From assembly GCA_944389515.1 (NCBI GenBank), contig CALXMQ010000002.1, positions 3,233 to 67,232 of the forward strand: a stretch of 64,000 nucleotides of DNA, given 5' to 3'. The notes beneath the pieces were generated by a model. It did no database searches, was not told where the DNA came from, and saw only the letters and a program-made list of their open reading frames with translations. Both the position numbers and the translations under genes were made by a program. Positions 1 through 64,000 of the stretch are shown here, one piece after another. Origin of the DNA: an uncultured Alphaproteobacteria bacterium (GTDB taxonomy: Bacteria > Pseudomonadota > Alphaproteobacteria > Rs-D84). Within the stretch, counting starts at the first letter, position 1, and every line of letters starts with the position of its first letter.

Positions 1-32
1 AAACGCCCCGTTCAACCCCGGGGCGTTTTTTT
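1..32 (+). terminator. Rho-independent terminator for a gene left of the window
   Basis: Perfect 10-bp stem AAACGCCCCG (1-10) / CGGGGCGTTT (19-28) with an 8-nt loop, running into a T-tract (26-32). Confidence 0.55.
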
Positions 33-242
33 AGAGAACAGATAAAAATACTAACATTATTCGTGGTTTGTTGCCATCAATTATGTAAAACCAACATTTT
101 TGTCATTGTGGATTAAATAAACAATCCAGTTATTATGAACTTATTTGCAGCGGCAAATATATTTTCATAGATTTCCACGCCATTGACGTGGATTACAATG
201 ACAAATGGGGGCATGTTATATACCCATCCAGATATCTGGTTT

Positions 243-268
243 ATAAAAATACCGCCGAATTGGCGGTA
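243..268 (-). terminator. Rho-independent terminator downstream of the 249-aa Cys-rich gene
   Basis: 7-bp stem TACCGCC (250-256) / GGCGGTA (262-268). On the minus strand it is followed by TTTTTAT (A-run 245-249 on plus). It lies about 40 nt after the stop at 310. Confidence 0.5.
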
Positions 269-309
269 TAAATTTGTAATTGATTTGTTCGTCACAAACA
301 TGCGTCCTG

Positions 310-1059
310 TTATCGCATATATGGATTATAAATATTGGAATTCGTGCCACGTTGTAATTGTTCCAAATTGCGCGTTATACACACGCGCATACTGTCAACA
401 CAAGTACGCATATCATTACGATTGACTGCTAAATCCTTGCATTCTTCTTGGGCTGTTGTACAAATATTGTTTGCGCCCTGACCCGGTTGATATACATCAT
501 ACAGTTTTAATGTGGCAATATCTGTTTCAATTTGACGTTTTGCAGCACCTAAATCAGAATTACTAATTGCAGACGAAATCCTTTCCAAATTACGCGACAA
601 ACAATTCATAACATTTTCTGTTGTGCCACTGCGGCAATTTTCTGCCCCTGTGACACCATTATTTCCGCCAACATATGTATCAGATGATGATGTATTCGAA
701 GATGATGCGCCGGCGGCTTCTAGCTTAGATGTTAAAATCTCGCGTTCCAGTTGCGTTTTAAGGCGACTGAGTGTTGCATCCAAGTAATCATATTGTTTTT
801 TCAACTGCTGGGAAATCACGGTGGATTTTAATGCCACCACATCGCGCATTATTTGTTTATCTGCGGCACTTGTCGGATTCTGAACCAATCCGATGTTATA
901 CGCATGCGTGCTGCACAATGCTAATTCAGGTGTTATAAAATTATTATCATCATCACTGCACCCGTTATCAGATGCCGCGATTGCCGAACCAGATACACAG
1001 ACCACCGCCAACAGGCTGGCTGTACGTAAATATGATAAAAATTCAGTTTTTAATTTCAT
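310..1059 (-). CDS. Secreted cysteine-containing protein of unknown function (249 aa)
   Basis: ORF 310..1092, with the start moved to MKLKTEF. This gives a Sec-type signal (..LLAVVCVSGSAIA|A) and avoids overlap with the upstream gene. C-terminal C-x6-C-x12-C-x6-C spacing is shared with the 674-aa and 1043-aa proteins; the middle is coiled-coil-like. Confidence 0.6.
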   Translation of the reverse strand: MKLKTEFLSYLRTASLLAVVCVSGSAIAASDNGCSDDDNNFITPELALCSTHAYNIGLVQNPTSAADKQIMRDVVALKSTVISQQLKKQYDYLDATLSRLKTQLEREILTSKLEAAGASSSNTSSSDTYVGGNNGVTGAENCRSGTTENVMNCLSRNLERISSAISNSDLGAAKRQIETDIATLKLYDVYQPGQGANNICTTAQEECKDLAVNRNDMRTCVDSMRVCITRNLEQLQRGTNSNIYNPYMR

Positions 1060-1064
1060 CTTTT

Positions 1065-3089
1065 TTATATTGGCTGTGTTAAATTCAAACAACTGGTAAA
1101 ATTTTCAACACCTGTGCAATCACATCGATTATTGCTAAAATCCCATACGCCACCAAAATTCATGCACAATGACATTTTTGCAGCATTTATTTGGGCATTA
1201 CCAGATTCCAATGTTTGCTGAACATCCGCAACGACGCCAAACGGATCAGACAAAGAATATGTTGAAACAGGCGTTATTTCACTGACTGTTTTGGCGGTGT
1301 TTTCATTACTGCTGACGCAATCCAATCTGTTCCAGTCAAATGTTTGGTCGTCAAAGTAACATACACAATTTTGTGCCTTGTCATCCCAACTGGCCCAGTT
1401 ACTGGTGCTGTGTTGGCACAAACATTTTGCATAATCACCACCCTTTTGTGCATCACACACTTCATAGGCAGATATCACAGATTCACTGTTTGTTTGACTG
1501 ATATTTATACCGCTGTTTGCGATACGTTTCATTTCTGATTCTGTTACGCAAACTTTATCTGGCAAATCTTTTAATGACGCAATTTTTTGCAAATCACGAT
1601 ACGTGTCATCATTTAATTTGCAATATGGCAATCCATCGTTTTCTGGGGTGCGACGTGATGATAATGTCGAACCACCAATGCCATATGCAGACGGTGCGTC
1701 TTGTTCAATTATACGTTGCAATGTATCAATATCAATTTGTGCCTGGGCACGACGATTACGGAACAAAGGCGAATTATCCAAAATTTCAGACGCACATCCA
1801 ACACGAACCTGGACACCACCTTCGCCTATTTCGGGATATAACCAGTTACGTTGCACTTCTGTATCGCTTTCCAAAACCTTTATCAACTGGCACCCACCAT
1901 CAGACATTGGAACAACCTGGCCGGGTTTACAATCAGCCCCACCAAACACAGTGCCACCACCAGTTTCAACCGGTACCGATTTACCATCAACACAATTATT
2001 ACCGTTATAATGCATAACCTGGCCTTCGGCACACAGGTATTGCCCCCATGCATTGCATGTGCCGTTCAGCATCATGTAAATATCTGTAATATCAACACCA
2101 ACAGATTGTGCCAAAATCAGTGCATCATAAACTTCATCCAAAACATCGTTATATGGGTCAAAGAACTTTAACGCTTTTTCCTTGAACGTTTTGACACGCT
2201 TTGGCCCGGCGCAATTACTGCCCGAAGAATCGCATCCAGCATAATTGAACACATCGTTCATCGCCGCCTGGGCGGAACGCAAGGCAACCTCTGCATTTTC
2301 AATTTTGGTGTAAATTTGACCAGTAATTTGTTCACGCGCCAATAAATCCGCCGATATACCGGCGGCCGCCGCAGTCTGTTGCGCCACAGTCAATTCAGAA
2401 TTATTTGTTGTTGTGGTTGCGGCAGAATTTGTCATTGCCCCAGATGTCGCCGTTTGAATTTGATTGGATACATTATTCAATGCCGTCTGGTTTGCAGATG
2501 CCGCATCGGCAATGGCCTGGGCGGTGGCCTGTTGCTGTTGCGCCAATGCCGCCTGAATCTGGGCGGCAGTATCAGCACTTTGCTGTTGCATTTGTTGTTG
2601 CATCTGTTGCATTTGCTGCTGCATTTGTTGCATTTGCTGGCTGCTTTGTTGGGCAGCCGCCTGGGCTGCAGCAATTTGTGCATTTGCAGTCGCAGTTTGT
2701 GCCGCCGCATTTGCATCGGACACCAACTGGGCAGAAATATATTCAATTAAATCATCGCCATATTGTGAACATGATGGATTAGACTGAACACACCCAGATA
2801 CAATCGGGCGCGCAATGTCCATACTGGTGCATCCGCCATTGGCGCATTTTGGTTGCGCACAACGCAAAATCAATGCATTGCAATTACCAAAATCTGCCGT
2901 GGGGGCAGTGGTCGCACTGTTCGCGCGTGGATTCATATATGCGTTCCACATGGCATTGTTGTCGGCGCCAGAACTGCTGTTAAAAGCGGTTAAATTACTG
3001 CCCACGGTTGTGGCAACTGGCGACGCAGCATGTGCGCCGACGCTGCACAAACCCAACGCGACTAATAAAAATCCGGATATGTATTTCAT
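1065..3089 (-). CDS. Secreted Cys-rich / Gln-Ala-rich protein of unknown function (674 aa)
   Basis: ORF 1065..3140, with the start moved to MKYISGFLLVALGLCSVGAHA|A (cat at 3087-3089, AAGAGAG upstream). Contains a C-x6-C-x4-C-x4-C-x12-C-x6-C module, then a (QQM)n/AQ low-complexity stretch, then a long Cys-rich C-terminal half. Confidence 0.65.
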   Translation of the reverse strand: MKYISGFLLVALGLCSVGAHAASPVATTVGSNLTAFNSSSGADNNAMWNAYMNPRANSATTAPTADFGNCNALILRCAQPKCANGGCTSMDIARPIVSGCVQSNPSCSQYGDDLIEYISAQLVSDANAAAQTATANAQIAAAQAAAQQSSQQMQQMQQQMQQMQQQMQQQSADTAAQIQAALAQQQQATAQAIADAASANQTALNNVSNQIQTATSGAMTNSAATTTTNNSELTVAQQTAAAAGISADLLAREQITGQIYTKIENAEVALRSAQAAMNDVFNYAGCDSSGSNCAGPKRVKTFKEKALKFFDPYNDVLDEVYDALILAQSVGVDITDIYMMLNGTCNAWGQYLCAEGQVMHYNGNNCVDGKSVPVETGGGTVFGGADCKPGQVVPMSDGGCQLIKVLESDTEVQRNWLYPEIGEGGVQVRVGCASEILDNSPLFRNRRAQAQIDIDTLQRIIEQDAPSAYGIGGSTLSSRRTPENDGLPYCKLNDDTYRDLQKIASLKDLPDKVCVTESEMKRIANSGINISQTNSESVISAYEVCDAQKGGDYAKCLCQHSTSNWASWDDKAQNCVCYFDDQTFDWNRLDCVSSNENTAKTVSEITPVSTYSLSDPFGVVADVQQTLESGNAQINAAKMSLCMNFGGVWDFSNNRCDCTGVENFTSCLNLTQPI
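2575..2645 (-). repeat. Imperfect 9-nt tandem repeat (CAGCAAATG-like) encoding QQMQQMQQQMQQMQQQMQQQ
   Basis: Plus strand reads tgctgttgcatttgttgttgcatctgttgcatttgctgctgcatttgttgcatttgctg, inside the 674-aa CDS. Confidence 0.7.
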
Positions 3090-3172
3090 ATTCTCTCTTG
3101 AGATCAATTTTAACATAAAAAAATCAAACTGAAAAGACAAAAATCACGCTGCTGTAATGTATCAGATATAAA

Positions 3173-3200
3173 TTGACAAAAATATATTTTTGTATATTAT
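3173..3200 (+). promoter_or_regulatory. Sigma70-like promoter TTGACA-N16-TATTAT, 6 nt upstream of the ATG at 3207 (leaderless-type)
   Basis: TTGACA at 3173-3178 and TATTAT at 3195-3200. There is no SD between the -10 and the ATG. Confidence 0.4.
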
Positions 3201-3206
3201 AAAATC

Positions 3207-4985
3207 ATGATTATAACAAATGGTGTTTTACAGCATGTTGCCCCAGGCGATTTAAGCACGCGTGGTATTTTACGTATTCCAAATGGTGTAACAAACATCA
3301 AAACAAATGTTGGCAACAATATAACTGGGTTAAAGCAAATATATTTACCTGAATCATTAAAAAACATCCCAGAATATGTATTTTGCAACAACCCAGGATT
3401 GGTTGCGATTTATTTCGGTCGAACAATAGATTCAATCAGCAATTCTGCATTTTCAAAATGCCCGAATTTACAGCATATACGTATGCCTGATGATTGGCGC
3501 AACATGTATTCTTGGTTTCGCGCAGCGACACAAAACATCACATCAATTTCACAATATGACGCGAATAACAAACTGAACAAATACAAATTATGCAAATATT
3601 ATAATCGTTATTACCATGAATCAGATGTCAGACACATTGGGCAATACAGCATACATACATTATACCGATTAAATTTATTTGCACCAACCACTGCTTTATT
3701 TACCCCAGAATCTGAAATCGGTATCCGTTCAGGTCGGCAAATATTTATACACCACAGGTTTGAAGACGCAATATTACATATGCGCAAACATCAAATAAAT
3801 CAAGAATTCGAATATGCAATGCGCATATACGACATAACGCATCCTGGGAACGAATTAAAAAATTTAGATTGGCAAACGATTTTGCGTAATGCATTTCAAA
3901 ATTCTGTGTACACGCAACGGCATATCAATGTCAAATTCCGTAATACTGCGCGAAATTGGATAAAAAACATAAACGTATACGCCAAGCAATTATCTGATAT
4001 TGAAAAAAAATATCCCAATGTTGGCCCAGAATTTTTAGAACTGGATACACTGTCAATGGATGAATTGATTCAAATAATCACACCAATAAAGTCCAAAAAA
4101 AGCGCAGTCAATCAATCTTGTACCAGATGGTTAAAACGCCACCCGGTCACCCCAGATGAAATGAACGCCATTGTTCGCGCTGGGTATAAAAATCCAGGCG
4201 CATTTCCATATTCTTGGCTGATAAAAATTCCACAAAATTGTCGCGGAAATGCAACACGACGACTGCACCGAATATTCAAAGATTTTTCTGTAAAATTATA
4301 CAGCCCACAATATTATACTGATACAGATACAGAATTACACAATACCGCATGTAAAATATCTGCAATTATTAAACAGCCGATTGATATCAAATACTTGTCT
4401 GTTGGTAATTTTGCCAAAACATTTACTTTACAAATCCCAGGTGATAAAAAGTACGTATGCAAAATATATCACAGTGACAGAACATACAACTTGGTAAAAA
4501 AATATAATCACGATACAGAATTACAAAATTCATTTCTGGTCGGTGGACGTCGGTATTATGGAAAAACAAAATTCAGAAAAATATCAACCGCCGGCATCAG
4601 TAATCAACGCGGTGAAATATATTTGATATATCCATATACAGACCCAGAACCATCACAATCAAGAATATATAAACCGTTCGAACAAACACAATGGTATATC
4701 TTGAACGACATGAACCGTGATAATTATATGGGCAACACGATAATAGATATTGGGGCACTGCATATCAACTATGACCGATGGTCACAACCGCAATATGTAT
4801 CAAAAATAACGAATACAGTACTGTATCAATCATGGAACGCATTGGGATATGTTCTGAACAATTACACAATATCCCAAATAAATACAGCCATTGATTTTAT
4901 TTCAGAACGTGTTTCGGCACGAACATGTATTGATTATACAACAATACAAAAAAAGTTAGACTTTTTACGCCAAAAAACACGATAA
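3207..4985 (+). CDS. BspA-type leucine-rich-repeat protein with a C-terminal region carrying protein-kinase-like motifs (592 aa)
   Basis: The N-terminus has the LRR_5-like pattern (ILRIPNGVTNI..., IYLPESLKNIPEYVFCNNPGL, ISNSAFSKCPNLQHIRMP). The C-terminus has VCKIYH (beta3 Lys-like), ELQNSF (alphaC Glu-like), LNDMNRDN (D-x4-N catalytic-loop-like) and IIDIG (DFG-like). No signal peptide. Confidence 0.5.
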   Translation: MIITNGVLQHVAPGDLSTRGILRIPNGVTNIKTNVGNNITGLKQIYLPESLKNIPEYVFCNNPGLVAIYFGRTIDSISNSAFSKCPNLQHIRMPDDWRNMYSWFRAATQNITSISQYDANNKLNKYKLCKYYNRYYHESDVRHIGQYSIHTLYRLNLFAPTTALFTPESEIGIRSGRQIFIHHRFEDAILHMRKHQINQEFEYAMRIYDITHPGNELKNLDWQTILRNAFQNSVYTQRHINVKFRNTARNWIKNINVYAKQLSDIEKKYPNVGPEFLELDTLSMDELIQIITPIKSKKSAVNQSCTRWLKRHPVTPDEMNAIVRAGYKNPGAFPYSWLIKIPQNCRGNATRRLHRIFKDFSVKLYSPQYYTDTDTELHNTACKISAIIKQPIDIKYLSVGNFAKTFTLQIPGDKKYVCKIYHSDRTYNLVKKYNHDTELQNSFLVGGRRYYGKTKFRKISTAGISNQRGEIYLIYPYTDPEPSQSRIYKPFEQTQWYILNDMNRDNYMGNTIIDIGALHINYDRWSQPQYVSKITNTVLYQSWNALGYVLNNYTISQINTAIDFISERVSARTCIDYTTIQKKLDFLRQKTR

Positions 4986-5007
4986 CCAGAATACAATTTT
5001 CAAAAAA

Positions 5008-5736
5008 TTACATGTCTGTCCATGTACAAATCACAGATGCATGTTCTGTATCATCTGTACGGATTTTATGATGACTGGTTAAACCATCGATTGCGACATC
5101 AACAGAAACCTGGGGGGTATCTGGTTTAATTTCTTTTTTGAAATTTAATTCAATACGTTTTAATTTATGCTGATTACGATAAATGTATCCGACACTTTCT
5201 GTTGCCCACACAGCATACACCGCATTATTTATATGCTGGTTCACATCAATATCATCAAAACGGCATTTCATCGTATGTGTTTTGGTTGGTGTAAAGTCAG
5301 GAAATTTTTCAAACGGCACATCCCATGCGCGTTCTGGAATAATTTCCCAATACGGCAGATTTTCATCCAACTTCATCGGGCGCCGACGCGTCATATCAAT
5401 CAAAACCCATTGCGAAGTTGCACGTACCAGTAATCGGTTATCTGCACCGCGCACTTCGAAATCACGCGTGGCACGCAACACATCATGTGCAGACGGCCAT
5501 GTGATAAACGATAATTCTTCGCCTTCGTGTGGCAATTCCAGAATATCGACCAAATAATGCGTTACAACCCATGCCATATTATGTTCTAATAAATATGTAC
5601 GGCCACACCCCAATATTTCTGCATGTGTGTCGGCGACACCTTGTAATTCGTTCATCAATATCAATGGACGTACATTGCCGTAACGGTCGCATTGATATGC
5701 CTGTAACACACGTTTAACAACTAATTTTTCAGTCAT
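5008..5736 (-). CDS. Acyl-ACP thioesterase family protein
   Basis: 242 aa with a double hot-dog pattern typical of PF01643: ..WVVTHYLVDI..P.EGEEL.ITWP...RATRDFEV.., WVLIDMTRRRP and DDIDVNQHINNAVY. Confidence 0.7.
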   Translation of the reverse strand: MTEKLVVKRVLQAYQCDRYGNVRPLILMNELQGVADTHAEILGCGRTYLLEHNMAWVVTHYLVDILELPHEGEELSFITWPSAHDVLRATRDFEVRGADNRLLVRATSQWVLIDMTRRRPMKLDENLPYWEIIPERAWDVPFEKFPDFTPTKTHTMKCRFDDIDVNQHINNAVYAVWATESVGYIYRNQHKLKRIELNFKKEIKPDTPQVSVDVAIDGLTSHHKIRTDDTEHASVICTWTDM

Positions 5737-8145
5737 TTATTCTGCCTTTGCTTGCGGTGCTGCGACAACAAAATCAATCGTGTCACCCAAAATAATTTCA
5801 TTTGCACGTGCGGCTGATTTTATCACACCATGTAATATGGTTGGCGTTGTAGATGGAATTGTCAAAGAATCAAGTTTGGCACCATTGCCAACCTTGCGTT
5901 CTGTGCGCATGCCACGCACTGTTTTTAATATATCCAGCGCGACCAACATTTCTGACACATCAGAATCACGCGCCGCGTCAACCATTGGATATGATGTCAG
6001 ATGTAAAGTTTCGCCACCTTCGTATGGTTTATAAATTTTTTGCCATAATTCTTCGGTTTGAAACGGGATAAATGGCGCATACATACCAATTACTGCACGT
6101 AATACTTCAAACAAAGTCCATTGTGCTGACAACTTGGATTCCGCGGTATATTTTTCCGGTGACCAGAATCTGTCCTTGATAAATTCCAGATATTGGTCAC
6201 AGAACACTTCGTAAAAGAACGTGTCAATCGCTGCACGTGAATTATAGTTGTCGTATTTATCCAAATGTTTGCGAACCGTTGCAATCGTTTTATTTAATTC
6301 AGACAAAACCCACCTGTCTTCGATAAAACGTTTTTCCACCGGAATCGATGTGGCGGTATCTGGTTCAAAATCGGTCAAATTCATCAACACGTATTTCGCC
6401 GCGTTCCACAATTTGGTCAATAATTTTGAACCACGTTTAACTTCGTCATCACTGTAACGAATATCCGTACCGATTGGTGCCGTTGCCACCCAATAACGCA
6501 GTGCGTCTGCACCAAATTTTTCAACAACAGTCAATGGATCTGTGCCGTTACCCATGGTCTTGGACATTTTTTGCCCCTTGGCATCACGTACCAATCCGTG
6601 AAAATTCACCGTTCTGAACGGAACCTGGCCCATGACGTACATGCCCATCATTATCATACGTGCCACCCAAAAGAATATAATGTCGGCGCCAGTGTATAAT
6701 AAATCTGTTGGATAATACTTTTTTAATTCTGGGGTTTCATCGGGCCACCCCAATGTTGAAAATGGCCATAACGCAGATGAAAACCATGTATCCAGCACAT
6801 CATTATCACGTGTCAATTCTTTGCCACCAGATTGTGTTATCGCGTCTGATTCAGTTTCCGCAACATATACATTACCATCTGAATCATACCACGCAGGTAT
6901 CCGATGTCCCCACCACAGTTGGCGTGAAATTGGCCACTGACGAATATTATTCATCCATGACATATACAGGTTATACCGATGTTCTGGCATAAATTTAATA
7001 TCACCATTTTCAACAACACGTATCGCATCAGGTGCTAATTTTTCAGCATCAACAAACCATTGGTCTGTTAAATAAGGTTCAACAACCACGCCACCCCGTT
7101 CTGAATACGGTGTTGGAATAACCTTGTCTTCGATTTTTACCAATAAACCAGCCGCATCAATATCTGCAACAACCGCCGCACGCGCATCAAATCTGTCCAT
7201 GCCACGATATTTTTCTGGCACCACAGGATTATCATTTAACTTTGCGTCTGGGGTTAAAATATTGACAGGTGTTAAATTATGACGAACGCCCACTTCCCAG
7301 TCATCAAAATCGTGCGCCGGTGTAATTTTCACCGCACCGGTTCCTTTATCAGGGTCGGCATGTTCATCTGCGATAATTGGAATTTCAATATCAGTCAGTG
7401 GAATAATCGCACGCCGGCCAATTAAATGTTTTAATTTTTCATTTTCTGGATGTATTGCGATGGCCTGGTCGCCAAACAATGTTTCTGGTCGTGTGGTTGC
7501 AATTTCCACCACACCCCCACCAACCAATGGATAATTAAAGTAATAAAATTTTCCATGTTCTTCACGAGTTTCTACTTCCAAATCAGACACAGATGTTTGC
7601 TGTTTAGGGCACCAGTTTACCAATCGTTTTGCACGATAAATAATCCCGGCATTATACATTTTAACAAACAATTTTGTCACCGCATGTGACAAACCGTCAT
7701 CCATTGTAAAGCGTTCACGCGACCATGCCGGCGTAACCCCCAAGATATGCAACTGGTTTACGATTTGACCACCTTTGTCTGCCTTCCACGCCCAGGCAGT
7801 TTGTAATAATTCTTCTTTGGTCAAACTGCGCGGATTTATCCCACGTTTTGACAAATCACGTTCAACCAATAACTGGGTAGCAATAGACGCATGATCTGTA
7901 CCAGGTTGCCATAACACATCATATCCACACATACGTTTGTAACGACAAATTATATCTGTTAAAACATTATCCAACGCATGCCCCATATGCAAATTACCCG
8001 TTACATTTGGTGGCGGCATCATCACACAAAACGGCGTCTTGTCCGATGTTACATCGTTTGCCCAAAAATTATTAGAATCCCAAAACTGCTGAATCTTGGA
8101 TTCCATTTCACGCGTGTTTATATTTTTACCCAGTTCTGTTTTCAT
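5737..8145 (-). CDS. valS: Valine--tRNA ligase (short form, no C-terminal coiled coil)
   Basis: PPPNVTGNLHMGHA (HIGH) and KMSKTMGN (KMSKS), with class Ia editing-domain architecture. 802 aa. Confidence 0.9.
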   Translation of the reverse strand: MKTELGKNINTREMESKIQQFWDSNNFWANDVTSDKTPFCVMMPPPNVTGNLHMGHALDNVLTDIICRYKRMCGYDVLWQPGTDHASIATQLLVERDLSKRGINPRSLTKEELLQTAWAWKADKGGQIVNQLHILGVTPAWSRERFTMDDGLSHAVTKLFVKMYNAGIIYRAKRLVNWCPKQQTSVSDLEVETREEHGKFYYFNYPLVGGGVVEIATTRPETLFGDQAIAIHPENEKLKHLIGRRAIIPLTDIEIPIIADEHADPDKGTGAVKITPAHDFDDWEVGVRHNLTPVNILTPDAKLNDNPVVPEKYRGMDRFDARAAVVADIDAAGLLVKIEDKVIPTPYSERGGVVVEPYLTDQWFVDAEKLAPDAIRVVENGDIKFMPEHRYNLYMSWMNNIRQWPISRQLWWGHRIPAWYDSDGNVYVAETESDAITQSGGKELTRDNDVLDTWFSSALWPFSTLGWPDETPELKKYYPTDLLYTGADIIFFWVARMIMMGMYVMGQVPFRTVNFHGLVRDAKGQKMSKTMGNGTDPLTVVEKFGADALRYWVATAPIGTDIRYSDDEVKRGSKLLTKLWNAAKYVLMNLTDFEPDTATSIPVEKRFIEDRWVLSELNKTIATVRKHLDKYDNYNSRAAIDTFFYEVFCDQYLEFIKDRFWSPEKYTAESKLSAQWTLFEVLRAVIGMYAPFIPFQTEELWQKIYKPYEGGETLHLTSYPMVDAARDSDVSEMLVALDILKTVRGMRTERKVGNGAKLDSLTIPSTTPTILHGVIKSAARANEIILGDTIDFVVAAPQAKAE

Positions 8146-8224
8146 ATATTATCCCCGATTAGTGTAATACTTTGCCAATCCTAGCACTTTTAAAATAAAA
8201 TTCAAGCATGGACACATGTAATTA

Positions 8225-8252
8225 TTGACAAAAGATTTTAATAAATTATAAA
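8225..8252 (+). promoter_or_regulatory. Sigma70-like promoter TTGACA-N16-TATAAA, 7 nt upstream of the ATG at 8260
   Basis: TTGACA at 8225-8230 and TATAAA at 8247-8252. No SD. Confidence 0.4.
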
Positions 8253-8259
8253 TATTCAT

Positions 8260-8646
8260 ATGAACAATATTATTTATAAATTTTTGTGTACCATGATTCC
8301 ACAAAGTTCTATATCTGTATTCAACAGTCCTGTGGTAACGGTGTATGCTTTTGATACTTTCGATGCAAATGCCCAAGAAATACATGTTGATATACAACTG
8401 TTCAATTCATACAATGGCCCAACGGGTCCCCGTGTTCAATATGATGTATTTATAAATGGCGAACTTATTGAATCTGCGACAAAAACCGTATTAGAAAAAT
8501 CAAAAACATTAAAAAACAGCATGGCCGATAAATTGGAACATCTGGCACAGTTATGTTCCAAGAAAATTATTGCCCAAGAATATGAAAGTCAAAAAGTACA
8601 TATGCTGAAACAATTTGCATATACGCAAAATCAATGGGAAAGTTAA
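8260..8646 (+). CDS. Hypothetical small protein (128 aa)
   Basis: The only sizeable ORF in the 505-bp valS/comF gap. It is preceded by a canonical promoter placed for a leaderless start. No recognisable motifs. Confidence 0.4.
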   Translation: MNNIIYKFLCTMIPQSSISVFNSPVVTVYAFDTFDANAQEIHVDIQLFNSYNGPTGPRVQYDVFINGELIESATKTVLEKSKTLKNSMADKLEHLAQLCSKKIIAQEYESQKVHMLKQFAYTQNQWES

Positions 8647-8650
8647 AATA

Positions 8651-9409
8651 TTAAATTGCACGTGCAACACGGCAAAATGTTACACCGTATACTGCTGATG
8701 CGCCGGCTTTTGTCAAAACACGTCGCAATTCAGCAAATGTCGCCCCTGTTGTCATAACATCATCAACTAATAATATTTTTCGACCGCGAATTTTATCTGG
8801 GCGCACAACAGAAAACACACCATGAATATTTTCTGCACGTTGCGCAGCACTTTTATGTCCCATATCAGGACGATATTTACGACGTAAACTGGATAAATCC
8901 ATTGGCACGCCATATGCATGTGCAATCGGACGCGCCAATAATGTGGCCTGGTTATATCCACGATGAAACAAACGACGCCATGCCAACGGAACTGGCATAA
9001 CAATATCTGGCGATATATCTGTATCACGCAATGCCCATATCATCGCACGTGCCATAAATGCCGCATTTTTAATACGTCCAGCATGTTTGAACGGTAAAAC
9101 AGCGCCACGCGACGCATCATCATATGTACATGCACTGCGTATTAAATCCAACGCACATCCACCAGACGCACAATTTGGGCACAATGGATGTGCACCTAAA
9201 TCTAAATTTGCAGGAAACGGATATCCACATTTTTCACACCGCGGTGCACCAATCCAATTAAATTCACACCAACAATCTGCACACAATTCGCCATTTGTTG
9301 AAACAGCCGCACCACACAAAGGACACGCAGATGGAAATAAAAATTCAATAAAAAATTGCGCGGCATTTGATATCAAATTTGCCGCGCGTTCAGAATATAT
9401 TTTTACCAA
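8651..9409 (-). CDS. comF: ComF family protein (amidophosphoribosyltransferase-like, N-terminal Cys4 zinc finger)
   Basis: CPLCG...CADCW..CEKCG...CPNC, followed by the PRTase motif ILLVDDVMTTGAT. Confidence 0.8.
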   Translation of the reverse strand: MVKIYSERAANLISNAAQFFIEFLFPSACPLCGAAVSTNGELCADCWCEFNWIGAPRCEKCGYPFPANLDLGAHPLCPNCASGGCALDLIRSACTYDDASRGAVLPFKHAGRIKNAAFMARAMIWALRDTDISPDIVMPVPLAWRRLFHRGYNQATLLARPIAHAYGVPMDLSSLRRKYRPDMGHKSAAQRAENIHGVFSVVRPDKIRGRKILLVDDVMTTGATFAELRRVLTKAGASAVYGVTFCRVARAI

Positions 9410-10836
9410 GACATGCTTCTGTATGTTTTTTTATTGATTGTATCACCAAATATATCACGTTGCTGTTTGGTCAATGTTTCGTATTGATCCAATGAAATCA
9501 TACGCAACACCAAACCTTCTTCGTCACGTTGGGATAATACTGGCAAAATACGTTGTTCAGAAATTCCGTTATCACGTAACACTTGTTCTACAATGGCCAA
9601 TCTGCGCGCCGCCAATTTTCTGTCATCATCATCTGTTGTGACACTTTGTGGAATAGAAACCTGAACCGCACGGGTTGGATTGCTTAAAACAATACCGGCA
9701 TATTCTGTCAACAAATTATAATTATCACGCGATAACGCGGCATCTTCGTTACGGAATTTTATCTTGATTTCCAATGGACGAATTCCACCTGTTTCAGATA
9801 AATCGCGACTGGATGTAAAGCCCGCAGCGTTCGCCGTCATGTCACTGGCCACATCAAAACGGTCATCAATTTGAAACGTGGACAGATGTTTATTTTCAGA
9901 CAAAAATGTTTTTCTAAATGCACGACGCAATTCACTGGGGGTCATTTGCGTCATATCATTACGCACAGAAACAATACGCGGTGATTCTGCACGCTTTACC
10001 GCACGCACAACAACATCATCAGATACATCGTCCATCGGCACAACCATGCGCGATATGTTTATATCATCATCATAATCATTTGAAATATCATTACGCGCAA
10101 TAACAGGCGCCGCATCAACAGTTGCCGCACGCGACACCGTTGGTCTTGCCACAACATTTCGTTTTGCCGAACGCGATGTTGTATTGGCACGTGATTCAAC
10201 CGGTGCAATATCCGCCCTGGCGAAATCATTGCGCACACTGGCGTCGGCACGACGCTGTAATTCATTTAACCGCGCAATTTGCGCATCTAATTCAGACATA
10301 TGCGATGATGTAACCGGCGTAACAGTTTCTGGAACTGGTGCCGCGTTACGTGTGGCAACCATTGTTGAAACAGAACTGGTGCCATCCAAACTTTCTTCGG
10401 GTAAAATATCATCAGAACGAATTACTGCGAATTCATCAGGATTTGGCAAACGCAATGGTGTTATATCATCAGATGTGTCAGACGACGCATGCGCCCATAA
10501 ATCTGAACTGGGGCGACGTGGCGACAAAACATCCGCCGATGCAACAATCTGGCCGCCGGTATCCATTGCCGGTTCAACACGTTTTTTTTGCGTTGTCGCG
10601 GTGCGTGCAACAACATTTTCTGATTTAGTCGTTGAATTATTTTTACCACCAGCATCAGCCACCGCAACCGTCGGTTGTGCCACAGCAACTTTTTTAACCG
10701 GCTGAACAATTTCTTCGCCAAATGCTGCACGTGCAGAAACCCCACCAGCCGCCAAATTCACCACCGGCAAACGCACGTCTGCAAATGCCGGCAACGCAAT
10801 AAACAGCGATATTACAGAGATTGCAATATGTCGCAT
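9403..10836 (-). CDS. Secreted, largely low-complexity protein with a degenerate OmpA/MotB-like C-terminal region (477 aa)
   Basis: ORF 9403..10887, with the start moved to MRHIAISVISLFIALPAFA|D (GGAAGGAAAGGAAA SD upstream). The C-terminus ..RKLAARRLAIVEQVLRDNGISEQRI.. resembles the LS..RA.AV..YL...GI motif. Its stop overlaps the comF start. Confidence 0.5.
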   Translation of the reverse strand: MRHIAISVISLFIALPAFADVRLPVVNLAAGGVSARAAFGEEIVQPVKKVAVAQPTVAVADAGGKNNSTTKSENVVARTATTQKKRVEPAMDTGGQIVASADVLSPRRPSSDLWAHASSDTSDDITPLRLPNPDEFAVIRSDDILPEESLDGTSSVSTMVATRNAAPVPETVTPVTSSHMSELDAQIARLNELQRRADASVRNDFARADIAPVESRANTTSRSAKRNVVARPTVSRAATVDAAPVIARNDISNDYDDDINISRMVVPMDDVSDDVVVRAVKRAESPRIVSVRNDMTQMTPSELRRAFRKTFLSENKHLSTFQIDDRFDVASDMTANAAGFTSSRDLSETGGIRPLEIKIKFRNEDAALSRDNYNLLTEYAGIVLSNPTRAVQVSIPQSVTTDDDDRKLAARRLAIVEQVLRDNGISEQRILPVLSQRDEEGLVLRMISLDQYETLTKQQRDIFGDTINKKTYRSMSW

Positions 10837-10909
10837 TTTCCTTTCCTTCCTGTATTCATCATAGAACAAATGACGAATCGCACGCAAGCAGAAAAATGCA
10901 CACTTTATA

Positions 10910-11956
10910 TTATTTTGTTATTTCATCACAAATTATTTGAACAGCATTATTTGGAACCAATGATTTTTTTGCCATTTTGGCCAAACGCGATGGATTATCA
11001 AATAATTCTGTCAATGTTGCCGTCAACCATTTTGGTGTAAATTTATCCTGGGGTACTGCGAAACCGCCGCCCAATTTGGCGAAACTGGCCGCATTAGCCG
11101 CCTGGTCTGGATTTATATTCAATGGCACCAATATCGCACCACGCCCGATTGTTTCTAATTCAATAACAGTGCTGGCCCCACTGCGCCCAATTACCAAATC
11201 AGAATCAACAATCGTACCGGCCATATCGTGAATAAACGACAAAACATTTGCACGAATTTTGTTATCTGCATATAACTTTTGCAATCGCGCAACATTTTCA
11301 GGCCGTGTTTGATGCGTAACAAAAATCTTTTTATTTTTCATTTGCAATATTGCCGCTGGAACAACATCATCTAAAATCTGGGCCCCCAAAGAACCACCTG
11401 TTACTAATAATTTTGATGCACCCGGCAATGGTGCGCCGGCAGCTGCTAAAAATTCATGACGCACGGGCAATCCAGTATACACAACATGTGCAGATGTATT
11501 TTTTGGCAATCCATCCACGGTTGGAAAACTGGTCATCAATGTACGAACCCATCGCAATGAAAATTTATTCGCACGACCAATCGCAGCATTTTGTTCATGT
11601 AAAAATGTTGGTATTTTCCATACGTGCGCCGCAAACACAACAGGCACAGATGCATATCCACCAAACGCAACAACCCGATTGGGGCGCGACGCCGCAAACC
11701 GCAACACCAACCATATGGCAGATATTGCAATTTTAGACAATGCGATGATTTGTTTTACACGACTTTTTGCACCAACGCCCGATGCCCACACAGATGTAAT
11801 TTTCGCACCGCGCGGCGCACCATCTTGCACCATTTGACGCACACGACCGTCACGTGAAATTATAACACGATGCCCACGTGTAACCAATTCTGATGCAACA
11901 CTGATTGCAGGAAAAACATGACCACCGGTGCCGCCTGTTGCAATCCATATTTTCAT
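10910..11956 (-). CDS. murG: UDP-N-acetylglucosamine--N-acetylmuramyl-(pentapeptide) pyrophosphoryl-undecaprenol GlcNAc transferase
   Basis: GGTGGHVFPA N-terminal motif; 348 aa; located in dcw context. Confidence 0.9.
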   Translation of the reverse strand: MKIWIATGGTGGHVFPAISVASELVTRGHRVIISRDGRVRQMVQDGAPRGAKITSVWASGVGAKSRVKQIIALSKIAISAIWLVLRFAASRPNRVVAFGGYASVPVVFAAHVWKIPTFLHEQNAAIGRANKFSLRWVRTLMTSFPTVDGLPKNTSAHVVYTGLPVRHEFLAAAGAPLPGASKLLVTGGSLGAQILDDVVPAAILQMKNKKIFVTHQTRPENVARLQKLYADNKIRANVLSFIHDMAGTIVDSDLVIGRSGASTVIELETIGRGAILVPLNINPDQAANAASFAKLGGGFAVPQDKFTPKWLTATLTELFDNPSRLAKMAKKSLVPNNAVQIICDEITK

Positions 11957-12088
11957 TTTTATTACCTTGGTTTATATAATGTAATTATTATATCACTGGA
12001 ATTTAGTATTGCAATAAAAGTCGGGTCACGACATCACCCAATACTGTTCAAGATAAAATCATTAAACGTGATATAAACTTATGTTTTT

Positions 12089-13225
12089 TTATTTCCACTT
12101 ATCTTCGCGAACGATGGCCAAAATCATCCCGAACAACAGGCAAAAAGATAATAACGAACTGCCCCCATACGATATAAACGGCAAAGTCATACCCTTGGGC
12201 GCGAACAAATGTAATGTCGACATCAAATTTATACATACCTGGGTGCCAAACAATGCCGCCGCACCACCAGTTGCATAAAACACAAATTTATCACGTGCCG
12301 ATGTTGCGTTCACAATCAGCCGACGCAAAACCAACATCAAAAATACAATTAAACCACATGCCAATATCGCACCAGCATCTTCGGCAATGGCCGCAAAAAT
12401 AAAATCTGTATGTGCATCAGGCAAAGATTGTTTTACAAACGCACCGTCACCTTGGCCAAACAGACCGCCATTTTGAATCGATTGAACTGATTGATCAACC
12501 TGGTACGTGTCACCAGTACCGGTAAAAAATGCAACAATACGATTATGCACGTGCGACATTGTAAAGAACGCAACCGTCAATAAACCAACACCCACCAAAC
12601 CTATTATTGGAATTATAACCAACGGCAAACCGGCAATAAATAACATTGCACACAATACCGCCAAATACAAAATTGATGTTCCTAAATCAGGATGTGAAAA
12701 TATCGTTAAAATCGCAATCGCAAATATCGCCAAATATGGCCACCAAGATAACCATTTGAATCGCCACGCAGATTTATTAAAAAATATATCATCACCATAT
12801 ACATCATGCATTTTTGATAAAAACCATGCAGTGATAATGATAAAACCCGGTTTCATAATATCAGCCGGCATAACATTAAAACCAAACAAACGCACAAATC
12901 TGTCAGAACCATTTATTGTATGCGGCGCAATCAATGTCATCAGCAACAGTCCCAACCCAACAGCCACATTTATCCACGACAACCGCAACACCCATTTGGT
13001 ATTCAGTGCACTGGCCAGCAACAGTGTTATTGTGCCAATAATATAAAATGGTATTGCTTTGACCAGATAATAATTCCACGGCTGGCCAATACGTTCAGCC
13101 GCAACCGACCCCGCAGAAATCATACAAATAACACTGATTCCGATTAAAACCAACACATAGACCAACAGTTGACGGTCTATTTCAAAATACCAACTGGTAA
13201 GTTTACTTTCTTCGGTTCGTAACAT
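12089..13225 (-). CDS. ftsW: Peptidoglycan glycosyltransferase FtsW (SEDS family)
   Basis: 10-TM SEDS pattern (..QPSE-like region, GTQVCINL..LPFISYGGSS). Sits between mraY and murG. Confidence 0.85.
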   Translation of the reverse strand: MLRTEESKLTSWYFEIDRQLLVYVLVLIGISVICMISAGSVAAERIGQPWNYYLVKAIPFYIIGTITLLLASALNTKWVLRLSWINVAVGLGLLLMTLIAPHTINGSDRFVRLFGFNVMPADIMKPGFIIITAWFLSKMHDVYGDDIFFNKSAWRFKWLSWWPYLAIFAIAILTIFSHPDLGTSILYLAVLCAMLFIAGLPLVIIPIIGLVGVGLLTVAFFTMSHVHNRIVAFFTGTGDTYQVDQSVQSIQNGGLFGQGDGAFVKQSLPDAHTDFIFAAIAEDAGAILACGLIVFLMLVLRRLIVNATSARDKFVFYATGGAAALFGTQVCINLMSTLHLFAPKGMTLPFISYGGSSLLSFCLLFGMILAIVREDKWK

Positions 13226-13231
13226 TTTTCT

Positions 13232-14320
13232 TTATGCGAATTTTAATAACACCAATGCCAATCCAGAAAATAATATTGATACAATGAAAAAGCGTTCAAC
13301 AATTTTTGTTTCTGGCCAACCTAATTCTTCAAAATGATGATGCAATGGCGCACGCAAAAATACGCGACGTCCCGTTCCTGTGATTTTACGCGATGCTTTG
13401 AAATACATCGTTTGTATAAATGAAGACATCAAAATCAAAACCATCATCCCGGCCGCAATCGCCATGATTATTTCTGATTTTAACAACATCGCAACAGTGC
13501 CCATAAATCCGCCCAACGCCAAAGACCCAACATCGCCCATGAATATTGACGCCGGTTTGGCATTATACCATAAAAATCCCAGTACTGCGCCAAATGCCGC
13601 GCCCAATACCGCATACAGGCCACTGGCGGTTGGTAAAAACATAACTGTATCCATAAAACCAATACGGGTTGCGCCATATAATGCAACCACCAACACAACC
13701 AATACAGGCATATATAATTTTGCCAACATACCGTCCAGACCATCTGTTATATTTGTGGCATTTGCACTGCCTGCGATTACAAAATACGCAAAAACATAAT
13801 ACCAAAATCCCAATGGCAAAATTATACCAAACGGCAATGCCAACGATAATTCTGGGATATACAACGGTATTGTTTTATTTATCAAATACGCCAAAATTAT
13901 TACACAAACACCTTCGGCGACCAGGCGTGTCAACGGCGACAATCCGTTTGACGCCTTTTTAGATTGTGATGCAACCTTTCTGTAATCATCAATAAATCCG
14001 ATGATGCCAAACATTATCAACGATAATAACGCAATCCAACCCGTCGGATTTGATAACGGCATGAATAAAATACTGGCCACAATAATCGCAGTTACAACCA
14101 AAATACCACCCATCGTTGGAGTGCCGGCCTTTTTTCTGTGTTCTGATGGAACGTTTTCACTGATTGGTTGACCTTTTTTTTGAATTTTATGCATCAGTTT
14201 TATAAACGGACGACCAAATAAAAACACAATTAAAAAAGCCAATCCGAACGCCGCAGCAAACTGAGTCCAACCACTGGCAAAAAAGGTTGCGCCACGTTCT
14301 AAAAATAAAGATGTCAGCAT
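13232..14320 (-). CDS. mraY: Phospho-N-acetylmuramoyl-pentapeptide transferase
   Basis: ORF 13232..14353, with the start moved to MLTSLFLERG (GGAG SD upstream). Motifs GTPTMGG, NATNITDGLDG and GDVGSLALGG. Confidence 0.9.
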   Translation of the reverse strand: MLTSLFLERGATFFASGWTQFAAAFGLAFLIVFLFGRPFIKLMHKIQKKGQPISENVPSEHRKKAGTPTMGGILVVTAIIVASILFMPLSNPTGWIALLSLIMFGIIGFIDDYRKVASQSKKASNGLSPLTRLVAEGVCVIILAYLINKTIPLYIPELSLALPFGIILPLGFWYYVFAYFVIAGSANATNITDGLDGMLAKLYMPVLVVLVVALYGATRIGFMDTVMFLPTASGLYAVLGAAFGAVLGFLWYNAKPASIFMGDVGSLALGGFMGTVAMLLKSEIIMAIAAGMMVLILMSSFIQTMYFKASRKITGTGRRVFLRAPLHHHFEELGWPETKIVERFFIVSILFSGLALVLLKFA

Positions 14321-14374
14321 AAAATTCTCCTTCTTATGCTGACATTTTATCACATAAATATTACAAAGCCAAAA

Positions 14375-14665
14375 TTATTTAATAACACATGAAATCGGCG
14401 CGTCTTCATTAAAAAACATTATCCAATCAGCCCCATGATTCCATAAAGTAACAGATTGATTCTGCATTTCACCAACATAACGCGCCCCAGATGCAGAAAT
14501 CGCGATATTTAACGTTACCGGATTATCATTGATTACCGCGGTCAATGTTTCACCGTCGGGCGACATTGTGTATTGTACTTTATTTTCACCACATACCATC
14601 GTGGTTGTATCACTGTGGCCGCATGCCGCCAGAAAAACACACGCGAATAACAATATTTTTTTCAT
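14375..14665 (-). CDS. mliC: MliC-family lipoprotein (membrane-bound inhibitor of C-type lysozyme)
   Basis: Lipobox LAAC|G and the core motif ISASGARY, identical to the one I recall in E. coli MliC. Followed by LWNHGADW and two flanking Cys. Confidence 0.75.
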   Translation of the reverse strand: MKKILLFACVFLAACGHSDTTTMVCGENKVQYTMSPDGETLTAVINDNPVTLNIAISASGARYVGEMQNQSVTLWNHGADWIMFFNEDAPISCVIK

Positions 14666-14688
14666 AAAATCCCCCCATTTATTTTAAC

Positions 14689-16737
14689 TTAAAATATACC
14701 GCCAACCGCCGGACCAGATTGCGCAGCCGCCTGGGCCGGTGCAGGATTTGGTTTTTGACCAGGCTTGAACGCTTCGGTAATAATTGTGCCATTTGGGTCA
14801 TCAGACGCCGCCGCCCCAGACATACGATTGACACGAACAAAAGTCATACCATCTGGAACAGAAAACGGTTGATCTTTTTCATTTGCCAATGCTGTTTTCA
14901 TAAAATCTGCGAACACGCGTGCGGCCATATGACTGCCGGCGCCACGCCCCAATGGTTGTGGCATATCAAATCCCAAATATACACCTGCAATTAAATTTTT
15001 AGAAAAACCAACAAACCATATATCTTTGACTTCGTTTGTTGTTCCAGTTTTCCCAGCGATTGTATGCCCAGGAACACGTGCCTGGCGTCCTGTGCCGCGT
15101 TCAACGGTTCCTTGTAATATTGATACCATTTGATACAAACTTTGTGGATCAGACAACGGCTGGGTCGTGGCGATTTTTTCTGGGGGCAATAAATCAGGTT
15201 GCCAATCAATCAATTCTGGGGAATTTCCATCCAATGTGCGCCCATATCTGTCTTGGATATAATCAACCAACTTTGGTTGAATAACGTATCCACCATTTAC
15301 AAATGCTGAATATCCTAAAACTAAACGCTGTAACGTGGTTTCCCCAGACCCCAATGCCATGGATAAATTTATGTTTTGCAAATCAGGCGGATATACACCA
15401 AAACGTTGTGCAACCTCTATGGCATTTTCAACCCCTAAACTTTGCACCATACGAACAGCTGGGACATTGCGTGACGTTTCCAATGCATACCGTAATGGTA
15501 TATCGCCCAAGAATTTTTTATCATAATTTTCTGGTTTCCACAGTGAATTATCTTCGCGCCAACCAACAATCGGCGCATCTAATATCAACGCTTCTGGTGA
15601 TACACCACGTTCCAATGCCGCCAGATATACAAACGGTTTTATTGTACTGCCGATTTGACGCATTGCCTGGGTTGCACGATTAAACGAACTGTCACGAAAA
15701 GAACGACCACCAGACATCGCCACAATGCGCCCAGTATGCGGATTCATCGCGATAATTGCGCCCTGTAATTTCGGTTCGTTTTCATCACGAACAGAATTAT
15801 AGTTATCTAATTCTTTGTTCAATGCCGCAGATGCCGCATGTTGTAATTCTGGGACAATCGTTGTTTTTATATACAAACCTTCGTTATACAGTGTTTCACG
15901 CCCCAATGTTTCCAATAATTGACGACGAACATCTTCGGCAAAATATTGAAAATCTGCATCCATTTGGGCGGTAAAATCACTGTTGATATTTAATGGTTCT
16001 GCGGCGGCGGCATCGGCATCAGATTGGGTGATATAACCTTCTTCGACCATGCGACGTAAAACATAATTACGACGTGAAATTGCATTTTCACGATTATTTG
16101 GTGCCTTGGGCAATGCGGCCAAGAAAGCGCATTCAGACAATGTCAATTCTGATACAGGTTTATTAAAATACATCAATGCCGCCGATCCAACACCATATGC
16201 GCGCGCGCCCAGATATATTTGATTCATGTATAAAGTCAAAATATGCTGCTTAGAAAAAGTACGTTCCAAACGCAACGCCAAAATTGCTTCTTTAATCTTG
16301 CGTGAAATTGTACGTTCAGATGTTAAAAAGAAATTCTTTGCAACCTGCTGGGTAATTGTTGACGCCCCAGAAAACCGCGCATCAAAACCCAACATACGCA
16401 AACCATTATTTACCGCCGCACGGGTTATACCCTGGATATCAATACCGGGATGCGTCCAGAAATTTTGATCTTCGGCGGCAATAAATGCATTTACCAACTG
16501 GGGCGGCAAATCATCAAAATCAATAAACACACGACGTTCTTCGGCGTATTCAATCAGCAAACTGCCATCTGATGCATACAAACGCGTTGCAACCGGTGGC
16601 GCATATGTTGCCAATTTCTTGTAATCCGGTAAATCATTGCCATAAATAAACACCAATACGGCCAATGCCGCAATACCAAAAGTAAATCCCCAGAACAATA
16701 TGTTCAGAAAAATGCGCAATATTTTTTTGAATTTCAT
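14689..16737 (-). CDS. mrcA: Class A penicillin-binding protein (PBP1A-type transglycosylase/transpeptidase)
   Basis: GT51 motifs EDQNFWTHPGID, GASTITQQ and RKIKEA. Transpeptidase motifs STIKP and KTGTT. Confidence 0.9.
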   Translation of the reverse strand: MKFKKILRIFLNILFWGFTFGIAALAVLVFIYGNDLPDYKKLATYAPPVATRLYASDGSLLIEYAEERRVFIDFDDLPPQLVNAFIAAEDQNFWTHPGIDIQGITRAAVNNGLRMLGFDARFSGASTITQQVAKNFFLTSERTISRKIKEAILALRLERTFSKQHILTLYMNQIYLGARAYGVGSAALMYFNKPVSELTLSECAFLAALPKAPNNRENAISRRNYVLRRMVEEGYITQSDADAAAAEPLNINSDFTAQMDADFQYFAEDVRRQLLETLGRETLYNEGLYIKTTIVPELQHAASAALNKELDNYNSVRDENEPKLQGAIIAMNPHTGRIVAMSGGRSFRDSSFNRATQAMRQIGSTIKPFVYLAALERGVSPEALILDAPIVGWREDNSLWKPENYDKKFLGDIPLRYALETSRNVPAVRMVQSLGVENAIEVAQRFGVYPPDLQNINLSMALGSGETTLQRLVLGYSAFVNGGYVIQPKLVDYIQDRYGRTLDGNSPELIDWQPDLLPPEKIATTQPLSDPQSLYQMVSILQGTVERGTGRQARVPGHTIAGKTGTTNEVKDIWFVGFSKNLIAGVYLGFDMPQPLGRGAGSHMAARVFADFMKTALANEKDQPFSVPDGMTFVRVNRMSGAAASDDPNGTIITEAFKPGQKPNPAPAQAAAQSGPAVGGIF

Positions 16738-16781
16738 GACTAATAAATTTTAGAATATTTATCGCCTGTTTGCAAGTTTTT

Positions 16782-16810
16782 GAAAAAATAAAACCGCCAA
16801 ACGGCGGCAA
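16782..16810 (-). terminator. Rho-independent terminator after the SuhB-like gene
   Basis: Minus strand reads GCCGCC GTTT GGCGGT followed by TTTATTTTTT. Confidence 0.5.
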
Positions 16811-16817
16811 TTTGATA

Positions 16818-17522
16818 TTATAATTCGACCCGACCGTTTGTGGCAATTAAATCAGCCCCCATGGTTATTTTACCGCCCGCTTCGCGAACCAATAAATCAC
16901 CAGCGGCAATTTCAGCAAAATCCAACGGGTCAGATACAAATGCATCAAATTTACCAGACGCCACCCACGCCAAATCCAATGCAGGACATCCCGTACGACG
17001 AACGTCGCCAATCATTTTGCGCCCATCAGATATATTATATGCAATCGTCAAATCTGATGGTTCTGACAAATTTGAAACGCGCACACGGGCAGAATGATAT
17101 GCAGAAAACACATATGCCCCACGTTCTGATTCCGCATAATATAAACGTTCATCAATCGGTGAATAAACCAATGCGATTTTTGTTTCATCGTTTGTGCGCA
17201 ATGCCAAAGATATCGCAAAATGTGGGTTTGCACGTACAAAATTTGCCGCCCCCGATAAAGACAAGACAAATTCGTCGCGTCCGGCGCCGTCGTGCGTGAC
17301 ATTTGGCGTCAACAAACCAGCCGATGGCCGAACCAACAATAAATCGTTCAATATACTTTCTTCGATTCTGGCCGCGGCCTTTTTAACAAAGTCACGTGCG
17401 CCATGTAATGATTGCTGTAAATTTTCAACTTCGCCAAAATCGTGGCGCAAACCGGATGCAGTCCGTTGCAACGCCATAAACATTTTGTTTAATTCGGTTG
17501 AACCCTTGATCAGCAATTCCAT
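16818..17522 (-). CDS. Inositol monophosphatase (SuhB/CysQ) fold protein with degenerate metal-binding motifs
   Basis: Collinear with SuhB (..NFVRANPHFAISLAL.., RRTGCPALDLAWVASG, AAGDLLVREAGG). However EE is replaced by PN, DPxDGT by SLSGAA and WD by AE. Confidence 0.7.
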   Translation of the reverse strand: MELLIKGSTELNKMFMALQRTASGLRHDFGEVENLQQSLHGARDFVKKAAARIEESILNDLLLVRPSAGLLTPNVTHDGAGRDEFVLSLSGAANFVRANPHFAISLALRTNDETKIALVYSPIDERLYYAESERGAYVFSAYHSARVRVSNLSEPSDLTIAYNISDGRKMIGDVRRTGCPALDLAWVASGKFDAFVSDPLDFAEIAAGDLLVREAGGKITMGADLIATNGRVEL

Positions 17523-17546
17523 TACATTACACCCATTAAATTTATA

Positions 17547-17759
17547 TTAAAATTTGAATCCTGCGAATTTGCTTTTGAATTCGGCCGCACGTTGACCCTT
17601 TTCACCAGCATTATTACGCTGGCCCGTCCATGCAGAATGATTCAAATTATCCGTGGATAAAACCAAGTCTTTGTTCACAGACGAATACATTTTAACAGTT
17701 TTACCGTCTGTCATTGTGACATTGATTTCATAATATTCTGGATGAATTCCTTTTTTCAT
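17547..17759 (-). CDS. rpmE: 50S ribosomal protein L31 (Cys-less form)
   Basis: MKKGIHPEYYEINVTMTDGKT..; 70 aa. Confidence 0.9.
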   Translation of the reverse strand: MKKGIHPEYYEINVTMTDGKTVKMYSSVNKDLVLSTDNLNHSAWTGQRNNAGEKGQRAAEFKSKFAGFKF

Positions 17760-17835
17760 CGTATTACCCTTTTATTATCTTACAAGCCCGAAAATTATAC
17801 AAGTATTTTTCCAGAAATCAAGAAATATTAGCATA

Positions 17836-18354
17836 TTAGTATCGGCCGATGCACCCCAAATAAGAATTGCCAGTCGATTCCAGTATATTTATGAACTGGG
17901 ATTGGCTGTGCCCGGTAAACAATGCCAAAATAGTACCAGCATCTGTGGCCAACATATCTGCAACCGTTGCAATACCAGAATTCATTTTCTTAAAAAAACC
18001 GCTGGCCGGGTATATTTCTGCCGCCAACAGTTGATTTTTTCCGCCACGCGCCGATTTTGACGCCGTTTGTTCAGATTCTATTACCATCAACTGGCATTCT
18101 GGGGATATAATCAATTTATCCGTAACAATGGCGTTGCCACCCAATAATTCCCCCCACCAACCGGTCGATTCGCAAAAAACAGGATAATATATCGATGCAT
18201 CTGGATTTTTTGCCAAAACATCCATTAAATCCGCATCACCCGTTACAACATCAGGCATAACGCCAGTTGTGGTGTTTATAACCTTGCGCGCCAACTGGTA
18301 ATCTGGGTCGGCGTTTGTTTTGCGTGGCCAATAAAGAATCGGAAACTGCTTCAT
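17836..18354 (-). CDS. Hypothetical soluble protein (172 aa) immediately downstream of VirB6-like paralog A
   Basis: Intact ORF with no TM segment or signal peptide. An extended -10 (TGATATAAT) lies 8 nt upstream of the ATG. Confidence 0.5.
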   Translation of the reverse strand: MKQFPILYWPRKTNADPDYQLARKVINTTTGVMPDVVTGDADLMDVLAKNPDASIYYPVFCESTGWWGELLGGNAIVTDKLIISPECQLMVIESEQTASKSARGGKNQLLAAEIYPASGFFKKMNSGIATVADMLATDAGTILALFTGHSQSQFINILESTGNSYLGCIGRY

Positions 18355-18362
18355 TGATATGA

Positions 18363-18371
18363 ATTATATCA
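18363..18371 (-). promoter_or_regulatory. Extended -10 element TGATATAAT, 8 nt upstream of the ATG at 18354
   Basis: Plus strand attatatca at 18363-18371. No SD between it and the ATG. Confidence 0.35.
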
Positions 18372-18422
18372 GATTCGGGTTTTACAAAAAAGGGGGCCAC
18401 GTTAAATAAAGCGCTTGATTTT

Positions 18423-19712
18423 TTATTTTTTTATTGCGGCGTACCATTTTTTCAGGTTTTCCCACACTATATTTATATTTTTCTTGGTCGATTCGTAGAA
18501 CGTTTTCGGAATTTCTACTTTTGCAAACAATGTTTTTACCAGCGCAGGTATCATTGTCATAAACATTGCAACAAATATTCCCATCAACAGAATTGTTATT
18601 ATGCTGTCGTTACGCATCATCAATCCATCCATCAAAATGGTCGCATCATTTTCAGATAATGCCAATGCCAATCTGTCTGCGCCGTCCCATCGGCCAAACA
18701 CAGCATTCAAAAACATGACTGCAAACGTAACAAATACACCAATCAATGCAATGCCGCACGTTGCCTGAATTACATTATCTGTTATATCTTTGATATTGCG
18801 CCCACCATTTGGAAATATTGCCCAGCCACGGAACAACCATGACAACAGCATAAATGGCAACATTATTAAATCCATGGACAGTTTTATAAACACTTCTAAA
18901 AAATATAATGGTATTGGTAATAATGCTGCAAAAAACAATACTAATATCAGTAACCCTGCGAAAAAAATCGGAATATTTGGAAATATTGGAATATTCCACA
19001 ACATTTTATGCATATATTCTTCATTAAATGCCATATTTAACATAGTCCACCCAACAGTCATCCCCAGACCCGTCATTTGATGGACATTTGCAACTTCGCA
19101 TGCCAAATTATGGCGCAATCGTGGCGAAAACGCACCAGATTGTGCCGCATCCACAGATGCCGCGGTTGGATCCGCCAATGCAGTTGCAACAACACAACTG
19201 GCAAATTCGTCATTACCGGCAATAACACGATTCAAAGACAAACCTACATTAAACACAGGTTCAATCACTATATCCGTCAGCATCCGCGGCAATGGCACCG
19301 CCAACAATGCGCCGACAAATGCCAATTTAATAAACTTGGTTCCAAAATCACTGACGATCGACCATGGTTCTTCCAGCTTTGCATTTATAAATCCAGAAAA
19401 CAGTTTCCACGCAAACCATATTGCCATCAACCCAGCAGAAAAAGGTATTATCACCGATCCCAACGCACTGTACACCCGTGGTACCAATCCAGACATCGTT
19501 GCCATAATATCTGCAAACATTTGACAAGACCAACAACTGGTAAAAAAATTCAGCGCATCTGCCATATTTACTGGGGCGGCGGTTCTGTAAATTGAAAATC
19601 CGGCAATAACACCAACGCCGGCGATTGCACCGACGACAAATGGCGCAACAGCACCTGCCGAAAATGGCAAAAATGATAAAAAAACTATCCAGAATTTTTT
19701 TAGTTTGCTCAT
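18423..19712 (-). CDS. Polytopic membrane protein, VirB6/TrbL-like paralog A (429 aa)
   Basis: ORF 18423..19904, with the start moved to MSKLKKFW (cat 19710-19712) so it does not overlap the divergent gene. It has 6 or more TM segments, an N-terminal SCWSCQMF motif, a central ..DLIMLPFMLLSWLFRGW segment and a basic C-terminal tail. Confidence 0.5.
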   Translation of the reverse strand: MSKLKKFWIVFLSFLPFSAGAVAPFVVGAIAGVGVIAGFSIYRTAAPVNMADALNFFTSCWSCQMFADIMATMSGLVPRVYSALGSVIIPFSAGLMAIWFAWKLFSGFINAKLEEPWSIVSDFGTKFIKLAFVGALLAVPLPRMLTDIVIEPVFNVGLSLNRVIAGNDEFASCVVATALADPTAASVDAAQSGAFSPRLRHNLACEVANVHQMTGLGMTVGWTMLNMAFNEEYMHKMLWNIPIFPNIPIFFAGLLILVLFFAALLPIPLYFLEVFIKLSMDLIMLPFMLLSWLFRGWAIFPNGGRNIKDITDNVIQATCGIALIGVFVTFAVMFLNAVFGRWDGADRLALALSENDATILMDGLMMRNDSIITILLMGIFVAMFMTMIPALVKTLFAKVEIPKTFYESTKKNINIVWENLKKWYAAIKK

Positions 19713-19720
19713 CGTTTTTA

Positions 19721-19729
19721 AGTATACCA
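19721..19729 (-). promoter_or_regulatory. Extended -10 element TGGTATACT, 8 nt upstream of the ATG at 19712
   Basis: Plus strand agtatacca at 19721-19729, in the 68-bp divergent intergenic region. Confidence 0.3.
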
Positions 19730-19745
19730 TATTTTGCATTAAATG

Positions 19746-19754
19746 TGATATAAT
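19746..19754 (+). promoter_or_regulatory. Extended -10 element TGATATAAT for the four-gene VirB6-like operon
   Basis: tgatataat at 19746-19754. A GAGAGG SD lies directly before the ATG at 19781. Confidence 0.35.
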
Positions 19755-19780
19755 TGAAAAGATAAAAAATATCAGAGAGG

Positions 19781-21052
19781 ATGATTTTACTAAAACGCGC
19801 AATTTTTTATGTTGCAATGGCAGGTATACTGTTATCGCCAATGTCGGCATATGCCGCAGATGGCAATATTGTTGACGCGTTAAATCTGGCACCATTGATA
19901 CCAACTATTTTAGACGCACTGATGATGGTGGCCAGTGGCGGTTATGATTTTTTTGTCGGTGATGGTAACGGCATTATTTATATTTTAGTTTGGGGATTTT
20001 TAGCCGTATCAATCGCATTATATGCACTGAAAATGTATTTCCCAAAAATGTGGGTTTCGTTTTTTGGGTTTTCTGGCGGCGGCGAAATGGTCGGTGGAAT
20101 TGACGGCATGACTATCGCAACAAATATGCTTAAACCTGCGATACGTGCCATTGTCGCGGTAACAGTGCTGTTGCAATTAAAGCCTGTATATTTAACTGAT
20201 TGGTTGATAAACCCTTTTTTACAATTTGGGGCACTGTATACAGAAAGCATCACAGAAACAATAAATGAATCTGGCATAAATGCACCAAAAATTGATTGTC
20301 CACCGTCCATTATTCAACAAGGCTGGATAAGCCCAGAAAGTTGTGAATTTTTGGTTCAGCCTGTATCTGATTTATCGCATGCAAATAATCAAATTATCAA
20401 GCGTGGATTTGATTTTATAAATTCTGGTTTACGTGGACTGTTGACGTTGATTCCACATGGTGGGGAAAATTTCTTGAATATTATAACTGGGATATTTTTG
20501 GTATTCACATTTGTGGCCAGTAATTTATTTATGGCGCTGCTGATTATCCAGGCGATATTTAATTTCGGCATGGCGTTGGTTTTATACCCGTTCCAGGTTT
20601 TGGCATATGTGGTAAAGCCCAGTGACAAATGGTTGGATGTTTGGCCGGCATTTGGTGGGATTACAAAATCACTGCAAAAAATTGTAATTACCATGATTGC
20701 GTGTGCGTTCATATTATGCGTAAATATCGCAGTTATAAAATCACTGTTTCAATGGAATTCGTCTGTGTTTGTTGTTGCCGCTGGGGGCACCGCTACATCA
20801 AATGTACCAACCGCGGTAAATAACGCATTGGGGTTTGGGCAACATTCTATATTATGGTTGTCATCAATATTGACGTTCTATTTGATGTTTCGCATATTCA
20901 ATTTAACACGCGAACAACTGGATTCATATGTCGGCAAAGGTATGGATAACCTGTATAACCAGGTAAAAAGCGATACAAAAATATTGACAGGGCGCGTTAA
21001 AAGCGTTGGTTCTGCGATTGGCACAGCGATGGGATGGATTAAAAAGAAATGA
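19781..21052 (+). CDS. Polytopic membrane protein, VirB6/TrbL-like paralog B (423 aa, cleavable signal peptide)
   Basis: Signal ..LLSPMSAYA|ADG, multiple TM segments, a central ..MALVLYPFQVLAYVVKPSDKWLDVW segment and the C-terminal tail GWIKKK. ATGA overlap with the next gene. Confidence 0.5.
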   Translation: MILLKRAIFYVAMAGILLSPMSAYAADGNIVDALNLAPLIPTILDALMMVASGGYDFFVGDGNGIIYILVWGFLAVSIALYALKMYFPKMWVSFFGFSGGGEMVGGIDGMTIATNMLKPAIRAIVAVTVLLQLKPVYLTDWLINPFLQFGALYTESITETINESGINAPKIDCPPSIIQQGWISPESCEFLVQPVSDLSHANNQIIKRGFDFINSGLRGLLTLIPHGGENFLNIITGIFLVFTFVASNLFMALLIIQAIFNFGMALVLYPFQVLAYVVKPSDKWLDVWPAFGGITKSLQKIVITMIACAFILCVNIAVIKSLFQWNSSVFVVAAGGTATSNVPTAVNNALGFGQHSILWLSSILTFYLMFRIFNLTREQLDSYVGKGMDNLYNQVKSDTKILTGRVKSVGSAIGTAMGWIKKK

Positions 21053-22254
21053 ACGGGGTTATGAATTCTTTGGTTGATACGTCCGTACAGTGTTGGGGCT
21101 GTCCGGTGTTTGACCGTTTATTTCAAATCGTATCCAATGCAGCAGCGGCGGTATATGACCAATTTGTTATATTCTGTGCAATTTTATTCTGCGTATTATT
21201 TGCATTTTATGTTGTAAATGCAGTATGGAAAAATATGCGTGGTGGTGTCACCGATCCTTTTTATCAAAAATCATTAAAGCCAGTTATTATAAATTCTTTG
21301 GTATCGTTGGCGTTTTTAAGCATGGGGATTTTTCTGCCGCGTTTTATAACAACAGTTACGTTTGAACCAGTGGCAAATATCACATTGATATATACGCACA
21401 GCATGCTGCAAACAGATATTGATACCGTAAATGAAAAAGTCACTTATGTCCCCACAGATATGTCGGACGATGGATTTTTTCGACCAGAATTACGCTACAG
21501 TATCATAATGCTGATGAAAACCACGATAACACAATTTCAGTCTTATATGAAATTAGGTATCGCGGTAATGGACAAAGCCTTTTCACTGAACGCGTTATTG
21601 GGTATTGGTTCATTGATAAAACATATTATACTATTTTTTATCGGACTGTATCTGTTCTATGGATTTTTTAAGTTATTTGTTCGATTCTGTTTTTATTTTG
21701 CAGATATAATTGTTGCGATGACTTTTTTTGCTTTTTTCTTTCCATTATCATTGATATTGGTTGCATTCAAAGGCGCAGATAATGTTCCAAACTGGATATC
21801 TGGACTGGGTAAAAAATTCGGCACAGGCGAATTCAAAAATCTGATAAATGCAATTATCGCGTTGGCGGCGGCTGTACTGACATATACTGTAATCATGGCA
21901 ATCATCGCCAAATTCTTTGCAGCCCCAGGACAAAGTGCATCAGATATTATGGAATTGATTACCAGTGGAAATATCTTTGCCGGCGATTTATCAGATGATA
22001 ACTTGGCGGCGATGACAATCGGCGGATGCGTAATTTTGGTTTACGTGTTAAACTTTATATATGGGCAAATTCCCCAAGTGACATCTATGGTCTTGGATTC
22101 GTTCGGTGTATCTGCCAAGAACGATTTAAGTGAACAGTTGGCCAATGATGCCATGAAATTGACAACAAATATTGTTGATACCGCCAAGAAAATCGGTACA
22201 ACAATTTTGAACGGTGGCAACAAAAAAGACGATAAAGGCAAAGATAAAAAGTGA
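21049..22254 (+). CDS. Polytopic membrane protein, VirB6/TrbL-like paralog C (401 aa)
   Basis: N-terminal QCWGCPVF motif, multiple TM segments, a central ..FFFPLSLILVAFKGADNVPNW segment and a Lys/Asp-rich tail. 4-nt overlaps on both sides. Confidence 0.5.
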   Translation: MNGVMNSLVDTSVQCWGCPVFDRLFQIVSNAAAAVYDQFVIFCAILFCVLFAFYVVNAVWKNMRGGVTDPFYQKSLKPVIINSLVSLAFLSMGIFLPRFITTVTFEPVANITLIYTHSMLQTDIDTVNEKVTYVPTDMSDDGFFRPELRYSIIMLMKTTITQFQSYMKLGIAVMDKAFSLNALLGIGSLIKHIILFFIGLYLFYGFFKLFVRFCFYFADIIVAMTFFAFFFPLSLILVAFKGADNVPNWISGLGKKFGTGEFKNLINAIIALAAAVLTYTVIMAIIAKFFAAPGQSASDIMELITSGNIFAGDLSDDNLAAMTIGGCVILVYVLNFIYGQIPQVTSMVLDSFGVSAKNDLSEQLANDAMKLTTNIVDTAKKIGTTILNGGNKKDDKGKDKK

Positions 22255-23702
22255 AAGCAAAACTGATTATGATTGCCATACAATTTATCATGGGCGCAAT
22301 CGCGTTGGGGTTGGGCGTATGGTATTTGTCATCGTCCATCGGTGGCGCCGCCATTACGTATACCAGCATGGATGGATTTATGCATGCAATCGGCGCAGGC
22401 AGTGGCGATGTCGCAAATGCAAATGGATGTTTTCTGTGCGGATATATTGAACAATTATTTGCTGTTATCGGCAACGCCGCAGAAATGTTCTGGACGGCAA
22501 TGGTTGATAATATTTGGATATTGCTGGCAATCGGATTCGGTTTGTTTTTGTTTATTTATACTGGGCAATATATGTTTGATGTCGCAAAAAAAACAGCGGC
22601 ATTGGATGAATCTGAAAAAAAATTAGAATTACGCGCATGGTTTGATAAAGTCTGGCGCCAAGGTGCACGTGTTTTAATTGTTGGTGCAATGATGGGGGCG
22701 TTGGGTATGGGTGGAACCGCTGCACTGCGCACCGTGGCAAATATTACCATTACGCCTGTATTATTTGTTGGGTCAGAATTATCCATGGCGGCCACAGGCG
22801 TATCAGATGCCGCACAGTGCGCTGGTGGTGCCATGTCCGATGTATCAAATTCTGACGATATATTAAACCCAATACTGCAACCTTTTATGTGCGTAATGGG
22901 CAATATCAACAGTGTTATGTTGGCTGGCGCGGCAGGCGGATTTTCATTGATGAATTATGCCTGGTTGGATTTGGGCGGTGGCGCGTTTACTTGGATTGCC
23001 GGTTTGGCGTTGGTTTTATTGTTCTTGGTCATCGGGTTTGATTTGGTATTCCAGGTTTTATCTGTGGTATTCAAATTAGTATTTTTGATTATATTCTTGC
23101 CATTATTGTTGGCGGCGGCGGCATTTGAACAAACATGGTCTTTGGCCAGTGGCGTTGTAAAAAACGCCATCAATATGTTGGTAAAAACAGCCATCCAGGT
23201 TGTCAGTATAACATTAAAGGTTTTAATCACGTATGCCATTGTCGCATATGCCGCAGACGCATATTTCCCAGGGCCGGTGGATGGTTACAGTGCCATTTTA
23301 CCACCAATGATGGGGCGGCAAATTGAAAATCCAGATGCAGAAACAATGTCTGTAATAAATGTGTTTTCAACGTGCGAAACAGTCGCCACCGTTGACGGTG
23401 AAATGGATGCAGATAAATTCCGTGATTGTTTTACCGCACAAAAAGCAATGGTTGAAAACGAATATCCTGGGGCATTTGATTTTATGCGCGATGGATTCGA
23501 TTTCTTGTTGATGATGATATTTGTGTTTGCATTATACTTTTATGCAATCAAGTCAAAAGTTGATGCAGTATTTGGACTGGACAAGGCCGCATCTGGCGAA
23601 CAATTTAATTTCGGCCAGTGGGCAAAGGATTTAGGTAAAAAAATTTGGAATACACCAAAACAATTATTTGGAATAATATCCAAGGCGGTTGGCAAAGAAT
23701 AA
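22251..23702 (+). CDS. Polytopic membrane protein, VirB6/TrbL-like paralog D (483 aa)
   Basis: GTG start overlapping the upstream TGA. GCFLCGYI motif and a central ..IIFLPLLLAAAAFEQTWSLASG segment, which resembles the GP..(x)..F..T...(x)..W segment I recall in VirB6. Confidence 0.5.
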   Translation: MKAKLIMIAIQFIMGAIALGLGVWYLSSSIGGAAITYTSMDGFMHAIGAGSGDVANANGCFLCGYIEQLFAVIGNAAEMFWTAMVDNIWILLAIGFGLFLFIYTGQYMFDVAKKTAALDESEKKLELRAWFDKVWRQGARVLIVGAMMGALGMGGTAALRTVANITITPVLFVGSELSMAATGVSDAAQCAGGAMSDVSNSDDILNPILQPFMCVMGNINSVMLAGAAGGFSLMNYAWLDLGGGAFTWIAGLALVLLFLVIGFDLVFQVLSVVFKLVFLIIFLPLLLAAAAFEQTWSLASGVVKNAINMLVKTAIQVVSITLKVLITYAIVAYAADAYFPGPVDGYSAILPPMMGRQIENPDAETMSVINVFSTCETVATVDGEMDADKFRDCFTAQKAMVENEYPGAFDFMRDGFDFLLMMIFVFALYFYAIKSKVDAVFGLDKAASGEQFNFGQWAKDLGKKIWNTPKQLFGIISKAVGKE

Positions 23703-25000
23703 TGAATCTGATAAAAAAAATCTTTACCAAAATAACGATTATCGCGATGGCGATACTGATTATCGCGCCTGGGGCATATGCCGCCACCGCCAATGTACCA
23801 ATGACAGAAATTGGCGATTATGGCGATTGGATGACAGACACTAATTCCGCAGAATTTAATATGGCCATCGGAACAGATATGTCCGAATTTCAATCTGAAT
23901 TTCAGACAACCCAACTGGTGCCAGATTATGTACCAATAGAAGCCAAGGTTGGTATCGCACTGATAAACGCATTATCAATGATTGCAGATATATTGGATTC
24001 TTCGTTGGTACGCTTTGCGATAATATTTATGATTTTGGCATATATATTCTGGGTTATGTTCGAAGCATACAATATGATGACCAAGGGTTCCAGCGCACTG
24101 GATTTAACCGTGGATTTAATTAAAAAAGGTGCGGTTATTGCCATATGGTCAATTATATTAGTCCAAGGACCCGCCCAAGTATTTATGTGGATTATGGGGC
24201 CGATTATCAGTGTTGCAACATATATGTCTGATTTAATCTTGGGGGCGGTGACAAATGCATCAGGTGCGGCATTACCAGATACATGCATCGCGATACGCGA
24301 TTATGCGGCAACACATACATCACCAGGCGCGCTGATTGACGCCAATGCCGTGGCAAATATGTTATGTGTTCCAACACGATTATCTGGATTTTTCGTTACT
24401 GCGGTGTCCGCAGGATGGAAATGGATGTTGGCCGGCATTGGGCACAGTGCTTTTACCATGCTGGTTGGTGCGATATTTATTGTGATATTTATTTACAATG
24501 CGTTCAAATTTGCACTGATGGGTTTGGGTGTGATTATGGATTTATTCTTGGGCGTGCTGATGTTACCGTTCACGGCAATCGCAGAAACAATTAAACAAAC
24601 ATCATACAAAGGGATTGTTGGTGATATATTTAATGGATTTTTAGGGCTGTTCAAACCAGAAGCATTATCAAAACAAATTATGCGATTTATAAATGCGGCA
24701 ATATATTTTGTATCATTATCAATCGTGGTTGCATTATGTGCGGCGTTATTGTCATGGACCGTGGATGCAAATTTAGCATCTGAAATCCCCAGCATTGAAA
24801 ACACTGGATTTATGGTAACACTGTTGACAGGCGCATTGGTTGCGTATCTGGCAAACCGGGCCGACAGTATCGCCAAAGATTTAGGCGGCAGCATAGATGA
24901 CAGTTTTGGTAAAAAATTTGGCGATGATGCTAAAAAATTATGGGATAAAACCATTGGATATGGGAAAACAGTGGTTGACGCAATACGAAATAAAAAATAA
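23702..25000 (+). CDS. Polytopic membrane protein, VirB6/TrbL-like paralog E (432 aa, cleavable signal peptide)
   Basis: ORF 23645..25000, with the start moved to MNLIKKIF (TAATG overlap with paralog D). Signal ..IIAPGAYA|ATA and a central ..LGVLMLPFTAIAETIKQ segment. Confidence 0.5.
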   Translation: MNLIKKIFTKITIIAMAILIIAPGAYAATANVPMTEIGDYGDWMTDTNSAEFNMAIGTDMSEFQSEFQTTQLVPDYVPIEAKVGIALINALSMIADILDSSLVRFAIIFMILAYIFWVMFEAYNMMTKGSSALDLTVDLIKKGAVIAIWSIILVQGPAQVFMWIMGPIISVATYMSDLILGAVTNASGAALPDTCIAIRDYAATHTSPGALIDANAVANMLCVPTRLSGFFVTAVSAGWKWMLAGIGHSAFTMLVGAIFIVIFIYNAFKFALMGLGVIMDLFLGVLMLPFTAIAETIKQTSYKGIVGDIFNGFLGLFKPEALSKQIMRFINAAIYFVSLSIVVALCAALLSWTVDANLASEIPSIENTGFMVTLLTGALVAYLANRADSIAKDLGGSIDDSFGKKFGDDAKKLWDKTIGYGKTVVDAIRNKK

Positions 25001-25002
25001 AT

Positions 25003-25028
25003 ATCCGTCACATGACGGATTATTTTTT
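25003..25028. terminator. Bidirectional hairpin terminator between paralog E and the helicase gene
   Basis: ATCCGTC ACAT GACGGAT followed by TATTTTTT, with an A-run upstream. Confidence 0.55.
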
Positions 25029-27156
25029 AATCAACAAATGCAATATATTGACGTGCAACCTTTTTTATTCCACGTGTACGAAATGCGACTGTTAAAATAT
25101 CTTCGTTTTCTTCGATAACAACACCACGCCCCATTTCATCATGTTCTACCAAGCGTCCAACCGCAGATTTATGTTCATGCGTATTGCGGTGCGGATTTGA
25201 TTGATGATAAGATGCGCCCCGTGGCCGATTATACGTATTATACGTATCAGCATTATGCGATACCCCATATGAACGTGGTGTCCCACCCTGGAAATCTAAA
25301 AATTTATTATCCATTTCTGTGATAAATCGACTGGGTGAATTATATTGACGATTACCGAATACCATACGCGACATTGCGTTTATTATTATCGCACGACGAC
25401 GGGCACGCGTAATCGCCACATATGCCAAACGACGTTCTTCTTCTAGTCCCCCAGACTGCACCGCCATATCATTGGGGAAAATGCCTTCTTCCCACGCTGG
25501 CAACAATACTGTATCAAATTCCAAACCTTTGGCGGCATGGATTGTCATTACGCTGACCGCATCAGATGCCGGATTTGCGTCATCAGAATCATTATCATCT
25601 GTCATCATCAATGCCGCATGTTCTAAAAATTCTGGCAAAGTATCGTATTTCGCAATTACATTTGTAATCAGTTCGCGTAAATTATCCAATCGATCATTGG
25701 CATCAACATCACGTGAATCACGCCACATTTGCATATATCCAGAATCTTGTAATAATTTCTGGGCGGCATCCATTGGCGCCATTGACATCCAATCAAAATC
25801 AAACGCCGTTAAAAACACATCCGCCGCCGCACGTTGTTTTCCAGATAATTGCGCATGGCGCATACCATCCATTAAATTATTACCGGCGGCACGTAATTTT
25901 GCAATCGCAGACGGTCCAAAGCCACGACGCGGACGCCCAATTATGCGAACAAAAGAAATATCATCAAATGGGTATACCAATAAACGCAGATATGCAATCG
26001 CATCACGTATTTCTGCACGGTCATAGAATTTTGTCGCACCAATCAATTTATACGGTATACCACGCGCGGTAAATTCTTCTTCGAACAATCGCGACAAAGA
26101 CCCGGCACGAATCAAAATTGCATAATTTGAATACGGTTCATTATCTGATTTACGCATAATTATATCAGATACCAATCGCGCTTCGTCAAAATCAGACGGC
26201 ACCGTCAGAACATATACAGGTTCCCCAGTGGGCGTATTTGGCATTGGACGTAAATCTTTGCCCAGACGCCCTGTATTATGTCGTATCAAAGAATTTGCCG
26301 CGCCCAATATGTTTGGTGTACTGCGATAATTTGTTTCTAATCTAATTATTTGGGCATTTGGAAATGTTTTTTCAAAATTCAAGATATTTTTAATTTCTGC
26401 GCCACGCCATGAATAAATAGACTGATCATCATCACCAACACAACATATATTCGGATTTTCAATCCCACGCGTCAGCATTTGTAAAAATTGCATCTGGGCC
26501 GCATTGGTATCTTGGAATTCATCAACCAAGATATATTTGAATTGTCGTTGATATCGCGCCAAAACGTCTGGGAACGCGTCAAATAATTGTAAAACACGTA
26601 ATATTATATCGCCAAAATCAACCGCACCCAATCGTGCCAATTCTGCGTTATATGCGTTCAATATTTTCAGTGCAACCGCAGATGTTTGTTCATTACTGTG
26701 CAGTCCTTTGTCCTTTATCGCAGAAATCCGTTCCACCCAATCAGATGGATTAAAATCTTTGGCATCCATACCCATATCAGCCAAAACATTTTTCAATACT
26801 GTTTTTTGGTCGTCTTCGCCATAAATTAGGAAATCACGACGCAAACCGGCCGCATCTGAATTAGAACGCAATATACGTAAACAAATCGAGTGAAATGTTC
26901 CACACCATACATCGCCAGCATACCACCCAGAACCATCTGAAAACGTCATCAGACGTGCCTTCATTTCATTTGCGGCCTTGTTCGTAAATGTCAATGCCAA
27001 AACTTGCCATGGTAATGCCAATGCATTATTTAATATATACGCCACACGTGTCGTCAGCACGCGTGTTTTCCCAGTACCAGCCCCCGACAGTACCAATAAT
27101 GGCCCTTCTGTTGTTTCAACGGCTAATTTTTGTTCAGGATTAAGATTTTCTAGCAT
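25027..27156 (-). CDS. uvrD: UvrD/Rep/PcrA-family ATP-dependent DNA helicase
   Basis: ORF 25027..27183, with the start moved to MLENLNPEQKLAV. Motifs GAGTGKT, DEFQDTN, TNYRS and VMTIHAAKGLEFD; C-terminal ..GRGVVIE.. domain. Confidence 0.85.
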   Translation of the reverse strand: MLENLNPEQKLAVETTEGPLLVLSGAGTGKTRVLTTRVAYILNNALALPWQVLALTFTNKAANEMKARLMTFSDGSGWYAGDVWCGTFHSICLRILRSNSDAAGLRRDFLIYGEDDQKTVLKNVLADMGMDAKDFNPSDWVERISAIKDKGLHSNEQTSAVALKILNAYNAELARLGAVDFGDIILRVLQLFDAFPDVLARYQRQFKYILVDEFQDTNAAQMQFLQMLTRGIENPNICCVGDDDQSIYSWRGAEIKNILNFEKTFPNAQIIRLETNYRSTPNILGAANSLIRHNTGRLGKDLRPMPNTPTGEPVYVLTVPSDFDEARLVSDIIMRKSDNEPYSNYAILIRAGSLSRLFEEEFTARGIPYKLIGATKFYDRAEIRDAIAYLRLLVYPFDDISFVRIIGRPRRGFGPSAIAKLRAAGNNLMDGMRHAQLSGKQRAAADVFLTAFDFDWMSMAPMDAAQKLLQDSGYMQMWRDSRDVDANDRLDNLRELITNVIAKYDTLPEFLEHAALMMTDDNDSDDANPASDAVSVMTIHAAKGLEFDTVLLPAWEEGIFPNDMAVQSGGLEEERRLAYVAITRARRRAIIINAMSRMVFGNRQYNSPSRFITEMDNKFLDFQGGTPRSYGVSHNADTYNTYNRPRGASYHQSNPHRNTHEHKSAVGRLVEHDEMGRGVVIEENEDILTVAFRTRGIKKVARQYIAFVD

Positions 27157-27223
27157 TAAATTCACCAACACATTATAATACACAAAGTCGAACTTACAAA
27201 ATCATATTTTATAGGGATGGGAT

Positions 27224-27901
27224 ATGGGGCGTGTTATTTGCTTTGACATTGAAACAACCGGATTGGAATATATGCGCGGTGACCGATGCATTGAAATTGG
27301 CGCGGTTGAAATGATTGATGGTGTAATAACAGACAAAACATTTCATGAATATATCAATCCAGATGGGAAAATTATTCCACCTGATTCGTATATGGTTCAT
27401 AAAATTTCAAATGCGTTCTTAGAAGACAAACCAAAAATGGCGGCGGTTGCGCCACGTTTCTTGGAATTTATTGGTGACAGTCCCATTGTCGCACACAATG
27501 GTTTGGATTTTGACTTTCCGTTTATAAATCACGAATTGCGATTGGTTGGGTTACCTGAAATTCCACGTGCCCAGCAATTTGATTCTATTGTAATCGCACG
27601 AAATCGCGTTTTTGGCCCTAAAAGTTATTCGTTGGACGCATTGGCAAAATGGTACGGAATATCATTGACCGCACGTGCCGATGCACACGGCGCATTGATT
27701 GACGCAGAAATCTTGGCCAAGGTATATAAAGAACTGGAAAACACGGCGCCGGCACCTGATGTTTCTGAAATAATAGAAAAACAGCATGCGGCATTTTTGG
27801 CACATCCAAAAATTGGTGCAAATTTCCCACATCGTGAATTTGCACCACATGCCGACGAATTGGCCGCGCATAACGCATTTATGGAACAAATAAATTCGTA
27901 A
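27224..27901 (+). CDS. dnaQ: DNA polymerase III epsilon subunit (3'-5' exonuclease)
   Basis: ExoI FDIETTGL, ExoII VAHNGLDFDFPF and ExoIII HGALIDAEILAKVY. Confidence 0.85.
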   Translation: MGRVICFDIETTGLEYMRGDRCIEIGAVEMIDGVITDKTFHEYINPDGKIIPPDSYMVHKISNAFLEDKPKMAAVAPRFLEFIGDSPIVAHNGLDFDFPFINHELRLVGLPEIPRAQQFDSIVIARNRVFGPKSYSLDALAKWYGISLTARADAHGALIDAEILAKVYKELENTAPAPDVSEIIEKQHAAFLAHPKIGANFPHREFAPHADELAAHNAFMEQINS

Positions 27902-27914
27902 TGGTTATAAATAA

Positions 27915-28166
27915 CTAATCATCACTTTTGTCCCGAATTGGGCGATATTTGTTATAATTACGCGCCAATAACATCATAAAGCCATTTTGAAATATTCGTT
28001 CCAGTACCTGTGCCGGTATCAGCATTTTCCCACTTTCGTACTTACCAATATACTTGGTGGTTGTACCCAACATGCGTGCTGCATCGCGACGATTTATTCT
28101 TGCGTTTTGTCGTGCGTGTGACAATGCATCACCAAAGTATGCAGAATCTACTAATACTACCCTCAT
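27915..28166 (-). CDS. XRE-family helix-turn-helix transcriptional regulator (83 aa)
   Basis: ORF 27915..28256, with the start moved to MRVVLVD (GGGGGAG SD 5 nt upstream). HTH RRDAARMLGTTTKYIGKYESGK. Confidence 0.65.
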   Translation of the reverse strand: MRVVLVDSAYFGDALSHARQNARINRRDAARMLGTTTKYIGKYESGKMLIPAQVLERIFQNGFMMLLARNYNKYRPIRDKSDD

Positions 28167-28356
28167 AATACTCCCCCATTTTTTATTAAAAAATACCGCC
28201 GTGATGAAAGGCGGTTGGAGGTTAAGAACTATCGAAGAATAGTGCCGCTTATTCAATATATTCGCGTGCCCTCCAACCGATGTTGGAGTTTTTTCTTCGA
28301 GAGGTTCTTACACCCCACATTGGTAATCGTCCAATGCGTAATAATTACACAGCATG
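28167..28356 (-). ncRNA. Structured 5' leader or small RNA upstream of the XRE gene, with mutually exclusive helices and a terminator-like hairpin
   Basis: Read on the minus strand: TCGAAGAA(28300-28293)/TTCTTCGA(28239-28232); hairpin CTCCAAC-ATCG-GTTGGAG (28288-28271); GGTTGGAGG (28278-28270) is also complementary to CCTCCAACC (28221-28213). That last segment overlaps the hairpin ACCGCC-N9-GGCGGT (28215-28195), which is followed by ATTTTTT. Confidence 0.4.
28291..28356 (-). repeat. Copy 1 of a roughly 65-nt repeated element (inverted relative to copy 2 at 63931-64000)
   Basis: The reverse complement CTGTGTAATTATTACGCATTGGACGATTACCAATGTGGGGTGTAAGAACC.. matches 63931-64000, including a 20-nt exact core CGATTACCAATGTGGGGTGT (28310-28329 rc). 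Contains the inverted repeat CATTGG-N7-CCAATG. Confidence 0.7.
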
Positions 28357-28417
28357 TTTAACTTTGCAACGGATTTAATAAAACGCCCCGGCGCCATTAT
28401 ACACTGGGGCAATAATA

Positions 28418-28441
28418 AAACGGGGCAAATGCCCCGTTTGT
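28418..28441 (-). terminator. Rho-independent terminator of the 1043-aa Cys-rich gene
   Basis: Minus strand AAACGGGGC ATTT GCCCCGTTT followed by TATTATT, directly after the stop at 28442. Confidence 0.6.
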
Positions 28442-31400
28442 TTAATCCATACTGACGCTTAGTATATCGCCATAATCACCGGCTTCGTCTGCGCCAATAT
28501 AACATTTGATATGACGCCCAACATTTTCCATCCATTCTTCATATGCTGCCTTTTCTGCTGCACTTAAATTGGACTGTTGGATATCGCGTGTGGCCTTGTT
28601 GACCAAGAATCCACCAGCCGCGCCAGTTACAACCGCACCAATCGTTGGCCCCAACCATTGCAAGTTTTTGCCATCTTTCGATTTTGTGGTGCCATCTGCA
28701 TTTTCACAATCAGACCGTAACAAATCCAAATCTGTGGTCGCCTGGGTCTTTAATGATGCAATTTGGCTGTTTGCGGTTGTGGCCGCTTCTTTCTGGGCCT
28801 GGGTTGCGTTGACCGATTTGCCGGCATCAATCGCTGTCTGGGCACTCAACCAATTATTCACAGACGTTTTTGCTGCATTTATAACACCTGTTGCAACATT
28901 CAAAGACTTGGCTTCTGATTCCATACGACTTAGATATGTTGACACATTTTGTGTTGTATTTCTGTTGATAGATTCTTGGATTGCATCTATGAACTTTACA
29001 GCATTATTATTGTCGGTATCTTGTTTGGCCAACCCAGTCAAATTACCAAACGCTGTACCTTGTTGGATTGCACCACCCAGGTACGCACCACCAATCGTGC
29101 CACCCACAGTGCCCAACAATGTTGTCCAGAATTCAACACGGTCATTTTTCTCTTTTTGGGCGGCTGTTTGATCTGCAACCGCGGCATTTGCCAATTCTTC
29201 TAATTCATCTGATGGTATCCAACTGCCGCATGTAAAGGTATCGCCGACGGCAAAGTATGTTGTTGCCCAATCTGCGCCCTTCATCGCATTTTGGATATCC
29301 ATATCATCAGATTGTAATCTGACCTGGACACTGCAAAATGAACCATACAAATCGTTACTGGGGTTGAAATCATTACGTTCCAAACCATTGATTGTATAAT
29401 CGTTTGGTACACGATTGTTTTTCAATTTAACCCACATAAACGTACTGCCGGTATCATTGCCAGTCATAATACCGCCATTGTTCGCAGCCAAGCACATATT
29501 TTGTTCTTGGGTCAATTTGCTGTTATATATGGCTTGGGCTTCTTTTTCCAAATCATATATCAAATCACGGAACAATGTTGATGCCGCCTGGTTTTGTACA
29601 TATGTTGAATATGATGTATAAACAGGTTCATCATAAATCTGGCCGTTGGCGTCAACGGAATAACATGTACCTTGGCTGCCATCATCGGCACTGCATAACG
29701 GATTTCCATTTTCGTCAGTTGCCTGGACTCTGTCTTCGGTTATGCTGGTTGCACCACCGGCGTCAATCCAACCTTCGCGAACATTGGATGCCGCACCCCA
29801 TGATGATGCAGATGCAGAATCCGCAATCTTTAATTTATTCTGTTCGATTGCCAAATGTTCTTTGCATACGTCAGCACTTTTAACGGTATCTAAACACAAT
29901 CCTAATACGACTGTGTAATCCAAAACACCACCGACTTTGTTCATGCTGCGATCAAATGATGTGTTACCAGTATCTGTCAATGATGACGCAACATCAGTAC
30001 GATTGCGATAGCAATTCATGTAATCTTCGCCACACATTGAACGCACACAACTTTTTGCCACAGATTCACATTGTGTACGCATCTGGGCAATCGCAGCGTC
30101 GCTGTAACTGGTGGCCAAAGATGCGTTTAATGACGCAATTACACCAATCGGGTCGCCACTGTTGTTGCTGTATTCAGGGAACAAAGTATCAAACGCATTG
30201 TTATCAATGTATGAATACGTATATCCACCTGTGCTGTCTGGGTTTGCCGCAGCATATTTACAATATGGGTCTGTATTTACAATATCAGAACATCCTGTTT
30301 TGATTTCATTATAACTGACCGAATTATTTATTGTTTTATCAACCGCGCCAAATACCTGGGAATAACACGCAGCCCCAGAACCACCGCCACAAACACGCAT
30401 TGCACAAGATTTAATTGTATCAGCGCAATTTTCTTTGGCTGTGGAATCAAATTCTTCGATTAAATCATTGATGCGCGATTTCATTGCAGAATTCATACGT
30501 GATGCGTATGCTTCGGCAAAGACGTCTTCTTGGTTGTTGGCGTCACTAAGCTGTGATGCAGTTGGCATTACACCATTGCCCAAGAAAGTCGCATAACAAT
30601 ATTTATTAGAACCAATCGTGTCTAAGCAAGAATTTCTGATGTACGATTGTACATTTGAACGTGTGTTTGTATCCGTGGACAATACGATTGAACTGACATC
30701 AACCTGGACCCCGGTATTGATTGCGTCAACCAAATCAATCGTTGAAATTGTCGCAGATTCATAACATTTATATGGGTTTTGTGCACACGCATTTAAGATA
30801 CATTGATCTGCAACCTTGTAACACGTAGAAACCGCATTTACCGCCGCCAGTGCCGCACCTTCGGTAATCATGATGCCAACACGACTGTTGCCAGCTGGAT
30901 TGGCAGTTGTTGTTGCACTGCCGAATAATTCTATTTTTCCTTCGGATTGACAACGTGCCAACGTAGAATCACAGTAAACCATTTGCTTTCTGAATTCACT
31001 GTTGGTGGTGCACAATTCAAAGTCCGCGCCACAAACATTATCACGTTGCAAACATGTTGTATATCTGCGTACACAGTCACTGGTGTTATACATATTAGAA
31101 ATTGCCGCCCCAGTTATCATTTGTCCCAAAACACTGCCATCTGTGGGGTATACGTAATCTGTAACTTCGCCATAAGAATTTTCAGATGCAACCGTCGATA
31201 ACGCCGTCGTCGATGATGTTCCAAACAATGCATTTACACCAGACGCGGTACACTGTGCCAATGTCCCCAGGCATTGCGCCATTTTTCCGTGGAACAAAAC
31301 CTTGGTCGTACATTCTTCGAAATTAGGTCCGCATACATCTGCATCTTCCAGACATGATGTGTACGCTTCGATACATTCGGCATTATCCAACAAATTCGAC

Positions 31401-31573
31401 GTTGTCGTTGTTGTTGTCGTCGTTGTACCCGTTAAATATGCCGTCATCGTAGGCAAACGTCTGGACGCCGTCGTCGCAGTATTCAAAACACTGGGGCGCG
31501 CAGTCAGCGCATATGCCGTCGGGATAACACTGCAAACAGCCAGAAAACCAACAATTTTGTTCAGAATTTTCAT
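28442..31573 (-). CDS. Large secreted/membrane-anchored cysteine-rich protein (1043 aa): signal peptide, poly-Thr, repeated Cys modules, two C-terminal Gly-zipper TM helices
   Basis: ORF 28442..31582 (GTG), with the start moved to ATG MKILNKIVGFLAVCSVIPTAYA| (GGAGTGAG SD). Two tandem C-x6-C-x6-C-x6-C-x12-C-x6-C modules and three C-x6-C-x4-C-x6/7-C modules. TM-like LLGTVGGTIGGAYLGGAI and LGPTIGAVVTGAAGGFLV. Confidence 0.65.
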   Translation of the reverse strand: MKILNKIVGFLAVCSVIPTAYALTARPSVLNTATTASRRLPTMTAYLTGTTTTTTTTTSNLLDNAECIEAYTSCLEDADVCGPNFEECTTKVLFHGKMAQCLGTLAQCTASGVNALFGTSSTTALSTVASENSYGEVTDYVYPTDGSVLGQMITGAAISNMYNTSDCVRRYTTCLQRDNVCGADFELCTTNSEFRKQMVYCDSTLARCQSEGKIELFGSATTTANPAGNSRVGIMITEGAALAAVNAVSTCYKVADQCILNACAQNPYKCYESATISTIDLVDAINTGVQVDVSSIVLSTDTNTRSNVQSYIRNSCLDTIGSNKYCYATFLGNGVMPTASQLSDANNQEDVFAEAYASRMNSAMKSRINDLIEEFDSTAKENCADTIKSCAMRVCGGGSGAACYSQVFGAVDKTINNSVSYNEIKTGCSDIVNTDPYCKYAAANPDSTGGYTYSYIDNNAFDTLFPEYSNNSGDPIGVIASLNASLATSYSDAAIAQMRTQCESVAKSCVRSMCGEDYMNCYRNRTDVASSLTDTGNTSFDRSMNKVGGVLDYTVVLGLCLDTVKSADVCKEHLAIEQNKLKIADSASASSWGAASNVREGWIDAGGATSITEDRVQATDENGNPLCSADDGSQGTCYSVDANGQIYDEPVYTSYSTYVQNQAASTLFRDLIYDLEKEAQAIYNSKLTQEQNMCLAANNGGIMTGNDTGSTFMWVKLKNNRVPNDYTINGLERNDFNPSNDLYGSFCSVQVRLQSDDMDIQNAMKGADWATTYFAVGDTFTCGSWIPSDELEELANAAVADQTAAQKEKNDRVEFWTTLLGTVGGTIGGAYLGGAIQQGTAFGNLTGLAKQDTDNNNAVKFIDAIQESINRNTTQNVSTYLSRMESEAKSLNVATGVINAAKTSVNNWLSAQTAIDAGKSVNATQAQKEAATTANSQIASLKTQATTDLDLLRSDCENADGTTKSKDGKNLQWLGPTIGAVVTGAAGGFLVNKATRDIQQSNLSAAEKAAYEEWMENVGRHIKCYIGADEAGDYGDILSVSMD
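31400..31426 (-). repeat. Nine consecutive Thr codons (ACG/ACA) in the 1043-aa CDS
   Basis: Plus strand cgt tgt cgt tgt tgt tgt cgt cgt tgt, encoding T53-T61. Confidence 0.8.
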
Positions 31574-31660
31574 TCGACTCACTCCATACTTATTGCTTTA
31601 AGTATAACATAAAATCATAATCAGACAAAGGAAAAATACACGAAATATTAAATACATTGT

Positions 31661-31692
31661 AAAAAAATCGGGGTGAAACAACCCCGTTTTTT
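31661..31692. terminator. Bidirectional hairpin terminator downstream of the rluD-like gene
   Basis: CGGGGT GAAACA ACCCCG, flanked by A7 (31661-31667) and T6 (31687-31692). Confidence 0.55.
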
Positions 31693-31695
31693 ATT

Positions 31696-32655
31696 TTATC
31701 CGATTTCATCCAATATTGCCTTGAATTCTGACATATCATCAGGCATATGTGCCTTGAAATGCATGAGCGCCCCTGTTACCGGATGTGTAAAATCTAAAAT
31801 TTCAGCATGCAGCATTTGTCCATTATGCGTTTTCAAAAATTCTAGCATGTCGGGATTTTTAACACTGGCCAATCGATTTGATGCGCGACCATATAATGGG
31901 TCACAGACAACTGGGAATCCATGCGCAGACAAATGTACACGGATTTGATGTGTACGCCCAGTCATCAATGTACAACGAAACAGTGATACACCCGCACGCG
32001 TCCATACGTCTGAAACATTTACAATCGTATGTGCCGGCTTGCCCCCCGATTTTACCATTGTCATTTTTTGGCGATTGCGCGATGAACGGGCGATGTTACC
32101 GGTTATATCTGCGCCATCCCAGTTTGGAACACCCCATACAAATGCGACATATTTCCGTGTTAAATTGTGCGCAGAAAACGTTTTTACCAACCCACGAAAT
32201 GCCGCATCTGATTTTGCAAATACCATTACACCACTGGTATCTTTGTCCAATCGATGCACGACACCTGGGCGTGTATCACCCCCCAATGCCGACAAATGTG
32301 TATGCGCCAATATATTTTGAACCAATGTGCCAGTTTTATTACCAGCCGATGGATACATAACAACCCCACGCGGTTTGTTTATCACAATTATGTCATCGTC
32401 TTCGAATAAAATATCTAAATCAAAATCGGATGAAATATTATCAGCGGCAACATTTGTTTTTTGTTCTGGCACAGTAACAATAATTTTATCCCCATGGCGC
32501 AAACGCGCGGCACGCTTTACCCCCACGCCATTTAATGTAACGTCAAAGCGCTGAATTTCACTGCGTGAAAATTCAGGTAATTGTGCCACCAAAAATTTAT
32601 CCAATCGCATACCTGCGTCGGTTTCTGGTACAATAAAATCACGGATATCTGGCAT
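31696..32655 (-). CDS. rluD: RluA-family 23S rRNA pseudouridine synthase (RluD-like, N-terminal S4 domain)
   Basis: GMRLDKFL S4-like N-terminus, catalytic HRLDKDTSGVMVFAK and GRTHQIRVH. Confidence 0.8.
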   Translation of the reverse strand: MPDIRDFIVPETDAGMRLDKFLVAQLPEFSRSEIQRFDVTLNGVGVKRAARLRHGDKIIVTVPEQKTNVAADNISSDFDLDILFEDDDIIVINKPRGVVMYPSAGNKTGTLVQNILAHTHLSALGGDTRPGVVHRLDKDTSGVMVFAKSDAAFRGLVKTFSAHNLTRKYVAFVWGVPNWDGADITGNIARSSRNRQKMTMVKSGGKPAHTIVNVSDVWTRAGVSLFRCTLMTGRTHQIRVHLSAHGFPVVCDPLYGRASNRLASVKNPDMLEFLKTHNGQMLHAEILDFTHPVTGALMHFKAHMPDDMSEFKAILDEIG

Positions 32656-33146
32656 TATTTATATTCGTCCCAATCAGGCCCCTTGTCACATTTACCCAAA
32701 TCAATGGTCAATTCACGCCCAGATGATTCCACCGGACACGTTAAAATACCGGTACTGACCGCCTGGTCTGCATCACGCGTGGCATTACGCCATGTAAATT
32801 TAATTTCATCTGGGGCATACAGGCATGCGATACGCAATTCTCCTTCGTGGCGATTGCGTGGACCAATCCATACACGTACCCCTTCGCCCAGGCCATAGCA
32901 CGGAAAACCATCCAAATAATATAAAACCAATCCACGACCAACAATACCAGATGATGGAATAAATTCACCACGATATTCAGAATATCGTAATCCGGTTAAA
33001 CCTTCCCAATCTGTACTGGTGGAAAAAATGCTGACCCGTGGCGCTGGTCCCGGGGTACTGGGCGTATCAGGTGTTTCAGAATCCGCACAAAACGCCGTGC
33101 CCACAATACTTAAAACCGCAATGACAGAAAATAAAATCTTTTTCAT
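32655..33146 (-). CDS. Secreted hypothetical protein (163 aa)
   Basis: Signal MKKILFSVIAVLSIVGTAFC|A, a Pro/Thr linker and 4 further Cys. Abuts the genes on both sides (operonic). Confidence 0.5.
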   Translation of the reverse strand: MKKILFSVIAVLSIVGTAFCADSETPDTPSTPGPAPRVSIFSTSTDWEGLTGLRYSEYRGEFIPSSGIVGRGLVLYYLDGFPCYGLGEGVRVWIGPRNRHEGELRIACLYAPDEIKFTWRNATRDADQAVSTGILTCPVESSGRELTIDLGKCDKGPDWDEYK

Positions 33147-33656
33147 TTATTCACCTTGGGCTTCTAATTCAACCGAAATCTTGTCAACGTTTGCCACCGG
33201 CACAGATAAAGTATGTGAAAACAAAACGTTATCACCAGCATCCAACAATGTTGCAGACGGCATAAAACGTTGACGATCAACAATTTTGCCGTTTGAATCA
33301 TATGAATAAACAATCAATCCAGGCACACCATATATTTGGTCAGAACGATTTAATACACGCCCAGATATCACAAAACGTGTGATATTATTTTCATCAGTTG
33401 TTGTTGTGACATCGTCCAATTCTGCAACCAATGGATGTTCGCGAATTTCTGTGATACGATGCTGATACATAACAGCCACCGCAAACACAATCGCCGCCAA
33501 CAACGCACACAGTGCCGCAATAAACACCAATATCGGACTGCGCCGTGGGGGACGTGACACCGTCCATGTATGCCCACATACAGCACACTTTACCGGCCCA
33601 GTCGGTACGGCATCCAAAGAATATTCTGTTTTGCAAAAATCACATACTGTCTTCAT
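33147..33656 (-). CDS. MJ0042-type zinc-ribbon protein with one TM helix (DUF3426-like architecture)
   Basis: CDFCKTEY..x..VKCAVCGHTW zinc ribbon, then PILVFIAALCALLAAIVFAVAV TM, then a roughly 100-aa C-terminal domain. Confidence 0.6.
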   Translation of the reverse strand: MKTVCDFCKTEYSLDAVPTGPVKCAVCGHTWTVSRPPRRSPILVFIAALCALLAAIVFAVAVMYQHRITEIREHPLVAELDDVTTTTDENNITRFVISGRVLNRSDQIYGVPGLIVYSYDSNGKIVDRQRFMPSATLLDAGDNVLFSHTLSVPVANVDKISVELEAQGE

Positions 33657-33676
33657 ATGACGATTTATACCATAAT

Positions 33677-34993
33677 TTATTCTAAATTCAACCGCTGATA
33701 TTTTGCACGAACCACGTTTTGAATTTCTTTGATTGCGTTCATATAATCTGATACAGTTGCGTTACCATTTGATGCAACCGCACCAAATATACGGGCAGAA
33801 TCTGTATCAGTGGCACCTTCGTTATATATCAATAATGATGCATTATCACCTAAATCACGCAAAGTAATATCAAATAAATGCGCAACATCTGAATTCAAGT
33901 CCCAAAAATAGTTTGAATTTCTGGAATCTTCTATTCTGTCACGTACCTGTAACCGTGGGGTTATAGAACCTGCGAACCCAACCGTTACATACATCGCATC
34001 AATCGTACCGGCTGTCATATCCAAAGATCTGTTTATATCCAATATTGCTGGACCATCTTCGTCAGAATAAATAGACAATCCCCCCAGCGTCATATTTGTA
34101 ACAAACAAATCGCCTGTGGTAAAACTGGTAAATTTACCAATGTCTGCCAAAGAAAAGTTTTTAGCAACTTCCATCGTTCGTGAATCAGATGACAATGTCC
34201 CTGATATGGTTGCATTACGTACATTTAATATTTTATCTAATGTCGTACGGTTTTGGAAAATAACATCTGTGGCAACCGTAACCCCCAGTGTCAAAGTTTC
34301 ACCGAATTCTGCGGCATTTGTGTTAAAAAATCCAATATTTGAAATATCATGTCCACCTAAATTCAATCCCGACAACATTGTCGCATCAGATGAATTATCA
34401 GTTGGTACACGATATAAATACAACGCATTATCTGTGTTGACCGCAGTTGTTTCAACAATGCCGCCGGTTGTATCTAAACCCAAATCAATCGAATCTGCAC
34501 GCCATGCACCAAATGTCCCATATGCACGATTGCCTTCGATAAATCCCATTGTGTCACCACCCATTGCAACAATTTCACGTGTTCGCATTGGTGTTATTTC
34601 ATCAGACGAATACACAATTACACCCTGTAACGTTGCACGATTTTCAACATCATTTGATTTCAAAATACGCAACTGGTATTTTGTATCAGATGCCAAATCT
34701 GGTGCCAATCCATATTCTGATAAATCAGCAATGTTCACACGCGTTATATTACGACCAACGGTATTTAATAATTCTGTACGATTATCCACAATATATCGTT
34801 CCAGCGCAGTTTGAATATCCGACATTTGTTCTGCAATCGCGATATTTTCTGCGCGTACAACCAAACTTTGTTGATATCTGAAAATAAACGGCATGATAAT
34901 GGCCGCCAATGCAACACTCATCAACAATTCAACCAACATAGAACCACGTTGGTTATGTGTTGTATCTGAAAAAAATCTGCACATTTTTATCAT
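33677..34993 (-). CDS. Large prepilin-like (pseudopilin/modular pilin) protein 3 (438 aa)
   Basis: ORF 33677..35026, with the start moved to MIKMCRFF (ATGA overlap with the upstream stop). Has ..HNQRG|SMLVELLMSVALAAIIMPFIF with Glu at +5. The C-terminal half is repetitive and beta-rich, with LNLGGHDISNIG. Confidence 0.55.
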   Translation of the reverse strand: MIKMCRFFSDTTHNQRGSMLVELLMSVALAAIIMPFIFRYQQSLVVRAENIAIAEQMSDIQTALERYIVDNRTELLNTVGRNITRVNIADLSEYGLAPDLASDTKYQLRILKSNDVENRATLQGVIVYSSDEITPMRTREIVAMGGDTMGFIEGNRAYGTFGAWRADSIDLGLDTTGGIVETTAVNTDNALYLYRVPTDNSSDATMLSGLNLGGHDISNIGFFNTNAAEFGETLTLGVTVATDVIFQNRTTLDKILNVRNATISGTLSSDSRTMEVAKNFSLADIGKFTSFTTGDLFVTNMTLGGLSIYSDEDGPAILDINRSLDMTAGTIDAMYVTVGFAGSITPRLQVRDRIEDSRNSNYFWDLNSDVAHLFDITLRDLGDNASLLIYNEGATDTDSARIFGAVASNGNATVSDYMNAIKEIQNVVRAKYQRLNLE

Positions 34994-36195
34994 TGCATTG
35001 TTTCCTGGGGCATCAATGTTTGCCAATCCGCAGACATAATCGCGTTAAATTCTGATGTATTTGGTGCTGGGGGTACTGTGGCACGATCTAAATACAAAGC
35101 AGAAAATGCCGGCGGCGTGTATGATGGAAATGTCCACGACCCAATACGAACAGGCGCCGTGGTTGACATCAGCAATTCACCAGATATTGTTAAACCAAAA
35201 TCTTCGTAAAAAACAATTTCTTCGGTTGATAAATATGATGTTATAACCGTATGTGCCGTAATACCAGTAAATCCACTGATTGTACGGGTTGAATCAGATT
35301 TTAATATTAAATCCCCAGATACATTTACAGAATCAACCACTGTTGCACGATCTGTAATAATCCGTCCCTGGGTTGTATATGATTTGCCATTTAATGTATC
35401 TGCGTATATATTTCTGAACCCAGATACATCACCCGTCACACGCATCGAATTAAATGTTGCCTTGTCCCCATCTAAATTCGCGCCAGATGAAAAGAACAAT
35501 GTATCTGCACCCAATGTTGGGGTCTCAATAAACTGGGTTGATGCGCCGTTTATTTTAGCAGACTTGGCAACCACAGAACCAACATCATATACGCGATTTC
35601 CGTTCATATTCAAATCACGCATCATCATGTTCAATTTTTCTTCGCCTGTTTCGGTACGATGTAAATATCTGGTTTTATCTTCGCCATCTAAATCACGCGA
35701 TATCCGATATATTAAATTCCCTGGTCTGAAATCTGGGGCCGCCACCGCCCATGTGCGTCCATATGCAATACCATCATTTCCAACAACCGCGGCATCTGTG
35801 CCGATATGACGCGCAATACGTGTTGTTTGTAAATCAGTACCGGTTAAATCAAATGCCATATATACATCTGTGATTGTTGCGCCATTGACTGTATATTTAT
35901 CAATAAATCCAGCAACAGGCATCGTAGATATTTCATCTAATTCTTGTTCTGATAATTTTATTTGCGCATTTTCTGGCCAATCATTTTGATTCAGTCGTAC
36001 AAAGTTCAACACATTATCACGCAAATCTATGATTTTATTTGCCATTGCCATATCACGCAACGTATCGTTTGTATCTGATATTTGATTATATAAAAATGGC
36101 GTTGCCATTGCGACAATAGCCATGGCCAGTAATACTTCCAGCATACTGGCACCACGTGCGGAATCTGTAAAAATTTTTGTTTTACATACAGTCAC
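34990..36195 (-). CDS. Large prepilin-like (pseudopilin/modular pilin) protein 2 (401 aa)
   Basis: GTG start. Has ..DSARG|ASMLEVLLAMAIVAMATPFLY with Glu at +5. The C-terminal half is beta-rich, with LNMNGNRVYDVG. Confidence 0.55.
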   Translation of the reverse strand: MTVCKTKIFTDSARGASMLEVLLAMAIVAMATPFLYNQISDTNDTLRDMAMANKIIDLRDNVLNFVRLNQNDWPENAQIKLSEQELDEISTMPVAGFIDKYTVNGATITDVYMAFDLTGTDLQTTRIARHIGTDAAVVGNDGIAYGRTWAVAAPDFRPGNLIYRISRDLDGEDKTRYLHRTETGEEKLNMMMRDLNMNGNRVYDVGSVVAKSAKINGASTQFIETPTLGADTLFFSSGANLDGDKATFNSMRVTGDVSGFRNIYADTLNGKSYTTQGRIITDRATVVDSVNVSGDLILKSDSTRTISGFTGITAHTVITSYLSTEEIVFYEDFGLTISGELLMSTTAPVRIGSWTFPSYTPPAFSALYLDRATVPPAPNTSEFNAIMSADWQTLMPQETMQ

Positions 36196-37591
36196 TGCGC
36201 CCGTCCATCAAACATTGTTTTATATCAATTCTTTGTTCCAACCGATGCCAAAAAACATATTGGCATATAATATATTGTGATAAAGATTTTGCGTTATAAC
36301 GTAACCCTAAATCAGTTACTATGCGTCGACAATCAATGGTTTTATCATCATCCGCAGATGGTTTTTCAATTATTTTTATCCCATCGTTACTGATTGTTTC
36401 CAACAACACATCGGGCAGCACAGAATCCCCAGCAGGACGAATATCCAATATAACTTCGCCTGTTTCACCATTGTTTAACGCATCTGACGTTTGGTCACGC
36501 ATTGTGATATTTGATACAATCAATGTACCGGTTTCGATACCGCTGCGTGAACTGTATTCCAAATCATCAGGGTCAATATACACATCTTGGCCACGCGATG
36601 CATCTATGTAAGAACTGATATCCAACCGTTCGACACTGAAATTCATATTTTCACTGACAACATCGCCGGCAACGTTCCATTGTAATGGACCAGAAAAACT
36701 GGTACGCCCAGCCGTCATAGCAAAATCATACGCAGATGCAGAATTTGACGTAAAATTCCCTGTATCACCAAACATAGATATTGTTCGCGCAGATATATCA
36801 CCAACATACAATGCACCACGTGTCAATGATAATGCAGATTCACCCAACGCACCTTGAAACACGGCACGATTTGCAGACATAACATCAATCGTACTGCGAA
36901 CTTTACGTCCGTCTTCGACACCAAAAACAGACAATGTATTAAATTGGCCGGTATCAAATTCACCACGGCGTGCAAAAACTTCGCCACCATTATTAAATGA
37001 AAAACCGCCCATATCTAAATTTGTTAAAAATGCACTGTTATCCAAATTTTGTTCGTTACGTCGTACGACATCGGAATACGCAGAATCCAATGCCAATCCA
37101 ACCATAATTGTGTTACCAGAAACACTGGCATAAAAACCAATTCTGCGCGCCAATTCTGCCAGTTGAACCGCCGATAAATCGCCACCCGATAATTGCAAAT
37201 ACGCCGTTACTGATACCGGTGTTTTATTTATCACCAAAGAAATATCTTGACCCAATGCAGTACGTGGAATAAAACCCAATGGCAAACCATATGATTCTAG
37301 CAAATCTGAAAAAGTATTCCCAGACACAACAGTTGTATTATATGGCAAATCATTTGCACGTTCGCGTATAAATATACGTGCAGCTGTTTGTGCGACTTCG
37401 ACCTTTTGCGTTGATGCATACATTTGTGCATCAATATCACGCGCCGCCAGTCGCCCGGCAAAAAACGGGATAAACGAAAATATCAATGTCAGTGCTAATA
37501 ACGCCTGTAATAAAAAATTTCCGTTTTGTCGCGACAAATCAGGCATCCCTCCTACATCGATGATGTTAGCAAGCAAAAAAAAAGATTGCAA
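36182..37591 (-). CDS. Large prepilin-like (pseudopilin/modular pilin) protein 1 (469 aa; alternative ATG start at 37546)
   Basis: Has ..SRQNG|NFLLQALLALTLIFSFIPFF with Gln at +5. TTG start at 37591, or ATG at 37546 directly after GGAGGG. The C-terminal half has LDMGGFSFNNGG. Confidence 0.5.
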   Translation of the reverse strand: MQSFFLLANIIDVGGMPDLSRQNGNFLLQALLALTLIFSFIPFFAGRLAARDIDAQMYASTQKVEVAQTAARIFIRERANDLPYNTTVVSGNTFSDLLESYGLPLGFIPRTALGQDISLVINKTPVSVTAYLQLSGGDLSAVQLAELARRIGFYASVSGNTIMVGLALDSAYSDVVRRNEQNLDNSAFLTNLDMGGFSFNNGGEVFARRGEFDTGQFNTLSVFGVEDGRKVRSTIDVMSANRAVFQGALGESALSLTRGALYVGDISARTISMFGDTGNFTSNSASAYDFAMTAGRTSFSGPLQWNVAGDVVSENMNFSVERLDISSYIDASRGQDVYIDPDDLEYSSRSGIETGTLIVSNITMRDQTSDALNNGETGEVILDIRPAGDSVLPDVLLETISNDGIKIIEKPSADDDKTIDCRRIVTDLGLRYNAKSLSQYIICQYVFWHRLEQRIDIKQCLMDGRSDCM

Positions 37592-37686
37592 TCAGTTTTA
37601 AGATACATTATTATTCACCATGTTGATAAACGATAGTGAATACTATCCAAACAAAAAAATATTTCCTGATAACAAAAAAAACGAAT

Positions 37687-38040
37687 ATGCAAAACAAAAA
37701 AAATCAATCGTCTGTGGGGCTGATGATTCAGCGCTGTCATAAATGGCGTCAAAAAAGAAAACAATATATGGATCAGGCACGCCAAACATCTGATGAAATT
37801 GAACGTGAACGCTTGATGCAGGCGGCCGAACATTACGGACGCATCGTAAATGCAGAACAGGGTCGCATCGATTCCACACGTGACCCAAAAGATAAAACAC
37901 CTGTGGTCGAAGATACACCTGATGTATCAGACGCATCTGATGCACCTGATATTTCTGACACGTCGGATACCCCAGACACATCAGATACAAATGATGATGA
38001 AGAAGTTGTTTTTCCAGACTTCATTACGGGCGAAAAATAA
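37687..38040 (+). CDS. DUF4167-like protein with an acidic D-x-x repeat tail
   Basis: ORF 37636..38040, with the start moved to MQNKKNQSS. The segment ..YMDQARQTSDEIERERLMQAAEHYGRI.. matches the Y..LA.....GD....E...QHAEHY.RI pattern I recall for alphaproteobacterial DUF4167. Confidence 0.55.
   Translation: MQNKKNQSSVGLMIQRCHKWRQKRKQYMDQARQTSDEIERERLMQAAEHYGRIVNAEQGRIDSTRDPKDKTPVVEDTPDVSDASDAPDISDTSDTPDTSDTNDDEEVVFPDFITGEK
37912..37992 (+). repeat. Nine consecutive in-frame D-x-x triplets (9-nt period): DTP DVS DAS DAP DIS DTS DTP DTS DTN
   Basis: Read directly from gat aca cct gat gta tca gac gca tct ... Confidence 0.8.
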
Positions 38041-38122
38041 TCAGAACGATGTAATTTCGTACTTTTAATTCTTGAAATTTTACTGTGTTTTGCTATGCTG
38101 ACCCCAAAAGGAAGTTTGACAT

Positions 38123-39655
38123 ATGGACAGCAATTACACAGTTTTAGCGCGCAAATATCGCAGTCAAGATTTCAAATCACTGATTGGCCAAGATGTATTG
38201 GTTAAAACACTGACCACGGCAATAAACACCGGACGTATTGCACATGCATACATTTTTACCGGAATACGTGGGACGGGCAAAACCAGTACTGCCCGTATTT
38301 TGGCCAAGGCATTAAATTGTTTATCGTCTGATGGGCCGACTGCGAATCCATGTGGGGTATGCGAAAATTGCCGTGCGATTGCCGCAGGTCAACATATTGA
38401 CGTTATGGAAATTGACGCAGCATCACATACAGGCGTTGATAATATGCGCGAAATACTGGATGCGTCACAATATCGCCCAACAAATGGCCGATACAAAGTA
38501 TATATAATCGACGAAGTTCATATGTTATCCGCCAGTGCATTTAACGCACTGTTAAAAACATTAGAAGAACCACCAGCACATGTTATATTTATATTAGCAA
38601 CAACAGAAATACGCAAAGTACCGGTTACAATACTGTCACGTTGTCAACGTTTTGATTTGGTACGCGTACCAGTAGAAACGCTGAAAAAACATTTTGCATG
38701 GATTGCCGCCCAGGAAAAAATAGAATTGTCCGATGCGGCAAATGAATTGTTGGCACGTGCGGCCGATGGTTCTGTGCGTGACGGATTGTCTTTGCTGGAC
38801 CAGGCAATCGCACAAACAGGTGGACATGTCGATGAAAAATCTGTGCTGGAAATGTTAAAGCGTGCAGACCGTGGTGTTGTTGTCAACTTTATGGAAACAT
38901 TATTGTCAGGCGATACGGCCGCTGCTTTGGCCAAAGTAGACGAGATATATAATAACGGTGCAGATTTAAGTATGTTGTTGACTGATATGATGGAATGGAC
39001 ACATTGGGCAACACGTATGCATCCTGCGATTCATGCAGGTGATGTTACTAATTTGCCATATACCGCCGATCAACGTGAACAAATTAAAAAAATAAATACC
39101 CGGGTATCATTAAATACATTATCCCGTATATGGCAGGTTATGGTTGCAGCGGTGCCAGAAATGCAGGCATCAGGAAATCAAAAGCAATGCTTTGATATGT
39201 TGGTTGTTCGTTTAATGCATATTGCAGATATGCCGTCTGTGCCAGAAATATTAAAAAAACAGGCATCAGAAACAGCAACACATAGTGCATCAGTGCAAGC
39301 ACCCACCCCCCAGGTATCAGCCCAGAAAATAGAAAACGCAAATGATTTAGCAAATGCATTGCAATCATCCAAAGAAATTTTGCTGTATTCTTATTATACC
39401 AGTAATATAGAGGTATTGGATGTATCTGATGGTACATTAAAATATTTTGACCGACGTGGTGATGCAGAATTTGCACATAAACTGGCCACTTGGTTAAATG
39501 AAAAAACGGGGCATGCATGGACACTGGAACGTGTTACAGAATCACCGCATGCACACACAATCACAGAACAAAAAAAAGAAGAATTGGAATCTGACCCATT
39601 GGTTGCAGACGCAATGAGTTTATTCGCAGACGCACAAATCGTCGGCATAAAGTAA
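38123..39655 (+). CDS. dnaX: DNA polymerase III subunit tau/gamma
   Basis: GIRGTGKTSTARILAK Walker A, the zinc module CGVCENC, IIDEVHMLS and SRCQRF sensor motifs. AAGGAAG SD. Confidence 0.9.
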   Translation: MDSNYTVLARKYRSQDFKSLIGQDVLVKTLTTAINTGRIAHAYIFTGIRGTGKTSTARILAKALNCLSSDGPTANPCGVCENCRAIAAGQHIDVMEIDAASHTGVDNMREILDASQYRPTNGRYKVYIIDEVHMLSASAFNALLKTLEEPPAHVIFILATTEIRKVPVTILSRCQRFDLVRVPVETLKKHFAWIAAQEKIELSDAANELLARAADGSVRDGLSLLDQAIAQTGGHVDEKSVLEMLKRADRGVVVNFMETLLSGDTAAALAKVDEIYNNGADLSMLLTDMMEWTHWATRMHPAIHAGDVTNLPYTADQREQIKKINTRVSLNTLSRIWQVMVAAVPEMQASGNQKQCFDMLVVRLMHIADMPSVPEILKKQASETATHSASVQAPTPQVSAQKIENANDLANALQSSKEILLYSYYTSNIEVLDVSDGTLKYFDRRGDAEFAHKLATWLNEKTGHAWTLERVTESPHAHTITEQKKEELESDPLVADAMSLFADAQIVGIK

Positions 39656-39677
39656 ACAGATAACAGGAGATACAAAA

Positions 39678-40136
39678 ATGATTCAAGAACGCGGTGCATC
39701 TATGATTGAAATTATCGGTGTGCTGGCCATCGCTGGGTTGATGAGTGCCGCTGCAATCGGCATGTACAATGTTATTCGCGGCAACCAGGCACGCAAAATT
39801 GCGTCTGTGGAAATGGAACAGATTGTAAAAAATACAGAGTTACTGATGGGGATGCGTGGTGATTATACTGGATTATCTGTGGATTATTTGGTATCTGCCG
39901 GCGCGTTACAAAATGCAAATGCCCCGATTGGTGGCGACGGGTGGTCTGTGGCGGCAATAAATAATGGTGCTGGGTTTGCAATAAACTTGGTCGATTTAAG
40001 TGAAGGTGAATGCCAATTCTTTACCACAACACCACCCAAATGGGCAACACGGATATTGGTAAATAATGTTGAATTGACAACAACTGTGAACTGCTTTTCC
40101 ACAGATACAAATCAAATATCATTTATTGTTGAATAA
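39678..40136 (+). CDS. Type IV pilin-like protein (152 aa)
   Basis: MIQERG|ASMIEIIGVLAIAGLMSAAAIGMY has Glu+5, Gly+14 and Tyr+24 aligned with the canonical FTLIELMIVVAIIGILAAIAIPQY. C-terminal Cys pair (GEC..x30..VNC). AGGAG SD. Confidence 0.7.
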   Translation: MIQERGASMIEIIGVLAIAGLMSAAAIGMYNVIRGNQARKIASVEMEQIVKNTELLMGMRGDYTGLSVDYLVSAGALQNANAPIGGDGWSVAAINNGAGFAINLVDLSEGECQFFTTTPPKWATRILVNNVELTTTVNCFSTDTNQISFIVE

Positions 40137-40145
40137 TTGGAATAT

Positions 40146-40820
40146 ATGAAATTACAAAATGTTTTGATTTTACCGATTTTATTATGTATTGCCGGATGTG
40201 CGCAATATCACAGTCCTGCGCGAAATACATGGCCACAATATTTGCGTGGCGCCAGTTTTACAGACATGACCGAAGTTGCCCGTATTGCAAAGCGACCTGT
40301 ATTTCTGGGGGCGGGTGGAAAATTGATATCTTCGATTGAAATGCCTGCAAATATGGAATACGGCGATAAAGTACAGAACGATACCGCCATCAGTGTAAAT
40401 TATATGGCAAATTTGGAATATGAATTATATGACGCATTGCGCAAGCCTGGGATTTCTGTTCAGCGCGCCGGCACAGATGTTGTTGTAATTCTGGTGCGTG
40501 ACGCAATTATGGAATTAAATGTTGGCGATATTTCTTCTGATGGCGCAGATACATTGAAAACAATTTCTAAAATTTTGAAAAAATACGATGCAACGTTCTT
40601 AGAAATTGCTGGGTATACTGATTCTATGGCTGCATCCCAGGCAGATGCTTTGTCATTAGATATGGCGCAAAGGGTTGGTGTATATTTATCACAACATGGG
40701 GTAAATACTGCACGTATGTTTATTGTTGGTCGTGGCGCCGCACGTCCCATTGCCGCCCAGGATGATATTGGACGTCTGACCAACCGGCGTATTGAAATCA
40801 GGTTGGTTCCAGCACGATAA
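40146..40820 (+). CDS. OmpA-family peptidoglycan-binding lipoprotein
   Basis: Lipobox LLCIAGC|A. C-terminal GYTDSMA....ALSLDMAQRVGVYLSQHGV...R....GRGAARPIA......NRRIEI. Confidence 0.75.
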   Translation: MKLQNVLILPILLCIAGCAQYHSPARNTWPQYLRGASFTDMTEVARIAKRPVFLGAGGKLISSIEMPANMEYGDKVQNDTAISVNYMANLEYELYDALRKPGISVQRAGTDVVVILVRDAIMELNVGDISSDGADTLKTISKILKKYDATFLEIAGYTDSMAASQADALSLDMAQRVGVYLSQHGVNTARMFIVGRGAARPIAAQDDIGRLTNRRIEIRLVPAR

Positions 40821-40902
40821 AAATTGGACAACTTTCCCTTTCATTTTCAAAATTTTATTGCTATACTGCAACCATAACAATAATAAACAAAGGATGGAAA
40901 TT

Positions 40903-41565
40903 ATGGCAAATAAAACACAGACTAATCCGGCTGTAAAAAAATATGTTAAAACTGGCATTATTGCTGCAATCGTGATTGTTGTTGCCGCATTGGGTATTTG
41001 GGGCATCAGTGCAATGCGCGGCGGCGGTGTCACAACCGAAGAAGCATTGGAAACAGTTACAACCGACGCAGCCAACGCGGCAGATTTACGTATCGCTGTT
41101 ATCCGTATGGATGCAATTCAAACAGATGCAGCCGTACTGAAAGATTTAACCGCACAGCGCCAAAAATACGAAGAACAATTACGTGATGAATTGGAATCCA
41201 GACAAAAAGAATTAGAACAAGAAAAAACAGAAATTGAAAAATCCCAAGATGTTTTGTCACGTGATGCACTGCAACGCCGTATTGTTGATTACCAAAACCG
41301 CGTAACAGAATTACAACGCGATTTAACAGAACGTGCACAAAGTGTCGAAGTTGCTTTTCAAAAAGCATTGAACGACGTTCAAAATGAACATCTGAACCCA
41401 ATTATCGAAGGTATAATTGCAAAAAAGAATTTGTCTTTGGTAATTGACGGACGCTTTACTCGTCTGGGGGCAAATGCAGAAAACTTGGACATCACAAATG
41501 AAGTAATTTCTGCATTAGATAAAAAAGTATCAAAAATTAAAATGGATACCCCACAGGGATTCTGA
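40903..41565 (+). CDS. skp: OmpH/Skp-family periplasmic chaperone
   Basis: ORF 40792..41565, with the start moved to MANKTQ (AAAGGA SD 8 nt upstream; alternative ATG at 40894). N-terminal hydrophobic anchor and a long Q/E/R-rich coiled coil. Positioned directly before lpxD-fabZ. Confidence 0.7.
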   Translation: MANKTQTNPAVKKYVKTGIIAAIVIVVAALGIWGISAMRGGGVTTEEALETVTTDAANAADLRIAVIRMDAIQTDAAVLKDLTAQRQKYEEQLRDELESRQKELEQEKTEIEKSQDVLSRDALQRRIVDYQNRVTELQRDLTERAQSVEVAFQKALNDVQNEHLNPIIEGIIAKKNLSLVIDGRFTRLGANAENLDITNEVISALDKKVSKIKMDTPQGF

Positions 41566-41585
41566 TGCAAATAATTGTAAAGAAT

Positions 41586-41612
41586 AAACACCGTCATAAG
41601 ACGGTGTTTTTT
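41586..41612 (+). terminator. Rho-independent terminator after skp
   Basis: CACCGTC ATAA GACGGTG followed by TTTTTT. Confidence 0.6.
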
Positions 41613-41650
41613 ATGCTTTCAATTTTCAAAAAAACGAATATAATCGCAAT

Positions 41651-42694
41651 ATGTTAAACAAAATAAAGTCTTGGTTTTTGCCGGCGGCCACACAAACAAC
41701 AGCCGGCCAGTTGGCCGAAAAATTCGGTCTGGAATTACGTGGAAATTCGGACACGGTTGTGCGTGGTGTTGCACCGATTGCTGATGCGCGTCCTGGCCAG
41801 TTGGCTTTTTATTCCACAGAACAAAACAGTGCGGCGTTCAAAATTTTACCAATCGAAGTATTAAAAAATACACGCGCGTCTGTTATACTGGTTCAGCCAG
41901 AACAAGCAAAAAACGCCCCACGTGGTGCAACTTTGCTGATTACCGACAGTCCGCGTGGCAATATTGTTAAAATACTGGGTGAAATTTATCGTGAACCACC
42001 ACGCTTTGGTATAAATCGACACGCAACAATCGAACGGGGTGTATTTTTCCGCCGGCGTGCATCGGTATATGTTGGACAATATGCAACTGTTGAACGTGGC
42101 GCCGTTATCGAAGAAAATGTAAAAATATACCCAGGCGCATATATTGGGCGCAATGTTACAATCGGCGCAAATACTGTTATTCAAACTGGTGCACATATCG
42201 AAAATGCAACAATCGGGTCAGATTGTGTAATAAACGCTGGCGCAGTAATTGGCAAAGATGGTTTTGGATATACACGCCAAGATGGCCACAATGTATTTAT
42301 TCCGCATGTTGGCCGTGTTATTATTGGCAACCGTGTGTCCGTTGGCGCGAACACATGTATTGATCGTGGCGCAATGACAGATACACGTATTGGTGATGGA
42401 ACAAAAATTGACAATCTGTGTCAAATTGCACACGGTGTTGTTGTTGGGTCTGAATGCTTTTTGGCGTCTGGCGTTGGATTAGCTGGCGGTGTTGTTGTTG
42501 GTGACCGCGCATTATTAGCAGGCCAAGTTGGCGTCGCAAATGGCGTTCATATCGGCAATGATGCCGAAGTTGGCGCACACAGTGGCGTATTCAGAAATGT
42601 TCCTGATGGGGGACGCCATATGGGATATCCGGCTGGTCCAGGGACAGAATTCATGCGGCACTATGCTTGGTTACGTAAAAACGCAAAAAATTAA
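41651..42694 (+). CDS. lpxD: UDP-3-O-acylglucosamine N-acyltransferase
   Basis: 347 aa with a long left-handed beta-helix of hexapeptide repeats (IGxxxxI...). Canonical skp-lpxD-fabZ context. Confidence 0.85.
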   Translation: MLNKIKSWFLPAATQTTAGQLAEKFGLELRGNSDTVVRGVAPIADARPGQLAFYSTEQNSAAFKILPIEVLKNTRASVILVQPEQAKNAPRGATLLITDSPRGNIVKILGEIYREPPRFGINRHATIERGVFFRRRASVYVGQYATVERGAVIEENVKIYPGAYIGRNVTIGANTVIQTGAHIENATIGSDCVINAGAVIGKDGFGYTRQDGHNVFIPHVGRVIIGNRVSVGANTCIDRGAMTDTRIGDGTKIDNLCQIAHGVVVGSECFLASGVGLAGGVVVGDRALLAGQVGVANGVHIGNDAEVGAHSGVFRNVPDGGRHMGYPAGPGTEFMRHYAWLRKNAKN

Positions 42695-42712
42695 ATCACA
42701 GGGGGATTATAT

Positions 42713-43165
42713 ATGATAGACGCAAAAGGTATTGAAAAAGTTATTCCGCATCGCGGTGCCATGCGGTTGGTTGATGAAATTCGCGAATATAATGAAACCA
42801 GCGGTGTTGGTATAAAGTACGTTCGTGATGATGAATTTTGGTGTGCAGGTCATTTTCCGGGCAATCCGATTATGCCGGGCGTATTGACCATCGAAGCATT
42901 GGCACAAACAGCATGTTTCATTGCATTGGCACGTATGGGTGTCAACGATGGTAAAACATTGGGATATTTTACAACAATGGAAAAAATTAAATTTTCACAT
43001 TTTGTAAAACCTGGGGACGTTTTAGAATTACATGTAGAATTAGTTATGTCAAAAATGCGTCTGTATAAATTCCATGGCATTGCAATGGTCAGTGGGAAAA
43101 AAGTATCCGAAGCAACATTTACTGCAATTATGGATTCGCATAACCCAATGGAAAAGCAAGTATAA
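42713..43165 (+). CDS. fabZ: 3-hydroxyacyl-ACP dehydratase FabZ
   Basis: IPHRGAMRLVDEI and GHFPGNPIMPGVL motifs. Confidence 0.9.
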   Translation: MIDAKGIEKVIPHRGAMRLVDEIREYNETSGVGIKYVRDDEFWCAGHFPGNPIMPGVLTIEALAQTACFIALARMGVNDGKTLGYFTTMEKIKFSHFVKPGDVLELHVELVMSKMRLYKFHGIAMVSGKKVSEATFTAIMDSHNPMEKQV

Positions 43166-43196
43166 AAAAAATCCCACATTTGTGGGATTTTTTTAT
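43164..43196. terminator. Bidirectional terminator between fabZ and the TPR gene
   Basis: A8-ATCCCAC..GTGGGAT-T8 palindrome. Confidence 0.6.
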
Positions 43197-43207
43197 TTTT
43201 TAATTTA

Positions 43208-44212
43208 TTATTGTTGTTCCAAATCAGCAATCAAATTTTGAATTCTGTTCATACTGGCATTATCAACCAATGCCGCGGCGATTGTGTATGCAGAATCCAA
43301 ATCACTGCGTGCCGCACTTGTATTACCGATTGCTAAATTTAATGCCGCAGATTTTTCAAAATATGACATCGCATTACTGGACAACCCTTCGCGTTCAGCG
43401 GCGCTTGTTGCGCCCTGGATTTGTTCTGATATCACACGAATTGCCGATGCATAATCGTTGATTGCATCACTGTAATTGCCCATTTGTGTGTACGCTTCGG
43501 CACGTTCTGCATATACAGATGGTGTTACAACCCCATCTGGGCGCGCCAATGAATTTGTGTAATCAGCAACAGCGCCCTGCCAATTCTTTAACCACAAATT
43601 TAACTGGCCACGTTTGGCATACAAATCGCGCATTTGTAATACAGGTGATGGGTTGGCTGTTTGTGCCGCCAATGCGTTGTTTATATCAGATAATGCCGTA
43701 TTATAATCTTCCAATCTGATATTTAATAATGCACGGTCATAATACGCAACAGCATTTACCGCATCCATTTCAATCGCGGTATTAAAATCAGACAATGCAT
43801 TGCGATAATCAGCAGTTTGCATGTACGCTTCGCCACGCAATATATACATATCAACTGTTGCATTACCTGCGTCAATCGCAGTTGTTAAATCGGTAATGGC
43901 GTCTGATACATTGCCAGAAACCAATTTTGTTTTTGCCTGTTCATAATAATCAGTTGGTTGCAATAATGCTTCTTCGGTAATTTCAACATTATTCGTTGAC
44001 GTGTTTGTATCGATACACGTGCTGTGGCTGCGCCCCAAGATATAAAACGTTGCCGCAATAAAGAATAAAATTATAAACCAATAAACATATATCGACAAAG
44101 ACCACGGATTAAATGTTGATTGCTTTGCACTTGTATTTTTAGGTGCAATTTTAGCCCCCGATTGTGCGCCGCGCCGTGTATTCAGATTTTTCTTGGTGGT
44201 GTTTTTTTTCAT
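43208..44212 (-). CDS. Membrane-anchored tetratricopeptide-repeat protein
   Basis: Basic N-terminus, TM LSIYVYWFIILFFIAATFYIL, then at least 5 TPR-like units (..A..DY..AI......A.AYY.RA..). Confidence 0.65.
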   Translation of the reverse strand: MKKNTTKKNLNTRRGAQSGAKIAPKNTSAKQSTFNPWSLSIYVYWFIILFFIAATFYILGRSHSTCIDTNTSTNNVEITEEALLQPTDYYEQAKTKLVSGNVSDAITDLTTAIDAGNATVDMYILRGEAYMQTADYRNALSDFNTAIEMDAVNAVAYYDRALLNIRLEDYNTALSDINNALAAQTANPSPVLQMRDLYAKRGQLNLWLKNWQGAVADYTNSLARPDGVVTPSVYAERAEAYTQMGNYSDAINDYASAIRVISEQIQGATSAAEREGLSSNAMSYFEKSAALNLAIGNTSAARSDLDSAYTIAAALVDNASMNRIQNLIADLEQQ

Positions 44213-44243
44213 ACAAATCTCCCTTCCTGTCTTACTTTGGATT

Positions 44244-44945
44244 TTAGAGAGTTTTTAGCAACGCGTCAATCGTTTTCTGTTCTATTTTTTTAATTTTTCC
44301 CACAGATAAATTTCCTAGCTGTATTGGTCCAAATGATATACGGTGCAATGCCGTCACAGGACACCCACATGCACGCAGAACAATACGGATTTCGTTCTTT
44401 TTCCCTTCGATAACCGTGACGCGTAATTTATTTTTATCAATAACATCGATGTGCATTGGTCTGTATTTTATACCATCAACAGTTATTCCATTGCGTGCCG
44501 CATCCAGACGGATATTATCAATGCGTGATACCGTTGCAATATACGTACGTGGAATTTTTGACGACGGCAAAGTCAACCGACGCGCAAAATCGCCATCATT
44601 GGTCAGCAACAACAATCCTGATGTTTTATAATCCAAACGCCCAACATATTTTAATTTTTTGTATTCAGGCGGCATACAATCATAAATTGTTTTGCGCCCC
44701 ATTGGGTCGCGCATTGTTGTCATTGTATTTATTGGTTTGTGAAAAATATACAATTCTGTTTTTTCACGTGCATGCACAATCGCGCCATCTATAACAATTT
44801 TATCGTTATCATCAACAAATGTTACAGGCGTATCAATTACCACACCATTTACTGTGACACGACCAGATGCAATTAAAACTTCGGCCTGGCGGCGTGACGC
44901 GACCCCAGAATCTGCGATAAATTTTGCAATACGTATTTTATTCAT
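44244..44945 (-). CDS. RsuA/RluB-family pseudouridine synthase (S4 domain)
   Basis: IAKFIADSGVASRRQAEVLI S4 motif and catalytic GRLDYKTSGLLLLTNDG. Confidence 0.8.
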   Translation of the reverse strand: MNKIRIAKFIADSGVASRRQAEVLIASGRVTVNGVVIDTPVTFVDDNDKIVIDGAIVHAREKTELYIFHKPINTMTTMRDPMGRKTIYDCMPPEYKKLKYVGRLDYKTSGLLLLTNDGDFARRLTLPSSKIPRTYIATVSRIDNIRLDAARNGITVDGIKYRPMHIDVIDKNKLRVTVIEGKKNEIRIVLRACGCPVTALHRISFGPIQLGNLSVGKIKKIEQKTIDALLKTL

Positions 44946-45598
44946 AACAATACCCGACTTATCGCGATGGCGGCCGCCAATTCCGCGCGCAATATTGTTT
45001 TGCCCAAAGATATACCAACCGCACCAGCAGAATCCAACGCGGCAAATTCAGAATCTGAAAATCCACCTTCGGGGCCAACCAGGACACGTTTTGCGCCATG
45101 CGCCGTGATTGGCAAATTTGCACCGTACGCAGCGCGTTCGTCTGCAAACACAATATTTGATAAATCTGTATCAGAAAATTTTTTAACCGGTAAAATTGTT
45201 GGTACACTGTTACGATTAGATTGTTCCGCACTTTCTGTGATAATTTTTTGCATACGTGTCCAATTTACATGATTTGCGACCGTGCGTTCTGTAATCACAG
45301 GCTGGAACGCGGCAACACCCATTTGGGTCGCCATATTTAATAAATCATCAATACGTTTTATCGGTGAAAACAGCAATGTTATTTCATTTGATGGATCAAT
45401 ATGCGGTGTTTTATCACCAATAATTATTGTTTTTCCATCAGACGTTATCGTTGCGTTATATTCTGCGCCACCGCCAAACGCCAAAAAATCATATCGGCGC
45501 ATAACACGCATCAAATAATGTGCCACATCAGATGGTGCAGGAATCGTGACACCAGTATATATATCATCACTAATAAAAACGCGCGGGATATTTTTCAT
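44942..45598 (-). CDS. rsmE: 16S rRNA (uracil1498-N3)-methyltransferase
   Basis: ORF 44942..45655, with the start moved to MKNIPRVFI. HYLMRVMR motif and C-terminal VGPEGGFSDSE and LRAELAA motifs. Confidence 0.8.
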   Translation of the reverse strand: MKNIPRVFISDDIYTGVTIPAPSDVAHYLMRVMRRYDFLAFGGGAEYNATITSDGKTIIIGDKTPHIDPSNEITLLFSPIKRIDDLLNMATQMGVAAFQPVITERTVANHVNWTRMQKIITESAEQSNRNSVPTILPVKKFSDTDLSNIVFADERAAYGANLPITAHGAKRVLVGPEGGFSDSEFAALDSAGAVGISLGKTILRAELAAAIAISRVLL

Positions 45599-45636
45599 AA
45601 ACTTTTTTAATTCTGATTTATAATCTGGTAAAAATC

Positions 45637-45645
45637 TGATATAAT
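45637..45645 (+). promoter_or_regulatory. Extended -10 element TGATATAAT, 9 nt upstream of the virD4 ATG
   Basis: tgatataat at 45637-45645. No SD before the ATG at 45655. Confidence 0.35.
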
Positions 45646-45654
45646 CATAACACA

Positions 45655-47880
45655 ATGGTCGAAAAGTTCAAGATTTTATCCGCCGGTGGTAAAGGCAAGG
45701 GTTTGAATATATTCAAATCCAGCGCATACAAAGAACATCAGCGCACGCCGATGGCATCACTGTTTTGGTCACTGCGATGGGCGGTTGGGATATGGTTGGT
45801 ATGCGCATTGGCGTTTGGACTGTCTTTTTGGATTGAACATATTTGGCGGTATGGTTGGTCGCCGGCCACATCACATTGGACTGGGTTATACTTTTACAAC
45901 ATGTTGACCAGTGGTGGGATGTCCATATTGGCAGAAATACCAGCATGGTTTATGCGCACTTTATTACGCACAGATATAATGTGCATAACGCCATTGTTAC
46001 CAATTATCGCATATTTCTTTATGGCGGACAGTACGTTGGTCAAAGAATTTAACCCATATGGCAATGATAAATTTGATGAAAAATCTTCAAACAAAGCATC
46101 CAAAGAAGATATTGAAAAAATGGGGCTGTTAAAGGGATTCATGATGGTATTGGGGTATTTCAAGAAAAAACCATTGATGATGAACGAATGTCTGTCTGCG
46201 TTATGTGTTGCGCCCCCGGGGACTGGTAAATCACAAGGCGTGGTATTTCCAACAATATTTGAGTGCAACAATGTATCGATGATTATAAATGACCCAAAGC
46301 CTGAATTGTATCAATCGTCGTCCGCGTATCGTTCGACTGTGGGCCCGGTATTTATTATGAATTGGGCCGGCCAAGACGACCCAGAACGTGGAATTTATTA
46401 TCCTTCGTGGAATCCGTTGTCGCCAGAACACGTGCCTTTTAACCAAGAACAACGCGATTTGTATATTGATTCAATGTGCAACGTTTTGATTCCTGATAAA
46501 GAATCATCATCAGCAGATCCGCATTGGACAATATCTGGACGTGCGGCATTGTCTGGGTTGGTACAATTTATTGTATCCAAGGTTGAACGTGCCAAGGCAG
46601 ATGATTATTTCTTTGCACGAATAACATCTGGGGCGTTTGATGCCGAAGATGCCGCCGTGCTGGGTGATTATTATTTATCCATGATGAACGACCAAAATGC
46701 ATATGCCGCATATGCATTGTTACAAAAAGGCGAATTAAACGCGATGAATTATGTGCATATCGGCACATGGGACAAAATCCCAGATGCATGGCGCGGACGC
46801 GAAGCATCTTTGTCCATGATTTTAGATTGGATAAATTCCAGCCAAATCGCAATCGCCCAAGAAATGGAAGAACGTCGCCACCAAGGTGATCAAATGGTGT
46901 CTTTTGACGACCCAATGAACAGATTGTTTTTAAGTGCCGTAGATGAAGCGCGCCAATATGCATACGCACATCGTGCTGTCTTAGAATTGACCCAGTTGGC
47001 AAATACACCTGATAAAGAACGTGGGTCTATTATGTCCACTGTAATGGAAGGTTTATCTATATTCCGTAATGCGGCGGTTCGTAATCGTACCAGTCATTCT
47101 GATTTTCATTTTTCAGATTTACGCGGTCTGCGCGACCCACGTGATGGCAAGGTTAAACCGGTGACTGTATATTTATCAATCAATATGGTTGATGCCGAAG
47201 CGTTAAATCCAATCACTGGGATATTTATTGAATTGATGACAAACTTTCTGTTGGCAAACCCACCCGAAGCAGAACATGCCGGTGAAAAATTAGGCCCATA
47301 CCCAGTATTATTCATATTGGACGAAATGCCAAAAATGCAAAAGTTACAGGCGGTAATCCAAGGTCCAGATTTAGGACGCGGACAAAAAATATCTTATTTA
47401 ATCATCGGTCAAGACATACACCAGATTCAAGAAAAATATGGTGCAGATGCCGCTGCAACAATTATTTCTACGACGGCGGCAAAAATTGTATTACGTCAAA
47501 ACGACCCAGATACCGCAGAAAGATTTTCTAAAATGATGGGTTATAAAATGAAAATCAAAACTGTCAAGGGGCCTGATGGTGAAGATAAAGAAGAAACCAG
47601 CGAAGAATTATTATATAGTCCAATGGATATCATGAAATTGGACGATAAAAAACAACTGGTAATATTCCAGGGCTGGTATCATCGACCCATAGAAGCCGAT
47701 AAACAAATGGCATTTAATGACCCACGTTTGGCCGGATACATGGCCATGGGCGCATGCAGTCCATTGCCTGAATTTTTAATTCCATCGCATCATGCTGCGT
47801 TGGGATATGCCGGGAATCCACGAATCTATATTCCACAAACCAAAGAAACAAAAGAACTGGAAAACATAGAGAATAAATAA
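45655..47880 (+). CDS. virD4: Type IV secretion coupling protein VirD4/TraG
   Basis: N-terminal TM helices, Walker A CVAPPGTGKSQGVVFPT, DPKPELY, Walker B-like VLFILDEMPKM and IIGQDIHQIQEKYG. 741 aa (possible alternative start M33 at 45751). Confidence 0.85.
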   Translation: MVEKFKILSAGGKGKGLNIFKSSAYKEHQRTPMASLFWSLRWAVGIWLVCALAFGLSFWIEHIWRYGWSPATSHWTGLYFYNMLTSGGMSILAEIPAWFMRTLLRTDIMCITPLLPIIAYFFMADSTLVKEFNPYGNDKFDEKSSNKASKEDIEKMGLLKGFMMVLGYFKKKPLMMNECLSALCVAPPGTGKSQGVVFPTIFECNNVSMIINDPKPELYQSSSAYRSTVGPVFIMNWAGQDDPERGIYYPSWNPLSPEHVPFNQEQRDLYIDSMCNVLIPDKESSSADPHWTISGRAALSGLVQFIVSKVERAKADDYFFARITSGAFDAEDAAVLGDYYLSMMNDQNAYAAYALLQKGELNAMNYVHIGTWDKIPDAWRGREASLSMILDWINSSQIAIAQEMEERRHQGDQMVSFDDPMNRLFLSAVDEARQYAYAHRAVLELTQLANTPDKERGSIMSTVMEGLSIFRNAAVRNRTSHSDFHFSDLRGLRDPRDGKVKPVTVYLSINMVDAEALNPITGIFIELMTNFLLANPPEAEHAGEKLGPYPVLFILDEMPKMQKLQAVIQGPDLGRGQKISYLIIGQDIHQIQEKYGADAAATIISTTAAKIVLRQNDPDTAERFSKMMGYKMKIKTVKGPDGEDKEETSEELLYSPMDIMKLDDKKQLVIFQGWYHRPIEADKQMAFNDPRLAGYMAMGACSPLPEFLIPSHHAALGYAGNPRIYIPQTKETKELENIENK

Positions 47881-47984
47881 CAGTCACGTAATTTAACAAT
47901 ATATTTGCCGAACGTAATGACATTACAAAAACACTGGTAAAAACATCCAAAACAATCAAACAAATTTAATCTGTTTTCTGTTAT

Positions 47985-49013
47985 TTAGAACGTCAGTCGC
48001 AACCCAACCGCTAAAAACGGGGTTTCTGTGGTTAAACCAAGTGATGTCCACATATCAACATTTTCACTGTATTTGTATCTGAACGATGCAATCGCAGTAT
48101 GATCCATATAATCATCAACATCATGATTCCAAATACCTGTATCTGAAAAAATATATGTCAATGAAATGCTGTAATTCAAAACATCGTAACTGACCCCGGT
48201 TCCAACCGCCAAACCATCGGACACCGGTCCAATCGGATTTTCATCATAAATCAGGCGTGCAGTTGCGCCAAACATCCAACTGTTATACTGCACATTTATC
48301 CCCGTAGATATCTGGGCACGCCAATCTGCATACACACGTGGCGTATATGCATCTGTACGATATCCATCTGGGTGTGACATAAATGATGCACCAAACGCAT
48401 ATGCGGTTTTAACCTTGCCTGATGGTTGGCGGAATTTCATACCAAAATCCACGGCATAATCATAATGGTCGGTCAACCCAGCCACAGAAATACCATATTG
48501 CCCACCATGAATTGGCATTGTTGCATAATTTAATCGCAATCCACCACGCCCCGTCGTCAATGTTGTATCAGATATAACCGGTCCATCTGGGGTTATCTTT
48601 TTATAAAACAAGGGTTTATCATTGACACGCAGACCGCCAACATCAGGCAAACCAACCCCCAGTTTACGCGCAATGGAATCTGTGGCACCGAATTCAATAC
48701 GGCCAAATTGTCTGTTTTGCCAATATCCGAACGCTTCGCGCATAAATTTATCTTCGTCCACCGCAGCGGCATCAATCGCATAAACCAAACCCAATGTATT
48801 ATTATTTGCGATTAAATAACTGGCTTCGCCCCGGACACGCCAATCCCCAATAAAATCAGGTGTTTCAAAATCAGGTTCCAGTACACCGGCCGTGCCGTAT
48901 CCTGTTAGTTTCAACCCCAATCGACCGTTGTCATATTCCAGCCCATATGCACCAGACGATATTGCATAAGCACACAATACAATGGCAACCAAACAAGGTT
49001 TTGAAAAATGCAT
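47985..49013 (-). CDS. Outer-membrane beta-barrel protein (porin-like)
   Basis: Signal ..AISSGAYG|L, alternating amphipathic beta-strands rich in Y/G, and a C-terminal ..VGLRLTF with terminal Phe. Confidence 0.7.
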   Translation of the reverse strand: MHFSKPCLVAIVLCAYAISSGAYGLEYDNGRLGLKLTGYGTAGVLEPDFETPDFIGDWRVRGEASYLIANNNTLGLVYAIDAAAVDEDKFMREAFGYWQNRQFGRIEFGATDSIARKLGVGLPDVGGLRVNDKPLFYKKITPDGPVISDTTLTTGRGGLRLNYATMPIHGGQYGISVAGLTDHYDYAVDFGMKFRQPSGKVKTAYAFGASFMSHPDGYRTDAYTPRVYADWRAQISTGINVQYNSWMFGATARLIYDENPIGPVSDGLAVGTGVSYDVLNYSISLTYIFSDTGIWNHDVDDYMDHTAIASFRYKYSENVDMWTSLGLTTETPFLAVGLRLTF

Positions 49014-49017
49014 GTAA

Positions 49018-49926
49018 TTATTCCTTGGCTTCTTTTAATATTGCATCGCGCAATTTATTGTATGCGCGTTCTTCGATTTGGCGCACGCGTTCGCGTGATA
49101 TGCCGTATTTTTGTGATAAAGATTCTAATGTTGCCACAGGGTCAGATAATCTGCGCGCGCGCAATATTTCACGGTCACGTTCTGGCAATTCTGCCAAATG
49201 TTTACGCAATAAATCATACCCACGACGCCGGAATTCTATTTGTTCAATATCATCCTGGATATTATTTTTATCATCCGGCATATTAGACAAAACATCACGT
49301 GCATCATCATCAGAATGCGCCGGGGCATTTAATGATAAATCACGCGCCGTAATCCGCGTAGACATACGCCGAACATCATTTTCTGGGACATGCAAATAAT
49401 CTGCAATTTGGCGCGTTTGGTCATCAGACAGGTTACCGTCCATTATACCCAATGCGCGCTTTGCCCGGGCTAAATTAAAAAACACACGCTTTTGATTCGC
49501 AGATGTTCCAATTTTTACAATCGACCAGTTTTGCAAAATCGTTTCATAAATTTCTGCACGAATCCAAAACATTGCATATGTAGAAAAACGAAAACCACGT
49601 TCTGGGTCGAATTTCTGTAATGCCTGCATCAATCCCATATTACCACTGGCAATCAATTCAGAAAATGGCACACCGTAATTTTTGAAATCATACGCCACAG
49701 ACACAACCATACGCAAATGACTGGCCACTAATTTTTCTGCGGCATCGGCATCTTTGTTTTTAACCCATCGGGTGGCGTATTCGTATTCTTCGGATGCAGA
49801 CAAAATCGGAAATTTTTGTATATTTTGTATATACTGGGCCAGACTGGTTTCATCGTTCACCCCACGGGCATCCACCAGACTTTGATTTTGTACAACCGGT
49901 AAAGCGTTCTTGATTTGCTTTTTCAT
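49018..49926 (-). CDS. rpoH: RNA polymerase sigma-32 factor
   Basis: Sigma70 regions 2-4 and an RpoH-box-like QKRVFFNLARAK. Confidence 0.85.
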   Translation of the reverse strand: MKKQIKNALPVVQNQSLVDARGVNDETSLAQYIQNIQKFPILSASEEYEYATRWVKNKDADAAEKLVASHLRMVVSVAYDFKNYGVPFSELIASGNMGLMQALQKFDPERGFRFSTYAMFWIRAEIYETILQNWSIVKIGTSANQKRVFFNLARAKRALGIMDGNLSDDQTRQIADYLHVPENDVRRMSTRITARDLSLNAPAHSDDDARDVLSNMPDDKNNIQDDIEQIEFRRRGYDLLRKHLAELPERDREILRARRLSDPVATLESLSQKYGISRERVRQIEERAYNKLRDAILKEAKE

Positions 49927-49935
49927 AACTTTTAT

Positions 49936-49963
49936 AGTATAGCAATAAAATAAGATTTATCAA
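49936..49963 (-). promoter_or_regulatory. Sigma70-like promoter TTGATA-N16-TATACT, 9 nt upstream of the rpoH ATG
   Basis: Minus strand TTGATA (49963-49958) and TATACT (49941-49936). No SD. Confidence 0.35.
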
Positions 49964-49991
49964 GCCACCATAACAACAGGAGATTTTTCAA

Positions 49992-50642
49992 ATGGCATCC
50001 ATTTTGGAAAGAAATAAAAAGTTAAAACCAGTTAAAAAAACACGTGAAGAATATGCCGAAGATGCCCTGTACCGCGAAGTATGGGAAGAAGTCAACAATG
50101 AAAAAACAACCGCGTTTATCAGGAAATATTCCCGATACATTATTGCCGGTGCGTTGATTATACTGATTGTTGCAACGGCGGTGGTTATTGGTGTACGCAC
50201 ACATCGCGCACATAAATTAGCCATTGCACAAAATTATGAAACAGCGGTACAAAACCTGGATCCAAACCTGTTGGTGTCGGTTGCAGAAAATTCTGGTGGC
50301 GCAACATCTGATTTGGCATTGTTCCAGGCGTATATGCTGGACGGTGATATGGGAAAATTAGAACAGTTGGCAAATGATGGAAAATCACGCGATTTTCGTG
50401 ACTTGGCACGTTTGCATATTGTTGGATTGCGTGGTGACGATATGACCGCGGCCGCCATAGAAGAATATCTGGAACCTTTGAACACAAAAAAATCACCGTA
50501 TTATTACACCAGTCGTTTGGTGGTGGCACAAAAATATCTGGCGGATGGGAATCGGGATGCCGCAAATAAGTGGCTGGATATAATATTAAACGATTCTGAC
50601 GTACCGGCAACCGTAACTGCGGCGGCCGCAGCGTTACGATAA
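49992..50642 (+). CDS. YfgM-like membrane-anchored TPR-like protein
   Basis: Single TM YIIAGALIILIVATAVVIGV after an acidic N-terminus, with a helical C-terminal domain. Located directly upstream of the BamB-like gene, as in yfgM-bamB-der. Confidence 0.5.
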   Translation: MASILERNKKLKPVKKTREEYAEDALYREVWEEVNNEKTTAFIRKYSRYIIAGALIILIVATAVVIGVRTHRAHKLAIAQNYETAVQNLDPNLLVSVAENSGGATSDLALFQAYMLDGDMGKLEQLANDGKSRDFRDLARLHIVGLRGDDMTAAAIEEYLEPLNTKKSPYYYTSRLVVAQKYLADGNRDAANKWLDIILNDSDVPATVTAAAAALR

Positions 50643-50657
50643 AAAATGGAAATAGAT

Positions 50658-51383
50658 ATGCGCAAAATTGCTGCGATTACAGCATCACTGATTCTGTTAT
50701 CTGCATGTGCAGAACATGACCCTATATTACCGGGTGTACGCACGCCTGTGTTTGGGGCATCTGATATAAAAATATTGAATACAGATGTTAAAAATTTACC
50801 AGAATCGATTGAATATCAAACTAACGATTGCCCGTATACCCAGGATTCGTCAAACATTATATGGGACGGGGACAGAAAAATTTTTAGCGGTTTTCCAACA
50901 AATAATTCTGTGGCCAGCGAACAAAAGCCTGTTTGCCATAACGGATATGTATATGCAGGTCTGACCACTGGCGAAGTTGTAAAAGTCGCACCAAAATCGC
51001 GTAAAATTATGTGGATTGCGGATGTATTTCGCCCCAGCAACATGACCGGTGGCGCATCAATCGTTGATATAATCGCACCATTGATTGTGCGTGATAATTC
51101 GGTGTATGTGGGTGGTTTGGGTGATGCGTTTTGTCGCATCAATGCCACATCTGGTGAAAAACGGTGGTGCATTGATATTGGAACATCTGTGCCATTTATT
51201 ATGACTGATTCTGTGGCATTTGTTGTTGCAACTGATAACAATGTATATGCAATACGTACATCTGATGGTGCGGTATATTGGCGCACCCAGATTGATACCC
51301 AGGCGGTGCCAGAATATAAAAATAAAATCATTACTGTTGATGATATAAAAATAAATGCAGAAACAGGTGATATAATTAAATAA
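50658..51383 (+). CDS. Short PQQ-repeat beta-propeller lipoprotein (BamB-like, 241 aa)
   Basis: ORF 50646..51383, with the start moved to MRKIAAITASLILLSAC|A (lipobox). Repeats NGYVYAGLTTGEVVKV, DNSVYVGGLGDAFCRINATSGEKRW and DNNVYAIRTSDGAVYW. Confidence 0.55.
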   Translation: MRKIAAITASLILLSACAEHDPILPGVRTPVFGASDIKILNTDVKNLPESIEYQTNDCPYTQDSSNIIWDGDRKIFSGFPTNNSVASEQKPVCHNGYVYAGLTTGEVVKVAPKSRKIMWIADVFRPSNMTGGASIVDIIAPLIVRDNSVYVGGLGDAFCRINATSGEKRWCIDIGTSVPFIMTDSVAFVVATDNNVYAIRTSDGAVYWRTQIDTQAVPEYKNKIITVDDIKINAETGDIIK

Positions 51384-51411
51384 AAAACGTCCCATTATGG
51401 GACGTTTTTTT
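51384..51411. terminator. Bidirectional terminator between convergent genes
   Basis: AAAAACGTCCC ATTAT GGGACGTTTTTT. Confidence 0.6.
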
Positions 51412-51424
51412 ATATCTGATAAAT

Positions 51425-52021
51425 TTATAACAGACACGCCAATGTTGCACTGGTATTCTTTAACATAAACCAACCAATACGATAATCTGTGGCGTATACA
51501 GTTACCAAGAACAATGCCAATATTGCAATTACAATGATAATATTACTGCGTTTACCGCGCATGCAATACAGTGCAATATTATAAAACAAGAACAATACAT
51601 ATGCATCAACAACCAAACTGATTATCCACATTGATGTACAATTAAATGCCAATGCGTTCAAAACCAACACCAATGGATATACAAAAAATACAGATGCCAA
51701 TCCCTTGATTGCGATTTCCCAATCACGTTCGCCCCCAGTGATTTCAGATACCAACATCATCAATCCACCCATAACGAACAATAATGCAACCGCCAAAACA
51801 GGCACGATTATCAATGCCGTAAACACAGAACCGATTGTAATTGTCGCGCCACCAATCAAACGCAACAGTAATACCAAGCATCCACCAATCAGGCCATATA
51901 TAAACGCCTTTAACATTGCTTCTTCCATATTGCCATCGGCAACGATTTTGGTGAAATAGCGTTTTGGATTTATCAGCAAATCTTTGATATGCTTTAATCC
52001 TTGTTTGATTTTTTTCATCAT
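51425..52021 (-). CDS. Yip1-domain-like integral membrane protein
   Basis: 198 aa with N-terminal LINPKRYFTKI followed by 5 TM helices. Confidence 0.4.
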   Translation of the reverse strand: MMKKIKQGLKHIKDLLINPKRYFTKIVADGNMEEAMLKAFIYGLIGGCLVLLLRLIGGATITIGSVFTALIIVPVLAVALLFVMGGLMMLVSEITGGERDWEIAIKGLASVFFVYPLVLVLNALAFNCTSMWIISLVVDAYVLFLFYNIALYCMRGKRSNIIIVIAILALFLVTVYATDYRIGWFMLKNTSATLACLL

Positions 52022-52086
52022 TTCACACCCCCATTTGATTATTTATATTTTTGCTTTATAATGAAAAAAAATCAATGGAAAAAGTT

Positions 52087-53424
52087 ATGTTAAAACTAAT
52101 AATTGTTGGCCGACCCAACACAGGTAAATCAACATTGTTTAATGCACTGACGGGAACACGTGATGCATTGGTGCATGACCGTCCGGGTGTTACGCGCGAT
52201 ACAATCAGTGGTAACATGCCTGGGCGCGCATGGACGGTTATTGATACCGCAGGACTAGAAAATGCAAAAACGGGGATTGCGGCTGATTCAACAACAATGG
52301 CATTGGATGCCATTACCACCGCAGATGCAATACTGTTCGTTGTTGATGGGCGCGTTGGATTGACGCCGGTCGATATGGATTGGGCACGTACAGTGCGACG
52401 CAAAACGCGCGCACCGGTTTTATTACTGGTAAATAAATCTGAATCTGGCAAACGCATGGCAGATATCAATGATTTTTATAAACTGGGGTTTGGTGCACCA
52501 TCACTGATTTCTGCGGAACATAAAACAGGGTTTGATGTAATATATAAATTTATCGATAAAATACATCCAAATGCAGATTTAGATACAAATGCGGCGGATG
52601 GTCAACGCACATTGAAAATCGCGATTATGGGGCAACCAAATGTCGGAAAATCCACATTGGTAAATCGTGTATTGGGACAACGTCGCCAAATTGTTATGGA
52701 TGCCCCTGGTATTACACGTGATACTGTTAAAATTCCGGCACATTTTTATGGGCGCGATATTATTTTAATGGATACAGCCGGTCTGCGTCGCAAATCCGGG
52801 GTGACAGATGATGTGGAAACATTATCTGCGTTAAAATCACTGGATGCGATTGACAAGGCCGATGTTGTAATTCTGGTGGTGGATGCAACGCGTAATATTG
52901 AAAACCAGGCGTTGGGAATTGCCGCACGTGTATATGATGCAGGGAAAATATTATGCGTGGCATTGAATAAATGGGATTTAGTTGACCCAGAAATTCGTGA
53001 TGAAAAATTATTAAAGTTAAAACATCAATTTACAAATTCTTTTCATCAGATAATCAAGCCAATGATATTGGCCATTTCTGCCGAAGTTGGCACCGGTGTC
53101 CAAAATATGTTCCGCCGTATATATGAACAATGGGATATATCTAATTCAGACGCCCCAACCAGTTTAATAAACAGAATTGTTGAAAAATTGGTTGAATCGC
53201 GCCAACCGCCAATGTCACGACTGAAACGTCCGATGAAAATCAAGTTTGCACGTCAAACAGGACGTCATCCAATGAAAATCACAATAAATGTTGGTGGTGC
53301 ATCTGATATACCAGAATCATATACACGATATCTGCGCCGTGGATTGGCGGAACAATTAAACTGGCAACATTTGCCGGTGGTAATTGAATATAAAAAAGAT
53401 GAAAATCCGTTTGATGATAAATAA
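52087..53424 (+). CDS. der: Ribosome biogenesis GTPase Der (EngA), double G-domain
   Basis: ORF 52051..53424, with the start placed at MLKLIIVGRPNTGKSTLFN (uncertain; M9 at 52075 is possible). Second G domain IAIMGQPNVGKSTL, plus DTAG and NKxD motifs. Confidence 0.9.
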   Translation: MLKLIIVGRPNTGKSTLFNALTGTRDALVHDRPGVTRDTISGNMPGRAWTVIDTAGLENAKTGIAADSTTMALDAITTADAILFVVDGRVGLTPVDMDWARTVRRKTRAPVLLLVNKSESGKRMADINDFYKLGFGAPSLISAEHKTGFDVIYKFIDKIHPNADLDTNAADGQRTLKIAIMGQPNVGKSTLVNRVLGQRRQIVMDAPGITRDTVKIPAHFYGRDIILMDTAGLRRKSGVTDDVETLSALKSLDAIDKADVVILVVDATRNIENQALGIAARVYDAGKILCVALNKWDLVDPEIRDEKLLKLKHQFTNSFHQIIKPMILAISAEVGTGVQNMFRRIYEQWDISNSDAPTSLINRIVEKLVESRQPPMSRLKRPMKIKFARQTGRHPMKITINVGGASDIPESYTRYLRRGLAEQLNWQHLPVVIEYKKDENPFDDK

Positions 53425-53425
53425 A

Positions 53426-53455
53426 AAAAGCCGCCAAACATGGCGGCATTTTTAT
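53426..53455. terminator. Bidirectional terminator between der and infB
   Basis: AAAAAAGCCGCC AAACAT GGCGGCATTTTTA. Confidence 0.6.
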
Positions 53456-53467
53456 TTACGTGTATTT

Positions 53468-55858
53468 TTATAATTTGGCGCGAACTTCTTCGACTTCATA
53501 ACATTCGACACGGTCGCCTTCTTTCAAATCATTATATTTATCAAAAGACATACCGAATTCAACCCCAGCGCCAGATACTTCGCGTACTTCGTTCTTTTCA
53601 CGACGCAATTCACCGATTTTACCGTCGTAAATTACAACGTTGTTACGCAACAGTCGAACCAGCGCATCTTTTTTTATCACACCTTCGGATACACGACATC
53701 CGGCAACACGTATACCCTTGCCCACAGTAAACAATGCGATAACATCGGCGTATCCAATAAAGTTTTCTTTGCGTTCAGGCGCCAACTTGCCGGCCAAAAT
53801 TTCTTTGATTTCATCAGTAATACGATACACAACACTGTGATAACGTATATCTACACCGGCACCACGCGCCATATCACGAACCATTGCATCCGCACGTACA
53901 TTAAATGCAATTATAACCGCCCCAGATGCCGCCGCCAAACGAACGTCGCCTTCGGTAATTTGACCGACACCAGACGATAATATATCCACAGATGCTTTAT
54001 CTGTTTGGATATCTTTTAACATGTCGGTAATCGCCTCTACACTGCCCTGAACATCGGCACGCAAGACAATCGGTAATACCAATTTTTTATTTTCATCGCG
54101 TTTGGCGAACAATTCTTGCAATGATGTGCGTTTAACCGCATTGGCACGATCTTTGGATTTTTGGGCACGATATGCGGCAACTTCGCGTGTTTGTGCCTCG
54201 GTTTCCATAACGTGTAATTCGTCACCAGCACTGGGGACGGTTTGCAAACCCAATACAACAACTGGTTGACCAGGTTTAACAGATTTAACCCGTTCGCCGG
54301 ACGAATTTATCAAACCACGTACACGACCATATGTTTCACCAACAACAAACACATCACCAATTTTCAATGTTCCTTGGCGCATTAAAACAGTTGCCGTTGC
54401 ACCCAATCCGCGTTCCATTTTCGCTTCTACCACATATGCAACCGCAGGCATATCTGGGTCGGCCTGTAAATCCATGATACCGGCCTGTAACAAAATGGCG
54501 TCTTCTAATTTTTCCAGTCCAATATGCTTGGTTGCGGAAATTTCAACACACTGAATGTCCCCACCCATGTCTTCGACCTGGACTTCTTGTTGTAACAAAT
54601 CTGTTTTTACACGCATTGGATCTGCGTCTGGCAAATCAATTTTGTTGATTGCGACAATAAATGGTACGTGTGCCGCACGAATATGATTTATCGCCTCGAT
54701 TGTTTGGGGCATGATTGAATCATTTGCAGCGACAACCAACACAACGATATCCGCCAGTTGCGCACCACGTGCACGCATTGCAGTAAATGTTTCGTGACCC
54801 GGGGTATCCAAAAAGGTTATCATTGCACCAGATTTTGTTTTAACCTCGTACGCAGAAATATGCTGGGTTATGCCACCGGCTTCACGTGCGGCAACATTTG
54901 CATGACGAAACGCGTCCAGCAAAGATGTTTTTCCATGGTCAACGTGTCCCACAACGGTAACAACCGGCGGACGTGGTTGCATATGTTCTGGGTTTGGTGC
55001 ACGTTCCAGTTGATCTGCATACGGTTTTACATCAACACGTTTAACCTTGGCCCCGAATTCACCAGCAATCAATTCAGCAGTATCTGCATCGATTGTTTGA
55101 TTCTGGGATGCCATCATACCCATTTCCATCAATTTTTTTATAACATTGCCGACCTTTTCCGCCATGGCGGCCGCCAAATCTTTGACCGTTATGGTATCGC
55201 CCAATGTAACAACATGTTCAACCTTTTGTGGGGCGGTAAATATTGCACGCGCTTTTTCACGGAAACGTTTCAAAGACGCTTCGGATCGACGACGGTTTGC
55301 ACCACGCAGCCCAATTTCATCATCATCGTCGTCTTCACCGCCGATTACAATATCATGCAAAGATATTTTCCCGGTTTTCTTGAATTCTTTTTTACCGCCA
55401 TTAAATTTAGATGGACGTGGCATTTCCATATCGTCATCATCGCGATTTGCATGTGAACGCGATACAGATTGTGTATTTTTTTTCTGGTTTACTGGCGCCA
55501 CAGCCGCTTGGACATCTGGTGTATCATCAACCACAGATTCACGAGCCGCCAACTGTTCTTTGACCTGTTCATATTCGCGGTTTTCACGTGCAATTTCTGC
55601 TTCACGTGCGGCACGTTGTGCGGCTTCTTCGGCGGCACGTTTTTTACGTTCTTCTTCACGGGCACGTGCCGCTTCGAGTACAGCACGCAATTTATCATCC
55701 GCAGCATTATGTGACGGTGTCGGTGTAACCGGTTCTTCACGTAATTCCTTGCTGCCGGGGGCAACAACACGACGACGGCGTTCAACGAACACCGCGTCGC
55801 CTTTTTTACTTGCCACCTGATCGATGGTTACAGATTTTCCAAGTGTCAATGTCGCCAT
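53468..55858 (-). CDS. infB: Translation initiation factor IF-2
   Basis: [25 protein letters not shown] and NKID motifs. Charged low-complexity N-terminal region. 796 aa. Confidence 0.95.
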
Positions 55859-55878
55859 AAATTATGCTCCGTTACTGT

Positions 55879-57417
55879 TTATTCTTCGCCTTGGGTTATG
55901 CCATATGCCAATTCACGCGCCTTCATGATAACACGACCAGCCAGACGCGGACTCATTGTATCTTCGCCCAAGATTTCAATCAATTCATCTGTGGACAAAT
56001 CTGCCAAATCAGATAATGATTTTATTCCTGCATTACCCAACTGCATTATAACCGGGCGTTTGATAAAATCAAAGTTTAACAAATCGTCCGACATACCTAA
56101 ATTATGTCCATCTTGTTTATATTGTTCTTGTTGTTTTTGCAAATATGATTTCGCACGATTTTGTAATTCTGTTGCCAATTCAGCATTGAATCCCTGGATT
56201 GTTTCCAATTCGCTGATGTCAACAAATGCGATTTCTTCGATTGTGCGGAAACCTTCGGTAACCAATAAATGTGCCAACATTTCATCCACATCCAATGCAG
56301 ATATGAATAATTCTGTTTTTTCTTTGACTTCTTTGGCACGACGTTCTTGTTCTTCGGTTTCGTTCATAACATCGATATTCCATCCAGTCAACTGTGATGC
56401 CAAACGAACATTTTGACCACGACGGCCGATTGCCAAAGACTGTTGATCTTCGTTCACAACAACTGCGGCACTGCGTGTATCTTCGTCAACGATGATTTTA
56501 GCAACTTTGGCTGGTTGCATTGCGTTGACAATAAACACCGCTGGATCTTCGGAATATAAAATAACGTCAATTTTTTCACCGTGGCATTCGTTGATAACAG
56601 GTTGAATACGTGTACCTTTGATACCAACGGTCATACCAACCGCGTCAATGGACGGATCTTGGGTTTCCACAGCAATTTTTGCATGACTGCCGGGGGCACG
56701 TGCCACAGATTTAATTTTAATAACGCCTTCGTAAATTTCAGGAACTTCTTGGACGAACAGTTTTTCCATAAACATCGGATGTGTACGTGTCAAGAATATC
56801 TGGGGGCCAGTATTTGAACGTGCAACATCCATAATCAATGCACGAACACGGTCACCAACCGCCAAACGTTCACCTGGAATCAGTTCTGTGCCCTTGATAT
56901 AACCTTCGGCTTTGCCATTGATATCAACAAACACATTGCCAAATTCAATACGTTTAACAACACCACTGACGATGTCTCCAATGTTATCTTTGAATTCTTC
57001 GTATTGACGGCCTTTTTCAGCATCGCGCACGCGCGCAGTCATAATTTGACGTGCCGTTTGAAATGCCATACGACCAAATTCTGGTTCTGGTAATGCATCT
57101 GCAACAATGTCGCCAACCTGGGGATTGGGGGCATATTTTTTTGCCGCATCCACCGTCAACATTGTGTTTGCATCGTATTCATCGCCCTTGGCCGCTGGCG
57201 ATTCAATAACTTCGAACAAACGCTTTACGTGAATTGCCCCATTTTTACGGTCGATTTCTGCCGTAATATTAAATTCTTCGCCATATTTATGTTTGGCGAT
57301 TTTGGCGATTGCAGCCTCTAATGATTCAATAACAATTTCACGGTCGATTTGCTTTTCTTGGGCCAAAGAATCAATCGCCAACAGCAAATCTTGACGGGGC
57401 ATAGAAACAAAAGACAT
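55879..57417 (-). CDS. nusA: Transcription termination/antitermination factor NusA
   Basis: S1 and KH domains (GDIVSGVVKR.., AIGRRGQNVRLASQLTG) and C-terminal HhH acidic repeats. AAGGAG SD. Directly upstream of infB. Confidence 0.95.
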   Translation of the reverse strand: MSFVSMPRQDLLLAIDSLAQEKQIDREIVIESLEAAIAKIAKHKYGEEFNITAEIDRKNGAIHVKRLFEVIESPAAKGDEYDANTMLTVDAAKKYAPNPQVGDIVADALPEPEFGRMAFQTARQIMTARVRDAEKGRQYEEFKDNIGDIVSGVVKRIEFGNVFVDINGKAEGYIKGTELIPGERLAVGDRVRALIMDVARSNTGPQIFLTRTHPMFMEKLFVQEVPEIYEGVIKIKSVARAPGSHAKIAVETQDPSIDAVGMTVGIKGTRIQPVINECHGEKIDVILYSEDPAVFIVNAMQPAKVAKIIVDEDTRSAAVVVNEDQQSLAIGRRGQNVRLASQLTGWNIDVMNETEEQERRAKEVKEKTELFISALDVDEMLAHLLVTEGFRTIEEIAFVDISELETIQGFNAELATELQNRAKSYLQKQQEQYKQDGHNLGMSDDLLNFDFIKRPVIMQLGNAGIKSLSDLADLSTDELIEILGEDTMSPRLAGRVIMKARELAYGITQGEE

Positions 57418-57468
57418 TTGTTATCTCCTTATAATTATTGTTTTATGTCTCTTTCTTGTTTTTATTCA

Positions 57469-57496
57469 AAGGGCGGGGTCTTGCAACCCCGCCCTT
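57469..57496. promoter_or_regulatory. Strong isolated hairpin in the nusA / lptG-like divergent intergenic region
   Basis: 10-bp stem AAGGGCGGGG / CCCCGCCCTT with an 8-nt loop, 52 nt upstream of the nusA ATG. No clear U-tract on either strand. Confidence 0.35.
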
Positions 57497-57637
57497 AAAA
57501 AAATCTTTTAAGAACGTATGTATTATTCAATCCGAATCGAATAAATGCAAGGAAAATCTGAAAAAATCATATTTTTTGCATATACAGAATATAAATATAA
57601 TTTGACGGTTTCGCTTTTGGGCTTTATACTGCGAAAT

Positions 57638-58696
57638 ATGAAAATACTGAACAGATATTTCACGCGTCAACTGGTCGCGATTTTTATAATGCTGTTACTG
57701 GTACTGACAGGACTGGCGTGGATGTTACAAATTATGTCCATGATGAAGTTTCTGTTAAATTATGGCGTAGAATTGACCAGTTTTTTAGGTTTGACGTTAT
57801 TGATGGTGCCTTTTATCGTTTCCATCATCGTGCCGTTTGTTACATTTATCGCAATTATATTTGTATATAACAAACTGATATCTGATAATGAAATTACTGT
57901 TATGGCGGCAACAGGACTGTCGCCAAAACAAATTGCACGCCCAGCGTTGATATTGGCGGCGGTGTTGACGGTATTACATTTTGCGTTAAACATATGGATT
58001 GTGCCACGCACACAATCGCTGTTTTATTCAACACAATGGAATTTGCGATATGGGTTGGCGCATATGAAATTGCAAGAATCTGCATTTACACAATTATCTG
58101 ATGGATTGGTTGTATATGTCGATAAAGTATCGGGTCATGATTTAAGCCAGGTTATGTTATCTGACATGCGTGACGAAGATGCACCAATTACAATATTTGC
58201 AGAAAAAGGTAAATTAGTATCAACAGCACGTGGGTTGTCTATTGTTATGACAAATGGCGCATTACAGGCAAATGGCGACACATTGACCACTGGCACATTT
58301 GACAGTTTTGATATGGATTTGAACGTCGCAGACAAAGAAGGCGGTGATTCATTTAAGGTTCGTCGTGTATCTACGGGGGTATTATTACGTTCTGTGCTGG
58401 ATGCGCCAAATGAAAAGCAGCACAAAATGGTTTTGGCCGAATTATGCAGTCGATTTTTAGGACCATTGATGAATTTGATATTAGCGGCATTATGCGCAAC
58501 AATATTATTACGTTCATCACTGTTGCGCCGGCGCGCCAGTTTTGCACCAGCATTGGCGGTTGCTGGGATGGCGGTGGTAATGTCTTTGTTTATGTCTGCA
58601 TCTAATATGATTGGCAGTATAACCCAATTTCTGTTATTGACGTTGGTGATATTGTTGGCATTGGGTGGGGTATTATACGTATTGTGTAAAAAATGA
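57638..58696 (+). CDS. LptF/LptG-family LPS export permease
   Basis: ORF 57545..58696, with the start moved to MKILNRYFTRQL (typical YjgP/YjgQ N-terminus). 6 TM helices plus a periplasmic beta-jellyroll region. ATGA overlap with lptD. Confidence 0.8.
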   Translation: MKILNRYFTRQLVAIFIMLLLVLTGLAWMLQIMSMMKFLLNYGVELTSFLGLTLLMVPFIVSIIVPFVTFIAIIFVYNKLISDNEITVMAATGLSPKQIARPALILAAVLTVLHFALNIWIVPRTQSLFYSTQWNLRYGLAHMKLQESAFTQLSDGLVVYVDKVSGHDLSQVMLSDMRDEDAPITIFAEKGKLVSTARGLSIVMTNGALQANGDTLTTGTFDSFDMDLNVADKEGGDSFKVRRVSTGVLLRSVLDAPNEKQHKMVLAELCSRFLGPLMNLILAALCATILLRSSLLRRRASFAPALAVAGMAVVMSLFMSASNMIGSITQFLLLTLVILLALGGVLYVLCKK

Positions 58697-60714
58697 AAAA
58701 AATAAACCCGATTTTTTTAATTTGTTTTGCACCCGCAGTTGCAAATGCGCTGTCTGTTGATGTTGAATCACAAAAGACAATTACTGCTGATAAAATCGAA
58801 TATGATGTAAAATCTGACACTATTAAAACGTCTGGGAATACAGAAATCACAAATGCCGCAGGTCAACGGATGACACTGACGGATTCATATTTGTCACAAA
58901 ACGGCGATAATTTATCTGGTAATGATATTAAATTATGGCTGGGTGACCATGTGTATATTGAATCTGACAATATTGTCCGCGAAGGTATAACAACAACGGC
59001 ATATGATGCGATGTTTACTGCGTGTGATAATTGTGACGCGTTTGGTGACGCATGGCAAATATCAACACGCAAAATTGTCCACGATATGGACAGTCGTATG
59101 TTACGTTTTTATAATCCTGTATTATGGTCTTATAATATACCTGTATTCTGGTTACCGTTTTGGGAAATGCCTGACCCAGGTATAAAATATAAAACAGGTT
59201 TTTTAATGCCTGATTTCAGTTCAACAAACAACATGGGAACGCAAATAAACATCCCATTGTATGTGAACTTTTCAGACACACACGATTTAACATTTACAAC
59301 ATCTATTTTAACCCAAGAAAATCCACTGTTTCAATTAGAACACAGATTAAACATGGATCATTCACAATATCGTACACATGGTGCGTTCACACATAATCAA
59401 AATGGTGAAAACCGTTGGTACATATTTAATAATGATGTAATTGAATTGGGTGAATATGCACGCGCAACAATATTTTTAGAACGTGCATCTGATAAAACAT
59501 TTTTGCAAAAGTACGGATTTTATGAAGATCAACCATATTTAGATTCTGGTGCATCTGTTGAATTATTCGGGCAATCTGGATATGTTGTTGCCGACGCCCA
59601 TATATTCCAAGAATTACGCAGTGGTAATCGTTATTACGCAACACCATCTGGTAACATTTTACCAAACATACGTGCAACATATCAATCTGCGCCAATATTC
59701 AAAGAAACTTATTTAACATTTGATGCTGATATTTTAGGTATTTCTGGCGACGGCAATTCATCGCAACGTTTAATCGGTGACGCGCGCATCGTGTCACCAT
59801 GGACACTGTGGGGTGGTAACAGAATCACGGCCAGTTTATCGGCACGTTACGATGTGTATAACTTTCAAAATTCAGATATGATTGACGCATCCAGATTTTC
59901 TGGATTAAAAGACCGCTTTTTACCCAGTGGGTATGTTGAGTGGGGATTACCATTATTCCGCCCTGGTACAACATGGACACAAATTATTGAACCGCGTGCG
60001 CGTTTTACAATGATGCGCCAAACAGATGAAAATCAATTTACACTGAATAATGATTCTGCTGGAACATTTTTATCTGATGCAACGTTATTTTCTGACAATC
60101 GGTTTTCTGGATTTGATTTATGGGAAAATGGAACGTATGCCGATTATGGTGTACGATATGCCGCGTTTAATCAAAGTGGTGAAACGTTCGAATTATTTGT
60201 CGGACAAACGTATGATTTTGATAACCGTGATATCGAAGATATGAATACAGGATTTCATGATGGTGCATCTGATTACGTCGGCCGATTAGAATACGATAAT
60301 ACAAAGTGGCTGGATTTATCGACCCGTTTCCGTTTGGGGCATGATGATTTTTCTTTACAACATATTGAAACATCGGCGATTATTGGAACATCACGAAATT
60401 ATTTACGATTGGCGCACATTTGGTCCCAGCAATTTATTGATACATACAGAACTAATTCCCAGGCAGATGATATAAACGAAGTAACCGCAGGGATTGGTAT
60501 CCAGTTGACTGAACGGTGGGCGGTGCGCTTTAATGCAGTATATAACATAACCGATGAACGATTCCAACGTCACACTGGGGGGATATTTTATACCCATCCA
60601 TGTTACTATTTGTCGTTACAGTATCGTCGTGACAATGCAATCAAGAACGATTATGTCGGAACAACAACATTTCAATTCAAATTCGGGATGAGCATAAACG
60701 GCCAACGTTACTAA
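58693..60714 (+). CDS. lptD: LPS-assembly protein LptD
   Basis: Signal peptide and an OstA-like N-terminal domain (ADKIEYDVKSDTIKTSGNTEI). Large beta-barrel rich in Y/F/W/G. 673 aa, followed by a surA-like gene. Confidence 0.85.
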   Translation: MKKINPIFLICFAPAVANALSVDVESQKTITADKIEYDVKSDTIKTSGNTEITNAAGQRMTLTDSYLSQNGDNLSGNDIKLWLGDHVYIESDNIVREGITTTAYDAMFTACDNCDAFGDAWQISTRKIVHDMDSRMLRFYNPVLWSYNIPVFWLPFWEMPDPGIKYKTGFLMPDFSSTNNMGTQINIPLYVNFSDTHDLTFTTSILTQENPLFQLEHRLNMDHSQYRTHGAFTHNQNGENRWYIFNNDVIELGEYARATIFLERASDKTFLQKYGFYEDQPYLDSGASVELFGQSGYVVADAHIFQELRSGNRYYATPSGNILPNIRATYQSAPIFKETYLTFDADILGISGDGNSSQRLIGDARIVSPWTLWGGNRITASLSARYDVYNFQNSDMIDASRFSGLKDRFLPSGYVEWGLPLFRPGTTWTQIIEPRARFTMMRQTDENQFTLNNDSAGTFLSDATLFSDNRFSGFDLWENGTYADYGVRYAAFNQSGETFELFVGQTYDFDNRDIEDMNTGFHDGASDYVGRLEYDNTKWLDLSTRFRLGHDDFSLQHIETSAIIGTSRNYLRLAHIWSQQFIDTYRTNSQADDINEVTAGIGIQLTERWAVRFNAVYNITDERFQRHTGGIFYTHPCYYLSLQYRRDNAIKNDYVGTTTFQFKFGMSINGQRY

Positions 60715-60741
60715 AAAAATAATACGAAAGGAATAATCAGC

Positions 60742-61563
60742 ATGAAAAAATTGTTTGTCGCGATATTATCAACAATAATAACAATCCCAACATATGCGGC
60801 GTCTGTGGTCGCATCTGTAAACGGCACACCAATCACAGATGCTGATGTGACGGCACGTGTATCTTTGATGAACAAGCAAGGAAAATCATCAACTGATAAT
60901 CGACGCATTGCATTACAAAACATTATTGATGACAGTGTAAAGTTATCATATGCACAAAATTTTGGTGCCGTGCCAGATGATGAAACCGTAGAAACAGAAT
61001 TAAAAAAAATGAATCTGGGCGAAATGTCGGCAACAGAACGCGCAATGGCTTTATCTGCAATGCGGGCAGAAATTGCGTGGCAAATTGTTGTTGCGCGGAC
61101 AATATTGCCAACAGTGGATATTACCAGCACAGAAATTGCAAATGAACGTGCACAAATTGCACGCGACCAAGGGTTGCCTGTGGAAATGACAATTATCCGA
61201 TTGGTTGATATTCCGGCTGATGTGGCGTCAAAATTGACCAAGCCAACCAGTTGCGATGATGCAATGAAAATGGCACGTGATTTGGGCGGTGTGCCACAAA
61301 AATTTACTGCGGTGCAATATGAATTGGCGGCTGATATTCGTGAACGTGTGGTGAATTTGCCGCGTTTGACATGGTCACCAGTTGTCGACCGTTCTGTATT
61401 ATTGGTATGTGATACTAAAAAGACCGATGAATATGGAAAACTAGACGATATGATTGAACAAAATGCCATGTTCAAACAGGCAATGTTTATCGCCGATCAA
61501 CAATTAAAGCAACTGCGACGCAAAGCGGTTGTTGTTATCAATGAAGACAGATATAAATTATAA
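60742..61563 (+). CDS. surA: SurA-like periplasmic chaperone (short, PPIase domain degenerate or absent)
   Basis: Signal ..IPTYA|AS, a SurA N-terminal pattern (ASVNGTPITDADV...) and conserved lptD-surA context. 273 aa. Confidence 0.55.
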   Translation: MKKLFVAILSTIITIPTYAASVVASVNGTPITDADVTARVSLMNKQGKSSTDNRRIALQNIIDDSVKLSYAQNFGAVPDDETVETELKKMNLGEMSATERAMALSAMRAEIAWQIVVARTILPTVDITSTEIANERAQIARDQGLPVEMTIIRLVDIPADVASKLTKPTSCDDAMKMARDLGGVPQKFTAVQYELAADIRERVVNLPRLTWSPVVDRSVLLVCDTKKTDEYGKLDDMIEQNAMFKQAMFIADQQLKQLRRKAVVVINEDRYKL

Positions 61564-61566
61564 ATC

Positions 61567-62673
61567 ATGAAACCAATTTTATTTAATTTTACAGATGCAG
61601 AACTGGTCGATTTTATAGCCCATATGGGTCAGCCTAAATTTCGTGCACGACAAATTCGTGATTGGCTGGATCGTGGCGCCCCAGATTTTGATTCTATGAA
61701 AAATCTGCCGGCAGAATTACGCCATGATTTAGATGCGTGTGCGCAAACGTTGCCTGTACGTGTATTAAAAAAATTAGAATCATCTGATGGACAAACGACT
61801 AAATTCTTGCTGGAACTGGGGGATGGTGAACAAATAGAATCTGTGCTGATGCGCACCAGTTACGGCAACAGTGTATGTGTCAGTTCCCAGGCTGGATGTG
61901 CAATGGGGTGCAAATTTTGTGCCAGCACATTGTTGGGATTAAAACGTAATTTAACCGTCAATGAAATATATTCGCAAATCTTGTGCGCACAATGGGAATT
62001 ACGCAATAATCGTATGTCGCAACGGCCCATACGTCCAAATGGCGATGCAAATAATGGCGACGTATCACATATTGTTGTTATGGGCACAGGCGAACCGTTG
62101 CAAAACACCCAAAATGTTATTGGATTTATAGAACGTGCAAATTCTGATATGGGAATTGGATGGCGTAAAATAACTGTGTCAACATGTGGGATTGTGCCTG
62201 GGATTAAAGATTTAACACAATGGGGGCGGCCAATCAATTTAGCCGTATCTTTGCATGCGCCAACCGACAAATTACGCAGCAAAATCATGCCTATAAACAA
62301 CAAATATAAAATAGCAGATGTGTTGGACGCGGCATTTGAATTTTCAGAACTGCATAATCGCCAGTTGATGATTGAATATATATTGTTGGCGGTGCGTGGT
62401 GCAAATGGCGAACCAGAATTGTTAAATTGCACATCTGAATATGCAGAAAAATTATCTGATTTATTGCGTGGGAAAAATTGCATGGTGAATTTAATACCAT
62501 GGAATACTGTGGATGAACGGGAATTTGTTTCACCATCTGGTAACGCCGTTCATCGTTTCCAAGATATTTTAATCAAAAACGGCATACACACACGTATACG
62601 ACGTGAACGTGGTAATGATATCGGCAGTGCGTGTGGACAACTGCGATTAAATAATGCCAATGGCATAAAATAA
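61567..62673 (+). CDS. rlmN: 23S rRNA/tRNA (adenine-C2)-methyltransferase RlmN (radical SAM)
   Basis: GQPKFRARQI N-terminus, radical-SAM CAMGCKFC, GTGEPL and the C-terminal GSACGQL motif. Confidence 0.9.
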   Translation: MKPILFNFTDAELVDFIAHMGQPKFRARQIRDWLDRGAPDFDSMKNLPAELRHDLDACAQTLPVRVLKKLESSDGQTTKFLLELGDGEQIESVLMRTSYGNSVCVSSQAGCAMGCKFCASTLLGLKRNLTVNEIYSQILCAQWELRNNRMSQRPIRPNGDANNGDVSHIVVMGTGEPLQNTQNVIGFIERANSDMGIGWRKITVSTCGIVPGIKDLTQWGRPINLAVSLHAPTDKLRSKIMPINNKYKIADVLDAAFEFSELHNRQLMIEYILLAVRGANGEPELLNCTSEYAEKLSDLLRGKNCMVNLIPWNTVDEREFVSPSGNAVHRFQDILIKNGIHTRIRRERGNDIGSACGQLRLNNANGIK

Positions 62674-62692
62674 AACGCGCATAATGCGCGTT
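62672..62692. terminator. Bidirectional palindromic terminator between rlmN and the GT2 gene
   Basis: AAAACGCGCAT A ATGCGCGTTTT. Confidence 0.6.
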
Positions 62693-63601
62693 TTATTTTA
62701 ATTGTGGACGTGATGTTTTGATTTTTTTTCGTACCTTGCATAATGGGATACAGCCAAATAAATATACCCATATGCTACTGGTATCTGTTGTATAACGTAA
62801 TTTTAACAATGGAAAAAATCCAAACAATCGATATAAAACCAACTGATATTTTTTACACGTCATGCGTAATTCAAATGTGCACATGAATATATACACTGTA
62901 CAACGCGCAGAATGATAAAATTTTGCCTGTAATTTTCGTGTACTGCGCGTGGTCAGCATTGAATTTGGTCGATATTTATACGTATATATTGAATTTGGTA
63001 CCAACACGATGCGATTTGAATAATAAACTGTTTTTGTCATTATCAATAAATCTTCGCAATATTTCATATCTGTTGGAAATTCAAATCGATTATGATTCCA
63101 AAAATCACGCCGTATTAAATATCGCCATGAATAACCATGCATATCAACACCTGTGGCGTCTATTTTATCTTGGGGCAATATCAATACTGTTTCATGGTCA
63201 AATACGATGCTGTTACCAGGCCAGCGTTCATGTATAAAACCTGCAACTGCGACATCAGAATCTGTGCGTTTGGCTGCATCATATAAATTTTTATAAAAAT
63301 CAGTGTTTATAACATCATCTGCATCCATAAAATGAATATATTCGCCACGTGCAACCGTAATTGCCGCATTGCGTGCCCCAGATACACCACAATTTGTTTC
63401 TGCGCGAATCGCACGCAGATTAAAATTCGGGTAATCTTGTGCATATTGCGATATTTCTGTATCTGTGCCATCAGTACACCCATCCAGATACACGATTACT
63501 TCTAAATCACGCGATGGAAAAGTTTGCAATCGCACACAATCCAATGTCTGGCGAATATATTTTGCACAGTTATATGCCGGAATAATAACGGAAATTTTCA
63601 T
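62693..63601 (-). CDS. Family 2 glycosyltransferase
   Basis: ORF 62693..63865, with the start moved to MKISVIIPAYNCAKYIRQTL (classic GT2 N-terminus). Has YLDGCTDGT and FMDADD (DxD). Confidence 0.8.
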   Translation of the reverse strand: MKISVIIPAYNCAKYIRQTLDCVRLQTFPSRDLEVIVYLDGCTDGTDTEISQYAQDYPNFNLRAIRAETNCGVSGARNAAITVARGEYIHFMDADDVINTDFYKNLYDAAKRTDSDVAVAGFIHERWPGNSIVFDHETVLILPQDKIDATGVDMHGYSWRYLIRRDFWNHNRFEFPTDMKYCEDLLIMTKTVYYSNRIVLVPNSIYTYKYRPNSMLTTRSTRKLQAKFYHSARCTVYIFMCTFELRMTCKKYQLVLYRLFGFFPLLKLRYTTDTSSIWVYLFGCIPLCKVRKKIKTSRPQLK

Positions 63602-63740
63602 TTCGTATGCCCCATGTATATGATTAAACCGCCACAGAAATGGCGGTCGGGCGTTTTCAAAATCATAACACGAATGATCCTGATGCTTTTGGTAAAACCT
63701 GTTGTATAACACCAGACGCCCGACATACAACAGTCGGGCA
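63602..63740 (-). ncRNA. Structured 5' leader of the GT2 gene, with the same alternative-helix layout as the XRE leader
   Basis: Read on the minus strand: hairpin GCCCGAC-N8-GTCGGGC (63739-63718); GTCGGGCG (63724-63717) is also complementary to CGCCCGAC (63653-63646). That segment abuts or overlaps the hairpin ACCGCC-N8-GGCGGT (63647-63628). In addition, CTGTTGTAT (63733-63725) pairs with ATACAACAG (63707-63699). Confidence 0.35.
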
Positions 63741-63930
63741 TAACGATGCAAATGCATCATATGCGATAAGATTACGATGCTATTTGCACCGCGTGTTATG
63801 GGTTTTGAAAGACCCGAACTCACATCCCTGTGAATTCGTACAGAATAGTAAAATATATAAAGCAATAAATCAAATTAAAACATTACTGATATTGTGGGGA
63901 ATTATTAAATACATTGAAAAAATGCCCGGA

Positions 63931-64000
63931 CTGTGTAATAATTATTCTGCATTGGTCGATTACCAATGTGGGGTGTCAAAGCCTCGTACAAGTGCAAACT
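63931..64000 (+). repeat. Copy 2 of the roughly 65-nt repeated element (truncated by the window end)
   Basis: CTGTGTAATAATTATTCTGCATTGGTCGATTACCAATGTGGGGTGTCAAAGCC.. The 20-nt core 63957-63976 is identical to the reverse complement of 28310-28329. Inverted repeat CATTGG-N7-CCAATG at 63950-63968. Confidence 0.7.

What the first reader, a model, noticed from the sequence alone, without database searches (positions are those of the whole stretch)
18423..25000. Array of five paralogous polytopic membrane proteins: VirB6/TrbL-like expansion with two N-terminal classes
Four genes (19781-25000) are translationally coupled through ATGA, GTGA and TAATG overlaps, and a fifth (18423-19712) is divergent across a 68-bp promoter region. 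All are 400-480 aa with at least 6 TM segments and short basic C-terminal tails. All share a central segment: a TM helix with Pro, then F/W...W. The five versions are LPFMLLSWLFRGW, LYPFQVLAYVVKPSDKW, FFPLSLILVAFKGADNVPNW, FLPLLLAAAAFEQTW and MLPFTAIAETIKQ. This resembles the GP-x-F-x2-T-x-W region I recall in VirB6/TrbL. They fall into two classes. B and E have cleavable ..AYA|A signal peptides. A, C and D instead have a C-[WF]-x-C motif just before the first long TM (SCWSCQMF, QCWGCPVF, GCFLCGYI). Tandem VirB6 multiplication is a hallmark of the Rickettsiales rvh T4SS, but there the genes follow virB3-virB4 and encode much larger proteins. Here no other virB gene is adjacent. The CxxC subclass is not something I associate with VirB6. 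This is either a new flavour of the T4SS inner-membrane platform or an undescribed membrane system.
Basis: partly seen in the sequence, partly recalled or inferred. Interest (0 to 1): 0.85.

Follow-up and report, generated by a model that had tools for sequence, protein, structure and literature searches.

The report
Five divergent VirB6-like membrane paralogs
A gut alphaproteobacterium with a tiny genome (Candidatus Enterousia) keeps five very different, unannotated copies of the VirB6 inner-membrane protein of type IV secretion systems, much like the unexplained VirB6 multiplication in Rickettsia and Wolbachia.

Summary
Five polytopic membrane-protein genes lie at 18423-25000. A is divergent from B-C-D-E across 68 bp, and B-E overlap by ATGA, GTGA and TAATG. 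All 80 related genomes examined keep the same arrangement.

The five are true paralogs. Each ortholog-family profile matches a profile of distant relatives at 99-100% hhalign probability, while FtsW and MraY controls score below 2%. Five columns are invariant across 144 sequences.

No Pfam or NCBIfam model hits them directly, but four lines tie them to TrbL/VirB6:
- An Enterousia-only profile finds relatives (E 1e-19 to 1e-26) that themselves match PF04610, one above the gathering score.
- AlphaFold models of A and C both have R388 TrwI/VirB6 as their top five PDB fold matches.
- The published VirB6 motif P-x7-F-x2-T-x6-W is recognisable at the invariant proline.
- A VirD4 coupling protein lies 20 kb away.

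The CxxC is invariant in A, C and D, present in all 26 distant relatives checked, and predicted periplasmic.

No VirB4 or VirB8-11 gene was found in the DNA I could see. A complete secretion system is therefore inferred, not shown.

Verdict: a new, domain-only variant of the Rickettsiales-type VirB6 expansion. Moderately interesting.

The parts
18423..19712 (-). Paralog A (429 aa), CxxC class (CWSC at residues 60-63), with an extra N-terminal hydrophobic segment. It is the member closest to the distant relatives.
   Evidence: ORF. CxxC in 78/78 orthologs and a conserved loop pair C173/C205. hhalign against the distant-relative profile gives 100%, E 1e-43. The AlphaFold model's top five PDB fold matches are TrwI/VirB6.
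19713..19780 (.). 68-bp divergent control region between A and B. Contains the extended -10 TGATATAAT (19746-19754) and the ribosome-binding site GAGAGG for B. A -35/-10-like site for A lies on the minus strand (19749-19721).
   Evidence: Sequence read. Minus-strand site listed. These are consensus matches only; function was not tested.
19781..21052 (+). Paralog B (423 aa), signal-peptide class (..PMSAYA|ADGN), no CxxC. Motif P-x7-[AV]-x2-[SKN]-x6-W.
   Evidence: Trp at +18 in 77/81 orthologs. hhalign against the distant-relative profile gives 99.0%, E 8e-18. B-E comparison 93.7%.
21049..22254 (+). Paralog C (401 aa), CxxC class (CWGC at 15-18), no N-terminal signal or anchor. ATGA overlap with B.
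   Evidence: hhalign A-C 96.9%, E 2e-10. AlphaFold model pLDDT 66; top five PDB fold matches are TrwI/VirB6, probability 0.99-1.00, TM-score on target 0.44-0.51.
22251..23702 (+). Paralog D (483 aa, GTG start), CxxC class (CFLC at 60-63) with an N-terminal anchor. Carries the full P-x7-F-x2-T motif (PLLLAAAAFEQT). GTGA overlap with C.
   Evidence: F in 79/80 and T in 64/80 orthologs. Conserved Cys pairs 190/214 and 375/393. hhalign against the distant-relative profile gives 99.4%.
23702..25000 (+). Paralog E (432 aa from the ATG in TAATG), signal-peptide class (..APGAYA|ATAN), no CxxC. Motif P-x7-[IVL]-x2-T.
   Evidence: T in 78/80 orthologs. hhalign against the distant-relative profile gives 99.7%, E 2e-25.
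25003..25020 (.). Hairpin followed by a T-run on both strands, between the convergent ends of E and uvrD. Likely the terminator of the B-E operon.
   Evidence: Pattern match only.
17836..18354 (-). Conserved 172-aa soluble protein of unknown function, always directly downstream of A. A possible sixth member of the module.
   Evidence: Adjacent to A in 77/77 loci at 63-100% identity. No Pfam hit on record and no NCBIfam hit.
45655..47880 (+). VirD4/TraG-type coupling protein (741 aa, two N-terminal TM segments, Walker A APPGTGKS). It stands alone among housekeeping genes, 20.6 kb from the array.
   Evidence: The 741-aa gene at the matching position in two related contigs hits Pfam T4SS-DNA_transf, TrwB_AAD_bind and TraG-D_C. 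The window protein itself hits NCBIfam VirD4/TraG models at E 4e-42 to 1e-19. Walker A. Conserved at 62-92% identity in 80 metagenome contigs.

Best explanation
The five genes encode highly diverged paralogs (about 18-21% identity to A) of VirB6/TrbL, the polytopic inner-membrane protein of type IV secretion systems. In the R388 system, VirB6 forms the five-fold base of the stalk and is hypothesised to act as the platform that recruits and assembles VirB2 pilin.

Shown: common descent of the five; membership of a wider alphaproteobacterial clade that reaches PF04610; a VirB6-like predicted fold; conservation of the whole array, its order and its start/stop overlaps across the lineage; and a VirD4 coupling protein in the same genome.

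Inferred: A (with the 172-aa ORF behind it) and B-C-D-E are expressed from the 68-bp divergent region, the latter four with translational coupling. The proteins insert with the N-terminal segment and the large Cys-pair-containing loop in the periplasm and the basic tail in the cytoplasm. The CxxC of A, C and D would then sit at the periplasmic face just before the first core helix. Together the five would build the inner-membrane platform of an rvh-like T4SS whose other genes are scattered elsewhere in the roughly 0.9-Mb genome.

Genes 1, 3 and 4 of a five-gene array in a distant 34%-GC relative match A, C and D best. Genes 2 and 5 fit B and E only by position and CxxC pattern. This argues that the copies are not redundant.
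For: Paralogy:
- Family-against-family hhalign: A-C 96.9%, B-E 93.7%, A-E 86%, A-D 81%, all near full length and colinear.
- All five against a profile of 26 distant relatives: 99-100%, E 8e-18 to 1e-43. FtsW and MraY controls stay at or below 2%.
- Five invariant columns in 144 sequences.

Link to VirB6/TrbL:
- The Enterousia-only profile finds 1242 cluster representatives.
- Among the distant relatives, PF04610 hits P0374 (8.7e-8, 32.6 bits, above the 25.9 cut-off), P0338 (1.2e-5), P0378, P0352, P0354 and P0369. Every hit covers model positions 77-191.
- NCBI names P0374 'type IV secretion system protein'.
- The top five Foldseek PDB matches of the two models (A and C, predicted from overlapping alignments) are TrwI/VirB6, probability 0.97-1.00.
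- The VirB6 signature P-x7-F-x2-T-x6-W (PMC10732058; pTi PLILTGYIFDRT..W) is present in D, partly present in A, B, C and E, and clear in relatives such as PLLVVSWVFDYT.
- The best local hhalign match between the five-family profile and an Agrobacterium-type VirB6 profile falls exactly on this motif.

T4SS context:
- VirD4 is in the window.
- A related array in L097 lies 6-10 kb from VirB11 (phmmer 2e-20) and a TrbI/VirB10-domain protein.

Selection:
- The array is intact in 80/80 genomes, and the gene overlaps are conserved.
- L098 genes 1, 3 and 4 match A, C and D best. The CxxC pattern + - + + - is the same in both arrays.

Topology:
- Conserved Cys pairs lie in the long loop of A, B, D and E.
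- Distant relatives carry a signal peptide and a 200-470-aa extension in front of the CxxC.
Against: - No direct Pfam or NCBIfam hit for any of the five.
- Profile searches against PDB sequences find nothing.
- Direct hhalign against an Agrobacterium-type VirB6 profile is not significant (below 1% for A-E; 39%, E 3e-4 for the distant relatives).
- The AlphaFold models are of modest confidence (pLDDT 59 and 66). TM-scores to TrwI are only 0.38-0.51 on the target, with Foldseek E-values of 0.01-0.1.
- The essential Trp at +18 is kept only in B (and at +17 in C). E has none.
- No VirB1-11 homolog was detected by phmmer in the 64-kb window, in the +/-10 kb flanks of the array in 80 genomes, or in the flanks of virD4 in 80 contigs. 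No candidate VirB4-like ATPase is in the window.
- Topology and signal-peptide cleavage rest on hydropathy and pattern reading only.
Confidence: 0.72

Rival explanations
1. The proteins descend from VirB6 but have been repurposed. They no longer belong to a secretion channel and serve another envelope function, for example uptake or membrane transport in an organism that lacks standard transporters, or a platform for the pilin-like proteins encoded nearby.
For: - No VirB4 or VirB8-11 gene near the array or near virD4 in any locus examined.
- The canonical Trp is not conserved in all five.
- Enterousia genomes are reported to lack standard sugar, amino-acid and peptide transporters and to encode many hypothetical membrane proteins (PMC12306168).
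- Prepilin-like genes lie at 33677-37591 and 39678-40136.
Against: - VirD4, which to my knowledge has no role outside T4SS, is retained at 62-92% identity across the lineage, in genomes reported to show no sign of pseudogene accumulation (PMC12306168).
- A related array lies next to VirB10 and VirB11.
- Scattered T4SS genes are normal for rvh systems (PMC10732058).
- Only about 5-10% of the genome was visible, so the absence of the other genes was not shown.
Confidence: 0.18
2. The family is an unrelated polytopic membrane-protein family, such as a transporter or another machine. On this view the resemblance to VirB6 comes from helical-membrane composition plus a short chance motif.
For: - No direct Pfam, NCBIfam or PDB-sequence hit.
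- Direct profile-profile comparison with Agrobacterium-type VirB6 is insignificant.
- Fold matches have modest TM-scores on low-confidence models.
Against: - PF04610 hits on six intermediates always fall on the same model region and coincide with the motif. One exceeds Pfam's own threshold.
- Out of 350,542 PDB chains, the top five for two separate models are all TrwI, and the next unrelated hits have probability at or below 0.2.
- Control membrane families (FtsW, MraY) give no signal in the same tests.
- Canonical VirB6 proteins are themselves so diverged that pTi VirB6 fails to find TrwI by phmmer.
Confidence: 0.05
3. The five copies are interchangeable or alternative subunits, for example phase- or condition-specific variants or decoys, rather than parts of one assembly.
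For: Multiple virB6 copies in Rickettsiales have been described as 'presumably functionally redundant' (bioRxiv 10.1101/2025.08.29.673095).
Against: - All five are retained in 80/80 genomes of under 1 Mb.
- B-E overlap start to stop, which favours joint expression.
- Individual paralogs have best-matching counterparts in the same order in a distant lineage.
- Class-specific features (CxxC, signal peptide, Cys pairs) are invariant within each paralog.
Confidence: 0.05

Closest known systems
TrbL/VirB6 family (Pfam PF04610), e.g. A. tumefaciens VirB6 and R388 TrwI (PDB 7O3V, 8RT9)
   Same: - All-helical polytopic inner-membrane protein with a large loop after the second hydrophobic segment and a cytoplasmic-type basic tail.
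- The conserved proline-initiated segment P-x7-F-x2-T(-x6-W).
- Best and only convincing fold match for two models.
- Linked by sequence through intermediates that hit PF04610.
   Different: - No direct HMM hit.
- Roughly 100-190 residues longer than pTi VirB6 (295 aa).
- Five copies instead of one.
- Not next to virB5/virB7/virB8 or any virB gene.
- Invariant periplasmic CxxC in three of five, which pTi VirB6 lacks.
- Trp position shifted or lost in A, D and E.
- Chromosomal, with no tblastn match in 72,556 plasmids.
Rickettsiales vir homolog (rvh) T4SS: tandem RvhB6a-e / VirB6-1..5 of Rickettsia, Orientia, Wolbachia and Anaplasmataceae
   Same: - Three to five tandem, extremely diverged VirB6 paralogs. 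The Rickettsia copies show about 80% divergence and have a VirB6/TrbL domain of about 413 aa (PMC2653234).
- T4SS genes scattered among housekeeping genes.
- Reduced alphaproteobacterial genome.
- Individual paralogs conserved as arrayed orthologs between lineages.
   Different: - The Enterousia proteins are essentially domain-only (401-483 aa), whereas RvhB6 proteins are 674-1154 aa with large flanking extensions.
- The array does not follow virB3-virB4, and one gene is inverted.
- The organism is Alphaproteobacteria incertae sedis (GTDB order Rs-D84), a gut lineage, not a recognised Rickettsiales family.
- Orthology to RvhB6a-e was not tested. Whether RvhB6 proteins carry the CxxC is unknown to me.
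Unannotated VirB6-like arrays in other low-GC alphaproteobacterial metagenome contigs (L090-L093, L096-L098)
   Same: - Same family (hmmsearch E 1e-15 to 1e-39 with the Enterousia profile).
- Two to five tandem copies in housekeeping context.
- CxxC just before the core.
- L098 has five copies of 437-619 aa with the same CxxC pattern + - + + -. Its genes 1, 3 and 4 match A, C and D best.
   Different: - Most members are 600-1300 aa, with signal peptides and long periplasmic N-terminal extensions. Some are fused to an M23 peptidase.
- The L090, L091 and L098 arrays are preceded by a 78-86-aa two-TM ORF that is absent here.
- All genes are on one strand.
- L097 has VirB10 and VirB11 nearby.

Membership tests
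TrbL/VirB6 (PF04610) | Direct match to the Pfam or NCBIfam family model at or above the curated threshold | tested here: not met
   hmmscan of A-E against Pfam-A and NCBIfam at E up to 1 finds no TrbL/VirB6 hit.
TrbL/VirB6 (PF04610) | Homology to bona fide family members, shown through intermediates | tested here: met
   - The Enterousia-only profile finds P0374 (1.3e-19), P0338 (5.8e-26) and P0352 (6.5e-23).
- These match PF04610 at 8.7e-8 (32.6 bits, above the 25.9 cut-off), 1.2e-5 and 2.8e-4, all on model positions 77-191.
- All five families match the intermediate profile at 99-100%.
- The direct comparison with an Agrobacterium-type VirB6 profile is not significant.
TrbL/VirB6 (PF04610) | VirB6 fold as in TrwI of the R388 stalk | tested here: met
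   - Foldseek against PDB: the top five hits for model A (E 0.022-0.099, probability 0.97-1.00) and for model C (E 0.011-0.036, probability 0.99-1.00, TM-score on target 0.44-0.51) are TrwI chains.
- Chain 7o3v_F was confirmed as 'TrwI protein'.
- Caveat: the models have pLDDT 59 and 66, and the TM-scores are moderate.
TrbL/VirB6 (PF04610) | Signature P-x7-F-x2-T-x6-W with the essential Trp | tested here: inconclusive
   - P is invariant in all five families.
- F at +8 in A, C and D (78/78, 81/81, 79/80).
- T at +11 in D (64/80) and E (78/80).
- W at +18 only in B (77/81). It is at +17 in C, +11 in A and +12 in D, and absent in E.
- Motif taken from PMC10732058. Trp essentiality from PMC2653234.
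TrbL/VirB6 (PF04610) | Topology: periplasmic N-terminus, large periplasmic loop, cytoplasmic C-terminus | tested here: inconclusive
   - Hydropathy and charge counts fit this topology.
- Conserved Cys pairs lie in the loop, and signal peptides or anchors precede the core.
- No dedicated topology predictor or experiment was available.
TrbL/VirB6 (PF04610) | Encoded together with other T4SS genes in the same genome | tested here: inconclusive
   - VirD4 is present at 45655-47880.
- No VirB1-11 phmmer hit in the window, in the array flanks of 80 genomes, or in the virD4 flanks of 80 contigs.
Rickettsiales rvh VirB6 expansion (RvhB6a-e) | Three to five tandem, highly diverged VirB6 paralogs | tested here: met
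   Five paralogs at 18-21% identity to A, arrayed in 80/80 genomes.
Rickettsiales rvh VirB6 expansion (RvhB6a-e) | Array directly follows virB3-virB4 | tested here: not met
   The neighbours are a 172-aa unknown, L31, an inositol monophosphatase-family gene and PBP1A on one side, and uvrD and a dnaQ-like gene on the other. No VirB3 or VirB4 hit.
Rickettsiales rvh VirB6 expansion (RvhB6a-e) | Large extensions flanking the VirB6 domain (proteins of 674-1154 aa) | tested here: not met
   A-E are 401-483 aa. Extensions do occur in the distant relatives, which are 450-1305 aa.
Rickettsiales rvh VirB6 expansion (RvhB6a-e) | Orthology of individual copies to RvhB6a-e, and host organism within Rickettsiales | not testable with these tools
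   - No Rickettsiales RvhB6 sequences could be fetched.
- NCBI places Ca. Enterousia in Alphaproteobacteria incertae sedis, and GTDB in order Rs-D84 (PMC12306168).
- Some submitters label related MAGs 'uncultured Rickettsiales bacterium'.

The most novel reading that the evidence does not exclude
The five ancient VirB6 paralogs, kept in fixed order and largely translationally coupled, each contribute one subunit to a hetero-pentameric stalk base. This would replace the homo-pentamer of TrwI/VirB6 seen in R388. The three CxxC-bearing subunits (A, C, D) and two signal-peptide subunits (B, E) would occupy fixed positions, in the same + - + + - pattern as the array of a distant lineage. This would give a structural reason for the unexplained three-to-five-fold VirB6 multiplication in rvh-type T4SSs, and a minimal domain-only system in which to test it.
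Probability: 0.22. Interest if true: 0.8.

Novelty: new variant of a known kind. Interest (0 to 1): 0.52.

Why it matters
A 2025 study of Wolbachia calls the multiplication of VirB6 and other rvh components 'a mystery' (bioRxiv 10.1101/2025.08.29.673095).

- **A stripped-down example.** Enterousia has five paralogs of about 400-480 aa without the large rickettsial extensions. They are conserved in every genome of a widespread gut lineage, and at least A, C and D match the same-position genes of a five-gene array in a distant relative. This makes hypotheses such as a hetero-oligomeric platform directly testable by modelling or co-expression.
- **Hidden T4SS components.** Five conserved 'hypothetical proteins' per genome, and over a thousand cluster representatives in metagenomes, are T4SS-family components that current Pfam and NCBIfam models miss. 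Surveys of secretion systems in reduced-genome, uncultured Alphaproteobacteria therefore undercount them.
- **Lifestyle clue.** A T4SS in a roughly 0.9-Mb gut bacterium that lacks a respiratory chain and standard transporters would point to a lifestyle dependent on a host or partner cell.

Tried and rejected
- Direct family scans of A-E with Pfam and NCBIfam: nothing.
- Profile or sequence searches against PDB sequences with the C family, the five-family alignment, the mixed alignment with distant relatives, and pTi VirB6 alone: no relevant hit. Only an Agrobacterium-type VirB6 profile finds TrwI. The family is too diverged for sequence-to-profile methods.
- Direct hhalign of each family against a 117-sequence Agrobacterium-type VirB6 alignment: not significant.
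- phmmer and jackhmmer of pTi VirB6 against the 150 representatives: only one weak hit.
- Search for further paralogs in the window with the family HMMs: none beyond the five.
- The unknown-protein cluster at 32655-37591 was considered as possible VirB8-10 or extra VirB6 copies. Rejected: the three large proteins have prepilin-like N-termini and no similarity to the family.
- Search for VirB1-11 near the array, near virD4 and in the window: nothing.
- Insertion between A and B in L081, checked for T4SS genes: it holds a Cys-rich protein, an unknown protein and an HTH protein instead.
- tblastn of A and of the PF04610-positive relative P0374 against 72,556 plasmids: no match.
- R388 accession BR000038: not in the collections.
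- Gillespie 2016 (PMC5505475): not held.
- Literature searches for T4SS in Rs-D84 or RF32: nothing relevant.

Full report
**What is there.** Between 18423 and 25000 the window carries five ORFs for polytopic membrane proteins:
- A, 18423-19712, minus strand, 429 aa
- B, 19781-21052, plus strand, 423 aa
- C, 21049-22254, plus strand, 401 aa
- D, 22251-23702, plus strand, 483 aa, GTG start
- E, 23702-25000, plus strand, 432 aa

The overlaps ATGA, GTGA and TAATG are in the sequence. The 68-bp A/B spacer carries an extended -10 (TGATATAAT, 19746-19754) and a ribosome-binding site for B. A hairpin followed by a T-run on both strands lies at 25003-25020, between E and the convergent uvrD. Each protein has about six hydrophobic segments, a central loop of 76-109 residues and a Lys/Arg-rich tail.

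**Organism and conservation.** A scan of species-representative genomes with a C-family alignment returned 80 loci. Nearly all are MAGs labelled Candidatus Enterousia, uncultured Alphaproteobacteria or 'uncultured Rickettsiales', and they include single contigs of 958,618 bp (labelled circular) and 716,531 bp deposited as chromosomes. Enterousia belongs to GTDB order Rs-D84. It is a gut lineage with genomes of about 0.75-1.0 Mb, no TCA cycle or respiratory chain, and no standard transporters (PMC12306168). NCBI lists it as Alphaproteobacteria incertae sedis.

All 80 loci carry the array in the order A<->B-C-D-E, at 49-89% identity (A is missing or cut off at the contig end in three or four loci, and D or E in one or two). 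Four-base or one-base start/stop overlaps are kept in most genomes. A 172-aa soluble ORF follows A directly in 77/77 loci. The flanks are housekeeping genes: murG-ftsW-mraY, PBP1A and L31 on one side, uvrD and a dnaQ-like gene on the other.

**Are the five related?** Yes.
- BLASTP detects A-C at 1.5e-13 and weaker colinear pairs.
- Profiles built from about 80 orthologs each give A-C 96.9%, B-E 93.7%, A-E 86% and A-D 81% hhalign probability over 284-345 columns.
- Against a profile of 26 distant relatives, every family scores 99-100% (E 8e-18 to 1e-43). FtsW and MraY profiles from the same genomes score at most 2% against that profile and against the five families.
- An alignment of 144 sequences from all five families has five invariant columns: P, G, G, F, P.

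**What are they?** Pfam and NCBIfam give nothing directly. A profile made only of Enterousia sequences (A and C orthologs plus B, D and E of the window) was searched against 1.84 billion cluster representatives. It found 1242 proteins at E<=1e-3. Beyond the orthologs of A-E these include longer proteins (450-1305 aa) from other alphaproteobacterial metagenome bins.

Six of these relatives match PF04610 (TrbL/VirB6), always on model positions 77-191:
- P0374: 8.7e-8, 32.6 bits against a 25.9 cut-off
- P0338: 1.2e-5
- P0378: 1e-4
- P0352: 2.8e-4
- P0354: 8e-4
- P0369: 1e-3

NCBI names P0374 'type IV secretion system protein'.

AlphaFold models of A (pLDDT 58.8) and C (pLDDT 66.0) were compared with 350,542 PDB chains. 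In both cases the five best matches are TrwI/VirB6 chains of the R388 stalk. Probabilities are 0.97-1.00, E-values 0.011-0.099, and TM-scores on the target 0.38-0.51. Unrelated hits follow at probability 0.2 or below. An Agrobacterium-type VirB6 profile identifies chain 7o3v_F as 'TrwI protein' at 7e-11.

The published VirB6 signature is P-x7-F-x2-T-x6-W (PMC10732058). In pTi VirB6 it reads PLILTGYIFDRT...W. It sits at the invariant proline of the five families:

| Paralog | Form of the motif |
|---|---|
| D | PLLLAAAAFEQT |
| A and C | P-x7-F |
| E | P-x7-[IVL]-x2-T |
| B | P-x7-[AV], with Trp at +18 |

Distant relatives show it clearly, for example PLLVVSWVFDYT and PVAIAAWPFKWT. The best local alignment between the five-family profile and the VirB6 profile falls exactly on this motif, although on its own it is not significant.

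**Weak points.**
- Direct profile-profile comparison with Agrobacterium-type VirB6 is insignificant for A-E, and only 39% for the distant relatives.
- The structural models are of modest confidence.
- The essential Trp of VirB6 (PMC2653234) is at the canonical position only in B.

VirB6 proteins are notoriously diverged, however. pTi VirB6 itself does not find TrwI by phmmer.

**The two classes and the CxxC.** CxxC is invariant in A (CW[ST]C), C (C[WYL]GC) and D (CF[LMF]C), and absent from B and E, which start with signal-peptide-like sequences. All 26 distant relatives examined carry a CxxC about 25-65 residues into the extracted domain segment. In most of the array members examined it follows a signal peptide, and in the longer ones also a 200-470-aa extension. 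In A and D it follows an N-terminal anchor.

The CxxC is therefore predicted to lie at the periplasmic face, just before the first core helix. This is inferred, not tested. Conserved cysteine pairs in the long loop of A, B, D and E fit a periplasmic loop, as in VirB6.

The CxxC thus marks this alphaproteobacterial clade rather than being an Enterousia oddity. B and E appear to have lost it. The caveat is that the search profile was weighted towards A and C.

**T4SS context.** A VirD4/TraG coupling protein is encoded at 45655-47880. It has a Walker A motif and two N-terminal TM segments. It sits alone among housekeeping genes and is conserved at 62-92% identity in 80 metagenome contigs.

No VirB1-11 homolog was detected by phmmer in the window, in the array flanks of 80 genomes, or around virD4 in 80 contigs. 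Only about 5-10% of a genome was visible, so the presence of the remaining T4SS genes is untested. In the related bin L097, a four-copy array lies 6-10 kb from VirB11 (2e-20) and a TrbI/VirB10-domain protein.

**Related arrays.** Tandem arrays of two to five family members occur in housekeeping context in other contigs of 30-41% GC (L090-L093, L096-L098). L098 has a 78-aa two-TM ORF followed by five copies of 437-619 aa. Their CxxC pattern is + - + + -, the same as A B C D E. Genes 1, 3 and 4 match A, C and D best (109, 58 and 121 bits; hhalign 99.2, 98.8 and 99.4%). Gene 5 is nearest E by hhalign but scores highest with C by HMM, and gene 2 is ambiguous. At least part of the five-gene set therefore predates the split of these lineages, and A was later inverted in Enterousia. 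L091 shows a different pattern (+ + + + -), so the pattern is not universal.

**Comparison with what is known.** The closest described system is the Rickettsiales rvh T4SS. It has three to five tandem VirB6 copies, about 80% divergent, with a VirB6/TrbL domain of about 413 aa, and scattered gene clusters (PMC2653234; PMC10732058).

The Enterousia array differs in four ways:
- It is domain-only.
- It is uncoupled from virB3-virB4.
- One gene is inverted.
- It belongs to a gut lineage outside the recognised Rickettsiales.

In R388, VirB6 forms the five-fold base of the stalk and is hypothesised to be the pilin assembly platform (PMC11294453). Five non-redundant paralogs, four of them translationally coupled, invite the hypothesis of a hetero-pentamer. 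That is speculation.

**Verdict.** This is a new variant of a known kind. Homology is well supported, at about 0.9. Function as a T4SS platform is likely but rests on inference, which gives an overall confidence of about 0.7. Interest is moderate. The array is not a new kind of system, but it is an unannotated, minimal and strictly conserved example of a phenomenon that specialists still regard as unexplained.

Noticed in passing
window 33677-37591 (-) and 39678-40136 (+): Three consecutive proteins of 400-470 aa have prepilin-like hydrophobic N-termini (..GSMLVELLMSVALAAII.., ..GASMLEVLLAMAIVAMA.., ..NGNFLLQALLALTLIF..). A 152-aa pilin-like protein (GASMIEIIGVLAIAGLM) lies nearby. None has a Pfam hit on record. 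They may be a very diverged pseudopilin or type IV pilus-like set.
   Followed up: partly
window 28442-31582 (-), 1065-3140 (-), 310-1092 (-); L081 5069-6106: Large secreted Cys-rich proteins without any family hit: 1046 aa with 38 Cys, 691 aa with 27 Cys, and 260 aa with 9 Cys. The 1046-aa gene is replaced by glycosyltransferase genes in a near-identical strain (L001). A 345-aa Cys-rich ORF is inserted between A and B in L081. They look like variable surface or secreted proteins.
   Followed up: partly
window 17836-18354 (-): A 172-aa soluble protein with no family hit follows paralog A directly in 77/77 genomes. It may belong functionally with the array.
   Followed up: partly
L090 1015-1275, L091 4967-5227, L098 9768-10004: A small (78-86 aa) two-TM ORF with a Lys-rich tail precedes the VirB6-like arrays in three unrelated contigs. 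It is absent from the Enterousia locus. It could be a VirB3- or VirB2-like partner; no similarity was detected.
   Followed up: partly
L096 7159-11076, L097 9983-13000; P0390: Some relatives fuse an M23 peptidase domain to the N-terminus of the VirB6-like core (1305, 999 and 589 aa). This may be a built-in cell-wall hydrolase standing in for VirB1.
   Followed up: partly
window 33147-33656 (-): A 169-aa protein with an N-terminal double CxxC zinc-ribbon-like motif (CDFC...CAVC) followed by one TM segment, next to the prepilin-like genes. No family hit on record.
   Followed up: no
L048 (CAVGNU010000001.1) and L082 (OZ246409.1): Two records carrying the Enterousia-type array are titled 'Bacteroides fragilis' and 'uncultured Muribaculaceae bacterium'. 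These are probably mislabelled bins or assemblies.
   Followed up: no

What the first reader, a model, noticed from the sequence alone, without database searches (positions are those of the whole stretch)
33677..37591. Operon of three large (400-470 aa) proteins with prepilin-type N-termini and beta-rich C-terminal modules
Each protein starts with a short charged leader ending in Gly, followed by ~21 hydrophobic residues with Glu/Gln at +5: RG|ASMLEVLLAMAIVAMATPF, RG|SMLVELLMSVALAAIIMPF and NG|NFLLQALLALTLIFSFIPF. This is the class III (prepilin) signal layout used by type IV pilins, T2SS pseudopilins and TadE/F/G. The genes overlap (14 nt and ATGA). The proteins are mutually similar after the helix (..SDLLESYGLP.. 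and ..ADLSEYGLAP..). Their repetitive beta-rich C-terminal halves share an L-[ND]-[ML]-x-G-x-x-[IVF]-x-[ND]-x-G motif (LDMGGFSFNNGG, LNMNGNRVYDVG, LNLGGHDISNIG). That motif reminds me of one found in phage tail-fibre or adhesin proteins. They are far larger than ordinary minor pilins, so they look like modular pilins carrying a functional tip or adhesin module. No PilB/C/D/Q, Gsp or Tad/Cpa machinery is in the window.
Basis: partly seen in the sequence, partly recalled or inferred. Interest (0 to 1): 0.75.

Follow-up and report, generated by a model that had tools for sequence, protein, structure and literature searches.

The report
Three tandem PilV-like pilus adhesin genes
A tiny-genome, uncultured gut bacterium (Candidatus Enterousia) carries three tandem, unannotated genes that are very divergent relatives of PilV, the adhesin subunit of the thin pilus of conjugative plasmids, so they are probably how this dependent organism grips a partner cell.

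Summary
Three overlapping genes on the minus strand (P1 36182-37546, P2 34990-36195, P3 33677-34993) each encode a variable leader, an invariant Gly, about 20 hydrophobic residues and a 380-430 aa beta-rich body.

Across about 80 species, Gly(-1) is invariant in all three. Position +5 is Glu in P2 (81/82) and P3 (82/82), and always Gln in P1.

No curated model names them. Profile-profile comparison shows they are remote homologues of Pfam Shufflon_N (PilV, the type IVb thin-pilus tip adhesin of R64/IncI plasmids and PAPI-1): P3 98.6%, P2 98.5%, P1 91.9%.

The organism is Ca. Enterousia (order Rs-D84, genomes under 1 Mb). Relatives carry an R64-type unit, PilO2-PilP-ATPase-platform. It lies about 5 kb from the operon in three fetched contigs of two related species (L069; L076/L091). 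Synteny suggests it lies just beyond this window.

A fourth prepilin-like gene (39678-40136) is the candidate major pilin.

No prepilin peptidase or secretin was located. Cleavage, tip position and adhesion are inferred.

Verdict: a new variant of a known kind, of moderate interest.

The parts
36182..37546 (-). P1: PilV-like type IVb minor pilin paralogue, 454 aa, leader MPDLSRQNG|NFLLQ, with Gln instead of Glu at +5. It is the most divergent of the three.
   Evidence: ORF and AGGAGG-ATG start. There are 922 homologues, all unnamed. Gly(-1) and Gln(+5) are invariant in 79/79 orthologues. hhalign against the Shufflon_N set gives 91.9%, E 7e-7.
34990..36195 (-). P2: PilV-like type IVb minor pilin paralogue, 401 aa, MTVCKTKIFTDSARG|ASMLE. 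It carries the signature YLHRTETGEEKLNMMMRDLNMNGNRVYDVG.
   Evidence: 1093 homologues. G15 and E20 are invariant in alignment A1. hhalign against Shufflon_N proteins gives 98.5%, E 2.6e-15 over 253 columns. The AlphaFold model has helix 18-72 plus a beta-sheet at pLDDT about 90. It overlaps P1 by 14 nt.
33677..34993 (-). P3: PilV-like type IVb minor pilin paralogue, 438 aa, MIKMCRFFSDTTHNQRG|SMLVE. It carries the signature YLYRVPTDNSSDATMLSGLNLGGHDISNIG and is the closest of the three to plasmid PilV.
   Evidence: ATGA overlap with P2. phmmer with annotated pKF707 PilV gives 2.7e-9. hhalign against the Shufflon_N set gives 98.6%, E 8e-16. G(-1) and E(+5) are present in 82/82 orthologues.
33147..33656 (-). 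Zinc-ribbon + one TM helix + DUF3426/FxLYD-like domain protein (169 aa), 20 nt downstream of P3. Role unknown; it always travels with the operon.
   Evidence: Sub-threshold Pfam and NCBIfam hits. Present next to P3 in 82/82 related loci.
32655..33146 (-). Secreted or lipoprotein-like 163-aa protein of unknown function. It abuts the previous gene and is always co-located with the operon.
   Evidence: No family hit. Signal-like N-terminus. Present in 82/82 loci.
31669..31686 (-). First terminator-like hairpin with a strong GC-rich stem downstream of the operon, after rluD (31696-32655). P1-P2-P3, the two small genes and rluD may therefore form one transcription unit.
   Evidence: Terminator scan: CGGGGTTGTTTCACCCCG followed by a T-run. 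The minus-strand sites inside the unit have weaker stems (3 GC pairs). This is a consensus match only.
39678..40136 (+). Fourth prepilin-like gene (152 aa, MIQERG|ASMIEIIGVLAIAG). Candidate major pilin, the PilS equivalent.
   Evidence: Motif scan. G(-1) and E(+5) are invariant in 78/78 orthologues. Plasmid PilS hits its orthologues weakly by phmmer, 2e-4. In L069, L076 and L091 it is co-directional with the OmpA-lipoprotein, Skp and PilO2-PilP-ATPase-platform genes. Only sub-threshold N_methyl and GspH hits.
40137..40820 (+). OmpA-family peptidoglycan-binding lipoprotein immediately after the small pilin. Its adjacency is conserved, but a role in the pilus is only a possibility.
   Evidence: Pfam OmpA 2.7e-11. 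Conserved next to the pilin gene in the related loci.

Best explanation
P1, P2 and P3 are three paralogous, very divergent members of the PilV (Shufflon_N) family. PilV is the large minor pilin that serves as the adhesin of R64/IncI/PAPI-1-type type IVb 'thin' pili.

Shown here:
- The genes sit in the chromosome of Candidatus Enterousia (Alphaproteobacteria, order Rs-D84, genomes under 1 Mb).
- They form a translationally coupled operon that is conserved in every related genome fetched.

Proposed mechanism (inferred):
1. Each protein is inserted in the inner membrane by its class III signal.
2. A prepilin peptidase cuts it after the invariant Gly.
3. The R64-type machinery builds it into a thin pilus. 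That machinery is PilO2, PilP, a BfpD-like assembly ATPase and a PilR/T2SSF platform, encoded as a separate four-gene unit. The 152-aa pilin (39678-40136) would be the major subunit.
4. P1 has an invariant Gln in place of Glu5, as the Glu5-less cap subunit GspK of type II secretion does. This hints that P1 sits at the very tip, with P2 and P3 beneath it.
5. The conserved beta-rich C-terminal bodies would bind a surface structure of a partner cell. They would hold this metabolically dependent bacterium to its partner, possibly so that its VirB/VirD4 type IV secretion system can dock, as PilV does for conjugation.
For: Signal layout:
- Variable leaders, invariant Gly(-1), Glu(+5) in P2 and P3 or Gln(+5) in P1, and Pro(+18), over about 80 species.

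Homology:
- hhalign of P2 against four Pfam-verified Shufflon_N proteins gives 98.5%, E 2.6e-15, 253 columns. P3 gives 98.6% and P1 91.9%.
- An exhaustive profile search of 1.84 billion representatives found only 199 relatives. All keep G-x4-E, and the list includes bona fide Shufflon_N proteins.
- The bridging protein P0494 matches annotated pilV 'pilus tip adhesin' genes in 2772 plasmids.
- Annotated pKF707 PilV hits P3 directly.
- The signature YLYRxxVPGxPELNxMxTDLDMNNNxINNV is present in P2 and P3 and partly in P1.

Structure:
- alpha1 helix 18-72 plus a beta-sheet at pLDDT about 90. The best PDB hit is a minor pseudopilin of the Xcp pseudopilus, but it is weak.

Machinery in the clade:
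- PF06864 PilO2, a PilP-like protein (TIGR03021, 1.1e-7), a T2SSE ATPase and a T2SSF platform, in the R64 order.
- The ATPase is closest to BfpD among solved structures, 7.9e-77 against about 1e-45 for GspE and PilB-type (PilF) ATPases.
- The unit lies about 5 kb from the operon in L069, L076 and L091.
- Matching contig lengths suggest it shares a contig with the operon in several genomes.
- PF06864 is specific to the R64 thin-pilus variant (PMC3984277).

Function of PilV:
- PilV is a minor-pilin adhesin that selects target cells (PMC9045228).

Lifestyle:
- Rs-D84 bacteria lack most biosynthesis and appear partner-dependent (PMC12306168).
Against: - No curated model reaches its threshold. There is no Pfam Shufflon_N hit at all. 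N_methyl scores 13.7 bits against a 21.2 cut-off, and GspI scores 20.8 against 44.35.
- No prepilin peptidase (A24), secretin/PilN, PilM, PilL or PilT was found in the window, in 10 kb either side of it, or in about 100 related loci.
- The PilO2-PilR unit was not seen directly in the window's own genome. I only saw the OmpA-UDG-IF3 junction that flanks it in a relative.
- The published survey of Rs-D84 genomes reports type IV pili in another lineage but not in Rs-D84 (PMC12306168).
- The C-terminal halves are modelled at low confidence and match nothing in PDB or BFVD significantly.
- There is no shufflon, and the C-termini are not hypervariable. The variable-adhesin logic of plasmid PilV therefore does not simply transfer.
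- Tip position, the 1:1:1 complex, the ligand and the link to the type IV secretion system are all inference.
Confidence: 0.72

Rival explanations
1. They are minor pseudopilins of a type II secretion-like system. On this reading they form a GspK/I/J-style tip complex that primes a short periplasmic pseudopilus to push proteins out, and they are not surface adhesins.
For: - Weak NCBIfam hit of P2 residues 15-61 to GspI (4e-4, below cut-off).
- The best Foldseek PDB hit is a chain of the XcpGHIJK pseudopilus model (prob 0.82, E 0.087).
- P1 lacks Glu5, as GspK does.
- There are three co-transcribed tip-like subunits.
- No secretin of the PilN kind was seen.
Against: - The accompanying machinery carries PilO2 (PF06864) and a PilP-like protein, which are specific to R64-type type IVb pili (PMC3984277).
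- The ATPase is far closer to BfpD than to GspE.
- No GspC, D, L or M was seen in any locus.
- Profile homology points to PilV, not to GspH-K.
- The proteins are much larger than GspI and GspJ.
Confidence: 0.08
2. They are relics. The pilus machinery has been lost or repurposed in this lineage, and P1-P3 now act as ordinary signal-anchored (bitopic) envelope proteins that are never cleaved or polymerised.
For: - No peptidase or secretin was found in the DNA I could reach.
- The PilO2-PilR unit is absent from the window and from 10 kb either side.
- The genome is extremely reduced (PMC12306168).
Against: - Gly(-1) and Glu/Gln(+5) are invariant over about 80 species while the leaders drift. That is the pattern expected only if processing and filament packing are still selected.
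- All three genes are intact and 52-85% conserved along their whole length.
- The PilO2-PilP-ATPase-platform unit is very conserved: the 120 best cluster representatives are at least 87% identical to the query ATPase.
- The window's own strain has the same OmpA-UDG-IF3 junction that abuts the unit in L097.
Confidence: 0.08
3. They are Tad/Flp-type pseudopilins (TadE/F/G-like) of a tight-adherence pilus, which is the usual pilus of Alphaproteobacteria.
For: - NCBI's pipeline names many of the clade's ATPases 'Flp pilus assembly complex ATPase component TadA'.
- The host is an alphaproteobacterium.
- TadG-like proteins can be large.
Against: - No TadE (PF07811) hit at E<=1.
- The ATPase is 542 aa with a C-terminal tetracysteine motif and matches BfpD, GspE and PilB over its full length. 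It is not a short TadA.
- There is a single T2SSF platform gene plus PilO2 and PilP, not TadB/TadC/RcpA/TadZ.
- Homology is to PilV.
Confidence: 0.03
4. The C-terminal modules are phage tail-fibre-derived receptor-binding domains grafted onto a pilin stem.
For:
- The top BFVD hit is a tail fibre protein, and several weak hits are tail or baseplate proteins.
Against: - That hit is not significant (E 0.012, prob 0.41, TM 0.15) and the query region is modelled at low confidence.
- No PHROG family reached significance for P1-P3 (the best whole-protein E-values were 0.04-0.05, for families of unknown function).
- The motif itself is the PilV/Shufflon_N signature.
Confidence: 0.05

Closest known systems
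PilV, the shufflon minor pilin / tip adhesin of the R64 (IncI1), TP114 (IncI2) and PAPI-1 type IVb thin pili (Pfam PF04917 Shufflon_N)
   Same: - Class III signal with G|xxxxE.
- Size of about 400-470 aa.
- An N-terminal region of about 270 residues that is homologous at the profile level.
- The shared YLxR...LNxM...LxMxGxxIxN signature.
- The same kind of machinery (PilO2, PilP, ATPase, platform) in the clade.
- Both live in the gut.
   Different: - Too divergent for the Pfam model.
- Three full-length tandem paralogues, with no shufflon repeats in the operon and no recombinase recognised among the window ORFs scanned.
- The C-termini are conserved rather than switchable.
- P1 has Gln5.
- The genes are chromosomal, scattered among housekeeping genes, and found in all 198 species-representative genomes that matched the P2 profile, all of them Enterousia-like MAGs. 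They are not on a plasmid or ICE.
- The PilL/M/N/T/U equivalents were not found.
GspK-GspI-GspJ (and the PilVWX-type) minor-pilin tip complexes of T2SS and type IVa pili
   Same: - Several co-transcribed minor subunits, one of which lacks Glu5.
- Weak GspI and Xcp pseudopilin similarity.
- A plausible priming or tip role.
   Different: - No homology above thresholds.
- All three proteins here are large PilV-like paralogues of one another rather than three distinct small families.
- The machinery is type IVb of the R64 kind.
CofB / TcpB, large type IVb minor pilins that form a homotrimeric tip (CFA/III, TCP)
   Same: Large minor pilins of type IVb systems with an N-terminal pilin domain plus beta-rich C-terminal domains. 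The tip-initiator and adhesin concept is cited in PMC9045228.
   Different: - No sequence or structural match was found.
- Here three different paralogues could make a heterotrimer. This is a hypothesis only.

Membership tests
Type IV pilin-like proteins (class III signal peptide) | Short, variable, positively charged leader ending in Gly, followed by about 20 hydrophobic residues | tested here: met
   Present in P1, P2, P3 and the 152-aa protein. Gly is invariant in 78-82 orthologues of each while the leaders vary.
Type IV pilin-like proteins (class III signal peptide) | Glu at +5 of the mature protein | tested here: met
   P2 81/82, P3 82/82, 152-aa pilin 78/78. P1 has an invariant Gln (79/79), as in Glu5-less cap subunits such as GspK.
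Type IV pilin-like proteins (class III signal peptide) | Curated N-terminal methylation models (PF07963 / TIGR02532) above threshold | tested here: not met
   P2 scores 13.7 bits against 21.2 for PF07963 and 11.6 against 16.3 for TIGR02532. P1 and P3 have no hit.
Type IV pilin-like proteins (class III signal peptide) | Pilin fold: long N-terminal alpha1 helix packed on an antiparallel beta-sheet | tested here: met
   AlphaFold model of P2: helix 18-72, then strands to residue 168, at pLDDT about 90. Foldseek confirmation is weak: the top hit is an Xcp pseudopilin at E 0.087.
Type IV pilin-like proteins (class III signal peptide) | Cleavage (and methylation) by an A24 prepilin peptidase encoded in the genome | not testable with these tools
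   None was found in the window, in 10 kb either side, or in about 100 related loci. The rest of the genome could not be read. Some R64-type systems (PAPI-1, Burkholderia Tfp7) also lack their own peptidase in the cluster (PMC3984277).
PilV / Shufflon_N (PF04917) | Match to the Pfam model above the gathering score | tested here: not met
   No PF04917 hit for P1-P3 at E<=1.
PilV / Shufflon_N (PF04917) | Homology to verified members at profile level, including the YLYR...ELNxMxTDLDMxxNxIxN signature | tested here: met
   hhalign gives P3 98.6% (8e-16), P2 98.5% (2.6e-15 / 1.7e-15) and P1 91.9% (7e-7). phmmer from pKF707 PilV to P3 gives 2.7e-9. The signature is seen.
PilV / Shufflon_N (PF04917) | 3' shufflon (inverted sfx repeats plus Rci recombinase) that switches C-termini | tested here: not met
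   Only short, imperfect chance-like repeats in 33500-37800. No integrase was recognised among the window ORFs scanned with Pfam.
PilV / Shufflon_N (PF04917) | Genomic association with R64-type assembly genes (PilO2 PF06864, PilP, PilQ ATPase, PilR platform) | tested here: met
   The unit is found in the clade in at least five genomic contexts. It is about 5 kb from the operon in L069, L076 and L091. For the window's own genome this is only inferred from the OmpA-UDG-IF3 junction.
PilV / Shufflon_N (PF04917) | Acts as pilus adhesin for a cell-surface ligand | not testable with these tools
   Known for plasmid PilV (PMC9045228).
T2SS minor pseudopilins GspH/I/J/K | Match to Gsp pseudopilin models and gsp operon context (GspC, D, L, M) | tested here: not met
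   GspI scores 20.8 bits against a 44.35 cut-off and only on the N-terminal helix. No Gsp-specific genes in any locus.
Tad pseudopilins TadE/F/G | TadE-like N-terminal domain (PF07811) and tad locus | tested here: not met
   No PF07811 hit. The machinery is PilO2, PilP, a long ATPase and a single platform gene.
Phage tail fibre / receptor-binding proteins | Sequence or fold similarity to tail-fibre families | tested here: inconclusive
   PHROGs gave nothing significant. The top BFVD hit is a tail fibre, but at E 0.012, prob 0.41 and TM 0.15, on a low-confidence region.

The most novel reading that the evidence does not exclude
A conjugative-plasmid-type thin pilus has been domesticated as a core organelle of an obligately partner-dependent gut alphaproteobacterium. 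Its switchable single PilV has been replaced by a hard-wired heterotrimeric tip made of three PilV paralogues, with the Gln5 subunit P1 as the cap. That tip recognises the partner or host cell and docks the cell's VirB/VirD4 type IV secretion system for contact-dependent exchange.
Probability: 0.25. Interest if true: 0.75.

Novelty: new variant of a known kind. Interest (0 to 1): 0.52.

Why it matters
Candidatus Enterousia and the Rs-D84 order are common in human and animal guts. Their genomes are under 1 Mb and lack most biosynthesis, and nobody knows what they live on or with (PMC12306168).

In so small a genome, four conserved pilin genes plus a dedicated assembly unit are a large investment. 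This locus is therefore a strong candidate for the attachment device that defines the organism's partner.

It would extend the PilV and R64 thin-pilus family from mobile elements of Gamma- and Betaproteobacteria to a core chromosomal function in a reduced alphaproteobacterium. It also gives names to about 1000 'hypothetical proteins'.

Practically, it offers handles for finding the partner: recombinant C-terminal domains as bait, and antibodies for imaging.

It also shows a different evolutionary answer to adhesin diversity: three fixed paralogues instead of a DNA-inversion shufflon.

Tried and rejected
- Direct curated-family assignment. Pfam, NCBIfam and PHROGs gave only sub-threshold hits for P1-P3.
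- Sequence search of PDB with the P2 profile: nothing. The Shufflon_N set has no solved relative beyond the pilin helix.
- First AlphaFold run with a shallow alignment. The C-terminal half came out at pLDDT about 30 and Foldseek found nothing. The deeper alignment improved the model, but PDB and BFVD matches stayed non-significant.
- Shufflon idea: no convincing inverted repeats.
- Hunt for a prepilin peptidase, secretin and assembly ATPase by motif and TM scans over all fetched loci. Only the ATPase turned up.
- Extension of the window by look-ups with edge genes: no pilus genes within 10 kb on either side.
- Two metagenome scans for distant family members found nothing. One alignment was too diverse to search with.
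- The supplementary tables of the Rs-D84 paper are not held, and the 2023 Enterousia paper is not in the library.
- The five tandem membrane proteins at 18423-25000 gave no Pfam hit, so a VirB6 assignment could not be made.

Full report
**What is there.** The minus strand of 33677-37591 carries three consecutive ORFs.
- P1 most likely starts at the ATG at 37546, just after AGGAGG. It is 454 aa, with leader MPDLSRQNG|NFLLQ.
- P2 starts at the GTG at 36195 and is 401 aa (MTVCKTKIFTDSARG|ASMLE). It overlaps P1 by 14 nt.
- P3 starts at the ATG at 34993, in an ATGA overlap with P2. It is 438 aa (MIKMCRFFSDTTHNQRG|SMLVE).
- These lengths match the gene calls in relatives, 455/403/438 aa.
- The three proteins are weakly but really similar: BLASTP 4e-6, 4e-5 and 0.019, and family-to-family hhalign 87-98%.
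It is a 152-aa protein at 39678-40136 (MIQERG|ASMIE).

**Organism and conservation.**
- P2 has 1093 and P1 922 homologues in the 5.8-billion-protein set. All are unnamed or labelled 'hypothetical protein, Alphaproteobacteria bacterium'.
- In the species-representative genome collection the P2 profile hits 198 species. The 80 listed are all uncultured alphaproteobacterial MAGs from guts, many named Candidatus Enterousia. One is a closed 958,618-bp chromosome.
- Published work places Enterousia in order Rs-D84. These bacteria have genomes under 1 Mb, lack most biosynthetic pathways and are presumed to depend on a partner. That survey reports type IV pili in another lineage but not in Rs-D84 (PMC12306168).
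- In 82 related loci, P1, P2, P3, the downstream zinc-ribbon/DUF3426-like gene and the 163-aa gene are always together. rluD is with them in 81 loci. On the other side, the 134-aa acidic protein, dnaX, the 152-aa pilin and an OmpA lipoprotein are present in 78-79 loci.
- The first strong terminator-like hairpin comes after rluD, at 31669-31686.

**The signal.** Over 79-82 orthologues per family the leaders vary freely. Gly(-1) is invariant. Position +5 is Glu in P2 (81/82), P3 (82/82) and the small pilin (78/78). In P1 it is Gln in 79/79. Pro(+18) is invariant in P1-P3. This is the selection pattern of a class III (prepilin) signal. Curated models do not reach threshold, however: N_methyl scores 13.7 against 21.2 bits, TIGR02532 scores 11.6 against 16.3, and GspI scores 20.8 against 44.35.

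**What family.**
- An exhaustive HMM search with the P2 family profile against 1.84 billion cluster representatives found only 199 proteins at E<=1e-3.
- Nearly all full-length N-termini inspected keep the G-x4-E layout.
- Four of the distant hits are genuine Pfam Shufflon_N (PF04917) proteins, with E from 1e-12 to 2.5e-35. Two of them also pass or approach N_methyl.
- One of these, P0494, matches annotated 'pilV: shufflon system plasmid conjugative transfer pilus tip adhesin' genes in 2772 plasmids.
- Profile-profile comparison of the P2 alignment with these four proteins gives 98.5% probability, E 2.6e-15, over 253 columns. My own mafft and hhalign runs give P3 98.6% (8e-16), P2 98.5% and P1 91.9% (7e-7).
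- The annotated PilV of plasmid pKF707 finds P3 directly by phmmer, 2.7e-9 in a small database.
- The Shufflon_N signature YLYRxxVPGxPELNxMxTDLDMNNNxINNV corresponds to P2 YLHRTETGEEKLNMMMRDLNMNGNRVYDVG and P3 YLYRVPTDNSSDATMLSGLNLGGHDISNIG. It corresponds partly to P1 FLTNLDMGGFSFNNGG.
A phage tail-fibre origin got no significant support (PHROGs; BFVD top hit E 0.012, TM 0.15).

**Structure.** With a shallow alignment only residues 10-170 of P2 were confident. With a deeper alignment, mean pLDDT rose to 72.9. The model has a 55-residue alpha1 helix (18-72) packed on a beta-sheet, at pLDDT about 90 up to residue 170. After that come long beta-hairpins at pLDDT 55-79. The best PDB match is a chain of the XcpGHIJK pseudopilus model, but it is weak (prob 0.82, E 0.087). 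No solved structure exists for the family.

**Machinery.**
- None is in the window or within 10 kb either side.
- A Walker-motif scan of the related loci turned up a 542-aa ATPase in L069 and L076.
- It belongs to a four-gene unit: PAP_PilO/PilO2 (PF06864), a 220-233-aa protein matching TIGR03021 PilP (1.1e-7, just under cut-off), the T2SSE ATPase (1.6e-61) and a T2SSF platform. This is the order pilO-pilP-pilQ-pilR of R64-type clusters, as annotated on pKF707.
- pKF707 PilQ, PilR and PilO2 hit these proteins at 7e-56, 1e-49 and 2e-6. PilS weakly hits the 152-aa pilin orthologues at 2e-4.
- Among solved structures the ATPase is closest to BfpD, the type IVb assembly ATPase (7.9e-77). GspE and the PilB-type ATPase PilF score about 1e-45.
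- PF06864 is regarded as specific to the R64 thin-pilus variant of type IVb pili (PMC3984277).
- The unit is very conserved: the 120 best cluster representatives are at least 87% identical to the query ATPase.
- It appears intact in at least five genomic contexts.
- In L069, L076 and L091 it directly follows small pilin - OmpA lipoprotein - Skp, about 5 kb from P1-P3.
- Matching contig lengths suggest that ATPase and operon share a contig in several further genomes.
- For the window's own strain, contig BRZ_LE NODE_170 is 100% identical to the last 4 kb of the window. About 10-11 kb beyond the window end it shows OmpA(-)-UDG-IF3. In L097 and L098 the same junction abuts the platform gene. The unit therefore probably lies about 11-16 kb to the right of the window, but I could not read that far.
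- A prepilin peptidase, a PilN-type secretin, PilL, PilM and PilT were not found in any DNA I could reach.
- Some R64-type systems also lack their own peptidase gene in the cluster and borrow one (PMC3984277).

**Interpretation.**
- Shown: a class III signal layout under strong selection; homology of all three proteins to PilV; a pilin-like N-terminal domain in the model; an R64-type assembly unit in the clade, physically linked to the locus in some genomes.
- Inferred: cleavage; incorporation into a thin pilus built from the 152-aa pilin; a tip position, with the Gln5 protein P1 as cap by analogy with Glu5-less GspK; adhesion to a partner cell through the C-terminal bodies.
- In plasmids, PilV is the adhesin that selects the recipient cell and stabilises mating so that the type IV secretion system can act (PMC9045228).
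- The window also encodes a VirD4 coupling protein (45655-47880), and relatives carry VirB4. An analogous 'grab and dock' role is therefore plausible but untested.
- Unlike plasmid PilV there is no shufflon, and the C-terminal parts are about as conserved as the N-terminal parts. This argues for fixed ligands or a structural role.

**Rivals.**
- T2SS-type pseudopilins are disfavoured by the PilO2/PilP machinery, the BfpD-like ATPase and the PilV homology.
- Tad pseudopilins are disfavoured by the lack of any TadE hit, and the machinery is not Tad-like despite the NCBI 'TadA' labels.
- Uncleaved relic membrane anchors are disfavoured by the invariant Gly and Glu/Gln.
- Tail-fibre-derived modules have no significant support.

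**Verdict.** These are three tandem, unannotated, highly divergent PilV-family minor pilins of an R64-type type IVb pilus, fixed in the core chromosome of a reduced-genome gut symbiont. This is a new variant of a known kind. It is of moderate interest in general, and of higher interest for those trying to work out how Enterousia lives.

Noticed in passing
It lies between dnaX and an OmpA lipoprotein. Gly(-1) and Glu(+5) are invariant in 78 orthologues, and +1 is Arg in most of them, which is unusual for a pilin.
   Followed up: partly
window 18423-25000 (both strands) and 45655-47880 (+): Five consecutive polytopic membrane proteins of 401-493 aa (one on the minus strand, four on the plus strand) with no Pfam hit. 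Only two of them are detectably similar (BLASTP 8e-13). A VirD4/TraG coupling protein lies at 45655-47880, and relatives carry VirB4. This resembles the scattered type IV secretion system with multiple VirB6-like genes of Rickettsiales (from my own knowledge), but the VirB6 identity was not confirmed.
   Followed up: partly
window 28442-31582 (-), 1065-3140 (-), 310-1092 (-): Large secreted, Cys-rich proteins with no family hit: 1046 aa with 38 Cys and a poly-Thr run, 691 aa with 27 Cys and a Gln-rich segment, and 260 aa with 9 Cys. BLASTP finds no similarity between them. The 1046-aa one follows the pilin operon in 71 of 82 related loci.
   Followed up: no
window 8651-9409 (-): A ComF-like protein (double zinc ribbon plus phosphoribosyltransferase domain) retained in a genome under 1 Mb. 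It may bear on DNA uptake.
   Followed up: no
window 3207-4985 (+): A BspA-type leucine-rich-repeat protein (592 aa). This kind of surface protein is often involved in cell-cell contact.
   Followed up: no
window 37636-38040 (+): A 134-aa protein transcribed divergently from P1. It has a basic N-terminal half and an acidic tail of short Ser/Thr-Asp-rich repeats (DVSDASDAPDISDTSDTPDTSDTNDD). It is conserved in 79 of 82 loci and has no family hit.
   Followed up: no
proteins P0456, P0463-P0467, P0469 and others: A sizeable set of roughly 740-1240-aa proteins from unnamed metagenomic organisms share the same PilV-like N-terminus (QKGSMMVEALAMLGLITMVTPILYKKAAERTTELQDIN...). They look like giant PilV-like pilins. 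No Pfam hit on the one I examined in detail (P0463).
   Followed up: partly
locus L051 (CAVGNU010000002.1): A contig carrying the Enterousia-type operon is deposited under the name Bacteroides fragilis. This is almost certainly a mis-binned or mislabelled record.
   Followed up: no
window 43165-43208 compared with L083, L069 and L097: The PilO2-PilP-ATPase-platform unit moves as a block between species: after Skp, after a TPR protein, after LpxC, or before OmpA-UDG-IF3. In the window, fabZ abuts the TPR gene exactly where the unit sits in L083, so this is a rearrangement breakpoint.
   Followed up: partly
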